64,000 nucleotides of DNA. Source: Dehalococcoidia bacterium (GTDB lineage Bacteria > Chloroflexota > Dehalococcoidia > UBA2979). Positions 1 through 64,000 of this stretch are shown here, one piece after another. Numbering within the stretch: the first letter of the stretch is position 1; every line of letters starts with the position of its first letter. The position numbers were made by a program, and so were the translations under genes. The stretch lies in NCBI GenBank assembly GCA_965219085.1, contig OZ244720.1, positions 2,528,001 to 2,592,000 of the forward strand. Reading direction: 5' to 3'. Under the pieces are notes generated by a model that did not search any database, was not told the DNA's origin, and saw only the letters and a list, made by a program, of their open reading frames with translations.

Positions 1-956
1 CGGACGCGCTCGACGCGTCTGGATTGGCCGACTCGGTGGCTGCGGGCAACGTCATCACCTACGCCGGCATCGACCACCTCGTGCTCGTCGCGGCCGAGGC
101 GGCCTCGGCGCAGTACGGGCCGATGGCGGCCGGATGGGCGGAGCTCAGCGCGGCGCTCGACGGCGGCGGAACGCTGACGTTCCAGCAGGCCTTCGCCGCG
201 CAGCCCGAGCTCGCCTACGCGGAGGCCGTCCTCTCGCCGCTCGTGACCGCGGGCCGGGCCGTACAGCTTGGCGCCGACGGCCCGACCCTCGCCGAAAGCG
301 CCTTGCAAGCCGAGCTCCAGACGCAAGCCAATTGCCTGAACCCGGCTACGCTCCGGGACGCGCTGCTTGCGGCCGGCGTCGAGGACGTCGACGCGATACT
401 CGCGCTGGACGCCGAGTTCCGCGACGAGCATCGCGTCATCGTGTTCGCGACCGACGCAGTGCTGTGCGCCATCGGCGCCATCGACGGGGCGAACTCGGCG
501 TTCCTGCAGCGCCTCACCATCGCGGGCACCGAGGTGCACGCGATGATCGCACCGGAGCCGCCGGCTCCCGCGCCGGCGCCGGCGCCAGAGCCCGCGCCCG
601 AGCCCGTGCAGTTGCGCGTGATCGCGCAGCTCGCCGAGGACGGCCGCATCGAGCACGCGGTCGAGCTCGCCGGTGGCTGGGTGATCCGGCCCGAGCGGCG
701 CTTCTTCGGCGCCCAGCCGGACGACCGCCGCTGGTTCCAGAGCGGCGATGTCGAGGTGGATGGCGGCTCGATCGGTGTCATCCGGGCACGACGCCTGGAC
801 GACGGCCGCGTCGAGTTCGGCTTCCGCGACGTCGACGGCAACGTGATCGCGCCCGACGTGCGGTTCCTGCCGGCCGCGATGGAGGAGGGCGTCTGGCTGC
901 GCAGCAGCAAGTTCGAGGCGCCGCCGCCGGCTCCGGCGGACGAGCCCGAAGAGTAG
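1..956 (+). CDS. Hypothetical, probably surface-associated protein (5'-partial) with Pro/Ala linker and tandem C-terminal beta-rich domain
   Basis: Frame is open to the window edge; PAPAPAPEPAPEP linker, then two similar units (RVIAQLAEDGRIE..PERRFF..W.QS and IRARRLDDGRVE..PDVRFL..WLRSS). Confidence 0.6.
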   Translation, partial: DALDASGLADSVAAGNVITYAGIDHLVLVAAEAASAQYGPMAAGWAELSAALDGGGTLTFQQAFAAQPELAYAEAVLSPLVTAGRAVQLGADGPTLAESALQAELQTQANCLNPATLRDALLAAGVEDVDAILALDAEFRDEHRVIVFATDAVLCAIGAIDGANSAFLQRLTIAGTEVHAMIAPEPPAPAPAPAPEPAPEPVQLRVIAQLAEDGRIEHAVELAGGWVIRPERRFFGAQPDDRRWFQSGDVEVDGGSIGVIRARRLDDGRVEFGFRDVDGNVIAPDVRFLPAAMEEGVWLRSSKFEAPPPAPADEPEE

Positions 957-1274
957 CGGCCGCCAGGCGCAGCAAGGAGTCAGGGGATCCGCGGCTCCTC
1001 GCTGTGCCGGCGGCCGCGTGGCTTTGTGACGGCAGGATCGTGCGGGCGACGCCGGATGCGCTCGGCGCACCAAGCCACATGCGTGGGCGAACAACAATCC
1101 GCGTGAGCCAGAGCGTGCCGCACCTGCACGAGCACGTCTGGCCGGGCAGCCCGCGGCGCCGGCCTGCCAGGTGCTTCTGGCCGCGCCGCCCCTGCAAGAG
1201 CCCGCGGCAGACGCCGCGACGTGCGGGCTCGCCTGCGTGGCGCCATCGATGGGGCCACGGGCAAGGCGTCCTGA

Positions 1275-1886
1275 CTACAGAGCGAGCAGGCCCCGGCGCA
1301 CCGCTTCAGTGACCGCCTCGGTGCGCGAAGCCACATCGAGTTTGCCCAGGATTGAGCTGACGTGGAACTTCACCGTGTGCTCGCTGATTCCCAGCTGCAG
1401 GGCGATGCCTTTGTTCGGGAGGCCGTCTGTGACGAGGCGCAAGACCTCGAGTTCACGGTCAGTGAGCGCGCCGGCGGCCGCGGTCCTCATTGCGCTCGCG
1501 CCGAAAGACAGGTCGCCGACGCCGAGCGCCGGATCCACCACCAGCATTCCCGCGGCGACGGCACGGGCGGCTGCCGCCAGCACCTCGCCGGAGGCGTCGC
1601 GGTGCACGTACCCCCCAGGTGGCCCTTCGGCGGCGGCGGCGACCGTCCCGGTGAGGTCGTCCGTGAGTATGAGCACGGGCGCGTCTGCCGATTCGAACAG
1701 ACCGGCCGTCGCATCGCCGGCGTCGGCGACCCACACGTCTGCTGGTTCGAAGCCGCCGCCGCCGAGGTCACGGGGAGCGAACTCGCGGACGACCTCCAGG
1801 CCTGCACGCACGAGCAACTCCCTCAGCCCCGCGCGGACGGCGGGGTACTCGGCGACGACCACCACCCTCAGGCACGGCTTGCTCAT
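1275..1886 (-). CDS. NarL/LuxR-family response regulator (degenerate receiver + HTH)
   Basis: C-terminal LTDRELEVLRLVTDGLPNKGIALQLGISEHTVKFHVSSILGKL LuxR HTH. Confidence 0.93.
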   Translation of the reverse strand: MSKPCLRVVVVAEYPAVRAGLRELLVRAGLEVVREFAPRDLGGGGFEPADVWVADAGDATAGLFESADAPVLILTDDLTGTVAAAAEGPPGGYVHRDASGEVLAAAARAVAAGMLVVDPALGVGDLSFGASAMRTAAAGALTDRELEVLRLVTDGLPNKGIALQLGISEHTVKFHVSSILGKLDVASRTEAVTEAVRRGLLAL

Positions 1887-1916
1887 GTCGTCAGAACCAG
1901 CCGGGCCCCCAGTTGG

Positions 1917-2834
1917 TCATGGCTGGTCCCGCTCCGCGATCGTCACGGACAACTCGTGCACCTCGCCGCCGCGCAGCACTGTCAGCAGCGTGGCGCGGCC
2001 CACACGGTCGACCCCGAGCGCCGCGTAGAGCGCGGCATGATCCTCGATGCCCTGGTGGTCGATACGCACCAGGATGTCTCCGATCAGCAGGCCGGCGTCG
2101 CCAGCCGGGCTGCGGGTTTCCACTCTCACAAGGAGCAGGCCACGCTCCTGTCCATCGAGCTTCGCGGCCAACGCCTCCGGCAACCGGACGGGCTGGCTTG
2201 CGACCCCGAGGTAACCACGGCGGATGCGCCCGTGCGCCAGCAGCGACGCCGCGATGCCATCAACAGCCGCGGCCGGGATGGTGAGCCCCGCGCCACGGCG
2301 CAGCCGGGAGCTGTTAATACCGACAACGCGGCCCCCGACATCGATCAGCGGGCCGCCTGAGAACCCGGGGTAGAACGTGACGTCGGGCCGCAGATAGCCG
2401 TCCACACGGCCACCCTGGAACGTGCGCCACGCCCCACCGATTGCGCTTACGATGCCCAGCGAAACCTGCACCGCGCCCGGCGTGGGCCGGCCGAGCGCCA
2501 GTGCGAGATGCCCCACGCGAATCTCGCCGTCCGGCGCCAACTCGGCGGCATCGAGGCCGGTCGCGTCGACACGCAACACGGCGAGGTCTGAACCGGGGTC
2601 GCGCCCCGCGATCGTGGCGGCCGCCTCGGAACCGTCGGGGAGGCCGACCGTGATGTGGTCGTCACGTTCAAGCACGTGGTCGGCGGTGACGACCGCACCA
2701 TCCGCGCTCCACACCACGCCGCTCGCGGGAATCCGGTTGCGGCCGTTCACGCGCAAGGTCCAGCGTGCCGCACGCTCCACGACGGCGGCGAAGCCGCCGG
2801 ACAGCGCTGCGAGCGAGTCGAGGTCTTCGGTCAT
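1917..2834 (-). CDS. S1C (HtrA/DegP-like) serine protease with PDZ domain
   Basis: Triad motifs TADH, DLAVL, GFSGGP; C-terminal GYLGV..SPA..AGL..GD PDZ; start set at MTEDL after GAGGAG. Confidence 0.92.
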   Translation of the reverse strand: MTEDLDSLAALSGGFAAVVERAARWTLRVNGRNRIPASGVVWSADGAVVTADHVLERDDHITVGLPDGSEAAATIAGRDPGSDLAVLRVDATGLDAAELAPDGEIRVGHLALALGRPTPGAVQVSLGIVSAIGGAWRTFQGGRVDGYLRPDVTFYPGFSGGPLIDVGGRVVGINSSRLRRGAGLTIPAAAVDGIAASLLAHGRIRRGYLGVASQPVRLPEALAAKLDGQERGLLLVRVETRSPAGDAGLLIGDILVRIDHQGIEDHAALYAALGVDRVGRATLLTVLRGGEVHELSVTIAERDQP

Positions 2835-2998
2835 GTTGTGCTCCTCTTCCAGCGCACGCATACAGGATGCCTCATCGGCCTCACGGTCAGGATCACCCGA
2901 ACGGACAGGCGGGCTGCCTGCCCGTTTGGGTAGTCGGAAGCTTACCTTCGCCCGCCTGGCGTACACTCTGATCTCGCAGCCTTGAGGAGGCGGGACGG

Positions 2999-3220
2999 AT
3001 GGCAAGCGAACAGCTGGTGGTGATCGAGCTCGCCGAGGGCGGCAAGCCCCGCATCATCCTCGACCGCGAGGAACTGCCCCTGCTGCGTCGCGACGGCGAC
3101 ACCGAGTACCGCTGCGGCTCCTGTGACGCCGTGCTGGCCGAGCAGGTGTGGCAGTGGGAAGTCCGCAACGTCGTCTTCCGCTGCCCCTCGTGCGGCGCCC
3201 ACAACGAGGTGTCGAAGTAG
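2999..3220 (+). CDS. Small Zn-ribbon protein
   Basis: 73 aa, CGSC and CPSC pairs, GAGGAGG RBS upstream. Confidence 0.7.
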   Translation: MASEQLVVIELAEGGKPRIILDREELPLLRRDGDTEYRCGSCDAVLAEQVWQWEVRNVVFRCPSCGAHNEVSK

Positions 3221-3245
3221 CCGCCGACCGCATCCGGGGGGCCAT

Positions 3246-4691
3246 CTGAGCCAACTCGCACCACCCGCCCCGCCTCCGACCGCCGAGGCGCCTCCCCAAC
3301 AGCAGGCCACGAACGGGGCCGGGCCTCCGCCGCGCGGGCCGGGCGGCCCTCCCCGGTCGCGAGGCTTCTCGATCCGCACCTTCGAGTCGCTCAAGAACCG
3401 CGGGTTCCGCTGGTTCTTCCTCTCCTCGCTCGGTGCGATGGCCTCGCTCAACATGCAGATCCTCGTGCGCGGCTATCTGGCGTTCGACCTCACCAACTCG
3501 TTCTCGGCGCTCGGCGCGATGGGAATCGCGAGCGCGGTGCCGATGTTCACGCTCTCCGTCTTCGGCGGCGTGCTCGCGGACCGCGTCTCGAAGAAGTGGA
3601 TCCTGCAGGTCGGTCAGGCGATCTCGGCGCTGCTCGCCATCGGCGTCGGGCTCCTCGTGGCGTCGGGGCAGTTGCGTTACGAACACCTCTTCGCGACGTC
3701 GATCGTGCAGGGCGTGGTGCAGGCCATCATGTTGCCGGCCTCGCAGGCGATGGTGCCCGAGGTGATCGGGCGCAAGGGCATGATGAACGCGGTCTCGCTG
3801 AACGCCGCGGGCATGAACTTCGTGCGGCTGCTCGCCCCGGCGGCCGGAGGCTTCCTGATCGCGCTGATCGGGGCGGCGTCGGTCTACTTCGTCATGGCGG
3901 GCACGTACGGCCTCGCCGTCGCCGCGCTCATCCCGGTCTCTGGCGCGTCGGCGCTGCGGCCGGAGCGCCTCGCCGCGTTGCTGTCGCATGGCGGCATGGC
4001 GCCTGCGCCCGAACCGGCGAACGGGGCCGGACCGGCGCCCGGACCGGGGATGCGACGCGCACCCGTCGAGGGTGGCATCCTGGCCGCCGCGCGCTCCGGG
4101 TTCGCCGACCTCGGCGACGGCGCGCGCTACATCGTCCACGACCGCAACATCTTCCAACTGCTCACGGTGAACTTCCTCACGGCGATGCTCGGCATGCCGT
4201 TCATGGTCATGCTGCCCGGCTACGTGAGCGAGGTGTACGGCGGCGGCGCCGACGCCCTCGGCCTGATCATCGCGATCAGCGGCGGGGGCGCGCTGATCGG
4301 CGCGCTCGTGGTGGCGTCGCTACCGGAGAAGCGTCGAGGCGTACTGATGCTGCTGTCCGCGATCCTGATCGGCGCCTCGCTCGTCGCCTTCGCAAGTACC
4401 GATCAGTTCTGGATCGGTGCGCTCTTCATGGCGACGGCGGGCGTGGGCACGGCCGGGCGGCAGGCGCTGAGCGCGGTACTCGTGCACACCTACGTCGAGG
4501 ACGCGTACCGCGGTCGCGTGATGGCCGTCTTCATGACGCAGATCAGCCTCATGCTCGGCGCGGCGTTCTTCGTCGGCCTGCTGGCGGAGGTGATCGGCGT
4601 GCGTTCGGCGCTCGCCAGCCTCGGCGCGGCGCTGGTGGTCATGATCCTCGCGTTCATGGCGTTCTCACCGACCCTGCGCAGGATGACCTAG
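3246..4691 (+). CDS. MFS transporter
   Basis: About 12 hydrophobic segments, GGVLADRVSKK motif A, YRGRV motif; start codon uncertain. Confidence 0.92.
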   Translation: MSQLAPPAPPPTAEAPPQQQATNGAGPPPRGPGGPPRSRGFSIRTFESLKNRGFRWFFLSSLGAMASLNMQILVRGYLAFDLTNSFSALGAMGIASAVPMFTLSVFGGVLADRVSKKWILQVGQAISALLAIGVGLLVASGQLRYEHLFATSIVQGVVQAIMLPASQAMVPEVIGRKGMMNAVSLNAAGMNFVRLLAPAAGGFLIALIGAASVYFVMAGTYGLAVAALIPVSGASALRPERLAALLSHGGMAPAPEPANGAGPAPGPGMRRAPVEGGILAAARSGFADLGDGARYIVHDRNIFQLLTVNFLTAMLGMPFMVMLPGYVSEVYGGGADALGLIIAISGGGALIGALVVASLPEKRRGVLMLLSAILIGASLVAFASTDQFWIGALFMATAGVGTAGRQALSAVLVHTYVEDAYRGRVMAVFMTQISLMLGAAFFVGLLAEVIGVRSALASLGAALVVMILAFMAFSPTLRRMT

Positions 4692-4865
4692 CCGGTCACC
4701 AGGGCTGACCGCGTAGCCGGGACAAGCGCGCGCCCCCCGCGCGTGCGAGGGGCGCATGGCGGGGATGACCCCAGGGCGTCCGAACTCCTCGCAACGCCCT
4801 GCATGCCGGGCGCCCCATCACCGGCTCAAGCCAGTCGGAGGCGCCCGGCTCGTCGACGACCCGGG

Positions 4866-6644
4866 CTACTGGCTGTAACCCGTCGAAGGCGCCAGCTCGG
4901 CCACAGCCACCGTGAGGTGGTCCAACAGCATGCGGAAGTCGCGGTACGCCTCGGCTGAGCCGAGCCGCTCGTCCAGCGACTCCAGCTCCCACTGCAGCGC
5001 CTCGAGGTCGGCGTGGATGCCGCCGGTATCGACGTTGGCGTTCTCGACCTGGGGCGAGAGCGCGCTGTAGCGGTCGGCGGACAGCGCGACGATGGCGCCG
5101 AAGCGGAGGTACCGGTCGCCCGCGTCGAACGGCGCGGCGGTGTGGCCCGCCACGTCCAGGCTCTGGCCCAGCGTGTCGCCCGTGCGCGGGTCGACCCAGC
5201 GCACCTCGACTTCGCCCAGCGACACCTGGCGGTTACGAGCCTCGTTGTGGAGCGCCAGCTCGTAGAAGACCGTCGTGGCGGCCCCGGACGGGAGCTCGGC
5301 GAACTCCTTGCGGTTCTGCTCGAAGGTGTGGTCCGGCGTGACGCGGTTCTCGTAGCCGACGATGCGCCACGCGTGCACGAGCCGCGGATCCCAGGTCACC
5401 TGGGCGCGGGTCTGGTCCGCGAACGGCGTGGAGAGCGCGAGCCAGTTCTCGCGGCTGAACGTCGTGCGCGCCTGGTTGGTGTCGTCCAGGTAGCGGTACC
5501 AGCCGTTGCCCTGCTGGGCGAGCTGCTCCAGCAGGTAGTCGTTGTAGTTCTCGATCCCGACGCCGATGGTGATCAACCGCAGCGGGTTGAGGTGGTCCGT
5601 GTCGCGTGCCGAATCGAGGATGGCGAACGGGCTTGTCGCATCGACGTTCGCGACGCCGTCGGACATCAGGATGATGTAGTTGAAGGCGTCCGGCCGCTGC
5701 CGGCGCGCCTCGTCGGCGAGCCGCACGCCGAGGTTGAGACCGGCCTGCACGTTGGTGCTGTCGTGCGGCCTCAACCGCTCGATCGAGCGCGTGACATCCC
5801 GGTCGTCGGGACGGGTGTGCCGGACGGTGTAGGCGTCCAGGATGTCGGTCGTGAAGTGCACGACGGCGATGCGGTCGCGCGAACTGAGGCTCTGGCGGAT
5901 GGTCTCCGCCGCCGTCCGCGCGATGTTGACGCGGTCGCCGCTGGCCATTGACCCGGAAGCGTCGAGCACCAGCGTGACGTTCAGCGGCGTGGTGTCCGGC
6001 ACCTTCGGCGCCTGCATGGCGACGCGGGCCAGGTGGAGGCCACCGTCGATCGGATGCCCGATCACGTCGCTGGTGATCGAGAAGCTCCGGCCGTCGCGGG
6101 GCAGGTCGTAGTCGTAGAAGAAGGCGTTGATCCACTCCTCGGCCCGCACGGAGTTGGGGTCCACCTCGAAGCCGTTCCGCGCCCAGTTGAGCGCGAGGAA
6201 GTAGGAGGTGCGGTCCGTGTCGAGACTGAAGGTCGAGACGGCGTCCTGGGATGCATCGACGAACGGGGTGCGCCCGTAGTTCTTGAACGTCGTGGTCGAT
6301 GGCGCGGCCTGCTGGCCTGCCGGCACCGGGCTCTGGCCTGACGGCGCGGGCGTCGCAGCCGGGCGGGGCGGAGCCAGCTGCGCGATCACCGTTGCCCTGG
6401 GGGCTGGCGACGCGGAGTAGGAGCCCCCCGATGAGTCGTCATCCGAGGCGCTGTCGGACGCGCTGGTGGTTGTCGTGGTGGTGCTCGACGAAGTCGTGGA
6501 GCCGCTCGACGAGCGGGTCGAGGGCGCAGCCACCGCGGCGGCATCTTCGTCGTCACCAGCGTCATCTCCGCCGCAGGCGGCGACCGCCAGGGTGAAGATC
6601 GCGACGGTGAAGAGGATCAGGGAATTCCGCAGTGCGAGTCGCAT
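4866..6644 (-). CDS. vWA-domain lipoprotein (YfbK-like)
   Basis: Lipobox VAAC, Ser/Thr linker, STFSLDTDRTSY, MIDAS DASGSM, SDGVAN, GYENR motif. Confidence 0.88.
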   Translation of the reverse strand: MRLALRNSLILFTVAIFTLAVAACGGDDAGDDEDAAAVAAPSTRSSSGSTTSSSTTTTTTSASDSASDDDSSGGSYSASPAPRATVIAQLAPPRPAATPAPSGQSPVPAGQQAAPSTTTFKNYGRTPFVDASQDAVSTFSLDTDRTSYFLALNWARNGFEVDPNSVRAEEWINAFFYDYDLPRDGRSFSITSDVIGHPIDGGLHLARVAMQAPKVPDTTPLNVTLVLDASGSMASGDRVNIARTAAETIRQSLSSRDRIAVVHFTTDILDAYTVRHTRPDDRDVTRSIERLRPHDSTNVQAGLNLGVRLADEARRQRPDAFNYIILMSDGVANVDATSPFAILDSARDTDHLNPLRLITIGVGIENYNDYLLEQLAQQGNGWYRYLDDTNQARTTFSRENWLALSTPFADQTRAQVTWDPRLVHAWRIVGYENRVTPDHTFEQNRKEFAELPSGAATTVFYELALHNEARNRQVSLGEVEVRWVDPRTGDTLGQSLDVAGHTAAPFDAGDRYLRFGAIVALSADRYSALSPQVENANVDTGGIHADLEALQWELESLDERLGSAEAYRDFRMLLDHLTVAVAELAPSTGYSQ

Positions 6645-7461
6645 GTCAGCCTCCCAGGCTAGCGGCATCCGCGTGGAGACCGAGGTCGCGTCGGCGCCGG
6701 CGAGCAATGAGCAGGGCTCGTTGCCTCCGCCGCCAGCCGCGCGACCGGGTCGCCATGCCGTTCATGATTAGATATACGCGCCTGAGGCGGGGATGGTTTC
6801 CCTGACCCGCGGCCTCGCGAGTACCGATCGGCGGCATCGCCGTCGCACATCCGCTCACCGTGGGGGGTCCGGAGCGCAGGAGGGCGGCGAGTACGCGTCG
6901 CGCAGCTTGTCGAATCGGGCACTGACGCAGGCGCCGGCTCACCGGAGATCCGACGGGACCCACTGCGCTCCCCAGCACTCAATGTCACCCGACACCCACA
7001 CGCCGCAGGTGTGAACCGCACCGGTGCTCACCGAGCGGAACTTCCCCGGAGGCGCGTCTGCCTGGCCGAACCGGTTGTCTCCCCAGCAGACGACCTCGCC
7101 CGAATCGCGTACCGCACAGCTATGCCAAAGTAACGTGCTCACCGAGACGAATCTCCCGGGAGGCGCGTCCGTCAAGTTGGATGGCTCGGCGCCCCAACAG
7201 GCGAGCTCACCCGAATCCCGGACAGCACATGTGTGGGCCGCCCCCGCGCTGACGGAGAGGTACGTCCCCGGAGGTACGTGCGTTAGGCTGGATTCTCCCC
7301 AGCAGAGGATCCCACCCGACCCCGACTCGAGCACGGCGCACGAGTGCCGCTCCCCCGCGCTCACCGAGCGGTATTTCCACCTCCCCTGCGGCGCGTTCGC
7401 CTGGCCCCAATCGACCACCCTGATCAAGGAGGTAGACGTGCCCGACTCCTGTCGCGCGCCC

Positions 7462-8827
7462 GGTCACGTCCCTGCAAGTGGTGTAACAGTGCACCATCCT
7501 GATCATTTGCTAGCTGGCGGTCTGCAGTAGCACCTCCTCGCCTGAGGCGACCTCGGCCACGGCCGCCGGCAGCGGCTGCAGCATCGTCATGTAGCGCCGC
7601 CCCTCCGCCCACTCGTCGTGCTGCTCGGCGAGCACGGCGCCGACCAGCCGCACGACGGCGGCACGGTTGGGGAAGATGCCGACCACGTTGGTGCGCCGCC
7701 GGATCTCCTTGTTGAGGCGTTCCAGCGGGTTGTTCGACCAGACCTGCCGCCAGTAGACGACCGGGAAGGCCGTAAACGCCAGGATCTCCGGCCCGGCGTC
7801 GGCGAGCAGCGCCGCGGCCTCGGGGAAGCGCTCGGCGAGCTGCTCCACCACGCGGGCGTGTTGGGCCTGCACCTCGGCCGCCGAGGACTGCTCGTAGATC
7901 GTCCGCACCGTCGTCGCCACCAGCTTCTCGGCGCTCTTCGGCACCCGGGTCAGCAGGTTGCGCATGAAGTGCGTGCGGCAGCGCTGCCAGGAGGCGCCGG
8001 CGAAGACCGTCGCGATCGCCTCCCTGAGGCCCTGGTGCGCGTCCGAGGTGACGAGCTCGACGCCGGACAGGCCGCGCGCCACGAGCCCGCGCAGGAAGCT
8101 CAGCCAGAACGCCCCGTCCTCGGAGGTGCCGACGTCGATGCCCAGCAGCTCGCGCTTGCCGGAGGCGTTGACGGCGGTGGCGACGACCACGGCCACCTGC
8201 ACGACGCGGCCCTCCTCGCGCACGAGCTGGGTGAGCGCGTCGAGCCAGAGGTAGCGGTAGGGGCCCGAGTCGAGGGGCCGCTCGAGGAAGCTCGAGACGA
8301 CCTCGTCGAGTTCAGCGCAGATGCGCGAGACCTGGCTCTTGGAGATGCCGTCGCAGCCGAGCGAGCGCACGAGGTCGTCGACGCGACGGGTCGAGACGCC
8401 CTCGACGTAGGCCTGCGTGACCACGGAGACCAGGGCGCGCTCCGAGCGCCGCCGCGGCTCGATCAGCGAGGGGAAGTAGCTGCCCTCGCGCAGCTTCGGG
8501 ATGCCCAGTTCGATCGTGCCCACACGCGTGTCCCAGCGCCGCGGCCGGTAGCCGTTGCGCCGGGTCAGGCGCGTCTCGCTGCGCTCGCCGTGGGCGGCGC
8601 CGATCTGCGCCGAGACCTCGGCGTCCATCACCGCCTGGGCGAGCACCGCGACCGCCTCGCGCAGAAAGTCGAGGTCCGCTCCGTCCGCCTGCTTGCGCAG
8701 CAGTTCCAACAAGTCCACGCTCTCCTTGACCACAGTCGTCCTCCTCCACGTGACTGTTTCCTGTGTGAAGGATGGCGCGGTGGTCTCCTACGTCCACCTC
8801 TGTGACACCACTTCCTGGGACGCTACC
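7462..8827 (-). mobile_element. IS256-family insertion sequence
   Basis: Imperfect TIRs GGTCACGTCCCTGCAAGTGGTGTAACAG and reverse-complement GGTAGCGTCCCAGGAAGTGGTGTCACAG; no target duplication seen. Confidence 0.9.
7510..8733 (-). CDS. IS256-family transposase
   Basis: RNGYR, IPKLREGSYFPS, WLDA, SDAHQGL, WQRCRTHF, NPLERLNKEIRRRT motifs. Confidence 0.97.
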   Translation of the reverse strand: MVKESVDLLELLRKQADGADLDFLREAVAVLAQAVMDAEVSAQIGAAHGERSETRLTRRNGYRPRRWDTRVGTIELGIPKLREGSYFPSLIEPRRRSERALVSVVTQAYVEGVSTRRVDDLVRSLGCDGISKSQVSRICAELDEVVSSFLERPLDSGPYRYLWLDALTQLVREEGRVVQVAVVVATAVNASGKRELLGIDVGTSEDGAFWLSFLRGLVARGLSGVELVTSDAHQGLREAIATVFAGASWQRCRTHFMRNLLTRVPKSAEKLVATTVRTIYEQSSAAEVQAQHARVVEQLAERFPEAAALLADAGPEILAFTAFPVVYWRQVWSNNPLERLNKEIRRRTNVVGIFPNRAAVVRLVGAVLAEQHDEWAEGRRYMTMLQPLPAAVAEVASGEEVLLQTAS

Positions 8828-10012
8828 TGCTCGCGCGGGGCATTCAACAGGGAGCCGTAGTCAGACGCCCCCCAGCAGACCACCGAACCGGACTCATGGA
8901 TCGCGCATGTGAACTGTGAGCCCGCACTCACCGCGCTGTACCGTCCCGGCGGTGCCTGGGCCTCGCCGACGTCGTCTGCGCCCCAGCAGGCGATCTCGCC
9001 CGACTCGCGTACTGCGCACGCATGCGACTCGCCTGCGCCGACCGAGCGGAACGTCCCGCCGGGGGCGTCCAGCTCGCCCTTCCTGCGGCCTCCCCAGCAA
9101 ACCAGCTCCGCCGACTCGCGAATCGCGCACGTGAACCCATCGCCCGCGCTGACCAAGCGGTACTTACCGGGGGTGCGGTCGCCTCACCCCTGTCGTTCCT
9201 GCCCCAGCAGTCGATCTCGCCAGACTCCCGTATTGCACAGGTGTGGCTGTAGCCAGCACTCACGGACCGGTATGTGCGCACGAACGCACGATGCGCCTCA
9301 TTCGAAGTGTCCCCCCAGCAGGAAACTGAGCCCGCCTCGCGTACCGCGCACGTGTGAGTACCCCCCGCGCTCACCGAGCGGAACTTCCCCGAAGGCGCGC
9401 TGGTCAAGCCATAATTCTCATTCCCCCAGCAGCGAACGGCGCCCGATTCGTCGTGCACGGCGCAGGCATGACCACCCCCCGCGCTGACGGACCGGTAGCT
9501 ACCCAGGGGGGTGTCCGCTTCAAGCATGTACTCGTTGTCTCCCCAGCACCTGAGCTCACTCGACGCTCTGACAGCGCATGCGAATCCGCGCCCCGCACTG
9601 AGCTGCACCGCCGGGTCCGACGGCGGAGGGCCGGACGGGGTGGCGCGAGGTTCGCGAGTGGTAACCGGTGTGCCCGAGGGTGCCTGTACGGAAGTCTGGT
9701 CCTGCGGGCCCGCGCAGCCGGCGACAACAGCCGCTGCGACTACCAGTAGAGCCGCGCCCAACACCGCCGGCCACGTCGCCATGTCGCGGATGATAGATAT
9801 ACGCTCCGATCGCCGGGATGGTTTCCCCACCGAGAGCATCGATGGTGGGGATCGGCGATATTGCAGTCGGACAGCCGCCAGCCGGGGATGGGAGAGGCCG
9901 CAGGCCACCCCGATAACGCTCGCACGCCATCCCGGAGCGTCGCGCGGGACCATCGTGGAGCCGCGCGCAGTTGCGCTTGGGGTCCAGGCCGTATCCCGAA
10001 GTCGCTGGAGGC

Positions 10013-10067
10013 TGGCTGGCCAAGGAAGACTGTACTGCGAACTTTCGAGCTGGCGGTGTCACTGTAG
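10013..10067 (+). other. Hybrid att site (attL-like) carrying the orphan 3' tail of a serine recombinase gene
   Basis: 10013-10052 matches 36946-36985 at 37/40 nt and encodes GWPRKTVLRTFELAVSL*; only the right arm of the attP palindrome is present. Confidence 0.8.
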
Positions 10068-10117
10068 GTTCGGTGGGCCAGACTCTGCGGGGCCCGCTGC
10101 GCCCAGCCTGCGTTCGA

Positions 10118-10954
10118 CTACAGCATAAGTGTCGTGATCGCGCCGCCGGCACGGGTTCGCCGTACGCCGTTGATCATCTCTGACACCGCGACGGGGCAGA
10201 GCCTCGCCGGTCCTTGGCGTTGGGGCGGAGGTGGCACCGCGCGGACGTCGGCAGCGCAGCAGTCCTTGAAGCGGCGACCGCTCTCGCACGGGCAAGCCTC
10301 GCGTGGCCTCACCTTGAGTCGCTGCATCGCCCGCATCTCGTTCACGTACTCCCTCATGCCGGCCCGGCCGTGACTGTATTCTCCCCAGAGTTCGGCTCTC
10401 GCAGCCTGCAATCCGAATGCGTCGACGAACGACAAGCGATAGAAGAAGGGAATGACCAAGTCGTGAATGAACCGGTCGATTCGCAGGTGGGCGTCCAGAG
10501 CAAGCCTAATGCTCAGGCAGCACGTCTCGTCCTCGTAGAAATGCAGATCGGCGAGAGTAGCGCCTTCCTTGCGAGCGATTGCGGCGCGCCGCCCCCCGAT
10601 CTCCCTGACGCTCGGCCAAGGGGGGGAGTTGCCTGATTCGGGCTCAGGGTATTCGAAGGGGTTCAGGTCTGCGGCTGGCGGCCACTGTATCTGGAACGGA
10701 TCAGGGAAAGAGGGCGCTGGTGTTTGGGGCAGCAAGCGTATCTCGACATCAAACACGTCGGCGATGCAGATTCGGGACGATCCGTTTCCGTCCCCACCTC
10801 CCGACATGTCGCAGTCGACGATCAAGTCTCCGTCCGCCTTGTCGTAGCACGCTTGGAAATCCAGCGCCCCGACAATCGTCATGGAGCTAGCGTCGAAGGT
10901 GAGGTTGGGGTAGTGGTCGCGGAGCCAGGCGACGTCGGCCTTTGACATCTTCAT
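10118..10954 (-). CDS. Prokaryotic E2 (UBC)-like protein with C-terminal SEC-C motif
   Basis: WPSVREIGG..LHFYEDETCCL resembles the E2 flap-His/catalytic-Cys signature; VIPFFY, WGEYSHG; CPCESGRRFKDCC SEC-C. Confidence 0.7.
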   Translation of the reverse strand: MKMSKADVAWLRDHYPNLTFDASSMTIVGALDFQACYDKADGDLIVDCDMSGGGDGNGSSRICIADVFDVEIRLLPQTPAPSFPDPFQIQWPPAADLNPFEYPEPESGNSPPWPSVREIGGRRAAIARKEGATLADLHFYEDETCCLSIRLALDAHLRIDRFIHDLVIPFFYRLSFVDAFGLQAARAELWGEYSHGRAGMREYVNEMRAMQRLKVRPREACPCESGRRFKDCCAADVRAVPPPPQRQGPARLCPVAVSEMINGVRRTRAGGAITTLML

Positions 10955-12081
10955 CTAGCGTACGGCTTTCTCGGCTTGACCACCGTGGGCGCCGACACCT
11001 CAGTGCGGCTAGGTTCACCCCCCGTCCATAGCCTGACTCCGAGGCGATCAACGACTACTACGACCGGCTTTGGCGACTGGCGTGTGGGATGTTGCATCGT
11101 CACCACGAACTTGCCACGATGTTTAGCGCTGACCGCCCCATAATACGCCGCCGCCTGGCGGTGGGGTGGCTGGTCGGTGTCACTGTCCGGGATCGGGTCG
11201 CTCGTAGCGACGGCGATGCTGCGCGTTGCTCCCTGCTGCTCGAACAGCCAAGCCACCTCCGGAACAGGCTCGGTTACGCGCTTCCCCTTCTTGGGCCCGA
11301 GCGAGAGGTACGAGCAGTGGTGCGGGAGTTTGAACACGTCCCATTCGAGGCGGTGCTCGTTGCCGTGCATCCTCGTCACCGTCACGACGCGAGTCCAAAT
11401 CTCGTGGGGGACGTCGCTGCCGAGCATCAACCTCGAGTCGCGCCCGGCCTCGGTGAACGTGGACTGCAGCACGATGGACTCGGAGTTTCGGTCGACGAGC
11501 TTCCCGTCCTCGCGGTCTGCGAAGGGCGAGTGCGCGAAGAACTCGACGTGGTGCACATCCTTCTTGAAGCTGGGGACGAGCTGTCCAGCGTCGGTGATCA
11601 GGTGCGCGCGCGACTCGATCGTGAGCTTGTGCTCGTCGAGCCACTCCTTGAGCGCCTCCGGCCGGGAGAAGACCCGTACCCCCGCGCCCCGTTCCAAGCG
11701 ATAGCGCGCCTCGGCTTGGACAACGCGCCCCTCGTCACTCAGGGCACCCTTGCTCTCCGTGATAGCCGCGGCGGGCACCCACAGGTCCGAGATCTTTATC
11801 CGGCCGCGTCCCTGGTACTTCTGGGCGTGCTCGAGAACGAAGAAGTCCGATACGCCCTGGATGTGATCTTGATCCAAGTGCGTGAGGGCCAGCACGTCCA
11901 CATGGTCGCGGCCCAGCTCGTCCAGCCGCTTGCGGATCGCCCGAGGGAGATCGATTCGGCGATCGTTCGGATCGTCTGCGTCGGCCATGGCCGCGTAGTC
12001 GAACAGCAGAACCGCCCCTGCGGACGTCTCAACGAGGCACGTGTCGGCGTTGCCCAGCGGGAAGAATGTGAGCTTGTGCAT
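10951..12081 (-). CDS. MBL-fold metallo-hydrolase (ComEC/Rec2-like, type linked to prokaryotic ubiquitin-like operons)
   Basis: FFPLGNADT, THLDQDH, LGSD, KLPHHCS; stop overlaps start of the E2-like gene. Confidence 0.85.
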   Translation of the reverse strand: MHKLTFFPLGNADTCLVETSAGAVLLFDYAAMADADDPNDRRIDLPRAIRKRLDELGRDHVDVLALTHLDQDHIQGVSDFFVLEHAQKYQGRGRIKISDLWVPAAAITESKGALSDEGRVVQAEARYRLERGAGVRVFSRPEALKEWLDEHKLTIESRAHLITDAGQLVPSFKKDVHHVEFFAHSPFADREDGKLVDRNSESIVLQSTFTEAGRDSRLMLGSDVPHEIWTRVVTVTRMHGNEHRLEWDVFKLPHHCSYLSLGPKKGKRVTEPVPEVAWLFEQQGATRSIAVATSDPIPDSDTDQPPHRQAAAYYGAVSAKHRGKFVVTMQHPTRQSPKPVVVVVDRLGVRLWTGGEPSRTEVSAPTVVKPRKPYAR

Positions 12082-12171
12082 GAGGGGATCTCCTCTGGTC
12101 CCGGCTGGCCATGGGTCGCCGTCGAGGCACCCATGAGCCATGCTTTAGGTGAACATGTACAAGACCACGCG

Positions 12172-12190
12172 TTACAGCGGTAGACTGTAA
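12172..12190. promoter_or_regulatory. Putative operator in divergent promoter region
   Basis: TTACAG-N7-CTGTAA inverted repeat in the AT-richer gap between the MBL gene and higB-like gene. Confidence 0.45.
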
Positions 12191-12234
12191 ATCCTGAACG
12201 CTAGTAGTATCAGCTATGAGGGTGAGAGACGCAA

Positions 12235-12525
12235 GTGGACATTCGCTTCGCCGACGAGAATCTCGCGCGGTGTTTCCGGGAGGAGATGCACGCCACCGCG
12301 TGCTGGGGGCTGGATGTGGCGCAGCAGTACGTCCACGTGGTGAACTTCCTCACCTGCATCGAAGGGGCGGGGGACGTGAGCAAGTTCGCGTTCCTGCGGG
12401 CCGAGACCCGGAATCACTCCGGGCCGACGCGCTGGATCGTTCCGCTGGCTGATGGCTGGCATGTTGCTCTCGACGTCGCAGAGGGTGGGCGGGCCCTTAT
12501 CGTTGCAGAGGTGGTGACACAGTGA
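12235..12525 (+). CDS. HigB/RelE-like toxin (divergent)
   Basis: MDIRFAD..L start, 96 aa, GTGA overlap with downstream HigA-type gene. Confidence 0.7.
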   Translation: MDIRFADENLARCFREEMHATACWGLDVAQQYVHVVNFLTCIEGAGDVSKFAFLRAETRNHSGPTRWIVPLADGWHVALDVAEGGRALIVAEVVTQ

Positions 12526-13619
12526 CCGATTCCACGGAAGCAAGCTCGATCGGCCGAGCCATCGCGCCAGGAACCTACTTGCGCGAGGAACTAGCCGAGC
12601 GCCATATGAGCCAGACCGAGCTCGCACGCCGGATGGGACGGCCCATTCAGGCAATAAACGCGGTCGTGAACGGCAAGAAGGCGCTCACCGAGGTGACGGC
12701 TCTCGAGTTGGAACGAGTCTTGGGCACGCCGGCGCAGGTCTGGGTGAATCTCGAGGCACGGTACCGGCTGGCGCTCGCCCGCGCCTTTGAGGATTCGTCG
12801 CTACGGGACGAGTTGGATTGGTTGAACTACTTTCCGTTGGGCCAGATGGAGCGCCGCGGCTGGATTCCGGCTGCTACGCAGCCACTAGATCGATTGCGGG
12901 CCCTCTTGGAGTTCTTCGGCGTCGCGTCCTTCTCGAATTGGGACGCTGAGCAGCAAGAGGCTCTAGGTTTCCGTGTTACCGGGAACGCGGCAATCGATAC
13001 AGGGGCACTTGCGGCTTGGGTACGCAGAGGTGAAGCGAACGGCATCGCTCTCGAGACGGAAGACTACGACGAAGCGCGCTTCCGCGAGGCGATCGCCGAA
13101 GCACGTGCCCTCACGATGCGCCCGCCGCGTGAGGCTTGGACAGAGCTGAAGGAGATGTGCGCACGAGCGGGCGTAGCAGCGGTAGTTGTGCGTGAGTTCC
13201 CCAAGATCGGTGCCAATGGCGTCGCTCGGTGGATCAACCCACGGAAGGCCCTGATTCAACTGAACCTTCGTTACCGGTGGGCGGACATCTTCTGGTTTAC
13301 GTTCTTCCATGAAGCGGCCCACGTGCTGATGCACGAACCCCGGCGCGTCTTCGTCGAACTGGAGGGCAACCCTCGGAGAAGTCCGCGGGAGGAGGAGGCG
13401 AATCGCCTCGCGGAGGAGTTCCTGATCCCGGTGGACGATTGGGAAGAGTTCGTGCTCCGGTCGAGGTTCGATGCTCTGAGCATCAGGGCCGTCGCCTCGG
13501 ACCTTGGTATCGATCCAGGGATCGTGGTGGGCCGCCTTCAGCACAGGGGCTTGGTTCCATGGGGCTCGAAGCTCAATTCGCTTCGGAGCCGCCTGGAGTG
13601 GGCCGAGGCGGATGCCTGA
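12522..13619 (+). CDS. higA: HigA-type HTH antitoxin fused to IrrE/ImmA metallopeptidase
   Basis: PGTYLREEL..MSQTELARRMG HTH; FWFTFFHEAAH and EEEAN motifs. Confidence 0.9.
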   Translation: MTDSTEASSIGRAIAPGTYLREELAERHMSQTELARRMGRPIQAINAVVNGKKALTEVTALELERVLGTPAQVWVNLEARYRLALARAFEDSSLRDELDWLNYFPLGQMERRGWIPAATQPLDRLRALLEFFGVASFSNWDAEQQEALGFRVTGNAAIDTGALAAWVRRGEANGIALETEDYDEARFREAIAEARALTMRPPREAWTELKEMCARAGVAAVVVREFPKIGANGVARWINPRKALIQLNLRYRWADIFWFTFFHEAAHVLMHEPRRVFVELEGNPRRSPREEEANRLAEEFLIPVDDWEEFVLRSRFDALSIRAVASDLGIDPGIVVGRLQHRGLVPWGSKLNSLRSRLEWAEADA

Positions 13620-13738
13620 TCTTTTGAAGCTCGGAACGCGAGTTCGGCGATCTTCATGTGACCAGACACCTGCGCCGAGCCCTTTGCTGTTCCGATAACG
13701 GCTGGAGGGCTCCCGTTCGCTGCTGGTCACCGAGGGTG

Positions 13739-14215
13739 TCAGGATTCATCTCCATCGCCGAAGAGGGCTGCGACTCTTCGGTCAAGCCAGGCGAGCACTC
13801 GCGTCAAGCTGAAGCCTGCGGCAAACGCAATTGCAACGAAGGGCAAGGCTGATTGCTCGTCCATCGGGCCCGGAACCCGCACAGGACTCAGTGCTACGCG
13901 TGCGGCTACGTACCCGATTAGCCCCAAGACGCTGCCTGCGATCGGGCGGAGCACGTACCACCATGTCCATGAGGGATCATATGTGAATCGTGGGCTGTCG
14001 GCCCGCTGTGGTCCTACGGACCAATAGAAGCCTCGAAGGGCGTACAACGTGGCGCCAAGCCCACCAGCCGCCGCGCAGTGGAACCAGACGCTCACCGCTG
14101 TTTCGAGGGGGGCTTGTGCTGGCCACCACCCGAGGGCGACAGCTCCCGCTATGTAGAGGTAGCCGGCGATCGCGACGGTAAACCAAGCGCCTGTCGCCAC
14201 CTTCAGCCAGAACAT
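13739..14215 (-). CDS. Four-TM membrane protein of unknown function
   Basis: Four hydrophobic segments, GGLGA, WYVLRPIAG, AFAAGFS. Confidence 0.7.
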   Translation of the reverse strand: MFWLKVATGAWFTVAIAGYLYIAGAVALGWWPAQAPLETAVSVWFHCAAAGGLGATLYALRGFYWSVGPQRADSPRFTYDPSWTWWYVLRPIAGSVLGLIGYVAARVALSPVRVPGPMDEQSALPFVAIAFAAGFSLTRVLAWLDRRVAALFGDGDES

Positions 14216-15078
14216 CGGGACCCCTCAAAGGCTCGTGTGTAAGGACTCAACTGGCGAGGTCGACTCTAGCGTCTCACGCACTCGGCTCGCCTGCCGATCC
14301 CGCGACTGCGTCGTACACCTCGCGGGCGGGCACCTCCGAGGCTGTCATCCGGAGTCCGCGTCGCCGAGGAACCGCGTGACGATGGCGTCATTCTCCCCTA
14401 TTGCCTGCCGACTGGTGGGGCCGTGTCCTTGTCGGCGTCGCCCGCGCCGACCTCGGTCGTGGTGGTGACGAAGGCTGACCCCTCCTCGTCAGCTTTGAGC
14501 CACCAGACTGGACAGAATCGAGAACCTCCATCCTGACATTCCGGCTGGCGATGTAGCCTGCTGTAGGCATCGTCCACCCATTGGAGCCCGACACCGACTA
14601 GCAACGGCACAAGCTCAGGCGGTCGGACGTCTGCCGTTCGTTCATGCCTAGCGGCTGTTACATGCGTTCGAGCTCGTCGAGGATGTCCTGAATCACGTCC
14701 GCCGCCTCGAGCGCTTCTCGTACTTGGGCTTGTGCCAGTGCGGCCCAGAATGTGGCTGCCCACTGCTCGTAGAGATGCTCGAAGTCGTAGATGCCGTCGA
14801 CGTGGACGGACTCGATGGTGGTGCCGAACGAGTCCGTCACGCTCACAGCGATCGCAGGCCCGCCTCGAGCGCCGGGCCCCAGGACGAGCGCCACGAGAGC
14901 GTCTCGAAACTCGGCGAACAGAGGTGACTTTGGGTAGCTCGGGTAGCCGCCCGGACCAGGATCCTCCACCGTCTCCGACGCCTCACCAGGATTCGCTCAC
15001 TGACCTGACCCCTTGAAACGGGACCACCGTTGATGAGAGTCCTTTGGCCCATGAAAGTGGGCAGAGGAGGACATCACG

Positions 15079-15357
15079 GTGAAACGACGCAGGCACACGC
15101 CCGAGCAGATCGTGCGGAAGCTGCGGGAGGTGGAGCGGCTGCTCGGTGAGGGGCAGACGATCGCCGAGGCGGCGAAGCAGGTCGAGATCTCGGAGCAGAC
15201 CTACCACCGCTGGCGCAACCAGTACGGCGGGATGAAGGCCGACGACGCCAAACGGCTGCGCGAGCTGGAGCGCGAGAACGCCCGGCTGAAGCGGATCGTC
15301 GCCGACAAGGAACTCGAGATCGACGCGCTCAAGGAGATCGCCCGGGGAAACTGGTAA
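15079..15357 (+). CDS. IS3 transposase OrfA
   Basis: HTH (ISEQTYHRWRNQYGG) plus leucine zipper; ends at GGGGAAAC frameshift motif. Confidence 0.95.
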   Translation: MKRRRHTPEQIVRKLREVERLLGEGQTIAEAAKQVEISEQTYHRWRNQYGGMKADDAKRLRELERENARLKRIVADKELEIDALKEIARGNW

Positions 15358-15386
15358 GCCCGTCGCGCCGGCGCGAGGCAGTCTGC

Positions 15387-16211
15387 ATGTTGCAGGACCG
15401 CCTCGAGTTGTCGGAACGGCGGGCATGCCGGGTCACCGGCCAGCACCGCTCCACACAGCGCCGCCTCCCGACGCGCGGCCGCGGCGACGACGCGCTGCGC
15501 GCGGAACTCCACGCCTTCTCGCGTGGCCACCCCCGCTGGGGCTACCGCCGGGCCTGGGCGACCTTACGCGAGGAGGGATGGGGCGTGAATCGCAAGCGGG
15601 TGCAACGGCTCTGGCGTGAAGAAGGGCTGCGCGTCCCGGTGAAATGGCGCAAGCGTCAGCGCCTGGGGGACTCGGCGGTGCCCGCCGCCAGGCTGCGCGC
15701 TGAGCGGCCGAACCACGTCTGGGCGCTGGACTTCCAGTTCGACCAGACCGCGGACGGGCGGGTCCTGAAGCTGCTCAACATCGTCGACGAGCACACACGG
15801 GAGGCGCTGGCGATCGTGGCCGCCAGGAGCATCAACGCCGACGCCACGGCCTCAACGCTCGACGGGATCGTCGCCCGGCGCGGGACGGCGCCTGGGTACA
15901 TCCGTTGCGACAATGGGCCCGAGCTCACGGCCAACGCGCTGCGCGACTGGTGCCGGTTCAGCGGTACGGGCAGCAGCTACATCGAGCCCGGTGCGCCGTG
16001 GGAGAACCCGTACGTGGAGTCGTTCAACGGCCGGCTGCGCGACGAGTTCCTGCCGGTCGAGCAGTTCGACAGCCTGCTCGAGGCGCAGGTGCTGCTCGAG
16101 GACTGGCGGATCGAGTACAACACGAAGCGCCCGCATAGCAGCCTGGGCTGGCTCGCCCCGGCTGCCTACGCCGAGCGCTGGGAGACTCAGCTACACGCTG
16201 GACTCTCATAA
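15387..16211 (+). CDS. IS3 transposase OrfB (DDE), probably fused to OrfA by -1 frameshift
   Basis: WALDF, DNGPE, PWENPYVESFNGRLRDE, YNTKRPHSSLG. Confidence 0.95.
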   Translation: MLQDRLELSERRACRVTGQHRSTQRRLPTRGRGDDALRAELHAFSRGHPRWGYRRAWATLREEGWGVNRKRVQRLWREEGLRVPVKWRKRQRLGDSAVPAARLRAERPNHVWALDFQFDQTADGRVLKLLNIVDEHTREALAIVAARSINADATASTLDGIVARRGTAPGYIRCDNGPELTANALRDWCRFSGTGSSYIEPGAPWENPYVESFNGRLRDEFLPVEQFDSLLEAQVLLEDWRIEYNTKRPHSSLGWLAPAAYAERWETQLHAGLS

Positions 16212-16455
16212 GCGGTGGACTCGCGAAGGGGGTCCGGTCACCACCACTCGACACGGCCTTCCCTTGTTCGGTCGTCCAACGCCTCCATCAGACGCTTGAT
16301 CGCGGTCGGTACCGGGGGAATCTCGGGGAGAGGGATGACAGGGGGTTCGTCAACCATTCCTAACTCCTGAACGCCTTCTATGACGACATTCACTGAAACC
16401 TGCAGCTGCCTGATCTCGCGAAGGACGACCTGCCCTGCGGGCAGACGCACACTAA

Positions 16456-17631
16456 GGATGGTCTGAACAACTCGCCTGAGCGGGTGAGCAGATGCGATCA
16501 TGGGGCGACCCGGAGAGGGGCGCCCCATGCAGCAGCGTTCGTTCGGCAGCGTCGAGTACGAGCACAAGAAGGTCAAGACGAGGCGGCAGACGTTCCTCGA
16601 GCGCATGGACAGGCTCGTCCCCTGGGCTGAGCTGGAGCAGCGCATCGCGCCCGTCTACCCGAAGCGCGGCCGCGGACGCCGCCCCTACGCGCTGCGCGTG
16701 ATGCTGCGCATCCACTGCCTGCAGCTCTGGTTCAACCTCAGCGACCCCGGCATGGAGCAGGAACTCTACGACTCCCGTTCGATGCTCGAGTTCGCCGGTC
16801 TCAGCCTCTCCGAGCCGATTCCCGATGAGACGACGATCCTCAACTTCCGCCACCTGCTGGAGCGCCATCAGCTGGGAACGGAGCTGTTCGCGACGATCAA
16901 CGCGCACCTGGCACGGCAGGGTCTGCAGGTGCGCGAGGGCACGATCGTGGACTCCACGATCATCAGCGCGCCGTCATCGACGAAGAACCGCGAGCGTGCG
17001 CGCGACCCCGAGATGCACCAGACCAGCAAGGGCCGGCAGTAGTTCTTCGGGATGAAGCTGCACACCGGCACGGATGCGCGGACGGGGCTGGTCCACAGCG
17101 TGAGCACGACGGCGGCGAACGTCTCCGACGTGACCGAGGCGCATCGCCTCTTGCACGGCGGCGAGACGGAGGCGTGGGGCGACGCCGGCTACCAGGGAGT
17201 GGAGAAGCGCCCGGAGCACGCGGGGTCGGAGGTGAGCTGGCAGGTGGCGATGCGTCCGGGTCTCAGGCGGCAGCTGGCGCCGGGGGGCGAGGAGGCGCAG
17301 GCGGAGCGGCGCAAGGCCTCGGTGCGCGCCAAGGCTGAGCATCCGTTTCTCTACGTGAAGCGGCACTTCGGGTACGCGCAGGTCCGCTACCGGGGTCTTG
17401 AGAAGAACCGCCAGCGTCTCATGCTGCTGCTCGGTTTCACGAACCTGTTGCGAGCCGAGCCTCAGCTCGCCTGATCGCGGGAGCCGTGCGTCCCGAATCG
17501 CCCGCCGGAGCGCTTCCGGAGCGACATGGAGGCGAGACCACCCATGGACCGCGGTATCGGGCCCCCACAGCGCGGCTCGGCCCGCTGATCGATACGCACC
17601 GCGCCCGACACGCCACCTGATCAGACCATCC
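16456..17631 (+). mobile_element. IS5-family insertion sequence
   Basis: TIR GGATGGTCTGA/TCAGACCATCC; perfect CTAA target duplication at 16452-16455 and 17632-17635. Confidence 0.95.
16528..17474 (+). pseudogene. IS5 transposase with in-frame stop
   Basis: PDETTILNFRH, VDSTII, GDAGYQG, RAKAEHPF; TAG at 17040-17042 where W is expected (GRQ*FFGMK). Confidence 0.92.
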
Positions 17632-17717
17632 CTAAGGATACTCGGCGGAACAGCAGCGCGGGCGCGGACCGTGCCCCTGCCGGCTCCTGCCGCAGTCTGC
17701 TCAGCTCCCGAACGAAC

Positions 17718-19832
17718 CTACCGTGCTGTCGCTGCGCGGCGCGCTCGCAAATCATCGAGAAACTCCGACCCCGGAGCCACCCCCGTGACCAGGAGGTGGT
17801 CGCGCGCGCGGGTGCAGGCGACGTAGAGGAGATGGCGCTCGGTGTTGTAGACGTCCTCGAGGTCGGCGGTGTCGGCGACAGCCTCGATGCGGGACTGGAG
17901 CGGGATGACCTCGTCGTCGCAGGCGGCTACCACGACGGCGCGGAACTCGAGGCCCTTGGCGAGGTGCATCGTGCCGACGGCGGCGTGGCCCAGCTCGGCC
18001 TCGGCGCCGCCCTCGAGTCCGCCGGCGGTGAGGCCGGACGCTTCGATCGCAGCGCGGGCGCGCTCCAGCTCTGTCTCTGACCGCACGAAGACACCGATCT
18101 CCTCCAGCGGCACGCCCTCCCCCGCCCGCGCCTCGATCCATTCGGCGATGGTCACGGCTTCCTCCTCGACCGTGTCGAGGACAGCGACGGTCGGCTCGGG
18201 GCCGTTGAAGGCAGAGACTGTGCCGCGGCGGATATCTGTGTTGCCGTCCACGTCGCTCATCTCGGGCGGGAGCAGACGGTCAGCCTGGCGGCGGATCTGG
18301 TGCGAGGTGCGGTAGTTGATGCGGAGCGTGCTCGACCGGCCGCGCACGTCGACGCCGAGCGAGAGCCACGAGAACGGCGTCTGGAAGATGCGCTGCCCGA
18401 GGTCGCCAGCGAAGAAGAGGCCGTTCTCGCGCTCGCCCCGCAGGGCCGCGAGGAAGCGGAGTTGCGGGACGCCGATGTCCTGGCTCTCGTCCACGACGAT
18501 GAAGTCGTAGGGACTCGCGCCGGCCCCAGCCGCGCGCTCGGTCGCCGCGGCGAACACGCTGGCGAGGGTGCGGAGGTCGCGCTCGGCGAGTTCGGAGCGG
18601 ACGCGCTCGAAGATCGACCAAAGCAGGACGCGCTGGTTCTCGCCGAGGCGCGTCTTGCGGCCGAGGCGGGCGACGTCGCGATACGCCTCCCACGTCGCGA
18701 GCTGCCAGGCATCGACCACTTCGCGCCACTCGGCCTCGAGGAACCGCTCGCTGAAGCGATGCTCCTCGGCAGCCGCCGACGCCTCATGGAGCAGCGTCCG
18801 CAGCGTCGGTTCGTCCACCAGCCGTGCCGGGCCGAACGCCGCTTCGAATAGCTCGACGCCGACCTGGTCGATGGCGTTCACGGTGATGCGCTCGCGAGCG
18901 GCGTCGCCCCCCACGAGTCGGCCAAGCTTCACGCGGAGTGCGGCCGCGAGCGTGTCGCTGAAGGTGGTGAGCAGCACGCGGGCTTCGGGATGCGTGCGCG
19001 CGAGGTGTACCGCGCGATGAAGCGCGACGACGGTCTTGCCCGTGCCGGCGGACCCGGCGACGCGCGCCGGCCCACTGTAGTCCCGCTCGACGATGGCGCG
19101 CTGGGCCGGGTGAAGGAACACCGTCCACTGCTCCCAGGGGTAGTCGAGGGCGCGCTCCAACTCGGCGGCGTTGTCCATCAGCCGGAACCGGCGCTGCGCG
19201 TCGGGGTGCTCGAAGGGGTCCGCGCCCGCGTCCGCGTGCACCGGCTGCGCCGGAGTGCCGCCGGTGGCCAGTTCCAGCAGCGCCTCCGCGGCCTCGGCCG
19301 GTAGGTGGTCAGCAAGCTCGAAGAGTGTGTCCTCGGTTGCGGCGCGGGCGTCGGCGAGCCATTCGAGCGGCACCCCGTAGCCGAGCAGCGCATCGTCCGT
19401 TACGTGATCGAAGAGGCGCGGCCTGGACCCGAACGTCGCCGGAGCGGGCTCCGCGACGGACTGCTCCGCCGGGACGTAGACCGGGACCTCAACCTCGCGG
19501 ACGGTCTCGCGCACCTCGACGAGTTGGGCGGCGCCGGTGCGTGGGTGGCGCTCGAGAACTCGTCGCTCAGCCCAGCGGTAAGCGGCGTCGTGGTGGTCGG
19601 CGTAGCAGAGCATCAAGCTCGCGTCGGTGCGATGCACGATCAGGCGCAGGTCGCGGCTGATACGTGCGGACCAGAAGCTCTTGTCCTTGCTGCGGTCGAT
19701 GCGATGGAGTTGGATGCCGGGGTTCGCCGGGTTGAGCTGCAGGTCGAAGGCCGTGGTCTTCGCCGCCTTCTGCTCGTCCGCGGTCAATCGGTCGAGGCTG
19801 GCCGTGAACGTGTCGGCTATCCGGAACTCCAT
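17718..19832 (-). CDS. UvrD/SF1 helicase with N-terminal RelE-like domain
   Basis: GSAGTGKT, VDESQD, GDLGQRIF, NYRT, AKGLEF, LYVACTRAR; N-terminal WSARISRDLRLI. Confidence 0.92.
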   Translation of the reverse strand: MEFRIADTFTASLDRLTADEQKAAKTTAFDLQLNPANPGIQLHRIDRSKDKSFWSARISRDLRLIVHRTDASLMLCYADHHDAAYRWAERRVLERHPRTGAAQLVEVRETVREVEVPVYVPAEQSVAEPAPATFGSRPRLFDHVTDDALLGYGVPLEWLADARAATEDTLFELADHLPAEAAEALLELATGGTPAQPVHADAGADPFEHPDAQRRFRLMDNAAELERALDYPWEQWTVFLHPAQRAIVERDYSGPARVAGSAGTGKTVVALHRAVHLARTHPEARVLLTTFSDTLAAALRVKLGRLVGGDAARERITVNAIDQVGVELFEAAFGPARLVDEPTLRTLLHEASAAAEEHRFSERFLEAEWREVVDAWQLATWEAYRDVARLGRKTRLGENQRVLLWSIFERVRSELAERDLRTLASVFAAATERAAGAGASPYDFIVVDESQDIGVPQLRFLAALRGERENGLFFAGDLGQRIFQTPFSWLSLGVDVRGRSSTLRINYRTSHQIRRQADRLLPPEMSDVDGNTDIRRGTVSAFNGPEPTVAVLDTVEEEAVTIAEWIEARAGEGVPLEEIGVFVRSETELERARAAIEASGLTAGGLEGGAEAELGHAAVGTMHLAKGLEFRAVVVAACDDEVIPLQSRIEAVADTADLEDVYNTERHLLYVACTRARDHLLVTGVAPGSEFLDDLRARRAATAR

Positions 19833-19835
19833 CAG
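19772..19835 (-). repeat. Direct repeat copy 1 (5' end of helicase gene)
   Basis: 58/64 nt identical to 20526-20589. Confidence 0.85.
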
Positions 19836-19967
19836 CAGCCTCTGCGGACGTAGTTCACTGAACCAGACAGCGAATCGATGGACTCGGTTGGACGAGTGCC
19901 CCGGACATACACGCAGCGGTAGCCCGGCCAAGCCTGCTTGAGGGCATCAGCGCCATCAATTCGTACG

Positions 19968-20474
19968 CTACCAGAAGCGCCACCAAGGTCTGCCTTCTTG
20001 TAACGTGGCTGATGGATGACCCGTCCCTTCCGCTGCCCGTTCCTGTCGGATGCGGAGGATCAGGGTGTGAATCGCAGATCGTTCAGTCCTCTCGCTGCAC
20101 CACCGCGCAAGAGTGAGCGCCAGTTCTCGCGAGTCGCCATCCAGAGTGGTCGACACGAAGTATGCCTGGAGGGCTACGGCGCCCATCGCGCCGCTGAGCT
20201 GGGTGTACGTCATTTCTTCGGGCAAGTAGGCGGGAGGCACTGTCCCGGTCTCAACTCCTCCGAATATCCCTGTGAGCTCGTTGAGGTAGAAGTGCGCCAG
20301 TTGTACGGAAAGCGGTGCGTCGACGGGATACGGCCGCTGTCGGATGGTCTCGTAGAGGGCTGTACCCAACTCACGACGCGCGTCGCCAGAGGACAGTGGG
20401 ATGTCCATCGCACGCAGGAAGGCGGGAAGAAAGCCAAGGGAGAGTTGCAATGGGTCATGGTCGAGGTCAGTCAT
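19968..20474 (-). CDS. Hypothetical protein ending PWWRFW
   Basis: 168-aa ORF with GAGAGGG RBS, lower GC, lies between the two repeat copies. Confidence 0.65.
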   Translation of the reverse strand: MTDLDHDPLQLSLGFLPAFLRAMDIPLSSGDARRELGTALYETIRQRPYPVDAPLSVQLAHFYLNELTGIFGGVETGTVPPAYLPEEMTYTQLSGAMGAVALQAYFVSTTLDGDSRELALTLARWCSERTERSAIHTLILRIRQERAAEGTGHPSATLQEGRPWWRFW

Positions 20475-20525
20475 AAAGCCCCTCTCGGGTCTGCCCGGTC
20501 GTTCTCAACGCAAGCAAGGCGGTGC

Positions 20526-20589
20526 GCTCGTCCGCAGTCAGCCGGGCGAGGCTGGCCGTGAACGTGTCGGCGATGCGGAACTCCATCAG
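20526..20589 (-). repeat. Direct repeat copy 2 (truncated helicase start MEFRIADTFTASLARLTADE)
   Basis: Its ATG overlaps the mod stop codon; 58/64 nt identical to 19772-19835. Confidence 0.85.
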
Positions 20590-23453
20590 TCGACTCGGAA
20601 CACCTTCATCACTTCGTCGCCGAGGTGGTTGATGACCTTCACCGCGATGCGGCCCGACTCCGGCTTGTCGAAGGGGCGCGACGTGTCGCTGTGCAGCGTC
20701 TCCCACGCCTCCTGGTTGATCTCGGCCTTGAGCGTGGTCTTGAGCGCCTTGTACGGGTCGTTCTGGCCGAGGAAGTAGGCGTGACGGACGAAGAAGCTCT
20801 CCTGGTTGTAGTCGGTGTCGATGAACCAGCAGGCGATGCCGTCCGGGCCATCGCTGCGCACCTCGCCCGTGTTCGGGTGGAACACGTCGACGCCATTCAC
20901 GCGCAGCTTGACCTGCCCGGGCTCGGCATCGTCGTCGCCCGACGCGTCGAGGATGTCGATGTCCGGCTCGCCGAAGATGACGAAGAGGTTGCCCTTGCCG
21001 GTGTTCTTCAGATCGCCGGCCATGTGCAGGTCGGCGTTCATCCGCGCCTTGAGGACCGGGACACGTCCGAGCTTGTTGAACTCGGTGGCGTGCGCCTCGT
21101 AGTTGAAGGCGCAGGCGATAAGCACGTCGAAGCCTGCGTCGGCGGCCTCGCGGGCGGCCTCGACGAGGTCGGGGCGCGAGACGGTGCCGAACTCCGGCCC
21201 GATGAAGATGCCGGCGCGCTTCTCGGGGCCCGTGCCGTTGGACCCGGAGCCGCCATCGGCGTAGCGGCCCTCGGCGCAGATCATCTCGCCCGGCCACGGG
21301 GAGACCGAGGAGAACTCGATGCGGTCTTCCTTGTGCGCCTGCTGCACGCCGGCGGTGCTGAGGTGAGCGAGGATCGTGGAACCGAAGTCCTGTGGCTCGC
21401 CGTACGAGCCCGGCGTCTCTGCCACGCCGTCGATGAGCTCATCGTCCTCGTCGAGGCCGAGGACGCGGTGGGGTGAGAGGCTCTCGACCGTGAACGGCCC
21501 GGCCACGCGCACCTTGCGGTTGTCGGTGTACGGCTTGTCGTAGAGATACTCGAAGTCCGCCTTTGCGGCGATGGAGGCGTCGATCTCGCGCTGGCGCGCA
21601 ATGCGCTGCTGCCACCACTGCTCGTGCAGCGCCCGCGCATCGGCCGGCCACCCGTCCTCAGCCTCACGCGGGATCTCCCACTCTTCCCACGACTCGTCGA
21701 GCACTGCATTCAACTCGTCCCGGAGGGGCTCGAGTTTCGTCTGGAACTGCTCCCAGATGACGTCGAGCTCAGCGTTGCTGGCAATGTCGCGAAGCTGGAT
21801 GTGGGGAACGCGTTCATAAACGAAGCCTTGACGAACGTTGTCGAACGATGGAGCGTCGGACGGCTGCCCGCGTGTGATCTCTGCCTCTTTCTGTTTTCCG
21901 TCGGTGCCATCTGTTAGCAAGTAGTAGGGATATCGGGCACCCATGATGCGTACTCGCGCAAGAGCGAGTGCCACACGAGAAGTGTCGACGGTGATCCAGC
22001 GGCGCCCCCACTGCTCTGCGACGTATGCGGTGGTCCCGCTGCCACAGGTAGGATCGAGAACCAGGTCGCCCGGGTCGGTGGTCATGAGTAGACATCGCTG
22101 GACGACCTTCGCAGAGGTCTCGACTACATACCGCTTCTCCGAGGCGAACCCCGCAATCCCCGTATCGCTCCAGACGTTATCTTCATTGAACGCCCTAAAA
22201 TCATCGAAGTAACGAACGTAGTAGAGGCCGGAACGGGTCGCGCTCAGGCGATCTGCCTTCTTGAGCCTCGCCATCCCGGTGGCATTGGTCTTCCATCGGA
22301 CGCGATCCGATGGCTTATAGGTCTTCCCGCGGAAGGCGACCGGGAACCATGACGCGGCCCCTTCGCCCTTCGCCCGACCGACACTCTGGCTTGTGAGGTT
22401 GTCCACCCGAAACACAAGCGCATGTTCGGGCAGCCCGGAGGGATCCGTGAGTTCCGCACGCGTGAGGGGGCGATCAGTGCCATCCGGGAAGCGAGCACGC
22501 TTGTAGGCCGTACCGCCGACGCCCCCCACTTCTTTCGCTTGGAGCGGCTGGCGATACTTCAGGCGCTCACGGTCCTTTGCATAGAAGAGCAGGACATCAT
22601 ATGTGCCTGCCAAGAATTCGGAAGTTGCGCTGGCAGTCTTCGAGAAGACTATCTGCGATACGAAGTTGTGCGAACCGAACACCTCATCCAAGAGAGCCCG
22701 AAGAAGGTGGGAGTTCTCTTCCCCGATCTGCACGAACAGCGAACCTGAATCGTGGAGGAGGTCGCGAGCGATCTCAAGGCGATCGCGCAAGTACGACAGG
22801 TACGAGTGGATGCCGTCGCGCCACGTGTCGCGAAACGCTTTCACCTGTTCCGGCTCGCGCGTGATGTGTTCCGTGTTGCCGTCACGCACGTCGCGGCTCG
22901 CCGTCGACCACTGGAAGTTCGAGTTGAACTTGATGCCGTACGGCGGGTCGATGTAGATGCACTGCACCTTACCGCGCAGACCCTCGCGCTCCGCCAGCGA
23001 GGCCATCACCTGCAGGCTGTCGCCGAGAATCATGCGGTTCGACCAGTTGGCGTCGTGCTCGTAGAAGTCCGTGCGGTCGGCGCCCTCCGGCAGCCCGTTG
23101 AAGTCGGCGAACAGGTCCGCTTGGTACCCGTTCTCGGCGATCGCATCGTCCTTCGCCGCCTGCTCACTCCTCCGCCGCAGGTCGTCGATGAGTACCTTGG
23201 GGTGCACCTTCTCCTGGATGTAGAGCGGCGGCGCCTGCACGACGAGGTCGGCGAGGTCCTGCTCGTCCTTGCCGCGCCAGACGAGCTGCGGGTCGAGGTC
23301 GCGGTTGCGGCGCTCGTATGCCACCTCGATGGGGCTGCGGTCGTCGTCCTCCAGCGCCGCGCTGTACTCGGCGGTGGGGATGTTGGTCCGCTTCGCGTCG
23401 TCGTGGACGATCGTCTCGACCTGCTTGCGGCGGCTCTTCTTCCGACGTGGCAT
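20586..23453 (-). CDS. mod: Type III R-M methyltransferase subunit
   Basis: YIDPPY before DPTCGSGTT (beta order); C-terminal IAVKVINHLGDE. Confidence 0.93.
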   Translation of the reverse strand: MPRRKKSRRKQVETIVHDDAKRTNIPTAEYSAALEDDDRSPIEVAYERRNRDLDPQLVWRGKDEQDLADLVVQAPPLYIQEKVHPKVLIDDLRRRSEQAAKDDAIAENGYQADLFADFNGLPEGADRTDFYEHDANWSNRMILGDSLQVMASLAEREGLRGKVQCIYIDPPYGIKFNSNFQWSTASRDVRDGNTEHITREPEQVKAFRDTWRDGIHSYLSYLRDRLEIARDLLHDSGSLFVQIGEENSHLLRALLDEVFGSHNFVSQIVFSKTASATSEFLAGTYDVLLFYAKDRERLKYRQPLQAKEVGGVGGTAYKRARFPDGTDRPLTRAELTDPSGLPEHALVFRVDNLTSQSVGRAKGEGAASWFPVAFRGKTYKPSDRVRWKTNATGMARLKKADRLSATRSGLYYVRYFDDFRAFNEDNVWSDTGIAGFASEKRYVVETSAKVVQRCLLMTTDPGDLVLDPTCGSGTTAYVAEQWGRRWITVDTSRVALALARVRIMGARYPYYLLTDGTDGKQKEAEITRGQPSDAPSFDNVRQGFVYERVPHIQLRDIASNAELDVIWEQFQTKLEPLRDELNAVLDESWEEWEIPREAEDGWPADARALHEQWWQQRIARQREIDASIAAKADFEYLYDKPYTDNRKVRVAGPFTVESLSPHRVLGLDEDDELIDGVAETPGSYGEPQDFGSTILAHLSTAGVQQAHKEDRIEFSSVSPWPGEMICAEGRYADGGSGSNGTGPEKRAGIFIGPEFGTVSRPDLVEAAREAADAGFDVLIACAFNYEAHATEFNKLGRVPVLKARMNADLHMAGDLKNTGKGNLFVIFGEPDIDILDASGDDDAEPGQVKLRVNGVDVFHPNTGEVRSDGPDGIACWFIDTDYNQESFFVRHAYFLGQNDPYKALKTTLKAEINQEAWETLHSDTSRPFDKPESGRIAVKVINHLGDEVMKVFRVD

Positions 23454-23457
23454 GTGC

Positions 23458-23814
23458 TCAGTCCTGTCGCTCGGCTTGCTGCAGCAAGTCGCGTAGTTGG
23501 GGGATCAGGTCGGGGACGCTGCGGGTCACCATCACCCAGATCAGATTGTCATCGACACCGAGGTAGACGTGCATGATCACGTTCCTCGCGCCGACGATGC
23601 TGCGCCAGGGGATGTCTGGGTGCGAGTCACGGACGGACTCGGGGATGTGGGTGGCCGCCTCACCGAGGAGTGCGAGGTTGTGCAGGGTCGCGTAGTAGGT
23701 GCGCGCGTCCGCCGCGAAAGCAGCCTGATCCATCGCGGCGGTGAACTCAGTGACCCGCTCACAGGCTTCCAGCATGTCGCGCACGTAGAGATCCCACGGC
23801 CGGTCCTCAGACAC
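23458..23814 (-). CDS. hepT: HepT-like (DUF86) HEPN RNase toxin
   Basis: RNVIMHVY = RX4HXY motif; paired with nucleotidyltransferase. Confidence 0.9.
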   Translation of the reverse strand: MSEDRPWDLYVRDMLEACERVTEFTAAMDQAAFAADARTYYATLHNLALLGEAATHIPESVRDSHPDIPWRSIVGARNVIMHVYLGVDDNLIWVMVTRSVPDLIPQLRDLLQQAERQD

Positions 23815-24112
23815 GAACCGCCTCGGCCTCGACGTACGGGCGCAACTCGGAGCGCAGCGCCTTGTCCGTGACGAGGTCGACGGGCCGGCCCAGCAGGTCC
23901 TCGATGTAGAACTGGACGCCGAAGTAGCAGTCCGGGTCGGTCGGTCGGTCGAAGCTCACGAGGATGTCGACGTCGCTATCGGGCCCGGCCTCGTCGCGTA
24001 CGGTGGACCCGAATAGGGCGAGATCGACCACGCCGAAGCGCTCGGCCATGGCGAGCTTGTGCTCGCGCAGCAGGGCCAGCACCTCGGTCTTCCTGATCGC
24101 CTGTTCAACCAT
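23807..24112 (-). CDS. mntA: MntA-like minimal nucleotidyltransferase antitoxin
   Basis: FGSTVRDEAGPDSDVD = GSX10DXD; VDLV. Confidence 0.92.
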   Translation of the reverse strand: MVEQAIRKTEVLALLREHKLAMAERFGVVDLALFGSTVRDEAGPDSDVDILVSFDRPTDPDCYFGVQFYIEDLLGRPVDLVTDKALRSELRPYVEAEAVRV

Positions 24113-24145
24113 CCCAGCCCTCCGCGGGTGGACGTGTCCTGTTCT

Positions 24146-27100
24146 CTATCCTGCCACGACCGGGGCGGTGCCTGCGGCGCTCTCGATCATCTTGTCGAAG
24201 TGAGCGTCGATCTCGGCTGCGAGCTCATGCTGCATCGCCCACACATCGGTGAACTCCGCGAACGCCCAGCGGCCATAGGCCCCGAGGTGGTTCACGCCCG
24301 GCACCCAGTAGCTCTCCATCGTCGACTTCTTCTCCTTGGCGTCCTCGCGGCGGTAGCCCTTGATCTCGACAACCAAGTGCAGCAGGTCGTCCTCGCCGCG
24401 CCCATCATCGACGAGCACGATGAAGTCCGGGATGTACCGGCGAGCCTCCGAGCCCCACTGGTACGGAACCTCGAGTCCGAGTCCTTGGTTCTTGACGTAG
24501 GCGCGGACGCGCGGATGCCTCTCGGCGATGCGGCAGAACTCCGCCTCCCAGTCGCTGTCGCAGACGACGTAGTTGACGTGGGACCGGCGCGGATCCGTTC
24601 GCCAGCGCGTCCGCTTCGAGGTGGTGAAGCGCACATGCCGCGTCGAGCCTGAGGCGTTGTAGGGGTCGAGCACGGCCTTGATCGGCCGCTCGCCCAGTAA
24701 CGCACGGTTGATGCCCTGGGTGATCCGCTCGCATGCTGTATCCGCGAGGCTCTGGTACATCAGCTGTGCCGGGTACGTTCCGCCCGTGCAGACGAGGTGC
24801 TGCTCAAGCCACTGGCGCGTGATGCGCTTCAGCTGCCCGAAGAGGTGAAGCTTGGGTTCGCCGCCCGGGTCGCGCCACTTCGTCTCCACCAGCCGGCGCG
24901 CGAGATGAAACTGGAGCGTCGACGGTCGCATGTCACCCGTGTGGACGAGGTTGAGGTCGACACCCTCGCCGATGATGCCCTCGTTGCGAGTGATGGACGG
25001 TCCGATGACTTCGGGCGTCAGCTCGAAGGTGGAGTCATCCGTGAATTCCGCCTCGAGCCGTTCGCTCGGCAGCTCCACCCGGTAGCCCTGGACTCGCGGG
25101 AAGCGGATCTCGAGGTCATCGCGCTCGGGCGAGACCGCGCGCACCTGCACGGTCTCGCGCGGTGGCGTCGGCTTGGCGACGACCGGCTTGGCGGTGAAGT
25201 CGAACGGGATACCGAGGACGTCGGCGTACTCGACATCGAAGCGACCGTCCTCGTTCAGGTCGTAGGACTGCCGGCGCAGCGCCCGACCGATCACCTGCTC
25301 GCAGAGCAGCTGCGTGCCGAAGGCGCGTACGCCGAGCACGTGCGTCACGGTGTTCGTGTCCCACCCCTCGGTCAGCATCGAAACCGACACCACGCAGCGG
25401 ATCGACCCGCCGAGCTGGCCTGGCTTGCCGACGGTGTTCATCACCTCGCGCAGCAGGTCCTGCTCGCTGATCTTGTCGGCCGCCGCGCGGTCGCCCGTGC
25501 GCTGCACCTGCTCGCGGCGGAAGCGCTCGATTTCTTCGGCGGCGGCCTGCCGGAAGTTGCGGTCGAGTCCTTCCCCGGACTCGAGCTGCTGGCTGTCGAT
25601 CAGCAGCGTGTACGGCCGGGGGTACGGGTTGCCGTGCTCGTCGTAGTTCCGGAAGAGCTCGAGGCGCCCGTTCTCAAGGGTGGTCGAGCCATCCTCGTTC
25701 TCCCTGTGGAAGCCGGAGATGTAGTCGTAGACGAGCTTGGATGTCGCCGTGTTGTTGCAGACGACGATGAAGCACGGAGGCGCCTCGGTGTCGGCGTCGT
25801 CCCAGAGCTTGAAGACCTCGGCATAGTGGCCGTAGAGGGCCTCCAGCGCGGTCTGAAGCTCGACGGGGATGCTGAGCGGGTCGAGCTCCCCCGCCCGGCC
25901 CCGGCCCTTCCTCGGCATCTTCCGCCTGATGTGCTCCCAGAGTTCGCGGAACATCGGCATATCGCCGCCAGGAATGTTGTCGGCTACCGGCACCCGCGGG
26001 AGTTTCACGATGCCGCATTCGATGGCGTCAATCAGCGAGAAGTCGCTCATGGTCCACGGAAACAGCGTTCCCTCAGCGTAGCCGGAGCCGCGAAGGAAAA
26101 ACGGCGTCGCCGACAGGTCGAGGACGCGCCGGAGCCTGAGCTTGCGGTTGACTGCCTCCAGGCCGGAGATCCAGAGCCGCGCGGCCTCGCGGTTCTTCTC
26201 GGCCTCCTTCCGGTCGTCGCCCGTGAGCTTCCCCTCGTCGGTCTCGCCGGGCTTCTCGCGGTAGCAGTGATGAGCCTCGTCGTTGAACGCCATGATGCTG
26301 CGCATGCCCATCAGCCCGGGCATCACGCGCTGGAGCATCTGTCCCTCGGTCTCGATCGACTGGATCTCAGGCCCGCGGCCCTGGAGCAGGGAGCGCCCGC
26401 CCCGCGAGAGGTCGAGCGTCTCGCGCAGCTTGAAGGCGTGGTAGTTGGTGATCACGATCCTCGCCTGCTCGAGGTCGCGGAGCATGTCGCGAGGGACGAG
26501 CTCACGGCTCTCGTAGTAGCTGTCGGGGTCGTTCGGTTGAAGGACGCGCAAGCGGTCGCGGATCGTGATGCCGGGCGTGACGACCAGGAACCCTCGCGTG
26601 AAGTTGCGACTGCTCGGGTGCCGTACGGCGTTGACCGTTTGCCAGGCGATGAGCATTGCCATCACCGTGGTCTTGCCTGCTCCTGTCGCGAGCTTCAGCC
26701 CCAACCGGGCAAGGTCGGGATTAGACTGCTCGTTCGCCCACTCAAGGCGCTCCCGGATCTCGATCACCTCGCGCCGACGGCTCTGCGGCGCAACCTCGGT
26801 GAGCCAGATGACGGTCTCCACGGCCTCGACCTGGCAGAAGAATGGCCGGATGTCACTGAAGTCGTGGCGGCGCCAGTGTTTCAGGAGGCGCGCGGTCTCT
26901 GGCGTGACGTTCCAGTCGGATTCGGGAGAGGAGCGCCACCGGTCGACTTCGCGCCTGAGCACGTTGATGGTCGACGTAGGGTCGTACTCCTGATCCTCGG
27001 TGGAGAGGCCCTCCCCTTCGTCGAGAATCATCCGCTGCTGCTGTGCGCGACCGCGCTGCCTCCGAGGCTGCGGGACAGGCGTGATGTACGCCGCTGGCCG

Positions 27101-27214
27101 CCTCTGCTCGGCGATCTGGTTCGTCGGCTGGCGCTCGTCGTCGAGCTCCCAGTGCCGCGCCGGGTACTCGTACGGCGAGTTGAGGACTGGCGATTCGAAG
27201 AAGCGGTCGGTCAT
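24146..27214 (-). CDS. res: Type III R-M restriction endonuclease/helicase subunit
   Basis: ATGAGKT, NDEAHH, LSATP, MLTEGWD, EQVIGRALRR, YIPDF..VEIKG. Confidence 0.93.
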   Translation of the reverse strand: MTDRFFESPVLNSPYEYPARHWELDDERQPTNQIAEQRRPAAYITPVPQPRRQRGRAQQQRMILDEGEGLSTEDQEYDPTSTINVLRREVDRWRSSPESDWNVTPETARLLKHWRRHDFSDIRPFFCQVEAVETVIWLTEVAPQSRRREVIEIRERLEWANEQSNPDLARLGLKLATGAGKTTVMAMLIAWQTVNAVRHPSSRNFTRGFLVVTPGITIRDRLRVLQPNDPDSYYESRELVPRDMLRDLEQARIVITNYHAFKLRETLDLSRGGRSLLQGRGPEIQSIETEGQMLQRVMPGLMGMRSIMAFNDEAHHCYREKPGETDEGKLTGDDRKEAEKNREAARLWISGLEAVNRKLRLRRVLDLSATPFFLRGSGYAEGTLFPWTMSDFSLIDAIECGIVKLPRVPVADNIPGGDMPMFRELWEHIRRKMPRKGRGRAGELDPLSIPVELQTALEALYGHYAEVFKLWDDADTEAPPCFIVVCNNTATSKLVYDYISGFHRENEDGSTTLENGRLELFRNYDEHGNPYPRPYTLLIDSQQLESGEGLDRNFRQAAAEEIERFRREQVQRTGDRAAADKISEQDLLREVMNTVGKPGQLGGSIRCVVSVSMLTEGWDTNTVTHVLGVRAFGTQLLCEQVIGRALRRQSYDLNEDGRFDVEYADVLGIPFDFTAKPVVAKPTPPRETVQVRAVSPERDDLEIRFPRVQGYRVELPSERLEAEFTDDSTFELTPEVIGPSITRNEGIIGEGVDLNLVHTGDMRPSTLQFHLARRLVETKWRDPGGEPKLHLFGQLKRITRQWLEQHLVCTGGTYPAQLMYQSLADTACERITQGINRALLGERPIKAVLDPYNASGSTRHVRFTTSKRTRWRTDPRRSHVNYVVCDSDWEAEFCRIAERHPRVRAYVKNQGLGLEVPYQWGSEARRYIPDFIVLVDDGRGEDDLLHLVVEIKGYRREDAKEKKSTMESYWVPGVNHLGAYGRWAFAEFTDVWAMQHELAAEIDAHFDKMIESAAGTAPVVAG

Positions 27215-27420
27215 GGATCGCAGTCTATCAGCGGCTGCGAGTACTCGGCGTCTTGCCGCCGCCAGACGCCTCTCCATGAGCAGCATCGGGCCGGCGGTGC
27301 GGGCGTTTCTCACGGAGTTCGGAGTCCCGTCGGATCGCTTTGGCGCGACTCCGAAAGATGCTCAGCAGCAGGAGCCGCCTGAGTCGCAAGGCAACCAGTG
27401 AGCCATCCTCGCGGGCTCGG

Positions 27421-28242
27421 CTACCGCCACCACAGTCCGAGCGTGAAGGCGCGCCGTACCCTCGCGCGGCCGAGCGCGCGCTCCGTGTCGCGGAGCGCCG
27501 CCTGGCGCCAAGTGGTCTGCCCCCTGCGCGCGAAGCCTCGCAGCGGCTGCGTCTCCGGCGGCAGCGTGAGCCCGTGTCCCTCGAGCATCTCTAGCTCGAG
27601 GTCGAGGATGCGCGCCTCGGTCGCCAACCAGCGCACGCCCCAGCCGTCGGCGGCATGGTCAGCGCGCAGCTCGCGCCACTCCTCGACGAGCGGCCACGCC
27701 TCGCCGTAGACATCGGGGTCATCGCCGGCGGGCTCGACCGTCACCACGTCCGGGAACGGCCGTCGCAGTGCTGACGCAGTCCGGGGCCGCATCCCCGCGA
27801 CCGCCGGCGTCGGCTTCGCAACCGGGGGCTCGCCGCCCGGCGCAGGCGTCGACGAGTGATCCTCGTCCCGTTGCTGAGCCTCGTCCCCCGAGGATTCGCT
27901 CAGGCTCCCCTGACCCTCGCCCGAAGGCTCCTCCGCCAGCGCGGCCAGTTCGGCCTCCAGTTGCCCGATGCGCCGCTCCAACGCCCCGACGTGCTCGGGG
28001 TCCGCCTCCGCGCCGCGCCTGCCCCGCGACGCCTCCAGGCGTTCGAGTGCGTCCCGCACGTGCGGGGTCAGCCGGCCCGACTCAACGACACGCTTGACCG
28101 TCTTGTAGTTGACCCCGAGCAGGTCCGCCGCCTGAAGCCGGCCCTGCTCCGCCACGACCTCGCGCAGCAGCGCCATGAGCCGCCGCTCGCGCTCCGCGCC
28201 GGCGTGAGGCTTCCCGCCTCCAGTCGCGTGGGTCCCGTCCAC
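27421..28242 (-). CDS. Hypothetical mobile-element protein with N-terminal HTH
   Basis: AADLLGVNYKTV HTH-like segment, coiled coil, GAGG RBS. Confidence 0.65.
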   Translation of the reverse strand: MDGTHATGGGKPHAGAERERRLMALLREVVAEQGRLQAADLLGVNYKTVKRVVESGRLTPHVRDALERLEASRGRRGAEADPEHVGALERRIGQLEAELAALAEEPSGEGQGSLSESSGDEAQQRDEDHSSTPAPGGEPPVAKPTPAVAGMRPRTASALRRPFPDVVTVEPAGDDPDVYGEAWPLVEEWRELRADHAADGWGVRWLATEARILDLELEMLEGHGLTLPPETQPLRGFARRGQTTWRQAALRDTERALGRARVRRAFTLGLWWR

Positions 28243-28719
28243 GTGCCTGCCTCCCCCATCCTCTCGACGGCCATCACCGGCCTGGTGCTGCGCCCATCAG
28301 GTGCCGCACACGGAGCAGGCTGACCGCCCGTAACCGCCCCGAATCCCGGTTCCCTTCGTGGGCACTGCTGTCCGCGTGGCCCGGAACACGGCCGAACACC
28401 GCAGTGCTTGCTGCGATGTAGCCGGCAGCCCCCGACACCCGTATTCCCCTTGCGACGCAACACTCACGACCGCCACTTCCCGTTCGGGAACTCACGCCTT
28501 TCTCTGTACAGGCCCCGAACATCCGCACGGCTCCGCAGCACCGATCTCAGCACGATCGGCGGCCCGCCGTGGAGGCCCTGTAAGGGGGCTCGTCGAGAGG
28601 CCCCCCTACAGGCCATTAGAAAGCGGACGCCCGGCGGCCACACTCGATCGTTGACGCCGCGAGCAACGGGCGCGCGGCGAGGACACCCGGAATGACCCGG
28701 TAGGAGAAGGAGCGAAACG

Positions 28720-30223
28720 ATGAGACTCAACCCTTTGCGCCTGTTCAGGCGCCACAACGACCCGCCGACGCTGCTGGCGCTGACGCCGCCGCGCACGGGT
28801 GAGCGCACGCTGCTCGCCGTCGAGAACCTGCTCGGCTCGATCGCCGTGCCCGAGCCGTTCTCGCTGGAGCTGGCGGGCGACGCGGATGGCGTCACGCTGC
28901 TCGCGCGTTGCGAGAGCGACCAGGTCGTGCGCGGCCAGATCGCCACCCGCTAAAGACCTGCTCGGGCACGTGCCCGAGTCGCTGATCGACCAAGTGCGGC
29001 TGGTCGACCTCGCCGACGCGCGCGGCGAGCCCGGCATCAACCTGCTCGACACCCGCGTCTTCACCGACCGCGACCGCACCGCCGACTCGGTCGTGCGCGT
29101 GGCCAAGGGCCTGTGGGAGCAGTGGGGGCCGCGCATGCAGTCGATCCTCGAGCAGACCGTGAAGACGCTGCACGAGGCCAACGCTCACCCCGACACGGCG
29201 GCGGACGAGCAGCACACGATCCTCGACGGCCTGCCTCTGCTCTCAGACGAGGGGTTCCGCGCGAGGGTGCTGGAGAAGGTGAGCGACGAGTACCTGCTGC
29301 CGTGGTGGGGGCGCGACTTCGCTTCCTGGACACGCCAGTACCAGGCCGACGCGCTGGCGCCCGTGCAGACGCGGCTCACCTACTACGCCTCCTCGAAGCG
29401 GGCGCGGGCGATCCTCGGCCAGTCCCGCTCCACGATCGACCTCGGGAGGACGATCCTCGACGGCGGCATCCTCTTCGTCTCGACGGCGCAGGGCACGGCC
29501 GGGCGGGACGTGGCCGCCCTCGTGGGCTCGTCGATCCTCAACCTCGTGGACGCCGTCATCCGCGAGCAGGGCGGGCTGCCGCCGGAGCAGCGCCGGGGCG
29601 CGCTGGTGGTGGTGGACGAGATGCAGGCGATGCCGGGCGTCGACTACGAGGCGATGCTCTCGGAGCTGGGCAAGTTCGGGGCCTCCTTCGTGCTCGCCAC
29701 GCAGAGCCTCGCCAAGCTGTCCGACCTCTCGCCGACGATGCAGGACACGCTGCTCGCCAACGTCGGCTGCCTCGCCGTCTTCCAGGTGGCGGGCGCGGAC
29801 GCGCGTCAGCTCGTCTGGGAGCTCGGGAAGGAGCGCGTCACCGAGGAGGACATCGTCTCGTTGCCCGTGCACCACGCCTACGTGCGCGCGAGGGCGAGCG
29901 GCGAGCGCATGTCCACGTTCTCGATGGCGGTGCGCAAGCCCGAGGACGGGAACCCGGATACCGCCGAGTGCATCCGCGCGGACGCCGCGGCCTACGTCAC
30001 GCCGGCTGCCGACATCGCCGAGCGCGACGCCGGGGCGCGGGAACGGGCCGAGCGCTACCGCGCGGGCCTGGGCGAGCTGCGGAAGGACAGGAACGGCGCG
30101 CAGGCGGCGGAGGGTCCAGCCGAGTCTCCCGAGCAACCGAGGAAGCGCAAGCAGCGCAGCAGGCGCGACCGCAGGCCCGGCGGCGACGCGCCGGACGCGC
30201 CGGGGGATGAGCGGGCCGGATGA
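28720..30223 (+). pseudogene. Type IV secretion coupling/VirB4-like ATPase with internal deletion
   Basis: Short N-terminal piece stops at 28953; remainder has VVVDEMQ, LATQSL, LLANVG but no Walker A. Confidence 0.75.
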
Positions 30224-31987
30224 GTCCGGCTGCGAGCACCCTGGAGGTGCTGAGCCGGCTGGCCGCGATGCCCTTCCTCGACCGGCTGGAGCTGGTCGCC
30301 GTCTCCGGCTGGTCGAGGGGCGCGGTCTACGAGGGCGTCCGTCGCCTCGAGGACGCCGGGCTCGCCGCCTCCGTTCCGCACGCCACGGAGCTGATCGCTC
30401 CCACGCGCAGGTTCCACCTCACCGCTGCCGGCGTGCGCGCTCTCGCCCTCGAGGAGGGGATGGTCGAGGAGGAACTGTTGCGCCAGCGCCCCGTCTCCTC
30501 GCAGTGGCAGCGCATCCTGCTGGAGCGCCTCGACTCGGTGGCCGCGATCTACCGGCTTGCGTGCGCAGCAGCGCATCCTGCTGGAGCGCCTCGACTCGGT
30601 GGCCGCGATCTACCGGCTTGCGTGCGCAGTCTCCGAGGTGGGCTGGCCCATTCGCTTCCGCTGGTACCGCGGCCTGCCGCTGGACGCGGCCATCGCGCTG
30701 CCTGGCGGGCGCTACGTCGGCGTCGTGCGGCTCGGCCGCAGCGGAGACCGCACGGGCATCGCCAACCGGCTCTGGCGGCTGCGCGCGGGGTCGCTCCCCG
30801 GCGCGGTGCTGCTCCTCGTCCCGGACGAGGTGCACCTCCGTCATGCGCGCGGGTTGCTGGCCGGCTTCCCCGTGCCCGCCGTCCTGGCGTTTGAGCGCGA
30901 GGCGGTTGTCGCCCCCAGCGATGCGGTCTGGCGGCTGCCCTCGGTCAACGTTGCCATCCCTCTCGGCACAGTCCTCGACCGGGCGGTTCCGCACGGCGTG
31001 CTGCCCGAGGAACGACCGCTCGCACGCGCGGCGCCGCCCACCAAGCTGGCCCTCGATGCGTCGGGGCGTGACGTGCCCAAGTGCCTGTTGCCCGCCCTGC
31101 TCAGGCCCGCCGAGAAGCGCGCGCTCGACTTGCTCGCCGACTGGCCATGGCTGAGCCCGGAGCACCTGCGGGCTCTGCTCGGCGTCTCGCGCGCGCGGAC
31201 GGCGCAGATCACCTCGGCCTTCCGGGACCACCGACTCGCGGCGCGCGTGCCCTCCGCCAACGGCCGTCTCGTCCTCACCGAGCGTGGGCTGACGCTGATC
31301 GCCCGGCGCGACCGCACCTCCGTCGGCCTCGCGAGGAAGCGCTGGAGCGCCGCGCCGCTGGACGGCGGCGCCGCGGGCGGCTGGCGCGATGTCGCCGGGC
31401 GGCGCAGCCGGCAGTTGCTGCGCAACATCGAACACACCGCCGCGGTGCACGGCTTCATCGCGGCGCTCGCCGCGCAGTCGCGCGCCCTCGGCTGGGATCT
31501 CGTCCAGTTCGACCCACCGCACCGCGCCTCGTGCTACTTCCGCCACGACGGACGCCTGCGCTCGGTCCTCCCCGACGCCTTCGCAGTGCTGCGCCGCGAG
31601 AATGCGGTGTGGCCGTGCTTCGTCGAGTGGGAGCGGCGCGCGGTGCGCCCGAGCACGATGGCGGCAAAGCTCGCGCCCTACCTGCGCTACTACGCTTCGC
31701 CGCGGCCCACCGACGACCACGGCGCCCGGCCCGCCGTGCTCGTCGTCTTCGGCGACGATCTCGCCGCGCACCACTTCCTGCGCGTGGCCCGGCAGGAGAT
31801 GGACCGCACCGGCGTCGACCTGCCGCTGCGGGTCTCGCACGCGAGCCTCGTTGACGCGGAGGGGCCGCTGGGACCGGCGTGGCTCACGCCTGGGGGCGGC
31901 TGGGAGCCCTGCTCGCCCGACCTCCCTATGATGGTTCGTGACGGCAATCGATCGGAGCACGCCACTGGACTGGGCGACCATCGTTGA
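30220..31987 (+). pseudogene. Replication-relaxation (Replic_Relax-like) protein, frameshifted by a 61-bp tandem duplication
   Basis: wHTH-like segments, EHTAAV, LPDAF, FVEWER, KLAPY motifs; frame changes at the duplication. Confidence 0.75.
30507..30628 (+). repeat. Perfect 61-bp tandem duplication
   Basis: GCAGCGCATCCTG..GCGTGCGCA at 30507-30567 and 30568-30628. Confidence 0.95.
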
Positions 31988-32667
31988 CATCGAGGCTGGC
32001 ATCGCCAACTGCGAACTCTGCCGCGATCGATCCGCCGGCGAGCGCGTGTCGCCGCAGTCGAGTTGGATCGGACGTGACTACGCGCCTAGAGGCGTCGCGT
32101 TTTGTGCTCCAGAACCCCGTTGCGCCCCCGGACCGCGATGCATGGGCCAGGCGCGACGACGCCCTCACGCTCCTGCTACAGCAGTTCAGCGCGGAGCCAA
32201 CCGCGCCGCAGTACCATCAGCTCGTGGCGGAAGTGCACGCCCAGATGCTGGGCCGCGATGATCGCAGCACCGAGGCGTGGGAGACCTGGACCGATCTGGT
32301 CGGCAGGTGCGTCGAGGGTTGCCTCGAGCCAACGCATCTCGCGTGGATGAACGTGGCGAAATACCGCAGACCGCGGCAGCAGAACCTGCTTGGCGAAGAG
32401 CGGAATCACGGCGTCTACCATCTGCGCGAGGAGCTTCGAGTACTGCAGCCACGCCTCATCGTGACGGCTGGCCGGGAGGCCCAGCAGGCCGTGCGCCGCA
32501 TCGAGGGTGAGTGGGCTGAACCGCTCTACGTGCCACTACAGAATCCACAGCCGAGTCAGACGCTCGCAGTGTTGAGTCGGATCCAGCGCGAGCGGCTTTG
32601 CCGCCGGGAGCCGACGGGCAAGAAGGCACGCAAGCGCGCCACCCACGCAAACCGAATCGGGCGGTGA
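31938..32667 (+). pseudogene. Uracil-DNA-glycosylase-fold protein, copy 1 (+1 frameshift ~32102)
   Basis: Near-identical to 42832-43560; extra T in GCGTTTTGTG versus GCGTTCGTG. Confidence 0.75.
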
Positions 32668-32689
32668 TGGCTGGACCGAGGAACTGCCG

Positions 32690-33460
32690 ATGTCGACACT
32701 GATCGAGCACCTGCGATCCTTCAACCGGAAGGAGCGCTTCATCCTGCTCCGCGAGGCGCTCGGTAGCGACACCGTCGGCGACGCGTTCCGCCGGCGACTC
32801 GGGGACTCCATTGGCAAAGCGGTGCCCGACGATGCGTTCGTCGCGATGGACTACCACCTCGACTGGCTGCAGATGGCGCTCTATCTGGCGGCCACTCCCT
32901 CCCCGCCGGAGCGAATCCCCAACGACCAGCTCGTCTCCGGCAACCAGGAAGACGCCGACCTGCTCGTCGCGTTCAATGGCGACTCGACGACGCACGTCGT
33001 CCTGATTGAAGCCAAGGTGGAGGCGAACTGGACGAACAGGCAGCTCAACTCGAAGGCCGGGCGGCTCAGCCGGATCTTCGGGAAAGCCCGGCCCGGCGTT
33101 CACCTCGCAACGCCTCACTGCGTGCTGGCATCACCCGAACCGCCCCCTCCGGGCATCAGCACTGCCGAGTGGCCCGAGTGGATGAAACCGCGTGGCGAGC
33201 CGGTCTGGATGGAACTCGAACGACCTGCCGGGCTGAAGAAGCCGACGCGCTGCACGGCGCGCGGCAGGACCTCGAGGCGGGGCCGCTTCGTGCGCATCGA
33301 CTCGTTGAGCGGCGGAGACCAGCCGGAGGCGCCGGGCGTCGGTCCGCGCGAGATCCCGCACAACGGCCAGACGTACACAGTCGACGCCGCAGGCTTCGTC
33401 CTGCTGGCCTCGGGCCGGCGCGACAAGCGCTACAGGTACCCGCTCGGCAAGCGCCCCTGA
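32690..33460 (+). CDS. Putative PD-(D/E)XK nuclease, copy 1
   Basis: QEDADLLVAF..VVLIEAK..W..QL..K pattern. Confidence 0.65.
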   Translation: MSTLIEHLRSFNRKERFILLREALGSDTVGDAFRRRLGDSIGKAVPDDAFVAMDYHLDWLQMALYLAATPSPPERIPNDQLVSGNQEDADLLVAFNGDSTTHVVLIEAKVEANWTNRQLNSKAGRLSRIFGKARPGVHLATPHCVLASPEPPPPGISTAEWPEWMKPRGEPVWMELERPAGLKKPTRCTARGRTSRRGRFVRIDSLSGGDQPEAPGVGPREIPHNGQTYTVDAAGFVLLASGRRDKRYRYPLGKRP

Positions 33461-33950
33461 GGACCGCCGGCGCTGCGCCCGGGTGACCACGGTGGCCCGT
33501 CAACACCGGCTCGGCACCTCCGGCTATCCCCGCGCCGCAGTTGATCGACTCGCCTCAGCAGCGCCGTGATGAGTCCAGACTCGATCGCTTGCGCGAGGGA
33601 GCCTTCGGCAAAGCGGTCCCGGCGGATCACCACCGTCAGGAGCCGTGCGAGGTCGAGCACGGCCGCCTGTTTGAGCATCCCGCGGTCATCCCGAAGGCAC
33701 CGAGCCTCCGGCGTCTCCGCCCACGCGGACCAATCGAAGTCGGGGCCCACCCAGCCGTCGCGATAGGCCACCTCAACGAACCGGGAGGTGAGTTCCGTGG
33801 GAGAGAACCGGGCATCGTGAAGCTGCCGGGCTCCACCTCGTTCCCACCTTGCCAATTCCCGAAGTCGGCGTCGGGGGCCTCGAAGGCCGGAAGGAGGGCC
33901 GCCAAGCCATCAAGCCGCGGTTCGGCCAGCTCGCCGCGTTGATCGGTCAA
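33430..33950 (-). pseudogene. DUF6508-like protein, frameshifted
   Basis: FDW..W, LLTVVIRRDRFAEGSL..AIESG motif; frame change near 33810; TTG start after GGGAGG. Confidence 0.6.
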
Positions 33951-34175
33951 GGTACGAGTCCTCCCGTGCCGCGCGCCTCGTCGGACCTCGTGGCGAACGC
34001 TTGGCGCCGCGACCGCCGCCATCCGCTCCATGCGCCATCAGGTCCATGATCGTGTCGGCGTCGTCGATCACGCTGCGGTCGGGTCCGCGCAGCCGCAGAC
34101 TATAGCGCGCCTGGGGCAACGACCATCAGGCGCGCGACCCGCCTGGCGGGCGCACTCGCTGGCGACTCCGCTCCG

Positions 34176-34466
34176 CTATCTACCGGTCGCGTCCAGATCC
34201 GCCCCGGCAGGCAGATCCCGGTCGGGGCGCACCAGGATGCCCTGTAGCCCGAGCGCCGCGGCGATCGTGACCAGTGCGTACAGGTGCCCCGAGGCGGGCG
34301 CGACGCCCCGTCGCCACTCGCGGAGCCGGTAGGGCCGGACGCCGAGCAACCGCGCTAGCGATCGCACGCCGAGCCCGGACGCCACGCGGAACTCCTCGAT
34401 CCGCTCCCCGAAGTCGTCCGGGAGGTCGGAGACGACGGGCCGATGCACCAGCGTCCGGGTCGACAC
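34176..34466 (-). CDS. XRE-family HTH protein
   Basis: FGERIEEFRVASGLGVRSLARLLGV..LREWRRG. Confidence 0.75.
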   Translation of the reverse strand: MSTRTLVHRPVVSDLPDDFGERIEEFRVASGLGVRSLARLLGVRPYRLREWRRGVAPASGHLYALVTIAAALGLQGILVRPDRDLPAGADLDATGR

Positions 34467-34467
34467 G

Positions 34468-34758
34468 TCAGGAACCCCCGCGTCCGTCCTGCGAGCCGCT
34501 GTCGTCGTCCCGCAGGATCGCGGCGCCGCCCGGGATGCGGTCGGCGAGCAGGAACAGCGCGGCCATCGCGAAGCCGTTCGGCAGCGTGCCCTTGCGCCAG
34601 CGCTGCAGCTGGCGCGGATCGACGCCCAGGCAGGCCGCCAGCCCATCCCAGGGAAGGCCGAGCGCCTGCTTGAGGCGAGCGAGGCGCGCCGGGAGGTCGT
34701 TCACGACGGGCGTCGCGTCGACGAACAGGTGCGACGGGGGGTAGGAGCTGCGCCTCAT
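34468..34758 (-). CDS. XRE-family HTH protein
   Basis: RLARLKQALGLPWDGLAACLGVDPRQLQRWRKG. Confidence 0.8.
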   Translation of the reverse strand: MRRSSYPPSHLFVDATPVVNDLPARLARLKQALGLPWDGLAACLGVDPRQLQRWRKGTLPNGFAMAALFLLADRIPGGAAILRDDDSGSQDGRGGS

Positions 34759-34943
34759 ACCGCGCCATCCTCCTCACCGGCCGGCTTCGTGGCGGTAGCG
34801 CTGCAGCGCGTCGACGGCGCCGCGGCCGGATCGCCGTCGGGATGGTCCATGTAGAGGTGAGGATGGGCGAGCGCGTGGCGCGCGATGATGCGGGCCAGCC
34901 GGCGCAGGCCGTCGAGGCGCATCCGCTCCCGCTCGTCGTCCAT
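34755..34943 (-). CDS. Small hypothetical protein divergent from recombinase
   Basis: MDDERERMRLDGLRRLARIIAR; ATGA overlap with next gene; paralogue at ~44842-45026. Confidence 0.55.
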   Translation of the reverse strand: MDDERERMRLDGLRRLARIIARHALAHPHLYMDHPDGDPAAAPSTRCSATATKPAGEEDGAV

Positions 34944-35369
34944 CCGTGGCTGCGTATCCACACTCGTCTCCAGTGGGCGCGCCAACTGCGCCCTCGAATC
35001 GCGACCGTTCACGGAACGGCTGTCCCATGCACGTGAGCGTCCGCGATGGACGACCTCGACACCATCCCCTGCAAGGGGATTGCACGCGTGAAATGGTCTC
35101 GACCGTCGCTCCGTAGCCATGTCCGTCTCCCGCGCGCGCGGGCGGTGCCGGTGATGGCCAGCCCGCCGCGGCTGGAGTATGCTCGTGGTGAAACATACGT
35201 ACGTATCGTAGCCCCCGCGCGGCGGCAGGGCAGTCCCTCCGACGGGCGATCGGCGCGATTCCCGGGAATCGCTAGCTGCGATGTAGCTGGAGTGCGACAA
35301 ACGTTTACAGCGGAGCCGCAGCAGGCCGGGCCGACCGGTAGATTGGCCCCGAGCGAGGAGCACGAATCG

Positions 35370-37000
35370 ATGCCAGAACGAACCGAACCCACCCCCGCCG
35401 CCCTCTAGGCGCGCGTCTCCAGCGACCGCCAGGACGTCGACCTCTCCGTCTCCGCGCAGCTCCGCGCGCTGCGCGACTACGCCGAGCGCAACGGCTACGC
35501 CGTCGTCCGCGAGTATGTCGACGAGGCGGAGAGCGGCCGCATCGCCGACCGCCCGCAGTTCACGAAGATGCTCGACGCCGCACGCGAGCCCGACGCGCCG
35601 TTCCGTGAGATTCTCGTGTGGAAGTTCTCGCGCTTCACCCGCAAGCGCGAGCACGCCGTCGCCTTCAAGTCGATGCTGCGCCGCCGCGGGATCAGGGTGA
35701 CCTCGATCACCGAGCACGCCGACGACTCCCCGACCGGCAAGCTGATGGAGGCGATCATCGAGAGCGTCGACGACTTCTACTCCGAGAATCTTGCTCAGGA
35801 AGTGATGCGCGGTCTCCGCGAGTCCGCCTCGCGCGGCTTCTGGGTCGCACTGCGCCCGCCATACGGTTATCGCAAGGTCAAGGTCCACGACGGCCCGAGG
35901 GAGCGCCCGAAGCTCGAGCTGAACCCGCCCGCCGACGGCCTGGTGCGGCGCACCTTCGAGATGGCGCTCGCGGGCCGCAGCGTGCTCGACATCAGCAAGA
36001 CGTTCAACGCCGAGGGCATTCCCAGTCCCGGGGGCAAGCGCTGGAGCAAGACGACGATCCACCAGATGCTCTCCAATGAGACGTACGCCGGCACGCTGCA
36101 GTGGGGCGTCACCGCAAAGGACGGGCTGCCGCCGGTCCGCGTCGAGGACGCCTTCCCCGCCGTCGTCTCGAAGGACGAGTTCCGGCAAGTCGCCGCCCTC
36201 CTGCGCGCGAAGGCGCCCGCGCAGGTCCACCCCCGGCGTTCCGGCAGCCCCTATCTGCTGAGCGGGCTGGTGCGGTGCCGGAAGTGCCGCCGCGCGCTCA
36301 CGGGGGCGGAGGCGAAGAGCGGGAAGTACAGCTACTACGTCTGCCAGTCCCTCTTGAAGCGGGGCAGCGGCACCTGCGAGACGCCACGCCTCAACGCGCA
36401 GCGCTTCGAGCGGCTGATCGTCGAGCAGATCCGGGAGCACATCCTCACCGAGTCCAACATCCGCGACCTCGTGCGCCTCGTCGACGAGGAGATGGACGGC
36501 GTGGCCCGAGAGGAGCGGGCAAGCTGGAGAGCGTCGAGGCCGAGCTGGCCGAGGTGCGCCGCAAGATGGACCGGCTGTGGCACGCGGTCGAGACCCCCGA
36601 CCTCGAGGTCAACGACATCCTGCCGCGGCTCCGGCAGCACCAGGAGAGTCAGGAGCGCCTCGAGGCTGCGGCCGAGGAGACGCGGAGGAGCTTGGCGGAG
36701 CGCCGCGCGGTGCTGGACAGTGCAGAGGTGATCGCAGCGTTCGCGCGCGAGATGAGCGAGTTCCTGAGGACCAGCGAGCTGACCGAATCGAAGGCGTTCA
36801 TCCGCTCCTTCGTGCAGGAGATCGCGGTGAGGCCCGGGACGGCGACGATCCGCTACACGATCCCGACGCCGCCGGACAGCCCGATCGGCGGGCGGGACGC
36901 AGCCGAGGTCGAGTTGCCAGAGGCAGTTCGCAGTACAGTCAGCTTTGGCTGGCCAAAGAAGACTGTACTGCGAACTTTTGAACTGAGCGTGGCGCTGTAA
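35370..37000 (+). pseudogene. Large serine recombinase (integrase), inactivated
   Basis: AAL*ARVSS (TAG at 35406 in place of Y of YARVS), SRFTR, PYGY, CRKC..YYVC Zn ribbon, coiled coil; frameshift ~36518. Confidence 0.92.
36925..36976. other. attP-like palindrome inside the 3' end of the recombinase gene
   Basis: AGTTCGCAGTACAGTC-AG-CTTTGGC-[TG]-GCCAAAG-AA-GACTGTACTGCGAACT: perfect 16-bp and 7-bp inverted repeats around a central dinucleotide. Confidence 0.85.
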
Positions 37001-37107
37001 CGGGAGCCCTGTGCGCGGCATGCGCTCGCACCGGACGCGGTGCTTCGTTGGCTGGCGCGCCGGAATGTGATGGGCTTGCTGCGCTTCGAATCAGCGAGGC
37101 TAGGCGG

Positions 37108-37467
37108 TCACGGCGCACCCTGCGGGCGTGGGCCAGCGTGCTCGCTGCAGGCGCGGGCCGCCGCTCCGCCGATGAATCGCACAAGGGCTAGAGCAAGGTC
37201 CCGCTCGGCCTCGTGCTCGCCGTACGGGTCAGGGTCGGGAGCGGGTTCGCCGAGGTCGCGCGCAACGGCGTCCCCTGTGGCCTGAATGTGTGCGTGCCGG
37301 AGGGTGATCGCCACCCTCTCTAGGGCGATCGCCAGCAGGCGCAAGTCTCCCGTGATCTCGACATCCCCCTCACCCCGAGCGTCGATGCTCGTGCCGTCGG
37401 TATCGCGATCGAGCACCACGCGCAGCGTCAGTGCCGGTACCATGAGTAACTCCGCTCCTGACGCCAA
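37108..37467 (-). CDS. Hypothetical protein
   Basis: 119-aa ORF; likely true start ATG at 37443 after AGGAG. Confidence 0.45.
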   Translation of the reverse strand: MASGAELLMVPALTLRVVLDRDTDGTSIDARGEGDVEITGDLRLLAIALERVAITLRHAHIQATGDAVARDLGEPAPDPDPYGEHEAERDLALALVRFIGGAAARACSEHAGPRPQGAP

Positions 37468-38184
37468 AGGCGGCGAGCGTCGCGGGCGGCGTCCTCCGCA
37501 TGGTAACCGCGGCGAACCGCAGCCCCGGCTTCACTTGGAGGCTGCCGGTTGCTCTCCCCCTTCTACAGCGGTTCTCCAACCTCCGTCTTCGCCTGGACCG
37601 CGCCAGCTAGACCGGCACGATCGCATCGAAGACCGAACGCACCTCGGCCGCAGCCAGTCCTCCCAGCACGACCAACGCGGTCGCCGCCACCAGCGTGAGA
37701 ACCGCCATCAATGCTGCGTATGGTCTCTCACCACCTGCGTGGAGCCTGATGGCCGTCGTGAGCCATCACGCGACGCGCAGCACAGCGAACACCGCACCCC
37801 CGAAGTACCACGCGAAAGATTCGCTCATTGCTCCTCCTCTTCCCTGCCCCCGCGCGGTGGGGGATCGACCGCGACCGGTTCCACGACCGCCGTACCTGGC
37901 CTCAGCCAAGTCGCCACTCACCCCCCGTGCGCGTGGCCACCGCCTCGCGGCAGCGCCCTCATGCCTCGATCCCTCGCGCTGCTTCCCGCGCTTGGTGAGC
38001 AGTGCACCCGGACTTCCCCTGAGGTGCGTTACGGCCTGACGGGAACACGTCGCGAATCGCCCTTACGTGCCCGGCGGTTGAAGGGTCCCGCATCATCGTC
38101 CGGCTGGCTTGCCCGCGCTCGACCCATCACCCGGGACTTCCGCGAGCGCCGACGTTGCATCCCGGACCCGAGCCAATACATGCA

Positions 38185-38830
38185 TAGGTCCCTGCGTATC
38201 GGCGCGAAGGTTGCTGGCCGGGTTTCCCGTGCCCGCCGTTCTGGCCCTCGAGCGGGAGGCGACTCACGCTCCCGATGACGCGATCTGGCGGCTAACGCTG
38301 TCATCCCTCTCGGCGCAGTCCTCGACCGAGCAGTCCCGCACGGCGTGCTGCCGGAGGAGCGGGCCGCCCGCACGCCTGACGCCGCCCGCCGTCCTGTCCG
38401 TCGATGCATCGAGGTGGGACGTGCCCAAGTGCCTGCTGCCGACGCTGCTCAGGCCCGCTGAGAGGGCGCGCTCGACCTGCTCGCCGATTGGCCGTGGCTC
38501 AGCCCCGAGCACCTGCAGGCGCTGCTCAGTGTTTGGCGTGCGCGGACCGCGCAGATCGCCTCGGCCCTCCGGGACCACGGACTCGCGCCGCGCGTGTCGG
38601 CGGCCAACGGGTGCCTCGTCCTCACCGAGCGCGGTCGGCCTACCGACAACCATGGCGTTCGGCCCAATATCCTTGTCGTCTTCAGCGACGAACTCGCTGT
38701 GCACCACTTCCTGCGCGTGGCGCTGGAAGAAATCGGACGCACGGGCGTTGATCTGCCGCTGCGGGTCTCGCACGCGAACCTCGTTGAGGCCGAGGGGGCT
38801 GCTAGGGGCGGCCTGGCTGACGCCTGGGAA
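38185..38830 (+). pseudogene. Degenerate replication-relaxation gene remnant
   Basis: Patchy similarity to 30830-31890 (LLAGFPVPAVL, DVPKCLLP, VVFSDELAVHHFLRVA) with deletions and frameshifts. Confidence 0.8.
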
Positions 38831-38880
38831 CCGGGCTTTGCGTTCGGGAGCCGCTGATCCGCCCGGACGGTGTCCGCTCG

Positions 38881-39729
38881 TTACGCATCCCGCAGCTCCG
38901 GCAGCGCGGCGCGGGTACCGACAACGAGGCCGGCATCGCGCACCTGCGCGATGAGCTGTTCCCAGAGCCCGCGCAGCGTCTCGGGATCGAGGCCGCACGT
39001 CCGCTTGTGATTCTGCGCCAGCGTCCTGGTGAAGTACCGCTCGTCGAGTTCGATGCTCGGCCGCTCGAAGCCAGCATCGCGCCCGGCGCGCATGGCTGGG
39101 AAGAAACTGAACATCCCGTTGACCGGGTCGTCCCGCGTCGCTCCCCGGTAGAGCATGAGCGTCGACTCCTCGCCGTTGTCCACGAGCGGGCCGCCGGTCA
39201 CATCGAGGAAGGTGCCGGGTACCCAGTCCGCCAGCACGATGCGCGCCTCCGGCGCGGCATAGTCGACGTAGTCGGCGACGACCAGCACGGTGTCGAGCAC
39301 CCAGCCGCCTCTCTTGCTCCCGAACGCGATCACAGAGCCGCGCCCGAGGCGCCGCAGGCCGGGTCTCGTCGGCTGTAGGCAGTTCGAGTAGAGGAAGCGC
39401 TCGCCAAAGATGAACGGGTCGGTGTTGTGCAGGCGCTCATAGCCGCTCCGGGGGATCACGTAGTGCGGCATCCAGAGGTGCCTCGGGAGCCCGGGGGCAC
39501 CGGACGGGTCGAGATCGCGGATCAGGTCTGATTGGGCCTCCCACTCGCCCCACGCCCACAGGTCGCCCTCGTGGACGCGGCCGTCATCCGCGATCCAGTT
39601 GCCCTGGACCTGCATGAACTTCCGCGCGTGCCGGCTGTCGTACGTGTTCCATGGTTTCTCGCCGAGGCGATCCGGCAAGTGTTCACCGCCTGGATGCGGG
39701 AACTGCACAAAGCAGGCGCTATCGCTCAC
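38881..39729 (-). CDS. Hypothetical protein, possibly nucleotide-modification-associated (Nmad-like)
   Basis: FVQFPHPGGEH, WGEWE, NTDPFIFG..FLYSNC..L.RGSVIAFGS; GTG start overlaps upstream stop by 11 nt. Confidence 0.6.
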   Translation of the reverse strand: MSDSACFVQFPHPGGEHLPDRLGEKPWNTYDSRHARKFMQVQGNWIADDGRVHEGDLWAWGEWEAQSDLIRDLDPSGAPGLPRHLWMPHYVIPRSGYERLHNTDPFIFGERFLYSNCLQPTRPGLRRLGRGSVIAFGSKRGGWVLDTVLVVADYVDYAAPEARIVLADWVPGTFLDVTGGPLVDNGEESTLMLYRGATRDDPVNGMFSFFPAMRAGRDAGFERPSIELDERYFTRTLAQNHKRTCGLDPETLRGLWEQLIAQVRDAGLVVGTRAALPELRDA

Positions 39730-40486
39730 GCTGCCACGCCTCCACCACGCTCGCGCCCAGTTCGCGCTTCTGCCCGGCGGTGATCGTAAGCGGCGTCCTC
39801 CCCGCAGGACAGAAGACGAACAGCGCCCGGGCGCTGCCGACCTCGTACCAGCGCGACTCCACCTCGTAAGGGCGCCTACGGATCTCACCCCCACCTGTTC
39901 GCTCGAAGGTGTGAACGGTCTGCCACTCGCTGATGGCGTCGAATCGGATGCGATCGAGGTGGCGCCTCGCCACCGAGAGGACCACGACATGCGGCCGCAA
40001 CGTCTCCACCAGCGCGTGCCACAGGGGACCGCCGCCGCCTTCGAGCGTCGCACGCTCGGCCTCTGTGAGGCTGCTCCAGGTCGGGTTGGTGGCTACGGGC
40101 GAGCAGATGTCGGTGTGCAGGGCGGTGGAGGCCTCGCCGTCGTAGTAGCTTGCAGACGCGCCATTGAGCAGCGGCTCGAAGTGCCTGAACCAGTTGCGGT
40201 AGGGATCGGTTCGGAAGTACGCCGAGAGTGCATCAATGTAGCGACCGTCGTCCTTCGGCGTGACGCCCGCAGCGAGCGGGAACCGCCGGAAAGGGTCCTC
40301 GGCAGGAAACTCTTCCAGCGAGGGATTCAGCCCGACGGTCAGCATCCGCAGTGGCGAGGAGCGGTATGCGGCGAGGTCGCCGAAGAAGAGGATGGGGCTG
40401 GCCGGGCCCACGCGAGCTGGCAGGGCCGCAGCACGCTCGAACGCGCGCCATGCCTCATCTACCAGTTCACCGACGCTCACCTGCAT
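39719..40486 (-). CDS. Divergent UDG-superfamily protein
   Basis: PILFFGD, LTVGLNPS (GxNP motif), HTDI..P.AT, LRPHVVV. Confidence 0.6.
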   Translation of the reverse strand: MQVSVGELVDEAWRAFERAAALPARVGPASPILFFGDLAAYRSSPLRMLTVGLNPSLEEFPAEDPFRRFPLAAGVTPKDDGRYIDALSAYFRTDPYRNWFRHFEPLLNGASASYYDGEASTALHTDICSPVATNPTWSSLTEAERATLEGGGGPLWHALVETLRPHVVVLSVARRHLDRIRFDAISEWQTVHTFERTGGGEIRRRPYEVESRWYEVGSARALFVFCPAGRTPLTITAGQKRELGASVVEAWQRER

Positions 40487-40520
40487 CCTCACCCCTACCG
40501 CCGGCTAATCTCAGCGTCGG

Positions 40521-42233
40521 CTAGACGAAGTAGGACTCGTCCATGTCGGGATGCGGCTGAAGCGGAGTTCCGAGCAGGCGGATACCACCCGCTTCGAACC
40601 GGCGCAGCATCTCGTTCTCGTAGCACTCGTTGACGACGCTGCACTGAGCGTCGTTCAGATAGAAGGCGAAGCTCCTGACCCGATCGTGCGTACGTGCGAA
40701 TTCCTCACCGTCGACGTACTCAGCCTCGCAGCACTCCTGGAACGCACGGACCGCGGCCTCGACCTCATCCCGGTGCACCTGTGGCCGCAGTCGCGGTAGG
40801 AGGTCGACTGTGCCGTCGTCTGAAATGACGACGACGACTGAGCCTTCGGCCATGGTGCTCTGATACCGCACAGCCGAGTTGAAGCGAGAGCCCCGAGCTG
40901 GATCGCCGCGCCCGGTTGTTTCGCCGTCGAGAATCACACCAAAGGCGTGGCAGCGACCGTCTGACCCGAGTAGAATAGCCCCGTCTACGCGACCGAAGCG
41001 GACGATGTCGGCCGTCTCCAGAAACTCGGGCTCGATCGGCACAGCTTCCGCGCCGAGACGAGCAGTCTCGGCCTCGGGTTCGCCTGACACCACGAGCGTG
41101 GTGCCGTGCCCACTACCCTGTACTCCCTGAATGATCTCCCAGATACGGCCGATGTCAGCATGCCCGAGGATCCTTCGAGCGGTATCCACGAACTCGTCGG
41201 CATCGAGCAACGGCCGCGGGAGGGTTGGCTGGCCGTAGGAAACCCGCACCAGCGGGGACCCATCGACGCTCAATTCCCACACGGCGTGATCAGTCACCGA
41301 GATCTCGACTACGTCTGGAGCGGAAGGGCAGGCTCCGAGGCCGTATACACCTTCATGGTCTGCGAGCACCGCGTTCGATCCGTCGCTCAGTTCCAGCAGC
41401 TTTCGGATGCTTCTCGCCTGTCGGAGAGGGACGGGTCGTTGTAGCTGCACGCGGAGCCGGTCGGCGGTCTTCTCCCGGCGAGCGATCACGAGACGCCCGG
41501 CGGCAGCGGTGCGTTCGTAACCGAGAGAAGCGAACTCGTTCACCCAGGAGAACAGACCGGTCGGCCAAGTCGTCGCTCGGTATGCCGCTCCCTCCGCCAG
41601 TCGCGCAGCAGCGACCCTGACGATGTCCTCCGTCATGCCGAGGGGAGAGAGGTCCGCGCCGGGATCTGGTAGGTACAAGGCTCGGTCCGCACGGTGCAGA
41701 CACTCCGCGATCAGCTCGTGCTGTAACGATCGCCCAACATGGACGCGGTCAACTACTGAGTCATCAAGGGCGGGAAGGGAATCGAGTGCTGCGGTCGGGA
41801 TTCCGAGACACGTGTGCACGTGATAGCCGTCGATTGGTGCTCCGCTGCTCGCGAAGAAAGTCATTCCACCGAACGCGCGCGATGCTTCGATGGCTTCGAC
41901 GAGAGCGTCTCCACGCGATCGTCGGAATAGCTGGCGACGCCGCAAGTCATGAAGGCGGGGATCGGTGTGGAACAAGCGCGAATCCGGGTTCTCCTCGAAC
42001 AGTTCCTCCGTCCGGGCCGCGACCGCTGTCAGATTGTCGACGGTGAGGGGGCCGCCCTCGGGCTCGACACAGACCTGGTGCGCCAGACCGTCGTCAAGTG
42101 CGAAGCCCACCAGCACGACGCGCGGCTTCACCGGAAGCCCGATCGTTGCGAGGGCGCGTTCGATACCTTGTGCGACGATGATTCTGAAGTGCCGCTGGAA
42201 GCCCCACATGAACTGATCGATCGTATCGTTCAC
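40521..42233 (-). CDS. Diadenylate cyclase (DisA_N) with N-terminal sensor domains (DACNG/DACNH type)
   Basis: MWGFQRHFR N-terminus; HGTTLVV, VDGAILL, GVILDG, RGSRFNSA, ISDDG DAC motifs. Confidence 0.85.
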   Translation of the reverse strand: MNDTIDQFMWGFQRHFRIIVAQGIERALATIGLPVKPRVVLVGFALDDGLAHQVCVEPEGGPLTVDNLTAVAARTEELFEENPDSRLFHTDPRLHDLRRRQLFRRSRGDALVEAIEASRAFGGMTFFASSGAPIDGYHVHTCLGIPTAALDSLPALDDSVVDRVHVGRSLQHELIAECLHRADRALYLPDPGADLSPLGMTEDIVRVAAARLAEGAAYRATTWPTGLFSWVNEFASLGYERTAAAGRLVIARREKTADRLRVQLQRPVPLRQARSIRKLLELSDGSNAVLADHEGVYGLGACPSAPDVVEISVTDHAVWELSVDGSPLVRVSYGQPTLPRPLLDADEFVDTARRILGHADIGRIWEIIQGVQGSGHGTTLVVSGEPEAETARLGAEAVPIEPEFLETADIVRFGRVDGAILLGSDGRCHAFGVILDGETTGRGDPARGSRFNSAVRYQSTMAEGSVVVVISDDGTVDLLPRLRPQVHRDEVEAAVRAFQECCEAEYVDGEEFARTHDRVRSFAFYLNDAQCSVVNECYENEMLRRFEAGGIRLLGTPLQPHPDMDESYFV

Positions 42234-42831
42234 GCTACACCCTGCGCGCAGACTGGCGATCCAGCATCGGGGGGCCACTCTAGCACGGTGGTGGCGATGA
42301 ACCGCACGGACGCCGCAGCCCGCGCCACGCCAGCGGAGCCGCCAGCCGCTGTGGAACATGGGACACGCCGGCGCCGTGCACGCTTCATCGCGGCGCTCAC
42401 CACGCAGTCGCGCGCGCGGATGGGATCTCATCCAGCTCGACCCGCCCCACCGGGCGTGGCGTTACTTCCGCCGCGACAGACGCCTGCGCTCCGTGCTGCC
42501 CGACGCCTTCGCCGCCTTGCGCAGCGGGACGACGCTGTGGCCGTGCTTCGTCGAGCGAGCGCCGCGGGGTGCGGCCCTCAACGATGGCGGCGAAGCTCGC
42601 ACCCTACCAGCGCCATTACGCCACGCCCCGGCCTACCGACAAGCACGGCGCGCGGCCCGCCGTGCTTGTCGTCTTCGGCGACGAACTCGCCTCGCACCAC
42701 ATCCTGCGCGGGGGCGGGAGGAGATGGAGCGCACCGGCGTTGACATGCCGCTCCGGGTCTCCCACGCGAGCCTCGTTGACGCGGGAGTGGCCGCTGGGAG
42801 CCCGGCTCGCCCGACCTCCCTATGATGGTCC

Positions 42832-43560
42832 GTGACGGCAATCGATCGGAGCACGCCATTGGACTGGACAACCATCGTTGACGTCGAGGCGGGCATTGCC
42901 AACTGCGGACTCTGCCGCGATCGATCCGCCGGCAAGCGCGTGTCGCCGCAGCCGAGTTGGATCGGACGTGACTACGCGCCCGGAGGCGTCGCGTTCGTGC
43001 TCCAGAACGCCGTTGCGCCCCCGGACGGCGATGCATGGGCCAGGCGCGACGAATCCCTCACGCTCCTGCTGCAGCAGTTCAGGGCGGCGCCAACCGCGCC
43101 GCACTACCATCAGTTCGTGGCCGAAGTGCACGCCCAAATGCTGGGCCGCGACGATCGCAGTACCGAGAGGTGGGAGACCTGGACCGATCTGGTCGGCAGG
43201 TGCGTCGAGGGTTGCCTCGAGCCAACGCATCTCGCGTGGATGAACGTGGCGAAATACCGCAGACCGCGCCGGCAGAACCTGCTCGGCGAAGAACGGAATC
43301 ACGGCGTTCACCATCTGCGCGAAGAGCTTCGAGTACTGCAGCCACGCCTCATCGTGACGGCTGGCCGGGAGGCGCAGATGGCGGTGCGCCGCATCGAGGG
43401 TGAGTGGGCTGAACCGCTCCACGTGCCACTACAGAATCCACAGCCGAGTCAGACGCTCGCAGTATCGGGTCGGATCCAGCGCGAGCGGCTGTGCCGCCGC
43501 GAGCCGAGGGGCAAGAAGGCACGCATGCGCGCCTCTCGCTCAAACCGAATCGGGCGGTGA
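42832..43560 (+). CDS. Uracil-DNA-glycosylase-fold protein, copy 2 (intact)
   Basis: CGLC, WIGRDY, FVLQN, MNVAKY, LREELRVLQPRLIVTAGREA family-4-like motifs; QNP in place of HP. Confidence 0.75.
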   Translation: MTAIDRSTPLDWTTIVDVEAGIANCGLCRDRSAGKRVSPQPSWIGRDYAPGGVAFVLQNAVAPPDGDAWARRDESLTLLLQQFRAAPTAPHYHQFVAEVHAQMLGRDDRSTERWETWTDLVGRCVEGCLEPTHLAWMNVAKYRRPRRQNLLGEERNHGVHHLREELRVLQPRLIVTAGREAQMAVRRIEGEWAEPLHVPLQNPQPSQTLAVSGRIQRERLCRREPRGKKARMRASRSNRIGR

Positions 43561-43582
43561 TGGATGGACCGAGGAGCGGCCG

Positions 43583-44353
43583 ATGTCGGGACTGATCGAG
43601 CACCTGCGATCCTTCAACAGGAAGGAGCGCTTCATCCTGCTCCGCGAGGTGCTCGGTAGCGACACCCTCGGCGACGTCTTCCGCCGGCGACTCGCGGACT
43701 GCACCGGCGTCGCGGTCCCTGCAGATGCGTTCGTCGCGATGGACTACCACCTCGACTGGCTGCAGATGGCGCTCTACCTAGCAGCCACTCCCTCGCCGCC
43801 GGAGCGAATCTCCAACGACCAACTCGTCTCCGGGAACCAGGAAGACGCCGACCTGCTCGTCGCGTTCGACGTCGACTCGACGACGCACGTCGTCTTGATT
43901 GAAGCCAAGGTGGAGACGAACTGGACGAACAGGCAGCTCAACTCGAAGGCCGGGCGGCTGAGCCGGATCTTCGGCGAAGGCCGGCCCGGCGTTCACCTGG
44001 CAACGCCACACTACGTGCTCGCATCACCCGAACCACCCCCTCCGGGCATCAGCGCTGCCGAGTGGCCCGAGTGGATGAAGCCGCGTGGCGAGCCGGTCTG
44101 GATGGAACTCGAACGGCCGGCCGGGCTGAAGAAGCCGACGCGCTGCACGGCGCGCGGCAGGACCTCGCACCGGGGCCGCTTCGTGCGCATCGACTCGTTG
44201 AGCGGCGGAGACCAGCCGGAGGCGCCGGGCTCCGGTCCGTACGAGACCCTGCACAAGGGCCAGACGTACACGGTCGACGCCGAAGGCTTCGTGCTGCTGG
44301 CCTCAGGGCGGCGCGACAAGCGCTACAAGTACCCGCTCGGCGAGCACCCCTGA
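43583..44353 (+). CDS. Putative PD-(D/E)XK nuclease, copy 2
   Basis: Paralogue of 32690-33460; QEDADLL..LIEAK. Confidence 0.65.
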   Translation: MSGLIEHLRSFNRKERFILLREVLGSDTLGDVFRRRLADCTGVAVPADAFVAMDYHLDWLQMALYLAATPSPPERISNDQLVSGNQEDADLLVAFDVDSTTHVVLIEAKVETNWTNRQLNSKAGRLSRIFGEGRPGVHLATPHYVLASPEPPPPGISAAEWPEWMKPRGEPVWMELERPAGLKKPTRCTARGRTSHRGRFVRIDSLSGGDQPEAPGSGPYETLHKGQTYTVDAEGFVLLASGRRDKRYKYPLGEHP

Positions 44354-44399
44354 GGACTGCCGGCACTGTGCTGGGGCGATGACGGCGGCCCCGTCGGCT

Positions 44400-45026
44400 C
44401 TGGCTCGGCACTCCCGGCTACCCCTCCCGCCGGAGTTGATCGACTCGCCGCAGCATCGCCGTCATGAGTTCGGACTCGATCGCTTGCGCGAGGGCGCTTT
44501 CGGCGAAGCGGTCCCCGCGGATCACCACCGTGAGGAGCCGCGCGAGGTCGAGCACGGCCGCCTGTTCGAGCGCCCCGCCGGTCATCCCGAAGGCGCCGTG
44601 CCTCAGGCGTCTCCGCCCACGCGAACCAATCCAAGTCGGGGCGCACCCAGCCGTCGTCGCAGCCGTTCGGCATCGTGCCATTGCGCCAGCGCTGCAGCTG
44701 CCGGACACCCACGCCCAGGCATCGCGCCAGCCCGTCCCATGGGACGCTACTCCGCCTTCAGGCGAGCGAGGCGCGCCGGGAGGTCCTTCACGACGTGCGT
44801 CGCGTCGACCAACAGGTGCGACGGCGGGTGGGCGCTGCGCCTCACGCCGCGCCGTCGTTCCGGGCTGGCTTCTTGGCGGCAGCGCCGCGGCCTGTCGCCG
44901 ACACTGCGGACAAGTCGTCGCCGGGAGCGTCCGCGTAGAGGTGGGGGTGAGTGAGGACGTGGCGCGCAATGATGCGGGCCCGCGCGCGCAGGCCGTCGAG
45001 GCGCGTCCGCTCGTGCTCGTCGCTCA
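44400..45026 (-). pseudogene. Fused remnants of DUF6508, HTH and small ORF
   Basis: HTH sequence (QLQRWRNGTMPNG) joins directly to DUF6508 sequence (DGWVRPDLDW) near 44660. Confidence 0.65.
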
Positions 45027-45539
45027 CAGCTTGCTTCTCTACCGCCCGTCCCGCAGCCCGGCGCGCGGTCCGACCCCAATCGCCGCCCGGCTCGCAGAAT
45101 GCCTGTTCCAGGACTGTAGTTTCGGGCATGGACGACTGCAGGGCAGTCCCTCGGAAGGGATTTCACGAATGAAATGGCCGCCTTCAGGCGAGCGAGGCGC
45201 GCCGGGAGCCCCGGAGGGCGATACGGCCTGCGCGGATCCCTCGCGCCCAGTGCCCCAGTGGCCGAGCTGACAGCGGTTGCCCCGTCCCGTCCAAGAAGGC
45301 CGGCGGCCGATTTCTCACCACTAGAGAAAGGAAGGCATGACTGCTCGCCTGTCACAAACGGCGGTCCGGAGTTCCTACCCTTCCGCAGGACGTTCGCACG
45401 GCAGCCGAAGGCTGGCGGATGAGCATAGCGAGGAATCCGGTCATGGAAACGCGTCCGCCGTCGATGACATCGAGGCACAAGTCCATAACTTCGAGTCAGG
45501 AGCAACGATCCACCAGGGGTTCACGCCCGTTGGTTCCAG

Positions 45540-48500
45540 CTACTGATCGTCGTCAGTTGGGCTCCCGTCATTGGACTTGGCGAACTGGTACACGAGGCTC
45601 TTCGCTTCGGCCACACCCGATAGTGTGATGGAGCCGCGTTCCGTCGGTCGGAGTTGGTTCAGGGGATCGACGACAATACGGATGGTCGGCTGTGCATCCG
45701 CACCCTCCTCCAGGTTCGAGACAACGACCAAGAAGAAGTCGGCCGTCGTGAGCGCTCGCCGCACCTCGGAGTTCGTTAGCGTCACTTCGTTCGGTTCGGT
45801 TCCGGAGCTGACCTTCAGCTCGTAGTACTTCCCCAACTCGTCCACCGCGTCGGCACCAACACCGCGCTGGGCGCGGATGTCGGCGATCTGTTCCTCGTCG
45901 CTGCCGAGCAGCATTCTCAGAAGCTCTAGCCCTACATCCTCCTTGTCGATGTCGGAGTACGCCCGCAAAGGGGTCCTATTGCGTGGTCCGCGGGAACCGC
46001 GCTTCGGGTCGTTAAGGCTGCCGCCGCGAGCCGTCCTACCGCGACCTCCGCGCGTTCCATCCGGCGATCCCCGATCAGCGCGCCCCCTCGCGTCGACCAG
46101 CGTGAGGGACTGAGGGTCTACGAGGGTCCTGAGAGCCGTAGCCGAATAACTGGCCTCCCGGCGGTCGCGGCCATCGCCTCCGAGGCGGGGTGTCTGAGTC
46201 TTGCCAGCAGTTCCACCCGCCCTACCTCGAGGCGAGCGCTGCTTGCGGGCGGTCCTTTCCCGAAGCTCGTCTAGACGACGATCGGCATCGAGTTCTGCCT
46301 CTTCGCGCTCAGCGCGTTCGCGGGCAAGTTCGAGAGCTCGCGCTTTGATCCCGGCCTCGGCTTGGTCGCACGCAGCCCGCCACGCTTGCGCAACTAGCCT
46401 CGCTCCAGTCTTGAAGATCGCCGCGAGCGCTCTCCCGCCTCCATCAACGCGAGCAAGTACCTCGGGGTCAGTTACGAAGACCGTGCCAACGTCCGTGTCG
46501 ACCGTCGCGTCTACTCCGCATTCATACGTCTGACCGGAATCCACGCTTACGGCGAGCGTGAGCGACGGATGCACCTTCACGGCGTACGTGGCCAAGCGGC
46601 TCCAGGGCACGGTGAGGCTCTCAGCGAGTTGCGCATCGTTGCGCTGCAGGTCGTCGCGCAGTAACTCAACGGCCTGTCGAAAAAGCCCGGTCGATTCGGG
46701 GGCTTCCGTTGCGAGATCGGGCTCGACTACTACAGTCTCCTTTGTTTGGATCTCCGTAACGCGCAGCGGCGCGAGTATGGAGCGGAACTGATCAAGCCCT
46801 CCCCCGGGTTGCCAGATCGGTACACGATCGCCCAGGCCGTCGGCTAGAACCCGGTCGTTGGTCGCGAAGACAGGCCGGTCGCGCCTCCATCCCTGGCTGG
46901 TCCACAGAGCCAATCCTGCGAGTTTTCGGCGCTCGACCGTGACTCCCCGTGCGTGGTGTTCGGAGAGTGCGCGCAGTGTCTCGAGGAGGATGACCTCCTC
47001 GGTAGCGTCCGGAGCGTGTTTGCGCCGATTAGCCACTTGGCGGAGGACGTCGAGGCAGTCGCTCGGTAACGGTCGTCTGAGCCGAAGCGCGCGCCACAGC
47101 GGCTGACATCCCGCGATCGCAGGGGCGAATGCGCGAAGGTCCCGGAAGATTGGTGGTCCGAGGAGCACACTCCGAGGAGGAAGCCAACCCACATTCGTGA
47201 GCAAGAGACTGTCACGAGCGAACTCGTCTCGCAATTGATCTGCAGTCAGGTCGGAGTCGGCGACGTCACCATCGAGACCTCGTGCCAGAGCGCGGTAGAC
47301 ACGAGCCGTCTCGTGGCGCTGGTCTTCGGATGAGCCCTCATCATCGTACGAGGCATACCGGAGTTCTCGAAGCCGCGCCACCATCTCGGAACGACTGGGA
47401 TCACTCGAAACGCCAAGTGCGGTCAAGAGTGCAGGGCGCTTCGCTCGAGCGAGATCCGCATGCAAGTAGTCCGGCGAGTCGACACCGTATATCGCCTCAG
47501 TGCCGGGCGTTCGGACGCGCAATTCCGATGGCTTGCGCGGAGACCCGCCCTCATCGTCAAGCCAAGCAACATCGCCGGCTTGCAGGAGCCAGAAGGCTGG
47601 GATCTTCCCCGTCGTCACCCAACCATAGTTCGCAGCCGCAGCATCGACCTGTGCGAAGTCGCTCAACCGACGGTTCCACGCTCGCCCGAGTGCCGCGAGC
47701 ATGGCGCTGGCCCTCTCTCTCCGACGCTTGCCTTGCTGCTCACTTGCAATGTCGCTGATCACCGCCTGGAGGTCAGGACTGTCGTGGTCTTGGAGCGTGT
47801 ACTCGGCGCCTCGTTCCCGCAGAGCTTGGAAGCGAGTAGACGGCGCACCGGACACCCGAAGGTGTACACCGCGCCGCACATCCCTCTGGTAGCTCTTGGT
47901 CCGGTGCGGGTGCGATCGGAGTCGCGGTGCCGTTTCGGCACCCAGCAATCGGAGGAAGCCAAGGGCGCCGAGCCCCTCGCGCCCTGCGTCCGAGCGGAGA
48001 GTCCTGGAGTAGCTGTCGCTGAGCCACATGATCCTCCAGGATTCACCTGCTGCAACAGCGAAACTGTCACGTTCTCGATCGATCGTCCGGGGCAGGTAAG
48101 CGTCGGCAGGCCGAGCGGAAGCGACCCGTCGCCCGCCGTTACCGTTGTAGTCGTATCTGTACGACTCGAGCCGAACCGCGCGACCGACATCAGGCCCCAG
48201 CTTCTCAGCATCGCGGCGATCGAGACGCTCGAAAGCACCCCGAAGCGCCTGCACCTGCTCGTCCGTGAGTTGGCCGCCAAGGGAGCGCCCAGCCCGCCCT
48301 GCCTCGGCGAGACGGCGTACCACTTCCCCATCGTCGGAACCGTCGAGCAGAGCGCCGCACTCCTGCAGCCAATCCAGTACCTCCGGAGCGCCGTTCTCTT
48401 GGGCCAAGTGGGCAGGGTGAATGAGCGTGGTTACGCCGAGTCGCTCCGCGAGCGGTGTAGTCGATACGGCGACGGCTGACGTGGATGCCCGCGCCGGAGG

Positions 48501-50090
48501 AACGATCCGGCGTCCGTCATGAGCGATCACGCAAGGGAGTTCGAGCAAGCGTGCTGCGAGACCCTCTCGCAGCGCGGCCGCGACGACCCCGATTGTCGAT
48601 TCGATTGGGCGCGCCTTATCACTCACGACTTCGAGCGCCTGTTCCACACTGACAGTCGTGGGCAGATCAGCTCGGTGGCTCCGCCAGTCCTCGAGTACCA
48701 ACCGCCACCTTCCAGCGCGATCCCGGACGTCGCTTGGGAGCGTAGCGGTAAGGCCGGCCAATCTTGCGGTCTCCGCTTCATGCAGGAGTTCTTCTAGCGG
48801 CTGTGCCTCCACCGCAAGCCTCGACAAGCGAACATGGCCTTGTCCACGCACCGGGAACGCCAACCGGGATGCCACGACTCTTCTGGCGTTCTCCAGGATG
48901 GTGGTCTCAAGCGTCTGGACCACACCCGAAGCAACCTCGCCCTCGGAAGGAAGTGGGAGTGGCATTGCGTGCCAGGCAGCCTGGGGATCACGACCGAATA
49001 GATCGAGCACCGCCTCTGTCCAAACCTCCGCGACGAGGCGCGCGAGCGCTTCGTTCCACTTCGAGTCAGCGAAGTCTGTCCGGCTGGTGAGCGGATCGAA
49101 CTGGGCGTTCGCGAAGAGCGGTGCACGTATCGGGGTGACAGGCAGCCCTGCGTAGACTTGGCCCGCGTCAGTAGGCCCAAGCGGTAACGCCACTGCAACA
49201 GGAGTCGTAGGATCTGTTGCCTTCTCTGCACGGTGGAGGCCGGGAGGGCTGGGTACGTCTGCGCTGTAGACGGCCCAAGTACGCCCGTCTGTTGTCTCCG
49301 CGTGCCCTCGCGCTATTCGGGACGGGCCCGATGCTAATCCCACGTCACCGTCTTGTTGGCGCGAGAGTGCGAGTTGGCCAATCTGACCACCTTCAAGGTC
49401 CAGCAATGTGACGCGACCTACATGGCGAAGGAACAGCAGCGCTGAGTCGTCCCAGCGATCAAGCCACTCCTTGAGTTCCGACGCTTGCAGCGTCCCGGGC
49501 TGTAGGGGGATCCGGAGTGTCGTCCAGCCTGGCTGACCGAACTGCGGCGGCAGTTCGCGCATCTCGACGGGTGCCACTGTTGGTTCGCCGATCTGGATGT
49601 GATAGGGGGCGCAGTGCACCTCAAGCGTCGTGGACAACGATCGCAAGGTTGCGAGCCCAATGCCGAACCGCCCTATGGTAGCCGCCTCACCGGCCTTAGT
49701 GCTCAGCCATGGGGTCGCCAAACTGAGCACGTGCCGGAGCCGTACCGGACTGCCGTTATGGCTCGCCAGCAGATCGGTAGGCCTCAGTTGGAAGCGTACC
49801 TCCGAAGCCTCTGCATCGTCGGCGTTCTGAATGATCTCAGCGAGGCCTTGAAGCCGATTCGCTGAGAGGAGGCTCCCGCTACTGCGGGCTGCGCCCAGTG
49901 CCTTCGCAATCGAACCGGGAAGTTCCTCGAACAACTTACCAAGGCGCTGGACCGCCGCTCGGGCCTCCGGAACGGTGCTGGGTTCGAAAGAGGGGGCATC
50001 AGAGGCGAGCTTCGGGTCGAAGACTTGCTCGGCAGCCTCAACGGCGAGCTTGATCCGGTCGATGTCGCTGCCCGGTGTTTCTAGCATCAC
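45540..50090 (-). CDS. Sacsin-like GHKL ATPase with C-terminal DUF3883/NO VEIN-type nuclease domain
   Basis: LAEIIQNADDA, HNG, GRFGIG, WTTLRIP; C-terminal GADA..YYELK..VTLTNSE. Confidence 0.82.
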   Translation of the reverse strand: MMLETPGSDIDRIKLAVEAAEQVFDPKLASDAPSFEPSTVPEARAAVQRLGKLFEELPGSIAKALGAARSSGSLLSANRLQGLAEIIQNADDAEASEVRFQLRPTDLLASHNGSPVRLRHVLSLATPWLSTKAGEAATIGRFGIGLATLRSLSTTLEVHCAPYHIQIGEPTVAPVEMRELPPQFGQPGWTTLRIPLQPGTLQASELKEWLDRWDDSALLFLRHVGRVTLLDLEGGQIGQLALSRQQDGDVGLASGPSRIARGHAETTDGRTWAVYSADVPSPPGLHRAEKATDPTTPVAVALPLGPTDAGQVYAGLPVTPIRAPLFANAQFDPLTSRTDFADSKWNEALARLVAEVWTEAVLDLFGRDPQAAWHAMPLPLPSEGEVASGVVQTLETTILENARRVVASRLAFPVRGQGHVRLSRLAVEAQPLEELLHEAETARLAGLTATLPSDVRDRAGRWRLVLEDWRSHRADLPTTVSVEQALEVVSDKARPIESTIGVVAAALREGLAARLLELPCVIAHDGRRIVPPARASTSAVAVSTTPLAERLGVTTLIHPAHLAQENGAPEVLDWLQECGALLDGSDDGEVVRRLAEAGRAGRSLGGQLTDEQVQALRGAFERLDRRDAEKLGPDVGRAVRLESYRYDYNGNGGRRVASARPADAYLPRTIDRERDSFAVAAGESWRIMWLSDSYSRTLRSDAGREGLGALGFLRLLGAETAPRLRSHPHRTKSYQRDVRRGVHLRVSGAPSTRFQALRERGAEYTLQDHDSPDLQAVISDIASEQQGKRRRERASAMLAALGRAWNRRLSDFAQVDAAAANYGWVTTGKIPAFWLLQAGDVAWLDDEGGSPRKPSELRVRTPGTEAIYGVDSPDYLHADLARAKRPALLTALGVSSDPSRSEMVARLRELRYASYDDEGSSEDQRHETARVYRALARGLDGDVADSDLTADQLRDEFARDSLLLTNVGWLPPRSVLLGPPIFRDLRAFAPAIAGCQPLWRALRLRRPLPSDCLDVLRQVANRRKHAPDATEEVILLETLRALSEHHARGVTVERRKLAGLALWTSQGWRRDRPVFATNDRVLADGLGDRVPIWQPGGGLDQFRSILAPLRVTEIQTKETVVVEPDLATEAPESTGLFRQAVELLRDDLQRNDAQLAESLTVPWSRLATYAVKVHPSLTLAVSVDSGQTYECGVDATVDTDVGTVFVTDPEVLARVDGGGRALAAIFKTGARLVAQAWRAACDQAEAGIKARALELARERAEREEAELDADRRLDELRERTARKQRSPRGRAGGTAGKTQTPRLGGDGRDRREASYSATALRTLVDPQSLTLVDARGRADRGSPDGTRGGRGRTARGGSLNDPKRGSRGPRNRTPLRAYSDIDKEDVGLELLRMLLGSDEEQIADIRAQRGVGADAVDELGKYYELKVSSGTEPNEVTLTNSEVRRALTTADFFLVVVSNLEEGADAQPTIRIVVDPLNQLRPTERGSITLSGVAEAKSLVYQFAKSNDGSPTDDDQ

Positions 50091-50205
50091 ACACTCCGGC
50101 CGGTTGGGCGACCAACTGACGTTGCGGGCTCAGGGATTCGAGCACCGCCATGGTGGCAAGCCGGAGGCGGTGCTCGGAGTGCACAGTCCTGCGTCATACC
50201 TGACC

Positions 50206-50649
50206 CTACTCGGGGAGCACGTCATCCAAGATCGTGACATCCAAGCCCCGAACACGGCGAAAATCGGCGTCGTTAGTAAGGAATAGCGCACACTCGACCT
50301 GCAGGGCAGTCACCGCGTGCAGGGCGTCGGGCGTCTTCAGCCCCGTCTCGGCGCGAAGGCGGGCAGTGGCCTCCCAGAGTTGGCGTGTGACGGGCACGAC
50401 TTGCACCTCTGGGGCAGCAAACACGCTGCGAAAGGCCGTTTCGAGACCGAGATTGCCCTCCCGAATGGGGCGGACAAGCGTTTCAGCTATCGCCAACTCG
50501 CTGCACACCACGACAATCTGCCCCGCCTCGGCTTGCTGCCACGCGGGAGCCAACAACGTGAGGTATGGCTCGTTTCGTTCCACGCTGTAGATGATGGCCG
50601 AGGTATCCAAGTAGATGGACCCGCGTGGCGGAAGGGTCAGCGTTCCCAC
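50206..50649 (-). CDS. vapC: VapC PIN-domain toxin
   Basis: IYLDTSAIIY, E, LKTPDALH, LTNDADF. Confidence 0.9.
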   Translation of the reverse strand: MGTLTLPPRGSIYLDTSAIIYSVERNEPYLTLLAPAWQQAEAGQIVVVCSELAIAETLVRPIREGNLGLETAFRSVFAAPEVQVVPVTRQLWEATARLRAETGLKTPDALHAVTALQVECALFLTNDADFRRVRGLDVTILDDVLPE

Positions 50650-50870
50650 GAGGCCCGCTCCTCTGTGAGGTAGTCGTCGACCTCCTTCGCGCTCTTGAAG
50701 AGGCGTTGCCCCGGGCCCTCCGAGATGATCTGCCAGGCGGAACGAGACGAGGGTTCCTGCGCGGGCGAAATCACCACGTCCACGTGTTCCCCGGCCTGAA
50801 GGTCTCGGTCCACGATCTCGATCTTCCCTCCGGGCTGTACGGTTGCCTTCTTGTGCAGCACCCTCTGCAT
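50637..50870 (-). CDS. Antitoxin partner of VapC
   Basis: 77 aa, swapped-hairpin-like N-terminus, VDDYLTEERASW end, overlaps vapC start. Confidence 0.75.
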   Translation of the reverse strand: MQRVLHKKATVQPGGKIEIVDRDLQAGEHVDVVISPAQEPSSRSAWQIISEGPGQRLFKSAKEVDDYLTEERASWER

Positions 50871-50908
50871 TCCTCATCCTTCCTAGCTTGGCGGCTTTCC
50901 CAGTGCGG

Positions 50909-53848
50909 TCAGCCAGCTTCGCGCAGTTCCTCCATCAACTCGAACATCCGCCTGATGTGGCTCGTACCGCCGCCTTGCGGGAACAGCACGTGGCTCTTCT
51001 CGAGTTCCGCTCTGGAGAGGCCGGGAACCCAACGCACCTGATCGAACGGCGTCTCAGAGATGACAAAGGCGTCCAGGACAACGCGTTCATCCTGCGCTGA
51101 GAGCCTCTTCTGATGTTCCTTGATGGACTCGGCGAGGCCGATCTTCGGGTCAGTCAGGCCCTCGAGGTAGTTGAGGCCCTTTGGGTCGACGAACGCGATA
51201 TGCTGGTGGTCGCGCTGCATGACCCACAGGATGAAGTCCGGGTAGTACCCGCCCGCCTCGAAGAAGCCGACCCCCTTCCCACGGCTCTGGTTGCGGAGGA
51301 GATAGATGTCCCGCCCGCCAAGTTGACTTGCATGCTTCTTGATGAACTCCGCGAGGCTTTCCACGAAGTCTCGCTCCCCGGTGTTGAGAGCAACGGGTGT
51401 GGCCTTCACTCCGTCATCGCTGAGGTGTATCAGCGGCGCATACAGGTGCCGATCGAAAGCCAGTGCCTGTAGAGAGTCCGTCTTCAAGTCGCGCGCGCGC
51501 CCCTGCGCGATGTCGTCCTGCAGTTCTTTCAGCGTCGCACGGGTCGGGCCGTGGTCTGCTGGCACGCGGAAGGTGTAGTGCTCGAAGAAGTTGCCGTCGT
51601 CCGGGCGCAGTTCCTCGTAGTGCAGATGGTCCATCTCGTATTCCGCCTGCCGGAGGCGGTAGAAGCGCTCGACGTACTTCTTTAGCAGCGTGACCGCGAT
51701 CTCCTGCCACACGCGTACGCGCTCGAACCCGGCGAACTCCAGGTCACTGGCCGGGATGAGCAAGTGGTACCAGTCGTCGTGCTCGAGCAGCGCACGCGGC
51801 ACATCACGCGGGATGGCAAGATTGTGGAAGGACCGCTCCGCCTTGAATCGCTGCAGCGCGAACCAGATCTCATCGAAGTCGAAGAAAGCGGTGTGGCCGG
51901 CAGTCAACTTGTTCGGTGTCTTGCTGACGCCGGCGCTCAGAGGGAGCCCGGTACTGCGGCGCGCTTGGATACGCGGGTACCAGTCGAGGGAAACCGGGCG
52001 TCTCTTGATTTGCTCAAGCGGCTCTGCCTCCAATACCGGTTTCGGTCCGGTTGTCCGGAAGTCGACGCCGCGCTCCAAGCGGATGGTGAGCAGGCGGACG
52101 CCTTCAAACCTGCCACCCGTGGCGAGGTGGTTGATGACGTCGAGGGTTATCTCCTTTGTGTCGGTATCGCTCGGCAACCCCTCTTCTGCGAGGAACTCCC
52201 GGAATTGCTGCATGTAGTCGGCGCGGATGCCCACGACGTTCAGCGTCTCGAGGTGCTTCACGTATTCCGGGTGAGCCTCACCATCGTCCCGGCGAATGAA
52301 TCCTGAACGCTTGAGCGAGAAGTCGAGGCCGCGCAGGCGAACGCCCCGACCGAAGAGTTGGATGATCTCTGAGCCCTCGGATTTCCCTACGTTCATCAGG
52401 CCGATCGTGCTGACTCGCCATGATGACCACCCCTCGGTGAACTTCTTAGCGCCGATGAGGACGTTGATGGCCGACTCCCGGCTGTTGATGCTGCGGAAGA
52501 GCGAGTCCTTGAAATCACCGACCTCCGAGACGCCGATCCCGTGGCGTTCCGTCTGGCGCACGACCCTTGAAGCATCACCGACGTTGACGACGCCGAACGC
52601 ATCATGGGTTCCGACGGTAAGGGCGATCTCTCCCTCTGCGTCTGCGCCGCGCAGCCGCTCCAGATGGAGCGTACCGCCCGCTGGCGCGTTGAAGATAAGT
52701 TCGAGTGCTTGGTCATATATCTCGTCGGACATGCGCCCTTCGAACAGTGGGGTCAGGCGGCTGGCAAAGATGTTCCGCCCGTTGCCGTCGACAAGCGCGT
52801 TGTTGCCTGTCCGGACTTGGTCAATGCGCTGGATTGCCGCGTCACGGTTTCCCACGAAGTCGTCGAGAAACTCCAGTATCTGCAGGATGTCGCTCAACTC
52901 CTGCTTCCCCGTCGAGGCTGTGACACGCGAGCCAACGAAGACCCAGAGCGGCCTCTCGATCAAGTAGGAGGCGAGCTCATCCCCATGCTCACGGTAGAGG
53001 TGGAGCTGCTGCAGGAAGACGAGCAAGCCCCCCGTCATGTAGAGGCGGCGCTGCTCCTCGTCGTGGTCTTCCAGGAGATTGAGGATGTGGAACTCCTTGC
53101 CGAAACCGTCGGCGTGGAAGTAGCGGTAGGAGTAGTCGAAGAGTATGGCGTGCCCATACTCCTGCAGGAGAGCCTTGCTGCCGGTTGGCTTGATCGCTTG
53201 ACCGAAGGTCGCCGAGTACTCGAACGAGAAGCCGCCCTCGCTGAGGCGGCGGCGGCGATCCATCCATGCGCCCGCTTCGCTTGCCGATGCACCTCGGTGA
53301 CCCTCGTCCACCAGCACGAGGTTGTTGCCCTCAAAGGCCTCGACCGCGACCGTCTTCTCCTTCGACTCGTCTGCGAGCTTGTGGATGTCGATCACCTCGA
53401 CCGTGCGGCCGGTGAACAGGGAAGGGGGTTCCTTCGAGAAGGCTTGAGCGTCAATTCCCGAGCTAGCGAACTCGTACAGATGCTGGTGCGAAAGGCCTTC
53501 GTTGGGAGTGAGCAGGATGATGCGATTCAGCTGGTGCTGCCGGCCAGCCGTTTCGAGATAGTGCAGATACTGCTTGATGTTGCGCGGGGCGTCAGACGGA
53601 TCGATGCCGGCTATGCGGGCCGACTCGGAGGCCTTGCGGATATCGGCTTGGAGCGCTGCAAGCTCATCATCCTGCATTCTGTCGAGCGCCTGGCGCACCC
53701 TCGGGAGCAGCTCCTCCCCCAGGAACCGGCGAATCTCGTCGCGCCGCACGTTCATGATCCGGTAGAGGCCAAAGTCGAGGTCGGCCCGGTCGAACATGAA
53801 CAGTTCGTCCAGTGTCTCCCGCAACCGCTCAATGCTGGCTTCTGGCAT
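50909..53848 (-). pseudogene. In-frame fusion of a type III Mod N-terminus to a Res subunit lacking Walker A
   Basis: LDELF..DLDFGLYRIMN Mod-type start; junction ~53582; then LLTPNEGLS, VDEGH, EYSATF, EGW, QLFGRGVR, YPDF..VDPKG. Confidence 0.75.
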
Positions 53849-54179
53849 CCCGTCCCGCTCCAAGACCGGCAAGACCGCCTGCTGATGTCCCCGATCGGTC
53901 CGATGCCACTCCCGCGCGCACCATCGATGCAGACATGGGTCGCGGGGCGCCTTCTCGTTGCTCCCGATCTTCGCAGATTGTAGGGCAGGGCGGCGGGGAA
54001 GTCCGAGTATTCATCCCATATCGACCCGTGTCGAGGAGCGTCTTGCGGAGGGCGACCGCTGAGGTTGGCCCGGGGGAGGCGTCCGGCTCCGGTCTTGGAA
54101 CGCACGAAGGGCAGCACATCTGAGAACCGGCGAGGGCCGCGGTTTCACGCGACGGCCCCCACGGTCCCCGGCTGTCAGC

Positions 54180-54743
54180 CCGCTCGCACTGGCGAGCGCA
54201 CCATGCTGCTCCCGCTCCAGTGCCCACTCGAAGAGGGAGAGCATCGGAGCCTCGTCCCGATGTTGGCGCTTCGGCGGCTCCCCTGGCTCCTTCGCCATGA
54301 ACTCCGCCCACGAGAACAGCGACCGCTGCGGCTCGGGGTTGTCGTCGAGCCGGTCGCCCGCGCCCGTCGCGGCCACGACGACTTCCGCCTCCAACGGCTC
54401 CGGCGGACGCCACTCCACGTCCACCAGCAGCGCCTCGGCCTCCGCCGCGACCTGCTGCGCCTGGGCGAAGACCGAGTCGGCGTCCTCCTCGCCGGCGACG
54501 ATCTTCCTCGCGAGAGCGAGCATGAGGTCCTCACCGTCGTCCCCGTAGGCGTCGAGGCCGTCCCCCGGCAACTCGCCCTCGAGGGCGAGGGAGCTTTGCA
54601 GCTTCTTCGCCACGAGCTTGAGGGCGTCGGCCTGCAGGGTGTTCCGGTAGGCCATGAAGACGACCTGCACGGGCTGGGTCTGGCCGATGCACCAGGATCT
54701 GCGCGAGGCCTGGCGCATCGTGTAGACGGAGTAGTCGTCTCCG
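54180..54743 (-). pseudogene. 3' fragment of mobile-element SF2 helicase gene, copy B
   Basis: DYSVYTMRQASRRSWCIGQ (motif VI-like); repeat of 61619-62195. Confidence 0.78.
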
Positions 54744-55032
54744 TACAGACGACGGTCGGTCTCCTGCCCGATGGGGCGATCAGACATCGATGGCTACTCC
54801 CGACTAAGCGGCGATGCAGCGCGCGGGCCGACGCTGCGAATGCACTCGGAAGAGCCACCGTCACAGGGGGCGCTGCACAGTGAAGCTGCGGCGCGGCAGG
54901 ACGGGCAACACGGAGTTCAACCACAGGACTTCGGTTTCGCGCGGGCGGCGGCGACAGCCTGAGTAATTGCGAGGCGCTCTGCGTGACCTGCCATCGGATG
55001 GCCTCACTCGGCCTCGCTCGGCGGTTTTAACG

Positions 55033-55998
55033 CTAGACCGGTTGCAATGCCTCCTTTCCCGCTGCGGCCCCGAGCGTGACGAGATACTTCGTCGGCACCG
55101 CCTCGAGCCGATTGTCGGCGAGGTGAGCGGCAAGATCGTCGAAGATCAGTGGGAACCCGCGTTCACGCAGCAGACTGAACTCGGACATTGGGTCACGGCT
55201 GAGGTCGATGTCACCCCAGAAGTGGACGCCGTAACTCTTGGGCACCCTGTGGGCCACGGTGTGTTCGCGGGCGGACAAGAAGAAGCGCACTTCACTCTGT
55301 CGGCTTGCTTTGACTTCGATGCGCTGCACGTCATCTGTGGAGCGATCCTCGATGTCGTATCCGAGAGTCTCATCGTCACGTGCAACCCACAGGACTGAAC
55401 TCGGATTCTGAGATTCGAGCCTTAGGAGATGCACGCTATAGGCCTCTCCTCGCGAGCCAACGGTCTTGTTGACTGCATCTCCGGGTCGGGGAACCGGGAT
55501 TAGACTCCACGGCACGTCGATCGCGGCAAAGAGCTCCGAAGGAACCATGACGAACGACGGCCCCACCACCCCAGGCCATGCACGCAGAATCCCGAGGAGC
55601 TGCGGAGCCGCCCGCCTAAGCACTCGCAGCTCAGATGTCGCCGACCCATCCTCACCAATGGTCGATGCCTCGATGAGTTGGCGTACCTGGTCGTGAAGGA
55701 AACCAGCATGGATTATCAACTCACCAAGTTCCCTTGCACGTCGCGCTCGCGACATTGTGGCGATGCGGCTACCCCGGCGGGAGAGCTGAAAGCGATCGGC
55801 AGCCACGTGCAGAAGTCCTACGTCGGCAAGGACACCAACAAGTTCCGGAATCTCGTCACGAGGGCCGTCGATGTTCTCCCTAAGCTCCCTCACGAGCTGG
55901 CTTCTCATGATGCCCGGCGCTCGTGTAGGCATCTGGTGAATGACCCGTTCAAGTCGTCGGACCCGAGCGCCGATGAACCAGTCGGACGCTACACTCAC
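55033..55998 (-). CDS. DUF3883 (NO VEIN C-terminal) nuclease-domain protein
   Basis: GSRGE, LGYDI, RIEVKAS, FFLSARE; GTGA overlap with SNF2 gene. Confidence 0.82.
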   Translation of the reverse strand: MSVASDWFIGARVRRLERVIHQMPTRAPGIMRSQLVRELRENIDGPRDEIPELVGVLADVGLLHVAADRFQLSRRGSRIATMSRARRARELGELIIHAGFLHDQVRQLIEASTIGEDGSATSELRVLRRAAPQLLGILRAWPGVVGPSFVMVPSELFAAIDVPWSLIPVPRPGDAVNKTVGSRGEAYSVHLLRLESQNPSSVLWVARDDETLGYDIEDRSTDDVQRIEVKASRQSEVRFFLSAREHTVAHRVPKSYGVHFWGDIDLSRDPMSEFSLLRERGFPLIFDDLAAHLADNRLEAVPTKYLVTLGAAAGKEALQPV

Positions 55999-57944
55999 GG
56001 TTCGTCGTCGACCTCTTCGCCCACGAGATACCGAATTAACTGCTCTAAGTCACCTCGACTTCCTTCCGAGTCACCAGCGTCCTGCTGAAGGGGGTGTACC
56101 TCGGCCCCGCCCAACAACTCTTCCATTACCGCCTGCTTGTCGAGGAGAGCCGCGTCAACCAGATGGTCGATCGTTTCCGCGTTATCAAGAGTGGCTTGCA
56201 AGATGTGGATGGTGACATCCGCGTCAGCCGGGAGCCCAAGCCGGTGAATCCGATCAATTGACTGGAGGTACAAGGCCGCGTCATACGTCCTATCCAGGTA
56301 GATGGCGTGGTGACATGCCCGGTGCAACGAGATGGACTCGGAGCTTGTGGCGGGGTTTGTGACCAGTGCGGCCGGACCGCTGACGCTGAGAAACCGTTCT
56401 ATCCGGCGCTCCCGCGAGTCGTCCTCAGGCACCTCACCGCCTGCGCGGTCCTGTGCGGGATCGTCAGAGGCAGGGACGCGTCCATCGACTTGGAACACGG
56501 GAATTCCCAGGTCGCCACGAATGAGATCGCTGAACGCGTCGAGGTTGCGTACAAAATTGCTCCAGCAAACGACCTTCATCCCGGCACCTGCGAGGTCTTG
56601 AACAAGGTCGAGCGCGGCGATGGACTTGGCCGGTCGCTCCCTTTCGCCGAAACGAGCAAGACGCTCCATGAGTGTGGGGTTTCTGCCCGGGATGCGAGGC
56701 AGCCGATATCCGTCATCGGGTTGGTTTAGCAAGTCGGGATTCGCCGCCGCCTGAAGCAGCCGAATGGGGCGAGCACGGCGTAACACCTCCAGTTTGTCCT
56801 CCCATGTGCCTGCATCCTGCAGTTGGTCGCGGAGACCATGCCGGATGAGCACATATATCTCGGCCTGTGTGCCATCCATCGGTACGCTGTGTCGCTCTAC
56901 GTGGTAAGGGGGAAGTCCGAGCTCGGATTTGGCCGTGCGGGTCGTAAACGGCTCGATCGACGGTAGGACGCTGGCGAAGCGGCGGTCCACCCGGCTTGCG
57001 AATTCAGTTCGGCTTCCGGTCAACATTCCCCTGGGCCACATCACATTGAGCTGGCTGTAGAGGTCACGAGGGCCATTCGGCATTGGGGTGCCCGAGAGAA
57101 TCATGCGGACGCGAGAGAGCTCGGCGATCTCGGCTAGAGCTGGTGCCCATACCCCCCCCTGGAAGCGTTTGATCCGGTGGGACTCATCGACGATCAGCAT
57201 GATGTTCAGGCGCTCGCACATCTCGAGGATGGACAAGCGGTCTGCGGCAGCTCCAGCAAAGCTGAGGAGAAGCAAGTCACCCCGAACCGCCTCCGCATAC
57301 ATGCCTTGGCGGACGCGAGCTGATCCCCTGATCCGGATGGGTCGAAATAGCGTCCCCACCGCTGCCGCCGTCTCGGACTCCCATGGCTCGAACGCCGCGA
57401 GAGGGCCGACAACCACGACTGTGTCTATCGTCCCGGCGTCATAGTGCACGAGTGCAGCCGCCAGCGCCGTGACGGTCTTCCCTGAGCCCGGAACCGAGAA
57501 GTTGGCTTGATTGATCGCTGCCAACGCGTGGCCGACATTACGTAGCTGATGTTGGTGAAGGCGACGCTCCGGCCTCCATCCAAGAGCGTCAAGTTGGTCT
57601 GCAACCCGCTCGTCGTCGATGGACGAGTGCCCGTGCTTCCACGAGGCGGCCTCCGCTCCGGCCCGCTCCAAGCTGCGACGCTGTTCTAGGGCAAGCTCAA
57701 GGCTCCTGGCGGCCTCTCCGGCATTGGAGGTCTCGAATCCTTGGGAGTCAAGGAAGTTGTTTATCCGGACAACCAGGTCCTGGACTCGACTTCCGCGGGG
57801 TGGGATGAGCCAGCCATCGTCGAGCCCTTCGCCTCCCATGATCGCTTGGAAGAACCTGCGCGCCTGCCGCCCATGGAGATCAGTCGACCCTGTAACGGTT
57901 ATGTGGTCGTCCTCGACTTGAACGAGGGCGCGCAGCTGCCTCAT
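55995..57944 (-). CDS. SNF2-family helicase/ATPase
   Basis: PGSGKT, VDESHRIK, LSGTPMPN, ESISL, QSIDRIHRLG; ATGA overlap with upstream gene. Confidence 0.92.
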   Translation of the reverse strand: MRQLRALVQVEDDHITVTGSTDLHGRQARRFFQAIMGGEGLDDGWLIPPRGSRVQDLVVRINNFLDSQGFETSNAGEAARSLELALEQRRSLERAGAEAASWKHGHSSIDDERVADQLDALGWRPERRLHQHQLRNVGHALAAINQANFSVPGSGKTVTALAAALVHYDAGTIDTVVVVGPLAAFEPWESETAAAVGTLFRPIRIRGSARVRQGMYAEAVRGDLLLLSFAGAAADRLSILEMCERLNIMLIVDESHRIKRFQGGVWAPALAEIAELSRVRMILSGTPMPNGPRDLYSQLNVMWPRGMLTGSRTEFASRVDRRFASVLPSIEPFTTRTAKSELGLPPYHVERHSVPMDGTQAEIYVLIRHGLRDQLQDAGTWEDKLEVLRRARPIRLLQAAANPDLLNQPDDGYRLPRIPGRNPTLMERLARFGERERPAKSIAALDLVQDLAGAGMKVVCWSNFVRNLDAFSDLIRGDLGIPVFQVDGRVPASDDPAQDRAGGEVPEDDSRERRIERFLSVSGPAALVTNPATSSESISLHRACHHAIYLDRTYDAALYLQSIDRIHRLGLPADADVTIHILQATLDNAETIDHLVDAALLDKQAVMEELLGGAEVHPLQQDAGDSEGSRGDLEQLIRYLVGEEVDDEP

Positions 57945-59266
57945 CTCAACGCCGGTCCGTGCCGTTCGAACCACGCGGACATGACGCGGACTGCATCGCG
58001 GAGGTCTGACGTCTCAGCATTCTCCAAGGCTGGTCCGAGCCTATCGGCGTCCTCACTGATGAGGGCCTGTAGACGGTTGTTGACTTCCTTCACGATCCTG
58101 AGAGCGTCTGCCGTCTGTGCGGCCGCATGCCGATCAAGCGCGTCCTCGAATACGTCTCTTACGGCCTCCTTTGGGTAGTTTGTCACCACTGGCCCTGGAG
58201 GGTCATCCCGCTCCTCGGGCATGTCGGGATCGTCAACGTCGTCGTCAGCCAAGTCCGGGACGCCCAGTGCCTCTTCGTCAATAGGCGGGGTCCACTGCTC
58301 CTCAGCCTCACCTACATGCTCTGCGAGACGAGCGAACTCGTCCCGATCAGCCTTGAACAGTCGCCGAACCTTCCGGATCTCGAGATGAGTCAAACCCGCA
58401 CTGACTGCGGCGAAGAGCACGTCCAGCATCGCCGCGGCCCAATCCTCGTCTCCCCCCTCTAGCATCCGCATAGTCCGCCCGACATCGCGGAAACGCTCGA
58501 TCTGTCCGATCAATCGGTCATAGCGCCCATCTAACCCCAGATCACGCAGATACTCGTCCATGTACCTGATCGCATAGAGCTGCACGATGGCATAGCCAGG
58601 ATCGTTACCCATCACGTGCTGTAGATTGCCGGCAACATCGGCGATGCTCACTGGGTCATGCCAGTCAATTTCCTGATCGACTGCCGCATCCCTGACCGCC
58701 AGGAGTAGGTTGATGTCCGTATACCGGACCTTGTAGTCCTCCGTGAGCTGCTCACGCTGCTCCATCTCGAATATCGCTAGCTCACTGATCTCGAGATCGT
58801 CGAGAATGACGGCCTCGACATGCTGATAGCTCCCCACCGCTGGATCTCGGTTCAGGCGGCGCAACATGGCTAGGCGTCGGTTGCCGTTTCTGACCATGCC
58901 GTCAGCATGAATCCAGAACGGAGACTCTTGCTGTCTATTCAGCCAGTCTTTGCGGAGTGCCTCATAGTCCTTGTCCGGTTTCCCTACTACCTGGTCCCCG
59001 TCAACGTGACGGTTCTGGTCCAGCAGGATTGATTCCACGCTCAGCGCATCGGCTTCGTTGTTCTCTGGATCAAGTGAGCGGCCGAGTTGTTGCTGGAAAA
59101 GTTCCCGCTCGGCAGCGAAACGCCGGTTTTCGACATTTAGGATGAGAGCCGCGACGGGCACTAGCTTGACCGGTGCGGTCCTCCACCGCCCCAGCACCCA
59201 GAGCTTCGCCTCCCATCCGGCCGACGGTGCCGAGGCAATCAACTCCTCACGTTGTTCAGTATCCAT
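57941..59266 (-). CDS. ParB/Srx-like N-terminal domain protein
   Basis: LNVENRRF, QQESP..DGMVRNGNRRLAML pattern; acidic C-terminal linker. Confidence 0.68.
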   Translation of the reverse strand: MDTEQREELIASAPSAGWEAKLWVLGRWRTAPVKLVPVAALILNVENRRFAAERELFQQQLGRSLDPENNEADALSVESILLDQNRHVDGDQVVGKPDKDYEALRKDWLNRQQESPFWIHADGMVRNGNRRLAMLRRLNRDPAVGSYQHVEAVILDDLEISELAIFEMEQREQLTEDYKVRYTDINLLLAVRDAAVDQEIDWHDPVSIADVAGNLQHVMGNDPGYAIVQLYAIRYMDEYLRDLGLDGRYDRLIGQIERFRDVGRTMRMLEGGDEDWAAAMLDVLFAAVSAGLTHLEIRKVRRLFKADRDEFARLAEHVGEAEEQWTPPIDEEALGVPDLADDDVDDPDMPEERDDPPGPVVTNYPKEAVRDVFEDALDRHAAAQTADALRIVKEVNNRLQALISEDADRLGPALENAETSDLRDAVRVMSAWFERHGPALR

Positions 59267-61331
59267 CAGTCCCCCCGTTGCTGGTGCTCTTGCGGGTTGC
59301 GCGCTTCGGCGTGCCAAAGCGGGAAGCCGCCATTTCGTGCGCTAGCTTGAAGCTGGTCAGATCAGCATCACCAATCTCGAGACCATCGAGGTTCTCTGAC
59401 CACAACGCCTTGTGCTCGCCGATGTTGGTAGGGTAGGTCTCCCTCGCTGGACGGCAAACAACCACAACGTCCCACGCGCAGCTCCCTGGACGGCTGTGGT
59501 GGCCCATGTGTCCGTCGCTACGAACCGGCCACATCGCCGTGACCCGCAGGTCTAACCGGTCCAACGCCACGCCTATGGCTTCCCAAGCGGGCGGCTTTGC
59601 TGAGTGATAGGTGAATGCCACAGGGCGTCCGCCCTTCCGAACCGCCAGCGCCGGCCGTAGGCAGTCAGCGAGGCGTAGGCCGAATGTGGCGGCGTCGTCC
59701 GCAGCTGCAGACTGGAGCGTCTCGCCGCTCAGCACATGCGAGGGATCCCAAGCTCGGAACAGCTCGGTCAGCTCGTCGTACTGAATGTAATCGTAGTAGG
59801 GCGGATCGAAGACCAGCAGGTCGATCGGGGCCTCTAGGACGGCATCGGCGGCGGAGGAACAGCGCACGTCCACTGAAGGCGCCCTTTGCGGGAGATTGAG
59901 CGTCACCTTCTCTGTTGTACGTCTCGTAACATCCCAGGTTGCCCGCCGCGTCGTAGTCGTCGTCGATCGGAGGACGCGGTTCAAGCATTGCCGAAGCGTT
60001 CCCCGCCCACCGCTGGAGTGGAGGGGGTTCAGTTCGACCGCCAAGGCCGGGAGAGAATATCCGCGGACACTGTATAATGGCGAGAGTCGCCCATAGTCCG
60101 TCGCGTACGAGCACAAGCGATTGTTCGTCATCAGGGCACTCGACAAGACGAGGCGGACTGCTCGTTCCGCGGCCTTGGACATGTCTTCTGCATCAACCCA
60201 AGCATGCGCCGCGCCGAGCACCAAGAGTTGGCGAGCCGTGAAGAGATCGCGTACGCCGATAATGCCAAAGCTGCGGGGGCGAGGGTCGCGGCGCACTGGT
60301 TCGAATTCGGCGTCTGGCAGCCTAAGAGCCACTGGCGGGTTCCCCAGCAACTCATCAGCTAGGTCGAGGGCAGCTAGGTCTCGATCGCCAGGGCCGAAGA
60401 GCTTCCTCCTTCGCCCAGGTGCCGTGCGTTCAATGGCCACCAACTTCCGGGGTGCCGCTCCACTCTGGAGCTCACGGTGGCCGGAGCGCTTCTGGCATGA
60501 CGGGCATCGATACTTGAGAGCATCGAACGTCGAGTGGTCGACAGCCCACTCGTGACTCGCCCCTTTGAACTGCCTCTGTGTGGCGGCGGTAAGGTAGCTG
60601 ACCTCGAGTGTCTCAGGATCGAAGACCGTGGCCCCGTCGTCACGGAGCACTGCTCCGGCCTTACCACAATCTCGCGCCAGCACGAGTGAACGGTAGAGCG
60701 GGCCAGCCGTGCCGCAATGCGGGCATGTGACGGTCGCGATCCAGAATGAGTGTAGTTGTTCACCTTCGTCATCCGGATAGAGGGAGGAGAAGTGCTTGCG
60801 TAAGAAACTCAGCAGCGCATCGCCGATGTCCTGTATCTCTGACTCTTGCGCTGGGTCAAGACTGTGGCCCACTATCAAATGAGCCGTGGGATCGACATCG
60901 CTACCGCTAACCTCAGCCCCGAGCCTCGAAGCCTCAATCAGTGTGGTGCCCCCTCCCATGAAGGGGTCGTGAACGCTCAGACCTTCCAGGTGCGGCCCAT
61001 CGTCAGCGTACCGGTGCCAGAAATCCCGTTCCGTCGCCTCTCCGTCCATAGTTGCGGCCAGCAGGATCGCTCGCATGAGCGATGGGGGACGCCGGGCCCA
61101 CCACCGATGTGCCGCGTACGAAGGGTCCTTCGCCCGACTGTCCGCTGCGACTACCCGCGACACTGCGAGCGCAGGGAATCCGATCTCCAACAGGGAAGCG
61201 GCCACCTCGTCCCCGGGCTCATGGTGGCTCGATGTGTGGCCATTTCGGGACCAGTCGGCCGATAGCTGGCCGGGCTCAGAGAGGATTTCGATGCGTGAAC
61301 GGCTCGCCGCCGTCGGTAGGTGCTCCGGCAC
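59256..61331 (-). CDS. DUF1156-type adenine DNA methyltransferase with Zn ribbon
   Basis: HRWWARRP, DPFMGGGT, CPHC/CPSC, FDPPYYD, FTYH. Confidence 0.88.
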   Translation of the reverse strand: MPEHLPTAASRSRIEILSEPGQLSADWSRNGHTSSHHEPGDEVAASLLEIGFPALAVSRVVAADSRAKDPSYAAHRWWARRPPSLMRAILLAATMDGEATERDFWHRYADDGPHLEGLSVHDPFMGGGTTLIEASRLGAEVSGSDVDPTAHLIVGHSLDPAQESEIQDIGDALLSFLRKHFSSLYPDDEGEQLHSFWIATVTCPHCGTAGPLYRSLVLARDCGKAGAVLRDDGATVFDPETLEVSYLTAATQRQFKGASHEWAVDHSTFDALKYRCPSCQKRSGHRELQSGAAPRKLVAIERTAPGRRRKLFGPGDRDLAALDLADELLGNPPVALRLPDAEFEPVRRDPRPRSFGIIGVRDLFTARQLLVLGAAHAWVDAEDMSKAAERAVRLVLSSALMTNNRLCSYATDYGRLSPLYSVRGYSLPALAVELNPLHSSGGRGTLRQCLNRVLRSTTTTTRRATWDVTRRTTEKVTLNLPQRAPSVDVRCSSAADAVLEAPIDLLVFDPPYYDYIQYDELTELFRAWDPSHVLSGETLQSAAADDAATFGLRLADCLRPALAVRKGGRPVAFTYHSAKPPAWEAIGVALDRLDLRVTAMWPVRSDGHMGHHSRPGSCAWDVVVVCRPARETYPTNIGEHKALWSENLDGLEIGDADLTSFKLAHEMAASRFGTPKRATRKSTSNGGTDGY

Positions 61332-61572
61332 TAGTGATCTAGCTCGCTTCTGGCAAGAAGCCCCGCCACAGGGGACATTCCTGATCCGGACCCACGCAGC
61401 TATCCGCAGTCGCCCGAGTCACCGCCAAGGGGCCTCCTGAGTCTCTTTGGGATGCTTCCGCCATTCTAGCTGGAGATCACGCTAACCGAGCGGCTCGAGG
61501 ACCTTCGCGTGTCGTGTCAAGTCGAGTCCTCTCCCTATGGGCAACAAGAAGGGTCGGCACACATCGGGGGCA

Positions 61573-61606
61573 TGGGGAGGCCACCCCACGCTTGGTGGCC
61601 TCCCCA
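61573..61606 (-). terminator. Stem-loop after helicase fragment
   Basis: TGGGGAGGCCACC-N8-GGTGGCCTCCCCA 13-bp stem; no clear U-tract. Confidence 0.45.
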
Positions 61607-61618
61607 GTGTTGACTGGC

Positions 61619-62195
61619 CTAACGCTCTGCGCCGACCAACTCCCCTTCCCCCTCCCGTTCGAGCGCCCACTCGAAGAGGGAGATGGACGCTGGCGCGGGC
61701 CTGCGGCTCCGGCCCTTGGGCTCGGCCGGCTCCTCGGCCATGAACTCCGCCCACGAGAACAGCGTCCGCTGAGGTTCCTGAGCCTGGTCGTCCGTGACGG
61801 TGTCGAAGGCCATCGCCGCCTCTGTGACCACCGGCTCGGGCTCGGGCGCGGCCCACTCGGCGTCGACCAGCAGCGCCTCGGCCTCGGCCGCGACCTGCTG
61901 CGCCTGGGCAAAGACCGACTCCACCGAGTCGGCGTCCTCGTCGCCCGCGACGATCTTCCTCGCCAGGGCCAGCATCAGGTCGTCGCCCTCGTCCCCGTAG
62001 GCGGCGAGGCCGTCCTCGGGGAGTTCGCCCTCGACGGCGAGGGAGCTTTGCAGCTTCTTCGCCACGAGCTTGAGGGCGTCGGCCTGGAGGGTGTTCCGGT
62101 AGGCCATGAAGACGACCTGCACGGGCTGCGTCTGGCCGATGCGCCAGGACCTTCGGGAGGCCTGCCGCATCGTGTAGACGGAGTAGTCGGCTCCG
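61619..62195 (-). pseudogene. 3' fragment of mobile-element SF2 helicase gene, copy A
   Basis: DYSVYTMRQASRRSWRIGQ..ELVGAER*; begins exactly where the recombinase homology ends. Confidence 0.8.
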
Positions 62196-63768
62196 GTTTG
62201 GCAATCGACACGAACTCCTCGTCGGCCGGGATGGCGAGTGTGAGCGTGACGTTGTTCTCGCCGTCGATCGTCGCCTCCTCCAGCAGCAGGTCCAGCACCT
62301 CGCGGCGCTCCGCGTCGGGCAGGCCGTCGAGGCCGCCGCCGGCCCGGCGCGCCCACTCCACCACCTGCTCCACCGCGACGCGCCGGCCGGCCTGGGCCGA
62401 CGTCCTCGCCCGGTGCTCGTCGAGGCGCGCGCGCAGCCGCTCCAGCCGCTCGCCGATGAAGCGCCGCTGGTGGTCGAGCTGCTCCTCGCTGATCTTCCCG
62501 GACACGTAGAGCCGGATCGCACGGTCCTCCTCCGCCTGCACGCCCGCCAGCTCGCGCTCGGTGCGCGCGACCTCCTCGGCACCGGTGTCCTCGTCCGGGT
62601 CCAGCGCCGCCAGCCCGGCCGCGATCAGGTCCGGGTCCTGCAGGACGCGCCTGACCTCGCCCCAGACCAACTCCTCGAGCCGCTCGGCGCGGATGAACGG
62701 GTGCTCGCGGCAGCGCAGCCGGTAGGGCGCCCCCATCCCGTAGCAGCGGTAGTAGCGGCGAGGCGTCTTGAGCCTGTACGAGTAGGTCTTGCCGCGCCGC
62801 CGCGTGCTCTGGCTGCGGACCACCCGGGGACCCATCAGCATCCCGCACTCGCCGCAGTGCACGAGGTGTTGGAGCAGGTGGAAGGTCTTCGTGTTGCGCG
62901 GCGAGCGCGTCAGCCGCCGCTCGCGCAGCACGCGCGCCCGCTCCCACGTCTCCTCGTCCACGAGCGGCGGGAAGGGCACGCCGATCCAGGCGTCGCGGGG
63001 CTGCGCGTGCCTGAGCGTGCCTGAGTCGGTGGCGGTGTGGCGGGCCTTGCCGTACCACCAGGTGCCCCGGTAGGCCTCGTTGCGGAGGATGCGGTTGATC
63101 TGCGTCGCGTGCCAGCGCGCTCCCGGTATCGCCGTGGGAACGCCGTCGTCCGTGAGCGCCGCGGCGATGGCGGGCGCGCCCATGCCGTCTTCGACGTAGT
63201 GGCGGAAGATGCGCCGCACGACGGCGGCGCGCTCCTCGTCGACCTCGGGCGTGCGGCCCTCGCCGATGCGGTAGCCGTCGGGGACGTTGCTGACGGGGAT
63301 GCGGCCCTGCTTCGCGGTGCCGCGCTTGCCCATGGAGGCGCGCTCGCGGAAGTTGTCGAGCTCGATCTTGCCGATCGCGGCCATGAGCCCGAAGGTCTTC
63401 ATGTCGATCGCGTCCATGACCGCCTCGAGGCCGATGCCGTGCGCCTCGACGACCTCCATGAGGGCGGCGGCGGGGTACATGCCGCGGCTGAGGCGGTCGG
63501 ACTTCCAGCAGACGATCGTGTCGAAGCGGCCGGAGGCGGCGTCGGCGAGCATGCGCTGGAACTCGGGGCGGCTCTTGGACCAGCCGCGCCCGACCTCCTG
63601 GTAGCGGGCGGTAATGGTCAGGCCGCGCTCCGCGCAGTAGGCCTCCATGTCGCTGGTCTGCTCGCCGAGGGAGGTCTTGTCGTCCTCGGCCTGGCTCTTG
63701 TCGGAGACGCGCGCGTAGATGGCGGCGCGGCGGTTCCCGGGCTGGCGCTGTGGCTTCGTTCGTGGCAT
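61975..63768 (-). CDS. Large serine recombinase (integrase), apparently intact; C-terminus reads through the junction
   Basis: IYARVS, SDRLSR, DGY, CGECG..YYRC Zn ribbon, coiled coil; low-complexity tail after FVSIAKPEP. Confidence 0.93.
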   Translation of the reverse strand: MPRTKPQRQPGNRRAAIYARVSDKSQAEDDKTSLGEQTSDMEAYCAERGLTITARYQEVGRGWSKSRPEFQRMLADAASGRFDTIVCWKSDRLSRGMYPAAALMEVVEAHGIGLEAVMDAIDMKTFGLMAAIGKIELDNFRERASMGKRGTAKQGRIPVSNVPDGYRIGEGRTPEVDEERAAVVRRIFRHYVEDGMGAPAIAAALTDDGVPTAIPGARWHATQINRILRNEAYRGTWWYGKARHTATDSGTLRHAQPRDAWIGVPFPPLVDEETWERARVLRERRLTRSPRNTKTFHLLQHLVHCGECGMLMGPRVVRSQSTRRRGKTYSYRLKTPRRYYRCYGMGAPYRLRCREHPFIRAERLEELVWGEVRRVLQDPDLIAAGLAALDPDEDTGAEEVARTERELAGVQAEEDRAIRLYVSGKISEEQLDHQRRFIGERLERLRARLDEHRARTSAQAGRRVAVEQVVEWARRAGGGLDGLPDAERREVLDLLLEEATIDGENNVTLTLAIPADEEFVSIAKPEPTTPSTRCGRPPEGPGASARRSPCRSSSWPTGTPSRPTPSSSWRRSCKAPSPSRANSPRTASPPTGTRATT

Positions 63769-64000
63769 GGCTGGCTCCTCTCAGAAACAGAACGACCCGC
63801 CACCTGCCGGGGCGGGTCCGCGAGCGGTAGCATGCTGCTCGCGTCACCTGTACCAGCAGGCGGCGCCACGGCCCGGGGCGTTCTCAGCGCCGCCGGGCCA
63901 CCTTGTCCCCCTCAGCGTAGCCGGGGCACCGCGAGGCGGTCAAAGCGGCGTCGCCACGGCGGGCTCCCCGCGCTGCGCCTTCCCTATCGGACCTCCGGGC

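Follow-up and report, generated by a model that had tools for sequence, protein, structure and literature searches.

Two genes, encoding an MBL-fold metallo-hydrolase and a stand-alone E2-like protein, lie on the minus strand of the window, which is the whole 64,000-nucleotide stretch of Dehalococcoidia DNA analysed here (Table 1). The upstream MBL gene and the E2 gene overlap, as a sequence-only reading of the window had described, and the overlap is 4 nt (ATGA). The MBL ORF was called as 10951..12141 on the minus strand. The start at 12141 is unlikely, as all of the MBL homologues begin at an internal Met, which gives the shorter gene listed in Table 1, in agreement with the sequence-only reading. 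The pair had been placed as the first cargo after attL, and this agrees with the finding that 33-bp direct repeats bound an integrated element of approximately 27 kb with a large serine recombinase gene.

Table 1. Features of the MBL-E2/SEC-C locus and of the surrounding mobile element
Feature	Coordinates	Strand	Details
IS256-type element	7510..8733		
Candidate attL, left 33-bp direct repeat	10013..10045	.	32/33 identical to right copy, E 7.6e-11
Stand-alone E2-like protein with C-terminal SEC-C zinc motif, 278 aa	10118..10954	-	PADLOC E2, Pfam SEC-C
MBL-fold metallo-hydrolase, 6A-MBL family, 376 aa	10951..12081	-	NF058524, 386.9 bits
Codons of MBL residues 362-376 (VSAPTVVKPRKPYAR)	10954..10998	-	Predicted disordered tail with PxKP(Y/W)A-x tag
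Intergenic region, 153 bp, between the divergent MBL-E2 and orf96-HTH-M78 operons	12082..12234	.	
orf96, 96 aa	12235..12525	+	4-nt overlap with regulator start; 91% aa identity in L006
HTH_3 and Peptidase_M78 fusion, 365 aa	12522..13619	+	Candidate CapH/CapP-like transcriptional regulator
Hydrophobic/membrane protein, 158 aa	13739..14215	-	Within conserved 4.1-kb cassette
IS3-type element	15079..16211		
Large serine recombinase gene	35568..36731		
Candidate attR, right 33-bp direct repeat	36946..36978	.	Immediately beyond the large serine recombinase gene

A cassette of 4.1 kb (10185-14269) that includes the pair aligns with bases 4679-8767 of a second locus, L006, at 82% nucleotide identity. 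The dN/dS values for the five genes range from 0.09 to 0.33 (MBL, 0.20; E2, 0.33; orf96, 0.28; 158-aa protein, 0.09, the lowest), and the cassette is under purifying selection in this comparison. The HTH-M78 protein, encoded divergently from the MBL-E2 operon, matched HTH_3 (2.2e-9), Peptidase_M78 (1.9e-8) and the PADLOC models PD-Lambda-2_B (3.4e-34) and capP (1.3e-6), and shares 82% identity with its counterpart in L006 and 62% with that in the canonical 6A-MBL locus L063. The intergenic region between the two operons is presumed to hold a shared promoter and operator, by analogy with the CapH/CapP arrangement. The gene for the 158-aa protein, which shares 89% aa identity with its L006 counterpart, is transcribed separately and is convergent to the regulator; no homologue was detected in L063 or the other loci searched (tblastn, E≤1e-4). 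Searches of Pfam, PADLOC and NCBIfam placed neither orf96 nor the 158-aa protein in a family at E≤1, and found no match to patatin or SAVED among the neighbours in 12235..14969.

The MBL hydrolase and the E2/SEC-C protein

The MBL matched positions 1-345 of the 346 in NCBIfam NF058524 (6A-MBL_enzyme), for which the cut-off is 220 bits, and a search of its own genome for the family found only the window's locus. The metal ligands, which had been read as intact, are invariant in 28 sequences (HxDxDH, comprising H68, D70, D72 and H73, together with H184, H254 and H255). Mean pLDDT of the MBL model is 85 and falls below 50 over residues 356-376, so that the model also predicts the flexible tail that had been proposed. 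The top fold match was the MBL domain of ComEC (9ic4, E 4e-13), followed by the phosphorylcholine esterase Pce (1wra), and the matches also included cAMP-bound 7e3w and Apyc1 (7u2s). The MBL probably acts as an effector with nuclease or phosphodiesterase activity. It may not be the final effector, since patatin or TIR proteins occur in some canonical 6A-MBL loci (E2-E1-JAB-patatin plus TIR in L122; a patatin gene in pGOX1).

The E2 protein matched the PADLOC CBASS E2 model PDLC00872 at 3.8e-18, the best of the PADLOC CBASS E2 models, which ranged from there to 6e-4, and Pfam SEC-C at 1.5e-5. The E2-like motifs and SEC-C finger noted from the sequence were recovered throughout the family: DLHFY..CCL, LWGEYSHG (residues 189-196) and the SEC-C cysteines (C221, C223, C232 and C233) are invariant in 30 sequences, as are the candidate catalytic residues H138 and C145/C146. 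A Pro-rich insert (residues 78-110), modelled with low confidence, is specific to the MBL-linked clade. When the E2 model (pLDDT 78) was compared with solved structures using VIA-align, the best match was the Serratia marcescens CdnG-E2 chain 8hsb_B (Z 8.8, rmsd 3.3, 127 residues aligned), which is barely above the stated background of Z 7-8 for best matches. The second was another S. marcescens CdnG-E2 chain, 8yjy_B (Z 8.7), and UFC1, UbcH7, Ubc13 and UEV chains followed at Z 5-7. In total, 62 of 475 aligned chains reached at least Z 5, and among the matches listed nearly all were E2, UFC1 or UEV. The UBC fold is thus present, and the alignment covers residues 2-204 of the model. Foldseek alone found nothing at E≤0.001 with this model (best E 0.17), and the E2 profile, when searched against PDB sequences, left the Serratia E2 unmatched and returned only SEC-C peptides (SecA, YchJ). 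The catalytic spacing also differs, with His 138 and Cys 145/146 in the window E2 versus His 87 and Cys 101 in Serratia.

The window E2 is a member of the E2/SEC-C family, whose stand-alone proteins occur in E2-only (type II short) CBASS. It has no Prok-E2_A match. In a tree of 43 rows, built from loci with a clean E2 ORF and an upstream ORF of at least 290 aa, the MBL-linked E2s formed a monophyletic clade (support 100/100). The nesting of this clade among the E2s linked to CD-NTases depends on midpoint rooting and on a poorly supported node (82/64), which leaves the direction of the swap unsettled on the E2 side.

The view that the window contains no E1, JAB or CD-NTase gene was borne out. 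The six-frame translation of the window had no match to an HMM of E2-E1-JAB fusions (43 sequences), and a search of the genome, at 92.7% completeness, gave no SMODS match. About 1 Mb separates the locus from the genome's ThiF and Prok-JAB matches. Prok-E2_A had no match in the genome, in a search that matched in no control genome either.

C-terminal tails and distribution of the pairing

The window MBL ends in KPRKPYAR, whereas the canonical 6A-MBL tail is APRAG. Of the 28 MBL sequences, 24 lie outside the window clade; these have an APRAG-type C-terminal motif, mostly APRAG itself, and end with its Gly or a few residues after the motif, and the four members of the window clade end in KPYAR or KPYGR. 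In 80 metagenome loci, R[AV]G was found at or near the end of all 66 complete MBL genes and a KPYAR-type end in none of them; R-[AV]-G as a criterion for 6A-MBL tails comes from the present comparison and not from the literature.

The PxKP(Y/W)A-x tag in the window MBL is common to the CD-NTases linked to E2/SEC-C proteins. An adjacent upstream gene is present in 51 of the 57 loci of the E2/SEC-C family, and its product ends in KPYAR in 28, in exactly PRKPYAR in 23 and in the pattern P[YFWH][AGS][RKQW]$ in 42. All six of the upstream genes that were scanned encode CD-NTases, which fall into two PADLOC cyclase types. The longer relatives of the E2 are CD-NTase-E2/SEC-C fusions (26/26), none with ThiF or JAB. 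In each of these 26 fusions the junction retains P-x-[KR]-[PQ]-[YWH]-[ASV], with a residue that varies at the next position, a pattern suggesting that the chain is cut after the Ala. The genome of the window has a single instance of KPYAR followed by a stop codon, which is that of the MBL, and five other genomes each have a single RKPYAR followed by a stop, in the E2-adjacent gene. A highly degenerate version of the tail pattern, with TGG permitted for the stop, matched at the level of a reversed-pattern control in 176 genomes of one phylum.

A 6A-MBL with the ending of the CD-NTase partners indicates that the tail follows the type of E2 and not the enzyme family, and the module of tag and E2 looks transferable between unrelated enzymes. 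The comparison of tails gives the strongest support for the earlier proposal that the MBL replaces the cyclase as the conjugated protein, with the covalent chemistry on the MBL itself still putative.

The earlier reading had also stated that similar MBL proteins occur with E2-E1-JAB genes, and the MBL gene is indeed followed by one for a protein of about 750 aa in 58 of the 66 complete metagenome cases. The four of these 58 proteins that were scanned all contain Prok-E2_A, ThiF and Prok-JAB. The same holds in L063, where the regulator and MBL (63% aa identity) resemble those of the window but an E2-E1-JAB type protein is encoded downstream. Pairing of the MBL with E2/SEC-C was found in one of the 57 E2 loci, in none of the 66 metagenome MBL genes and in none of 276 plasmid MBL records. 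It was seen directly in two genomes only, those of the window and L006, with the neighbourhoods of the close relatives P0001-P0005, P0122, P0123 and P0125 outside the comparison. Homologues number 239 for the E2/SEC-C protein and more than 3,299 for the MBL. The E2 family was found in three of 400 other genomes in a same-phylum sample but not on 72,556 plasmids or in viral contigs, where none of 81 pattern matches was confirmed. An E1-like match was present in two of the 57 E2/SEC-C loci, both on the opposite strand.

Three observations had been named as counting against the sequence-only reading, namely lack of a UBC fold, a pairing that is not conserved and homologous loci that always include E1/JAB. 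None of them was made. The pairing is conserved in the L006 cassette, though within a narrow clade. An accompanying E1 and JAB is the rule for the MBL relatives but not for this E2, which is of another family; with the tail co-adapted to that E2, an origin of the pair as a deletion remnant of an E2-E1-JAB fusion was rejected.

Predicted complex and a model for conjugation

Whether the tail sits in the E2 had been suggested as a check, and structure prediction put the tail of the MBL into the groove of the E2. The MBL-E2 complex scored 0.69 (0.69, 0.69 and 0.67 in separate runs), against 0.00 for the best of three controls. Of 80 solved complexes, 58 scored at least this high, as did 2 of 110 mismatched pairs, counts that hold only roughly here because our own alignments were used. 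The runs had at least 82% of contacts in common, with partner pLDDT of at least 72 and 121-128 confident contacts. The predicted interface joins MBL residues 362-376 to E2 residues 42-48, 138-141, 146-149, 188-196 and 223-226, and also takes in residues 343-355 of the MBL body. As a similar complex, CdnG-E2, is already solved, the score may partly reflect that likeness.

The reading that we favour, with a probability of roughly 0.6, is that the window contains a hybrid, defence-type operon in which a 6A-MBL backbone (MBL and HTH-M78) has been combined with the E2 and the PRKPYAR tag of E2-only CBASS, and which performs E1-free conjugation. The E2/SEC-C protein, a stand-alone type from E2-only (type II short) CBASS, would have taken the place of the E2-E1-JAB partner, and the PRKPYAR tag of that family's CD-NTase partners would have taken the place of the APRAG tail of the MBL. 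The mechanism is drawn by analogy with the Serratia CdnG-E2 system, whose E2 is reported to act independently of an E1, cleaving after the penultimate Gly and then forming a thioester and an isopeptide bond (10.1101/2022.05.25.493364; PMC12948482; both as far as the available text goes). In the window, the E2 groove would bind the disordered MBL tail, and the E2 His/Cys pair, acting as a cysteine protease, would remove the last residue, R376, at a predicted scissile bond A375-R376. A thioester between Ala375 of the MBL and the E2 Cys would form without ATP or E1, and the E2 would then transfer the MBL to a lysine, which may belong to the E2, to a second MBL or to a target. Conjugation may either prime or restrain the MBL, whose substrate and anti-phage role, like the covalent steps, we infer. 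The acyl donor is predicted to be Ala, with Gly in its place in some relatives, and the accessible portions of published work on E2-CBASS stress a conserved Gly.

It is unlikely that the E2/SEC-C protein does no more than bind the tail and body of the MBL as a stoichiometric, antitoxin-like inhibitor or chaperone, with no cleavage, no thioester and no transfer. A large predicted interface that extends to the MBL body would suit such non-covalent control, as would the translational coupling of the two genes through their overlap and the storage of most of the Serratia complex in an E2-linked form, described in the part of 10.1101/2022.05.25.493364 available to us. However, H138, C145 and C146 do not vary among the 30 family members, the tails conserve a small residue ahead of a leaving residue that varies, and the motif kept inside every one of the substrate-E2 fusions is hard to explain without cleavage.

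An improbable alternative concerns the MBL itself, which could be a signal-making or signal-degrading analogue of the cyclase instead of the killer, with an effector elsewhere, for example the 158-aa protein. The MBL takes the cyclase's place immediately upstream of the E2, the MBL fold is shared by nucleotide phosphodiesterases such as those among the fold matches, some canonical loci carry the patatin and TIR modules described above, and the 158-aa membrane protein is the most constrained in the conserved cassette. On the other hand, canonical loci are mostly described as two-gene in the passages available from PMC1779556, the top fold matches are a ComEC nuclease-type domain and a phosphodiesterase, and the 158-aa gene is separately transcribed with no homologue in L063 or the other loci searched.

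That the locus is a decaying remnant, either of 6A-MBL after loss of E1-JAB or of CBASS after loss of cyclase and effector, is very improbable: it lies in a mobile island near IS256-type and IS3-type elements and the pairing is rare, but both ORFs are intact with every invariant residue present, the entire cassette recurs in L006 under constraint in all five genes, the E2 is not of the fusion's Prok-E2_A type, and acquisition by the MBL of a tail matching a new E2 is not expected from decay.

If the hybrid operon is as proposed, the locus is a natural tail-swap experiment in which the C-terminal tag changed along with the type of E2, and it yields a directly testable prediction about substrate choice by E1-free E2 enzymes. 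It also suggests an Ala-specific variant of E2 chemistry and offers a compact two-gene system in which to study the effect of conjugation on an MBL effector. More tentatively, and at slightly below even odds, P-x-K-P-(Y/W)-A-x may be a portable ligation tag and E2/SEC-C an ATP-independent, sortase-like ligase that cleaves after Ala and joins any tagged enzyme. In that case three or more catalytic scaffolds, unrelated or only distantly related, would have received the tag (an MBL hydrolase and CD-NTases of two types), substrate and ligase would also have been fused into self-processing single chains, and E1-free 'ubiquitin-like' conjugation would serve bacterial immunity in general as an activation module, without being peculiar to CBASS.

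Comparison with known systems

Both parent systems, 6A-MBL and E2-only CBASS, are already known. 6A-MBL appears in Table 1 (row 6a) of Iyer, Burroughs & Aravind 2006 and is named in NCBIfam NF058524. The excerpts available cite it as a Pseudomonas aeruginosa system validated against phage, and its anti-phage function is attributed to van den Berg 2024 by citing papers. The gene content of the system is not described in the literature found under the name 6A-MBL. Conjugation of the MBL is in print for the fused E2-E1 form of MBL pathways, according to the available part of PMC11601596. No description of an MBL enzyme with a stand-alone E2 was found in the accessible 6A-MBL and E2-CBASS literature, the supplementary tables of which might list such operons. 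The Ledvina preprint does not mention MBL, and the term does not occur in the available text of PMC12948482 or in the passages available from PMC10557695. Literature that joins CBASS and SEC-C looks unrelated, judging from titles and the beginnings of abstracts.

As in 6A-MBL systems, the nearest canonical example of which is L063, the window has a full-length MBL scoring above the family cut-off and a divergent HTH/M78 regulator, found in many canonical loci. It differs from them in the partner, a 278-aa E2/SEC-C protein of another family in place of the 750-aa E2(Prok-E2_A)-E1-JAB protein, in having no adenylating enzyme or JAB peptidase near the pair, and in the MBL tail.

The resemblance to E2-CBASS, the type II (short) CBASS to which S. 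marcescens CdnG-E2 belongs (Yan et al., 10.1101/2022.05.25.493364, from the portion available), lies in an E2 gene directly downstream of the substrate gene, often with a 4-nt overlap, a conserved Cys and His in a stand-alone E2 with no E1 or JAB, a substrate tail made up of a small penultimate residue and a leaving residue, CapH/CapP-like regulators, and the Serratia E2 as the closest solved fold. However, the putative substrate in the window is an MBL hydrolase and not a CD-NTase, there is no gene for a cyclic-nucleotide effector, the E2 has a SEC-C zinc motif and no sequence match to the Serratia E2, and the predicted acyl donor is Ala versus Gly.

In type II CBASS with Cap2 and Cap3, the conjugated species is likewise an enzyme other than ubiquitin, joined via its C-terminal tail. 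There, the E1 domain of Cap2 adenylates with ATP and Cap3 reverses conjugation, and neither is found in the window. The regulator recalls CapH/CapP (10.1101/2022.04.27.489752), in which an HTH repressor and an M78 metallopeptidase are likewise divergent from a defence operon, but in the window both domains are fused in one protein of 365 aa, preceded by the 96-aa ORF, and the best PADLOC match is PD-Lambda-2_B.

Gene pair and surrounding element

The two genes were confirmed to overlap, with the MBL stop codon and the E2 start codon sharing 4 nt (ATGA) and the MBL as the first gene of the operon. The MBL start was placed at an internal Met because all homologues begin there ('MH..TFFPLGNAD'), which agrees with the extent and length given by the sequence-only reading. 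The MBL scored 386.9 bits (cut-off 220) against NCBIfam NF058524, 'anti-phage 6A-MBL system MBL-fold protein', and its metal-ligand motif is intact, as had been claimed, with HxDxDH and further His and Asp residues invariant in an alignment of 28 sequences. The E2-like protein matched Pfam SEC-C (1.5e-5) and seven PADLOC CBASS 'E2' or 'E1-E2' models (best 3.8e-18). The E2-like motif, WGEYSHG and SEC-C finger noted earlier were borne out, DLHFY..CCL, LWGEYSHG and the SEC-C cysteines being invariant in 30/30 family members.

The flanking 33-bp direct repeats (32/33 identical), the serine recombinase and the intervening genes identify the pair as the first cargo of a ~27-kb integrated element, so its earlier description as first cargo after attL stands. 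The segment 10045-36946 resembles an integrative and possibly conjugative element rich in defence genes, and G+C falls from ~0.69 to 0.62-0.65 at 10-15 kb of the window. The divergent HTH-M78 side has the gene arrangement described for CapH/CapP (10.1101/2022.04.27.489752), which regulate CBASS and further defence operons. Left of the island, an RCC1-repeat gene (6939-9953) is apparently split by an IS256-family insertion. Beyond the right repeat, DACNG and DACNH sensors are joined to a DisA-type diadenylate cyclase domain in a protein that may serve nucleotide signalling in defence or as a checkpoint, and a series of large minus-strand genes (45540-61331) looks like a second defence island.

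Features of the window
Feature	Coordinates	Strand	Remarks
ORF with RCC1_2 repeats	6939..7427		
IS256-family (Transposase_mut) insertion	7510..8733		
ORF with RCC1_2 repeats	8928..9953		
33-bp direct repeat, left	10013-10045		
E2-like protein gene	10118..10954	-	ORF, 278 aa
MBL gene	10951..12081	-	376 aa from internal Met; ORF 10951..12141
96-aa ORF			no family match; divergent from operon, across 153 bp
HTH_3 + Peptidase_M78 protein			365 aa; divergent from operon, across 153 bp; PADLOC PD-Lambda-2_B 3.4e-34, capP 1.3e-6
IS3-type transposase	15079..16211		inside repeats
UvrD-like helicase	17718..19931		inside repeats
Type III-like methylase	20586..23453		inside repeats; half of type III restriction-modification pair
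ResIII/endonuclease protein	24146..27313		inside repeats; half of type III restriction-modification pair
TrwB-like coupling protein	28799..30223		inside repeats
Replic_Relax protein	30557..31987		inside repeats
UDG-family protein	31984..32667		inside repeats
Large serine recombinase gene	35568..36731		inside repeats
33-bp direct repeat, right	36946-36978		
DACNG/DACNH/DisA protein	40521-42431	-	636 aa; outside repeats
1516-aa protein	within 45540-61331	-	weak sacsin-like match
PIN-domain protein	50206..50877	-	
987-aa protein	within 45540-61331	-	no family
NOV_C protein	55033..55998	-	
SNF2-related helicase	55995..57974	-	
Two further large ORFs	within 45540-61331	-	no family

No match to an HMM of 43 E2-E1-JAB fusions was found when the window was translated in all six frames. 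The ThiF and Prok-JAB matches of the source genome (3.3 Mb, 92.7% complete) lie ~1 Mb from the pair and no SMODS CD-NTase was found in that genome, consistent with the earlier observation that no E1, JAB or CD-NTase gene was seen in the window. Prok-E2_A was also not found in the source genome, which is weak evidence because the same search matched in no control genome.

Usual partners of the two families

The primary paper on the 6A-MBL anti-phage system is reportedly van den Berg 2024. In the sections cited of Iyer et al. 2006 (PMC1779556), the triple-module E2-E1-JAB protein of operon type '6a' almost always adjoins a specialised metallo-beta-lactamase. Part of a later preprint (PMC11601596) treats 'MBL pathways', type II CBASS and Pycsar together as systems that conjugate their enzyme through a fused E2-E1, and a passage of PMC13276650 cites 6A-MBL as an experimentally confirmed anti-phage system in P. 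aeruginosa. Among metagenome contigs there were 596 pattern matches, and 414 of them encode a relative. The best 80 of these 414 included 66 complete MBL genes, 58 of them directly followed by a gene for a ~750-aa protein, while for the other eight the contig end was reached or there was no neighbour. Prok-E2_A, ThiF and Prok-JAB were present in all four of the 58 ~750-aa proteins that were scanned, and HTH and M78 genes were often upstream and divergent. The survey agrees with the published 6a layout, and with the earlier statement that similar MBL proteins occur with E2-E1-JAB genes. On plasmids the MBL family was represented by 276 records, all <60% identical, including pGOX1, on which the MBL gene precedes genes for a 741-aa MPN-family protein and a patatin. 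In some canonical loci (L122 at 7148-11309, also L106, L117 and L119) the MBL tail reads ..QRVGFG.. plus an extension, and a 1165-aa E2-E1-JAB-patatin fusion is followed by a TIR-domain protein. These additions hint that the MBL may not be the only effector in every 6A-MBL locus.

Relatives of the E2 at E<=0.001 numbered 239 among 1,960 candidates scored, and the 120 listed are 204-327 aa long, most with SEC-C. The 57 E2/SEC-C loci recovered from GTDB representative genomes are nearly all from Poribacteria, Latescibacterota, Dehalococcoidia, Caldilineaceae, Entotheonella, Binatia and Acidimicrobiales MAGs. They (L006-L062) are concentrated in MAG lineages that are known chiefly as symbionts of sponges, namely Poribacteria, Latescibacterota, Dehalococcoidia/SAR202, Caldilineaceae, Entotheonella and Spongiisociaceae, and some genomes have two close copies (L018, L036, L037, L048/L049). 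BLAST clustering revealed a recurrent layout of a ~320-aa gene, a ~320-400-aa gene and then the E2. In a domain scan of representatives from six of the 57, a CD-NTase immediately preceded the E2 in each case, with two PADLOC cyclase types represented (~315 aa, PDLC00793; ~400 aa, PDLC00770), and was itself preceded by a patatin effector in four. HTH/M78 regulators were found nearby, and downstream of the E2 L011 has a SAVED-endonuclease. The loci with a CD-NTase are E2-only (type II short) CBASS. An E1-like match was found at only two of the 57 loci (L030, L038), on the opposite strand. The window's E2, as a member of a family that always stands alone, is thus not a truncated 6A fusion.

When the neighbourhoods of all 57 loci were surveyed, an MBL adjoined the E2 in only one, L006, from a Gammaproteobacteria-labelled MAG. 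Positions 10185-14269 of the window align with L006 4679-8767 (82% nucleotide identity over 4.1 kb); the flanks of this block differ between the two and its G+C is below that of the surroundings. The dN/dS values (NG86) of its five genes were 0.20 (MBL), 0.33 (E2), 0.14 (HTH-M78), 0.28 (orf96) and 0.09 (membrane protein), and the cassette is thus conserved under purifying selection. In the nearest canonical locus, L063, the regulator and MBL are 62% and 63% identical (aa) to those of the window and the downstream gene is of the E2-E1-JAB type. Most simply, a 6A-MBL operon would have received its present conjugation module and the last ~25 MBL residues from an E2-only CBASS, in place of its own. 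In a tree of 43 E2 sequences, the seven MBL-linked members were monophyletic (100/100) on a long stem (1.02); midpoint rooting, which does not establish the root, nested them among cyclase-linked E2s with a weak joining node (82/64). The MBL-linked clade has a ~30-residue Pro-rich insert (residues 78-110; window 10352-10723), of low model confidence, that is absent from CD-NTase-linked members.

C-terminal tag and predicted complex

The 24 canonical MBLs in the 28-sequence alignment have a C-terminal APRAG-type motif, mostly APRAG, with the Gly last or a few residues from the end, and the four window-clade MBLs (83-100% identical) end in ...VVKPRKPYAR or KPYGR. R[AV]G was found in all 66 canonical metagenome MBLs, at the end in 35 and 1-9 residues before it in 31, and a KPYAR-type tail in none. 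An adjacent upstream gene was present at 51 of the 57 E2/SEC-C loci; one is the L006 MBL and the others cluster with CD-NTases. Their products end in KPYAR in 28 cases (exactly PRKPYAR in 23) and fit P[YFWH][AGS][RKQW]$ in 42, the remaining nine being near variants such as KSYAR, RQWAR, KPFGG and PKPYLP. The tail therefore tracks the E2 type and not the catalytic family, as it is absent from canonical MBLs and present in both E2-linked CD-NTases and window-clade MBLs. The tag is unique in the genomes examined: the window's genome has a single KPYAR-stop, that of the MBL (control matches, 0), and five others each have a single RKPYAR-stop, matching the E2-adjacent gene in position. At L058 and L059 (Acidimicrobiales MAGs), whose E2/SEC-C proteins diverge most within the family, the CD-NTase tails (..PPKPYLSSW and ..PPKPYLP) keep the KPY core, with Leu for the small residue and a longer extension.

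Twenty-six longer E2 relatives (P0241-P0266, 508-619 aa) are natural fusions, all with CD-NTase Pfam domains and none with ThiF or JAB. The tag is internal, P-x-[KR]-[PQ]-[YWH]-[ASV] being kept at the cyclase-E2 junction in 26/26, followed by T (18), D (3), G (3) or Q (2) and a short linker; in separate proteins the residue after the small one is R, K, Q or W. Cleavage after the small residue would fit this pattern, since conservation ends there and the next position is free in both arrangements, and the fusions should self-process.

The MBL model (mean pLDDT 85) has an MBL fold, with the ComEC beta-lactamase-like domain 9ic4 (E 4e-13) and pneumococcal phosphorylcholine esterase 1wra as best solved matches, and the tail described earlier as flexible is disordered (residues 356-376). 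The model of the E2 has a mean pLDDT of 78, with low values at residues 78-110 and 271-278. Foldseek gave no match to it at E<=0.001, and the anticipated UBC fold was recovered by VIA-align over Foldseek's 477 top chains. Serratia CdnG-E2 chains 8hsb_B (Z 8.8, rmsd 3.3, 127 residues aligned) and 8yjy_B (Z 8.7) came first, then UFC1, UbcH7, Ubc13 and UEV (Z 5.3-7.0), with Z>=5 in 62 chains. By the tool's note Z 8-9 is only just above background, and the weight of this model-based match lies in nearly all rows being E2 folds with an E1-free E2 top-ranked, not in Z itself. The MBL-E2 complex prediction scored 0.69 (runs 0.69, 0.69, 0.67; best of three controls 0.00), part of which may reflect likeness to the already solved CdnG-E2 complex; the score mark was reached by 58/80 solved complexes and 2/110 mismatched pairs, counts that apply only roughly because the prediction was run on custom alignments. 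The runs had at least 82% of contacts in common and partner pLDDT of at least 72. The confident predicted interface, with the tail in the E2 groove, comprises MBL residues 362-376 (the whole tail) and 343-355, and E2 residues 42-48, 138-141, 146-149, 164-173, 188-196 and 223-226. The predicted E2 elements are a beta-strand pairing with T366-P370, the His and Cys region (the sequence-only reading had suggested checking whether the tail sits at the Cys), the WGEYSH loop and the SEC-C motif. The prediction supports MBL-E2 binding. Recognition of the MBL tail by the E2 is likely.

Proposed mechanism and comparison with known systems

In the portions cited of the work on the Serratia system (10.1101/2022.05.25.493364; PMC12948482), the E2 works without an E1, as the sequence-only reading had noted for short type II CBASS. 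It removes E407 after cyclase G406, forms a thioester on C101 helped by H87, hands the cyclase on to K159 or further cyclase molecules, and also cleaves MBP fused behind the tail. This cleavage after a small residue matches the tag conservation pattern of the E2/SEC-C family. By analogy, the window's E2 would cleave the MBL after A375 and keep it thioester-linked to C145 or C146, H138 serving as base, before passing it to a lysine. One candidate for this lysine is K230 of the SEC-C motif, a residue that at least 90% of members share. Conjugation would control the MBL acting as a nuclease or phosphodiesterase in phage infection, and the HTH-M78 protein would control transcription. We give this mechanism as a whole a probability of 0.6. 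No description of an MBL with a stand-alone E2 was found in the literature searched.

The locus falls outside canonical 6A-MBL because the E2-E1-JAB partner is missing and the tail is different, and outside CBASS because there is no cyclase and no nucleotide-responsive effector. It combines one part of either system and probably functions as E2-CBASS does. Three features set it apart from the Serratia E2-CBASS: a SEC-C motif, a predicted Ala rather than Gly before the scissile bond, and a substrate that would be an MBL rather than a cyclase.

Follow-up and report, generated by a model that had tools for sequence, protein, structure and literature searches.

Two probably independent anti-phage modules, a gene pair of likely Brig3-BapA kind and a DS-2C/CdaG-type diadenylate cyclase, side by side in a Dehalococcoidia genome

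Three adjacent genes of a Dehalococcoidia bacterium, which have the appearance of a new signalling triad, are in our reading (probability about 0.72) two independent anti-phage modules, a pair of the Brig3-BapA kind and a diadenylate cyclase (DAC) of the DS-2C/CdaG type, brought together in a decayed, tandemly repeated mobilisable element. The genes lie in a stretch of 64,000 nucleotides of contig OZ244720.1, which was analysed as a whole and is referred to here as the window. Both modules were described in 2026, and the resolution of the apparent triad into two known modules saves bench effort. Folds, motif conservation, gene coupling and the missing co-occurrence were computed in this analysis; the activities of Brig3, BapA and DS-2C are taken from papers. 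The initial annotation knew of no experimental description of the three genes, and this holds for the triad itself, of which our literature search found no description, and not for its parts, which are described, in the portions of these sources available to us, as DS-2 (PMC13092281), DS-2C (bioRxiv 10.64898/2026.08.10.743927) and Brig3-BapA (bioRxiv 10.64898/2026.02.25.707755). The features of the locus are the following.

38202..38797, plus strand: pseudogene fragment of a relaxase (Replic_Relax), downstream of the cassette; direct repeats D3, D6, D10, D11, D12 and D15 against 30845-31864, 79-86% identity
38881..39729, minus strand: P3, putative BapA-like beta-rich protein of the PUA-like (ASCH/EVE/YTH) fold class, 282 aa, GTG start
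39719..40486, minus strand: predicted Brig3-like DNA glycosylase of the UDG superfamily, 255 aa from the ATG, 257 aa from a GTG at 40492
40521..42233, minus strand: DS-2C/CdaG-type diadenylate cyclase, 570 aa, intact, DACNG-DACNH-DAC plus a C-terminal helical part
42409..42784, plus strand: second relaxase pseudogene fragment, upstream of the cassette; repeats D4, D8 and D10 against 31481-31859

As first annotated, the three minus-strand genes are intact and co-oriented among pseudogenes, with relaxase fragments on both flanks. A gap of 34 bp, in which no terminator was predicted, separates the cyclase stop from the ATG of the UDG-like gene at 40486, preceded by GGGGTGAGG (the GTG at 40492 is the alternative start), and the stop of the UDG-like gene and the start of P3 overlap by 11 nt. 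The junction between the cyclase and the UDG-like gene is spanned, with 0 differences, by contigs of 4 runs from one study; these runs may be the source data, and therefore they are not independent support for the junction. Both flanking relaxase fragments share 78-91% identity with the intact relaxase (30557-31987), and the one at 42409-42784 passes into an incomplete mobile-element copy that reaches about 45022, with repeats D1, D2, D5, D7, D9, D13 and D14 extending the match to 34938. Furthermore, the serine recombinase at 35568-36731 has lost its N-terminus. The locus looks like a decayed, tandemly repeated mobilisable element holding defence genes, and its earlier description as a defence or mobile island is borne out. 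PADLOC, whose library dates from 2023, matched none of the three genes.

The cyclase matches in Pfam, in this order, DACNG (4.7e-46, residues 9-212), DACNH (9.1e-17, 226-323) and DAC (9.4e-8, 369-478), an architecture of the DS-2C/CdaG type that bears out its assignment to a conflict-system family. Against the NCBIfam model NF053872 (DS2_3_antiphage) it reaches 2e-161 and 538.2 bits, short of the 630 bits required of an equivalog, which makes it no more than a relative. The DGA motif (D417 G418 A419) is invariant in 34 homologues, as are R450 and S453, and RGSRFNSA stands in the position of RHR; the retention of the one motif and the replacement of the other had been seen correctly at the outset. 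The same is true of the N-terminal part of about 360 aa, consisting of DACNG and DACNH, and of the lack of HhH and transmembrane regions: HhH has no Pfam match in the protein, and the hydropathy peak over 19 residues, 1.57, falls in a charged, proline-containing stretch, so that no transmembrane helix is indicated.

According to the available portion of the DefensePredictor paper, DS-2, composed of a phospholipase, a cGAS and a DAC protein, is a validated CBASS variant in which the cyclase is required, and the DAC catalytic residues are needed for phage defence (PMC13092281); DS-2C makes c-di-AMP in vitro (bioRxiv 10.64898/2026.08.10.743927). The window cyclase shares with DS-2, DS-2C and CdaG the DACNG-DACNH-DAC order in about 570 aa, the DGA motif, an RHR motif reduced to its first Arg and a site in a defence island, but it differs from DS-2 and DS-2C in having no cGAS or phospholipase alongside or elsewhere in the genome, and in its score (538 against 630 bits). 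The minimal DAC systems Panoptoo and PanDA, as far as the accessible parts of the sources go, likewise rely on a DAC domain against phages and signal through c-di-AMP; unlike the window protein, whose N-terminal domains are large and beside which no effector of that type was seen, they combine cyclases of about 150 aa with an S2TM-beta effector.

The scan of 53 ORFs of the window revealed neither SMODS nor patatin nor any other component of CBASS, in line with the earlier statement that no standard CBASS-type effector is adjacent, and SMODS has no match in the whole genome (92.7% complete), in which a housekeeping DAC gene is present. In metagenomes, recognisable CBASS parts stand beside the cyclase in 7 of 80 loci, and because none was recognised in the other 73 a mode of action free of CBASS is likely. 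By analogy with DS-2C, the window cyclase would share its activity: it would make c-di-AMP, regulated by DACNG and DACNH, and, with no CBASS partner in this genome, would either work via the cell's own c-di-AMP network or be an orphan. In the latter case it could be the remnant of a lost system of the DS-2/CBASS type that does nothing useful here, leaving the pair to work alone. We judge this improbable: the missing SMODS, the surrounding mosaic of broken mobile-element copies and the CBASS parts next to relatives (the 7 metagenome loci, and 15 of the 30 DAC homologues in the accessible part of PMC13092281) fit such a remnant, but the frame is intact, all family-invariant residues are kept and most relatives (73/80) likewise have no recognisable CBASS neighbour. 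An independent cyclase module therefore remains our preferred reading, and the occurrence of a DS-2C-type cyclase in a CBASS-free genome raises the question of a stand-alone role of such enzymes. As a separate observation, TmtA is encoded in the window 3.3 kb upstream of the cyclase, and in 2 of the 80 metagenome loci, which are related, the gene directly upstream of the cyclase is TmtA-like; the two proteins resemble each other only distantly, and the link is too thin to claim.

The structural matches of the UDG-like and P3 models come from a VIA-align wide search. The AlphaFold model of the UDG-like protein (pLDDT 80.6) finds its best folds, all at Z 10.1, in the family 4 UDG 1l9g (174 residues aligned), UdgX 6ail (168) and the Tth UDG 2d3y (184), and unrelated proteins appear in the same search at Z of about 5.9, below these matches. 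At the sequence level the Pfam family UDG is matched weakly by 7 of 45 relatives (best E 0.005), and a search of the PDB with the protein and its profile gave 0 matches. The residues F37, N56-P57-S58, E61, Y98, W101-F102, H126 and D128 are invariant or at least 90% conserved in the family, and by motif register, not by alignment, they correspond to F31, N50-P51-S52, E55, Y97, W100-F101, H125 and D127 of Brig3. The spacings from F to N (19), from Y to H (28) and from W to D (27) are the same in both proteins, and that from N to Y is 42 in the window protein versus 47 in Brig3. This full pattern occurs in 40 of the 45 family members and in none of the 3 other UDG-like genes of the genome.

In the accessible part of the Brig3 preprint, N50, E55, W100, D127 and R197 are essential by mutagenesis, and F31, P51, S52, Y97, F101 and H125 form the pocket (bioRxiv 10.64898/2026.02.25.707755). 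The likely counterpart of R197, a DNA contact, is R205, invariant at the beta4-beta5 hairpin. At the position of the wedge residue N225, in the loop after the last strand, the window loop 228-238 has R232 and the family consensus is Q, with no Asn that can be placed with certainty. Brig1 and Brig2 are also enzymes of the UDG superfamily that excise modified phage bases (per the accessible text of bioRxiv 10.64898/2026.02.25.707755); unlike the window glycosylase, which has a partner gene, they are single-gene systems, and Brig1 differs further by a wider pocket for glucosyl-5hmC (Q81, W122, Q147), the window protein having the E, W, D set of the Brig3 type. On this model, the enzyme would flip a 5-hydroxymethyl-pyrimidine, most likely 5hmC, out of the incoming DNA into a pocket of aromatic residues (F37, Y98, W101, F102, H126), where E61 would read the hydroxymethyl group and N56 and D128 would cut the glycosidic bond; the abasic sites so produced would stop phage replication.

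The model of P3 is beta-rich (pLDDT 91.7, pTM 0.92), and its best structural match is ZmASCH (5guq_A, Z 5.5, 130 residues aligned), the structure to which the fold of BapA is likened in the accessible portion of bioRxiv 10.64898/2026.02.25.707755. Of the 31 structural matches listed, 28 are ASCH, EVE, YTH, McrB-N or related readers of modified bases, and these matches are modest, with a top Z of 5.5 and none of at least 8 among those listed, and can reflect a common arrangement. P3 has no Pfam family, and in the PDB sequence search with the protein and its profile only RPB5 appeared (E 0.16), a match judged to be chance. D104, in the motif HNTDPF, is invariant in 50 sequences, 49 of which carry the motif, and is equated from position only with D101 of BapA, a residue reported as essential (bioRxiv 10.64898/2026.02.25.707755, accessible part). 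By analogy with BapA, P3 may be an enzyme and not only a reader: using D104 it would strip the sugar from glycosylated hmC, which could allow the glycosylase to act on hypermodified phages. P3 shares its fold class with the PUA-superfamily readers of type IV restriction (EVE-HNH VcaM4I, Z 5.2; McrB N-domains, Z 4.4 and 4.3; PD-T4-3, Z 2.5). Those readers come fused to nucleases, and a comparable fusion, to a TIR effector, is seen in one P3 relative. At 282 aa, however, P3 is roughly double the length of the single reader domains (120-170 aligned), and in most cases it stands by itself or is linked to a glycosylase.

The third gene had initially been called Nmad-like, a label that found no support in Pfam or in profile comparison. 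With E values up to 1 allowed, PF18754 (Nmad3) matched none of 50 relatives, and it had no match in 11 divergent ones or in 5 genomes with P3 relatives; hhalign against 4 Nmad3 proteins gave a probability of 0.07%. The only lead towards Nmad3 came from a language model, with a score of 0.86 against a cluster that has Nmad3 in 26% of its members. A search of a phage collection returned no match for P3, and one of a plasmid collection a single weak match, from Synechocystis, with 35.5% identity across 56% of the P3 sequence.

The UDG-like gene stands directly upstream of P3 relatives in 55 of the 82 loci examined, and P3 relatives stand alone in about 24. In 38 of 52 same-strand pairs the inferred overlap between the two genes is 11 nt, and in 47 of 52 it is 7-12 nt; the pair is read here as a translationally coupled unit, complete in itself. 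Among 19 long forms tested, 6 are fusions in the order UDG-like then P3 and 1 has the reverse order, and in two Peribacillus genomes both proteins are encoded within one ORF (775 and 807 aa). In the accessible part of bioRxiv 10.64898/2026.02.25.707755, Brig3 is a 5hmC DNA glycosylase and BapA a glucosyl-5hmC deglucosylase, encoded by overlapping genes with that of the glycosylase first, and an ADP-ribosylglycohydrolase gene is present in the Brig3 cosmid; such a gene is near the pair in 3 of 80 loci. The UDG fold and the Brig3 residues of the second gene, together with the 5GUQ-like readers matched by the third, indicate that the pair is most likely of the Brig3-BapA kind, and by analogy it would share the activities of Brig3 and BapA. 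Homology is judged from the spacing of motifs, the fold and the form of the operon, and not from an aligned comparison with Brig3 and BapA (cosmid GenBank PX942695). The likeness extends from the glycosylase gene followed by an overlapping gene for an ASCH-like beta-barrel protein to the pocket and catalytic residues at mostly equal spacing, the invariant Asp near BapA D101, 5GUQ as top match, the ADP-ribosylglycohydrolase gene sometimes nearby and the defence-island setting. The differences lie in the wedge residue (R or Q in place of N225, or uncertain), in the three diverged copies present in this one genome and in the fusion of relatives in other organisms, while the accessible part of the preprint saw no stable Brig3/BapA complex (bioRxiv 10.64898/2026.02.25.707755). 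The earlier idea that the UDG-fold gene and its partner handle modified phage bases is thus strengthened by the fold, the residue set and the reader-type fold of P3, the activity itself being predicted by analogy.

The pair could instead serve the host in housekeeping DNA repair or nucleotide salvage. Both in this genome and in four Dehalococcoidia loci, one copy is flanked by MurJ and IleRS, a site suggestive of a housekeeping gene; metabolic genes are found among many pair neighbours, PADLOC does not match the pair, and Brig enzymes retain residual uracil activity (bioRxiv 10.64898/2026.02.25.707755, discussion, in its accessible text). However, conservation covers the Glu that would read the hydroxymethyl group and the entire Brig3 pocket, other copies adjoin IS21, PIN-TPR, relaxase and recombinase genes, one relative carries a TIR domain, and a genome of 3.3 Mb holds three diverged paralogous pairs, all keeping Brig3/BapA-type residues; we therefore regard a housekeeping role as unlikely and retain defence as the function proposed for the pair.

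The initial annotation had coupled the detection or excision of modified bases to cyclic-dinucleotide signalling, and failure of the cyclase to co-occur with the other two genes elsewhere had been named beforehand as refuting it. This is what the loci show, and the coupling is not supported: the cyclase is in none of the 82 other P3 or pair loci examined, and the pair is in none of the 80 metagenome cyclase loci, 47 of which have at least 1.7 kb downstream. Within the class, DACNG occurs in 3 of 301 genomes, and both of the others have no pair within about 9 kb. This genome has one cyclase, and the other two copies of the pair are without it. As a weak indicator, comparison by eye of the top 120 relatives of P3 with the top 120 of the cyclase gave one contig size in common (26655). 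A complex prediction with the glycosylase, P3 and residues 1-360 of the cyclase (score 0.00, mark 0.32) is evidence neither way.

These counts bear most directly on the proposal that the three genes are one functional operon, in which the cyclase sensors would read the work of the glycosylase (abasic sites, the freed base or a phage glycosylase inhibitor) and answer with c-di-AMP. Co-orientation and a gap without a predicted terminator fit co-transcription here, the three genes are intact amid pseudogenes, contigs of 4 runs span the junction, and in the published cosmid, according to the accessible part of bioRxiv 10.64898/2026.02.25.707755, brig3 is likewise directly downstream of a cyclic-nucleotide system, a type II-E CBASS. 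Against these points stand the missing co-occurrence in all three sets of loci and in the other pair copies of the same genome, the lack of a recognised c-di-AMP-binding effector beside the cyclase among the window ORFs, and the accessible literature, in which Brig3-BapA works in the absence of DS-2C and DS-2C in the absence of Brig3-BapA, so that a single operon is very unlikely. A specific form of it, with a DS-2C-type cyclase captured upstream of a brig3-bapA-like pair and co-transcribed, c-di-AMP reporting excision or its blockage by phage through host receptors, we would hardly expect at all; if true, the hybrid would add a guard layer to a glycosylase defence, and chance would not account for the cyclic-nucleotide system that the published brig3 directly follows.

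With the two modules taken as independent, what is added to the context of the Brig3 preprint, as far as its accessible text goes, concerns mainly the BapA-like family. The family of P3 comprises 1716 representatives at 50% identity, spread over many phyla of uncultured bacteria; it can be present in several copies in one genome, is often fused to the glycosylase, also occurs alone and includes one TIR fusion, and this size, spread, copy number and variety of forms suggest a general role as reader and eraser of DNA hypermodification.

Three minus-strand ORFs fill positions 38881–42233, as ORF analysis of the window showed:

40521–42233, minus strand, cyclase, 570 aa
39719–40486, minus strand, UDG-like glycosylase gene, 255 aa from ATG
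38881–39729, minus strand, third gene, 282 aa, GTG start

The ATG of the UDG-like gene is preceded by GGGGTGAGG, a ribosome-binding-like site, and an alternative GTG lies two codons upstream of it. The initial annotation had described three co-oriented genes, and the coordinates confirm both a 34-bp gap between the cyclase and the UDG-like gene, in which a consensus scan found no terminator-like site, and an 11-nt overlap between the latter and the third gene. Logan contigs from four runs of one study, which may themselves be the source of the window, span the cyclase/glycosylase junction from 40166 (or 40307) to 43199 with no differences; the junction is therefore no assembly artefact in this dataset. 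Co-transcription of the cyclase with the downstream pair is plausible.

The three genes had also been proposed to form a single candidate defence system, a reading that neighbourhood conservation does not support. The cyclase profile found no cyclase in any of 82 pair loci (80 genome loci found via the third gene and the two other copies in the genome itself), and a tblastn search of the 80 genome loci was likewise negative. Conversely, profiles of both pair proteins detected no pair in 80 metagenome cyclase loci; sequence of 1.7 kb or more was available downstream of the cyclase in 47 of these and upstream of it in 40. Of 301 genomes of the class, three encode DACNG, a domain of the cyclase: the present one and two in which the pair is absent within about 9 kb of the cyclase. 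The present genome holds three pair copies versus one cyclase. Our literature search found no published description of the triad as such. There is no evidence for the cyclase and the pair as a triad, and a true coupling of the two is very improbable; any co-transcription would have arisen locally, by chance, as the island was put together.

Both modules probably belong to kinds described in 2026. The cyclase matches the Pfam families DACNG (4.7e-46), DACNH (9.1e-17) and DAC (9.4e-8), and its closest NCBIfam model is NF053872 “DS2_3_antiphage” (538 bits, under the 630-bit cut-off). The retained DGA, the altered RHR and the lack of TM helix or HhH region reported at first sight were upheld by alignment of 34 relatives and by domain scan: DGA is invariant, R-F-N stands in place of RHR and keeps the first Arg in every sequence, and neither a TM helix nor HhH was indicated. 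According to the available text of the sources, the validated DS-2 system consists of three genes (phospholipase, cGAS and DAC) and no longer defends when catalytic residues of the DAC are mutated, and CBASS adjoins 15 of 30 DAC homologues (PMC13092281); DS-2C proteins, with the same domain order as our cyclase, yield c-di-AMP in vitro (bioRxiv 10.64898/2026.08.10.743927), and CdaG is another name of this family (bioRxiv 10.64898/2026.08.10.743972). In a scan covering one representative of each blastp cluster, recognisable CBASS parts (SMODS, patatin, E1/E2-JAB, TIR-STING) lay beside the cyclase relative in 7 of 80 metagenome loci (L119, L154, L163, L139, L167, L168, L124). SMODS has no match in the window or the whole genome, which does encode a further, housekeeping DAC (144 bits). 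Most likely, the cyclase is a separate DS-2C-type module without its usual CBASS partner, of interest in a CBASS-free genome; that it is a functionless orphan seems unlikely.

In the closest metagenome relatives (63% identity; L093–L095, L101) the cyclase is followed by five conserved genes (82, 373, 325, 817 and 111 aa), none of them in a Pfam family, which may be a partner set. At locus L091 (8439–9935), a 498-aa DACNG-DACNH protein without a Pfam DAC match neighbours BrxC/D-like, TerB, DEAD-helicase and RES genes.

Neither pair protein matched Pfam, NCBIfam or PADLOC. The model of the UDG-like protein (pLDDT 80.6) matches family-4 UDG, UdgX and T. thermophilus UDG at Z 10.1, and SMUG and MUG at Z 6.7–6.9, which bears out the UDG fold first assigned to the middle gene. 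For the third protein (pLDDT 91.7, pTM 0.92), 28 of the 31 chains matched at Z>=2 are ASCH, EVE, YTH and McrB-N modified-base readers or structural-genomics proteins listed among them, with ZmASCH 5GUQ at the top (Z 5.5); these Z values are modest, and the weight is carried by the consistency of the list.

The anti-phage system Brig3-BapA offers the nearest comparison. In the available text of its preprint (bioRxiv 10.64898/2026.02.25.707755), Brig3 is a UDG-superfamily enzyme excising 5hmC; the product of the overlapping bapA gene is a two-barrel ASCH-like protein, likened by the authors to 5GUQ, that strips glucose from glucosyl-5hmC and requires D101, and a third ORF encodes an ADP-ribosyl glycohydrolase. 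The residues named there for Brig3 (F31, N50, P51, S52, E55, Y97, W100, F101, H125, D127, R197) have counterparts, matched by motif register, in F37, N56, P57, S58, E61, Y98, W101, F102, H126, D128 and R205 of the window protein, all invariant or at least 90% conserved among 45 relatives. The distances between motifs are the same in three of four cases, strand count and hairpin and loop positions agree with our model, and the motif pattern, found in 40 of the 45 relatives, is missing from three other UDG-like genes in the genome. In the third protein Asp104 is invariant, and 3 of 80 loci have an ADP-ribosylglycohydrolase gene in the vicinity of the pair. Because the comparison is by residues, fold and gene context and not by alignment to the actual Brig3 and BapA sequences, we put the probability that the pair is of the Brig3-BapA kind at about three in four. 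Most likely, the pair would attack phage DNA bearing hydroxymethylated or sugar-decorated pyrimidines.

Among candidates scored, the two pair proteins have 798 and 682 relatives at E up to 1e-3, and the third-gene family comprises 1716 representatives at 50% identity. Immediately upstream of the third gene, 55 of the 82 loci have the UDG-like gene, with the 11-nt overlap in 38 of 52 pairs; the third gene stands alone in about 24 loci with enough upstream DNA. Fusions of both proteins, in either order, are known from other organisms. Neighbours are diverse (metabolic genes, MurJ/IleRS, ABC transporters, recombinases, a relaxase, PIN-TPR), and no third partner gene recurs among the pair loci. 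The MurJ-IleRS position would suit a housekeeping role, to which we give little probability beside an anti-phage one. In the three pair copies of this genome the third gene shows 100, 74 and 60% identity, and all three pairs retain the key residues. The breadth of the BapA-like family, its multi-copy state, the fusions and a TIR fusion are of interest: the third-gene relative P0439 (441 aa) carries an N-terminal TIR_2 domain (2.1e-25), which suggests that BapA-like domains have a further role as sensors for NADase-type effectors.

Two Peribacillus genomes carry a single glycosylase-partner ORF of 775 or 807 aa (L066:2842–5169, L071:7170–9593), with an extra C-terminal 184–214 aa of no known family and with SIR2 and ADP-ribosylglycohydrolase genes nearby. 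The second pair copy of the genome has a weak UDG-superfamily gene (Pfam 5e-4) directly downstream (L085:9773–10654) and adjoins an IS21 IstB gene and a PIN-TPR-GreABC gene.

The window (G+C 0.60–0.75) is part of a single 3.3-Mb contig. Profile scans of its ORFs reveal a mosaic of defence and mobile genes around the locus, with transposases, a UvrD-like helicase gene, two serine recombinases (one truncated) and the following:

20586–27313, minus strand, N6/N4 methylase (955 aa), HepT-like RNase (118 aa) and Res-type helicase-nuclease (ResIII+endonuclease, 1055 aa) in a row
30557–31987, Replic_Relax relaxase, accompanied by a TrwB-like coupling protein
38202–38797, partial element copy, relaxase fragment
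42409–45022, partial element copy, relaxase fragment, UDG, 317-aa ORF, DUF6508 and further matching sequence
45540–50090, minus strand, Tiamat TmtA (PADLOC, 1507 bits), 3.3 kb upstream of the cyclase
50909–61331, minus strand, co-oriented run of large genes (987, 258, 321, 659, 458, 691 aa) with only SNF2 and NOV_C matches

A mobilisable element at about 28.8–34.9 kb (28800–34940), with a TrwB-like gene, the Replic_Relax relaxase, a family-4-like UDG, a 256- or 317-aa ORF and DUF6508, is present as one full and two partial tandem copies with 78–93% identity. The three genes sit exactly between the relaxase fragments of the partial copies, and their description as intact genes amid pseudogenes is therefore correct.

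The methylase row resembles a type III-like restriction system with a toxin gene inserted, and the large-gene run could represent a further defence system. A TmtA-like SACS+NOV_C gene immediately precedes a cyclase relative, on its upstream side, in two related metagenome loci (L159:2745–6608, L161); its likeness to the TmtA of the window is only distant. Finally, a perfect 61-bp tandem duplication (repeat family D16) lies at the start of the relaxase gene (30507–30628).
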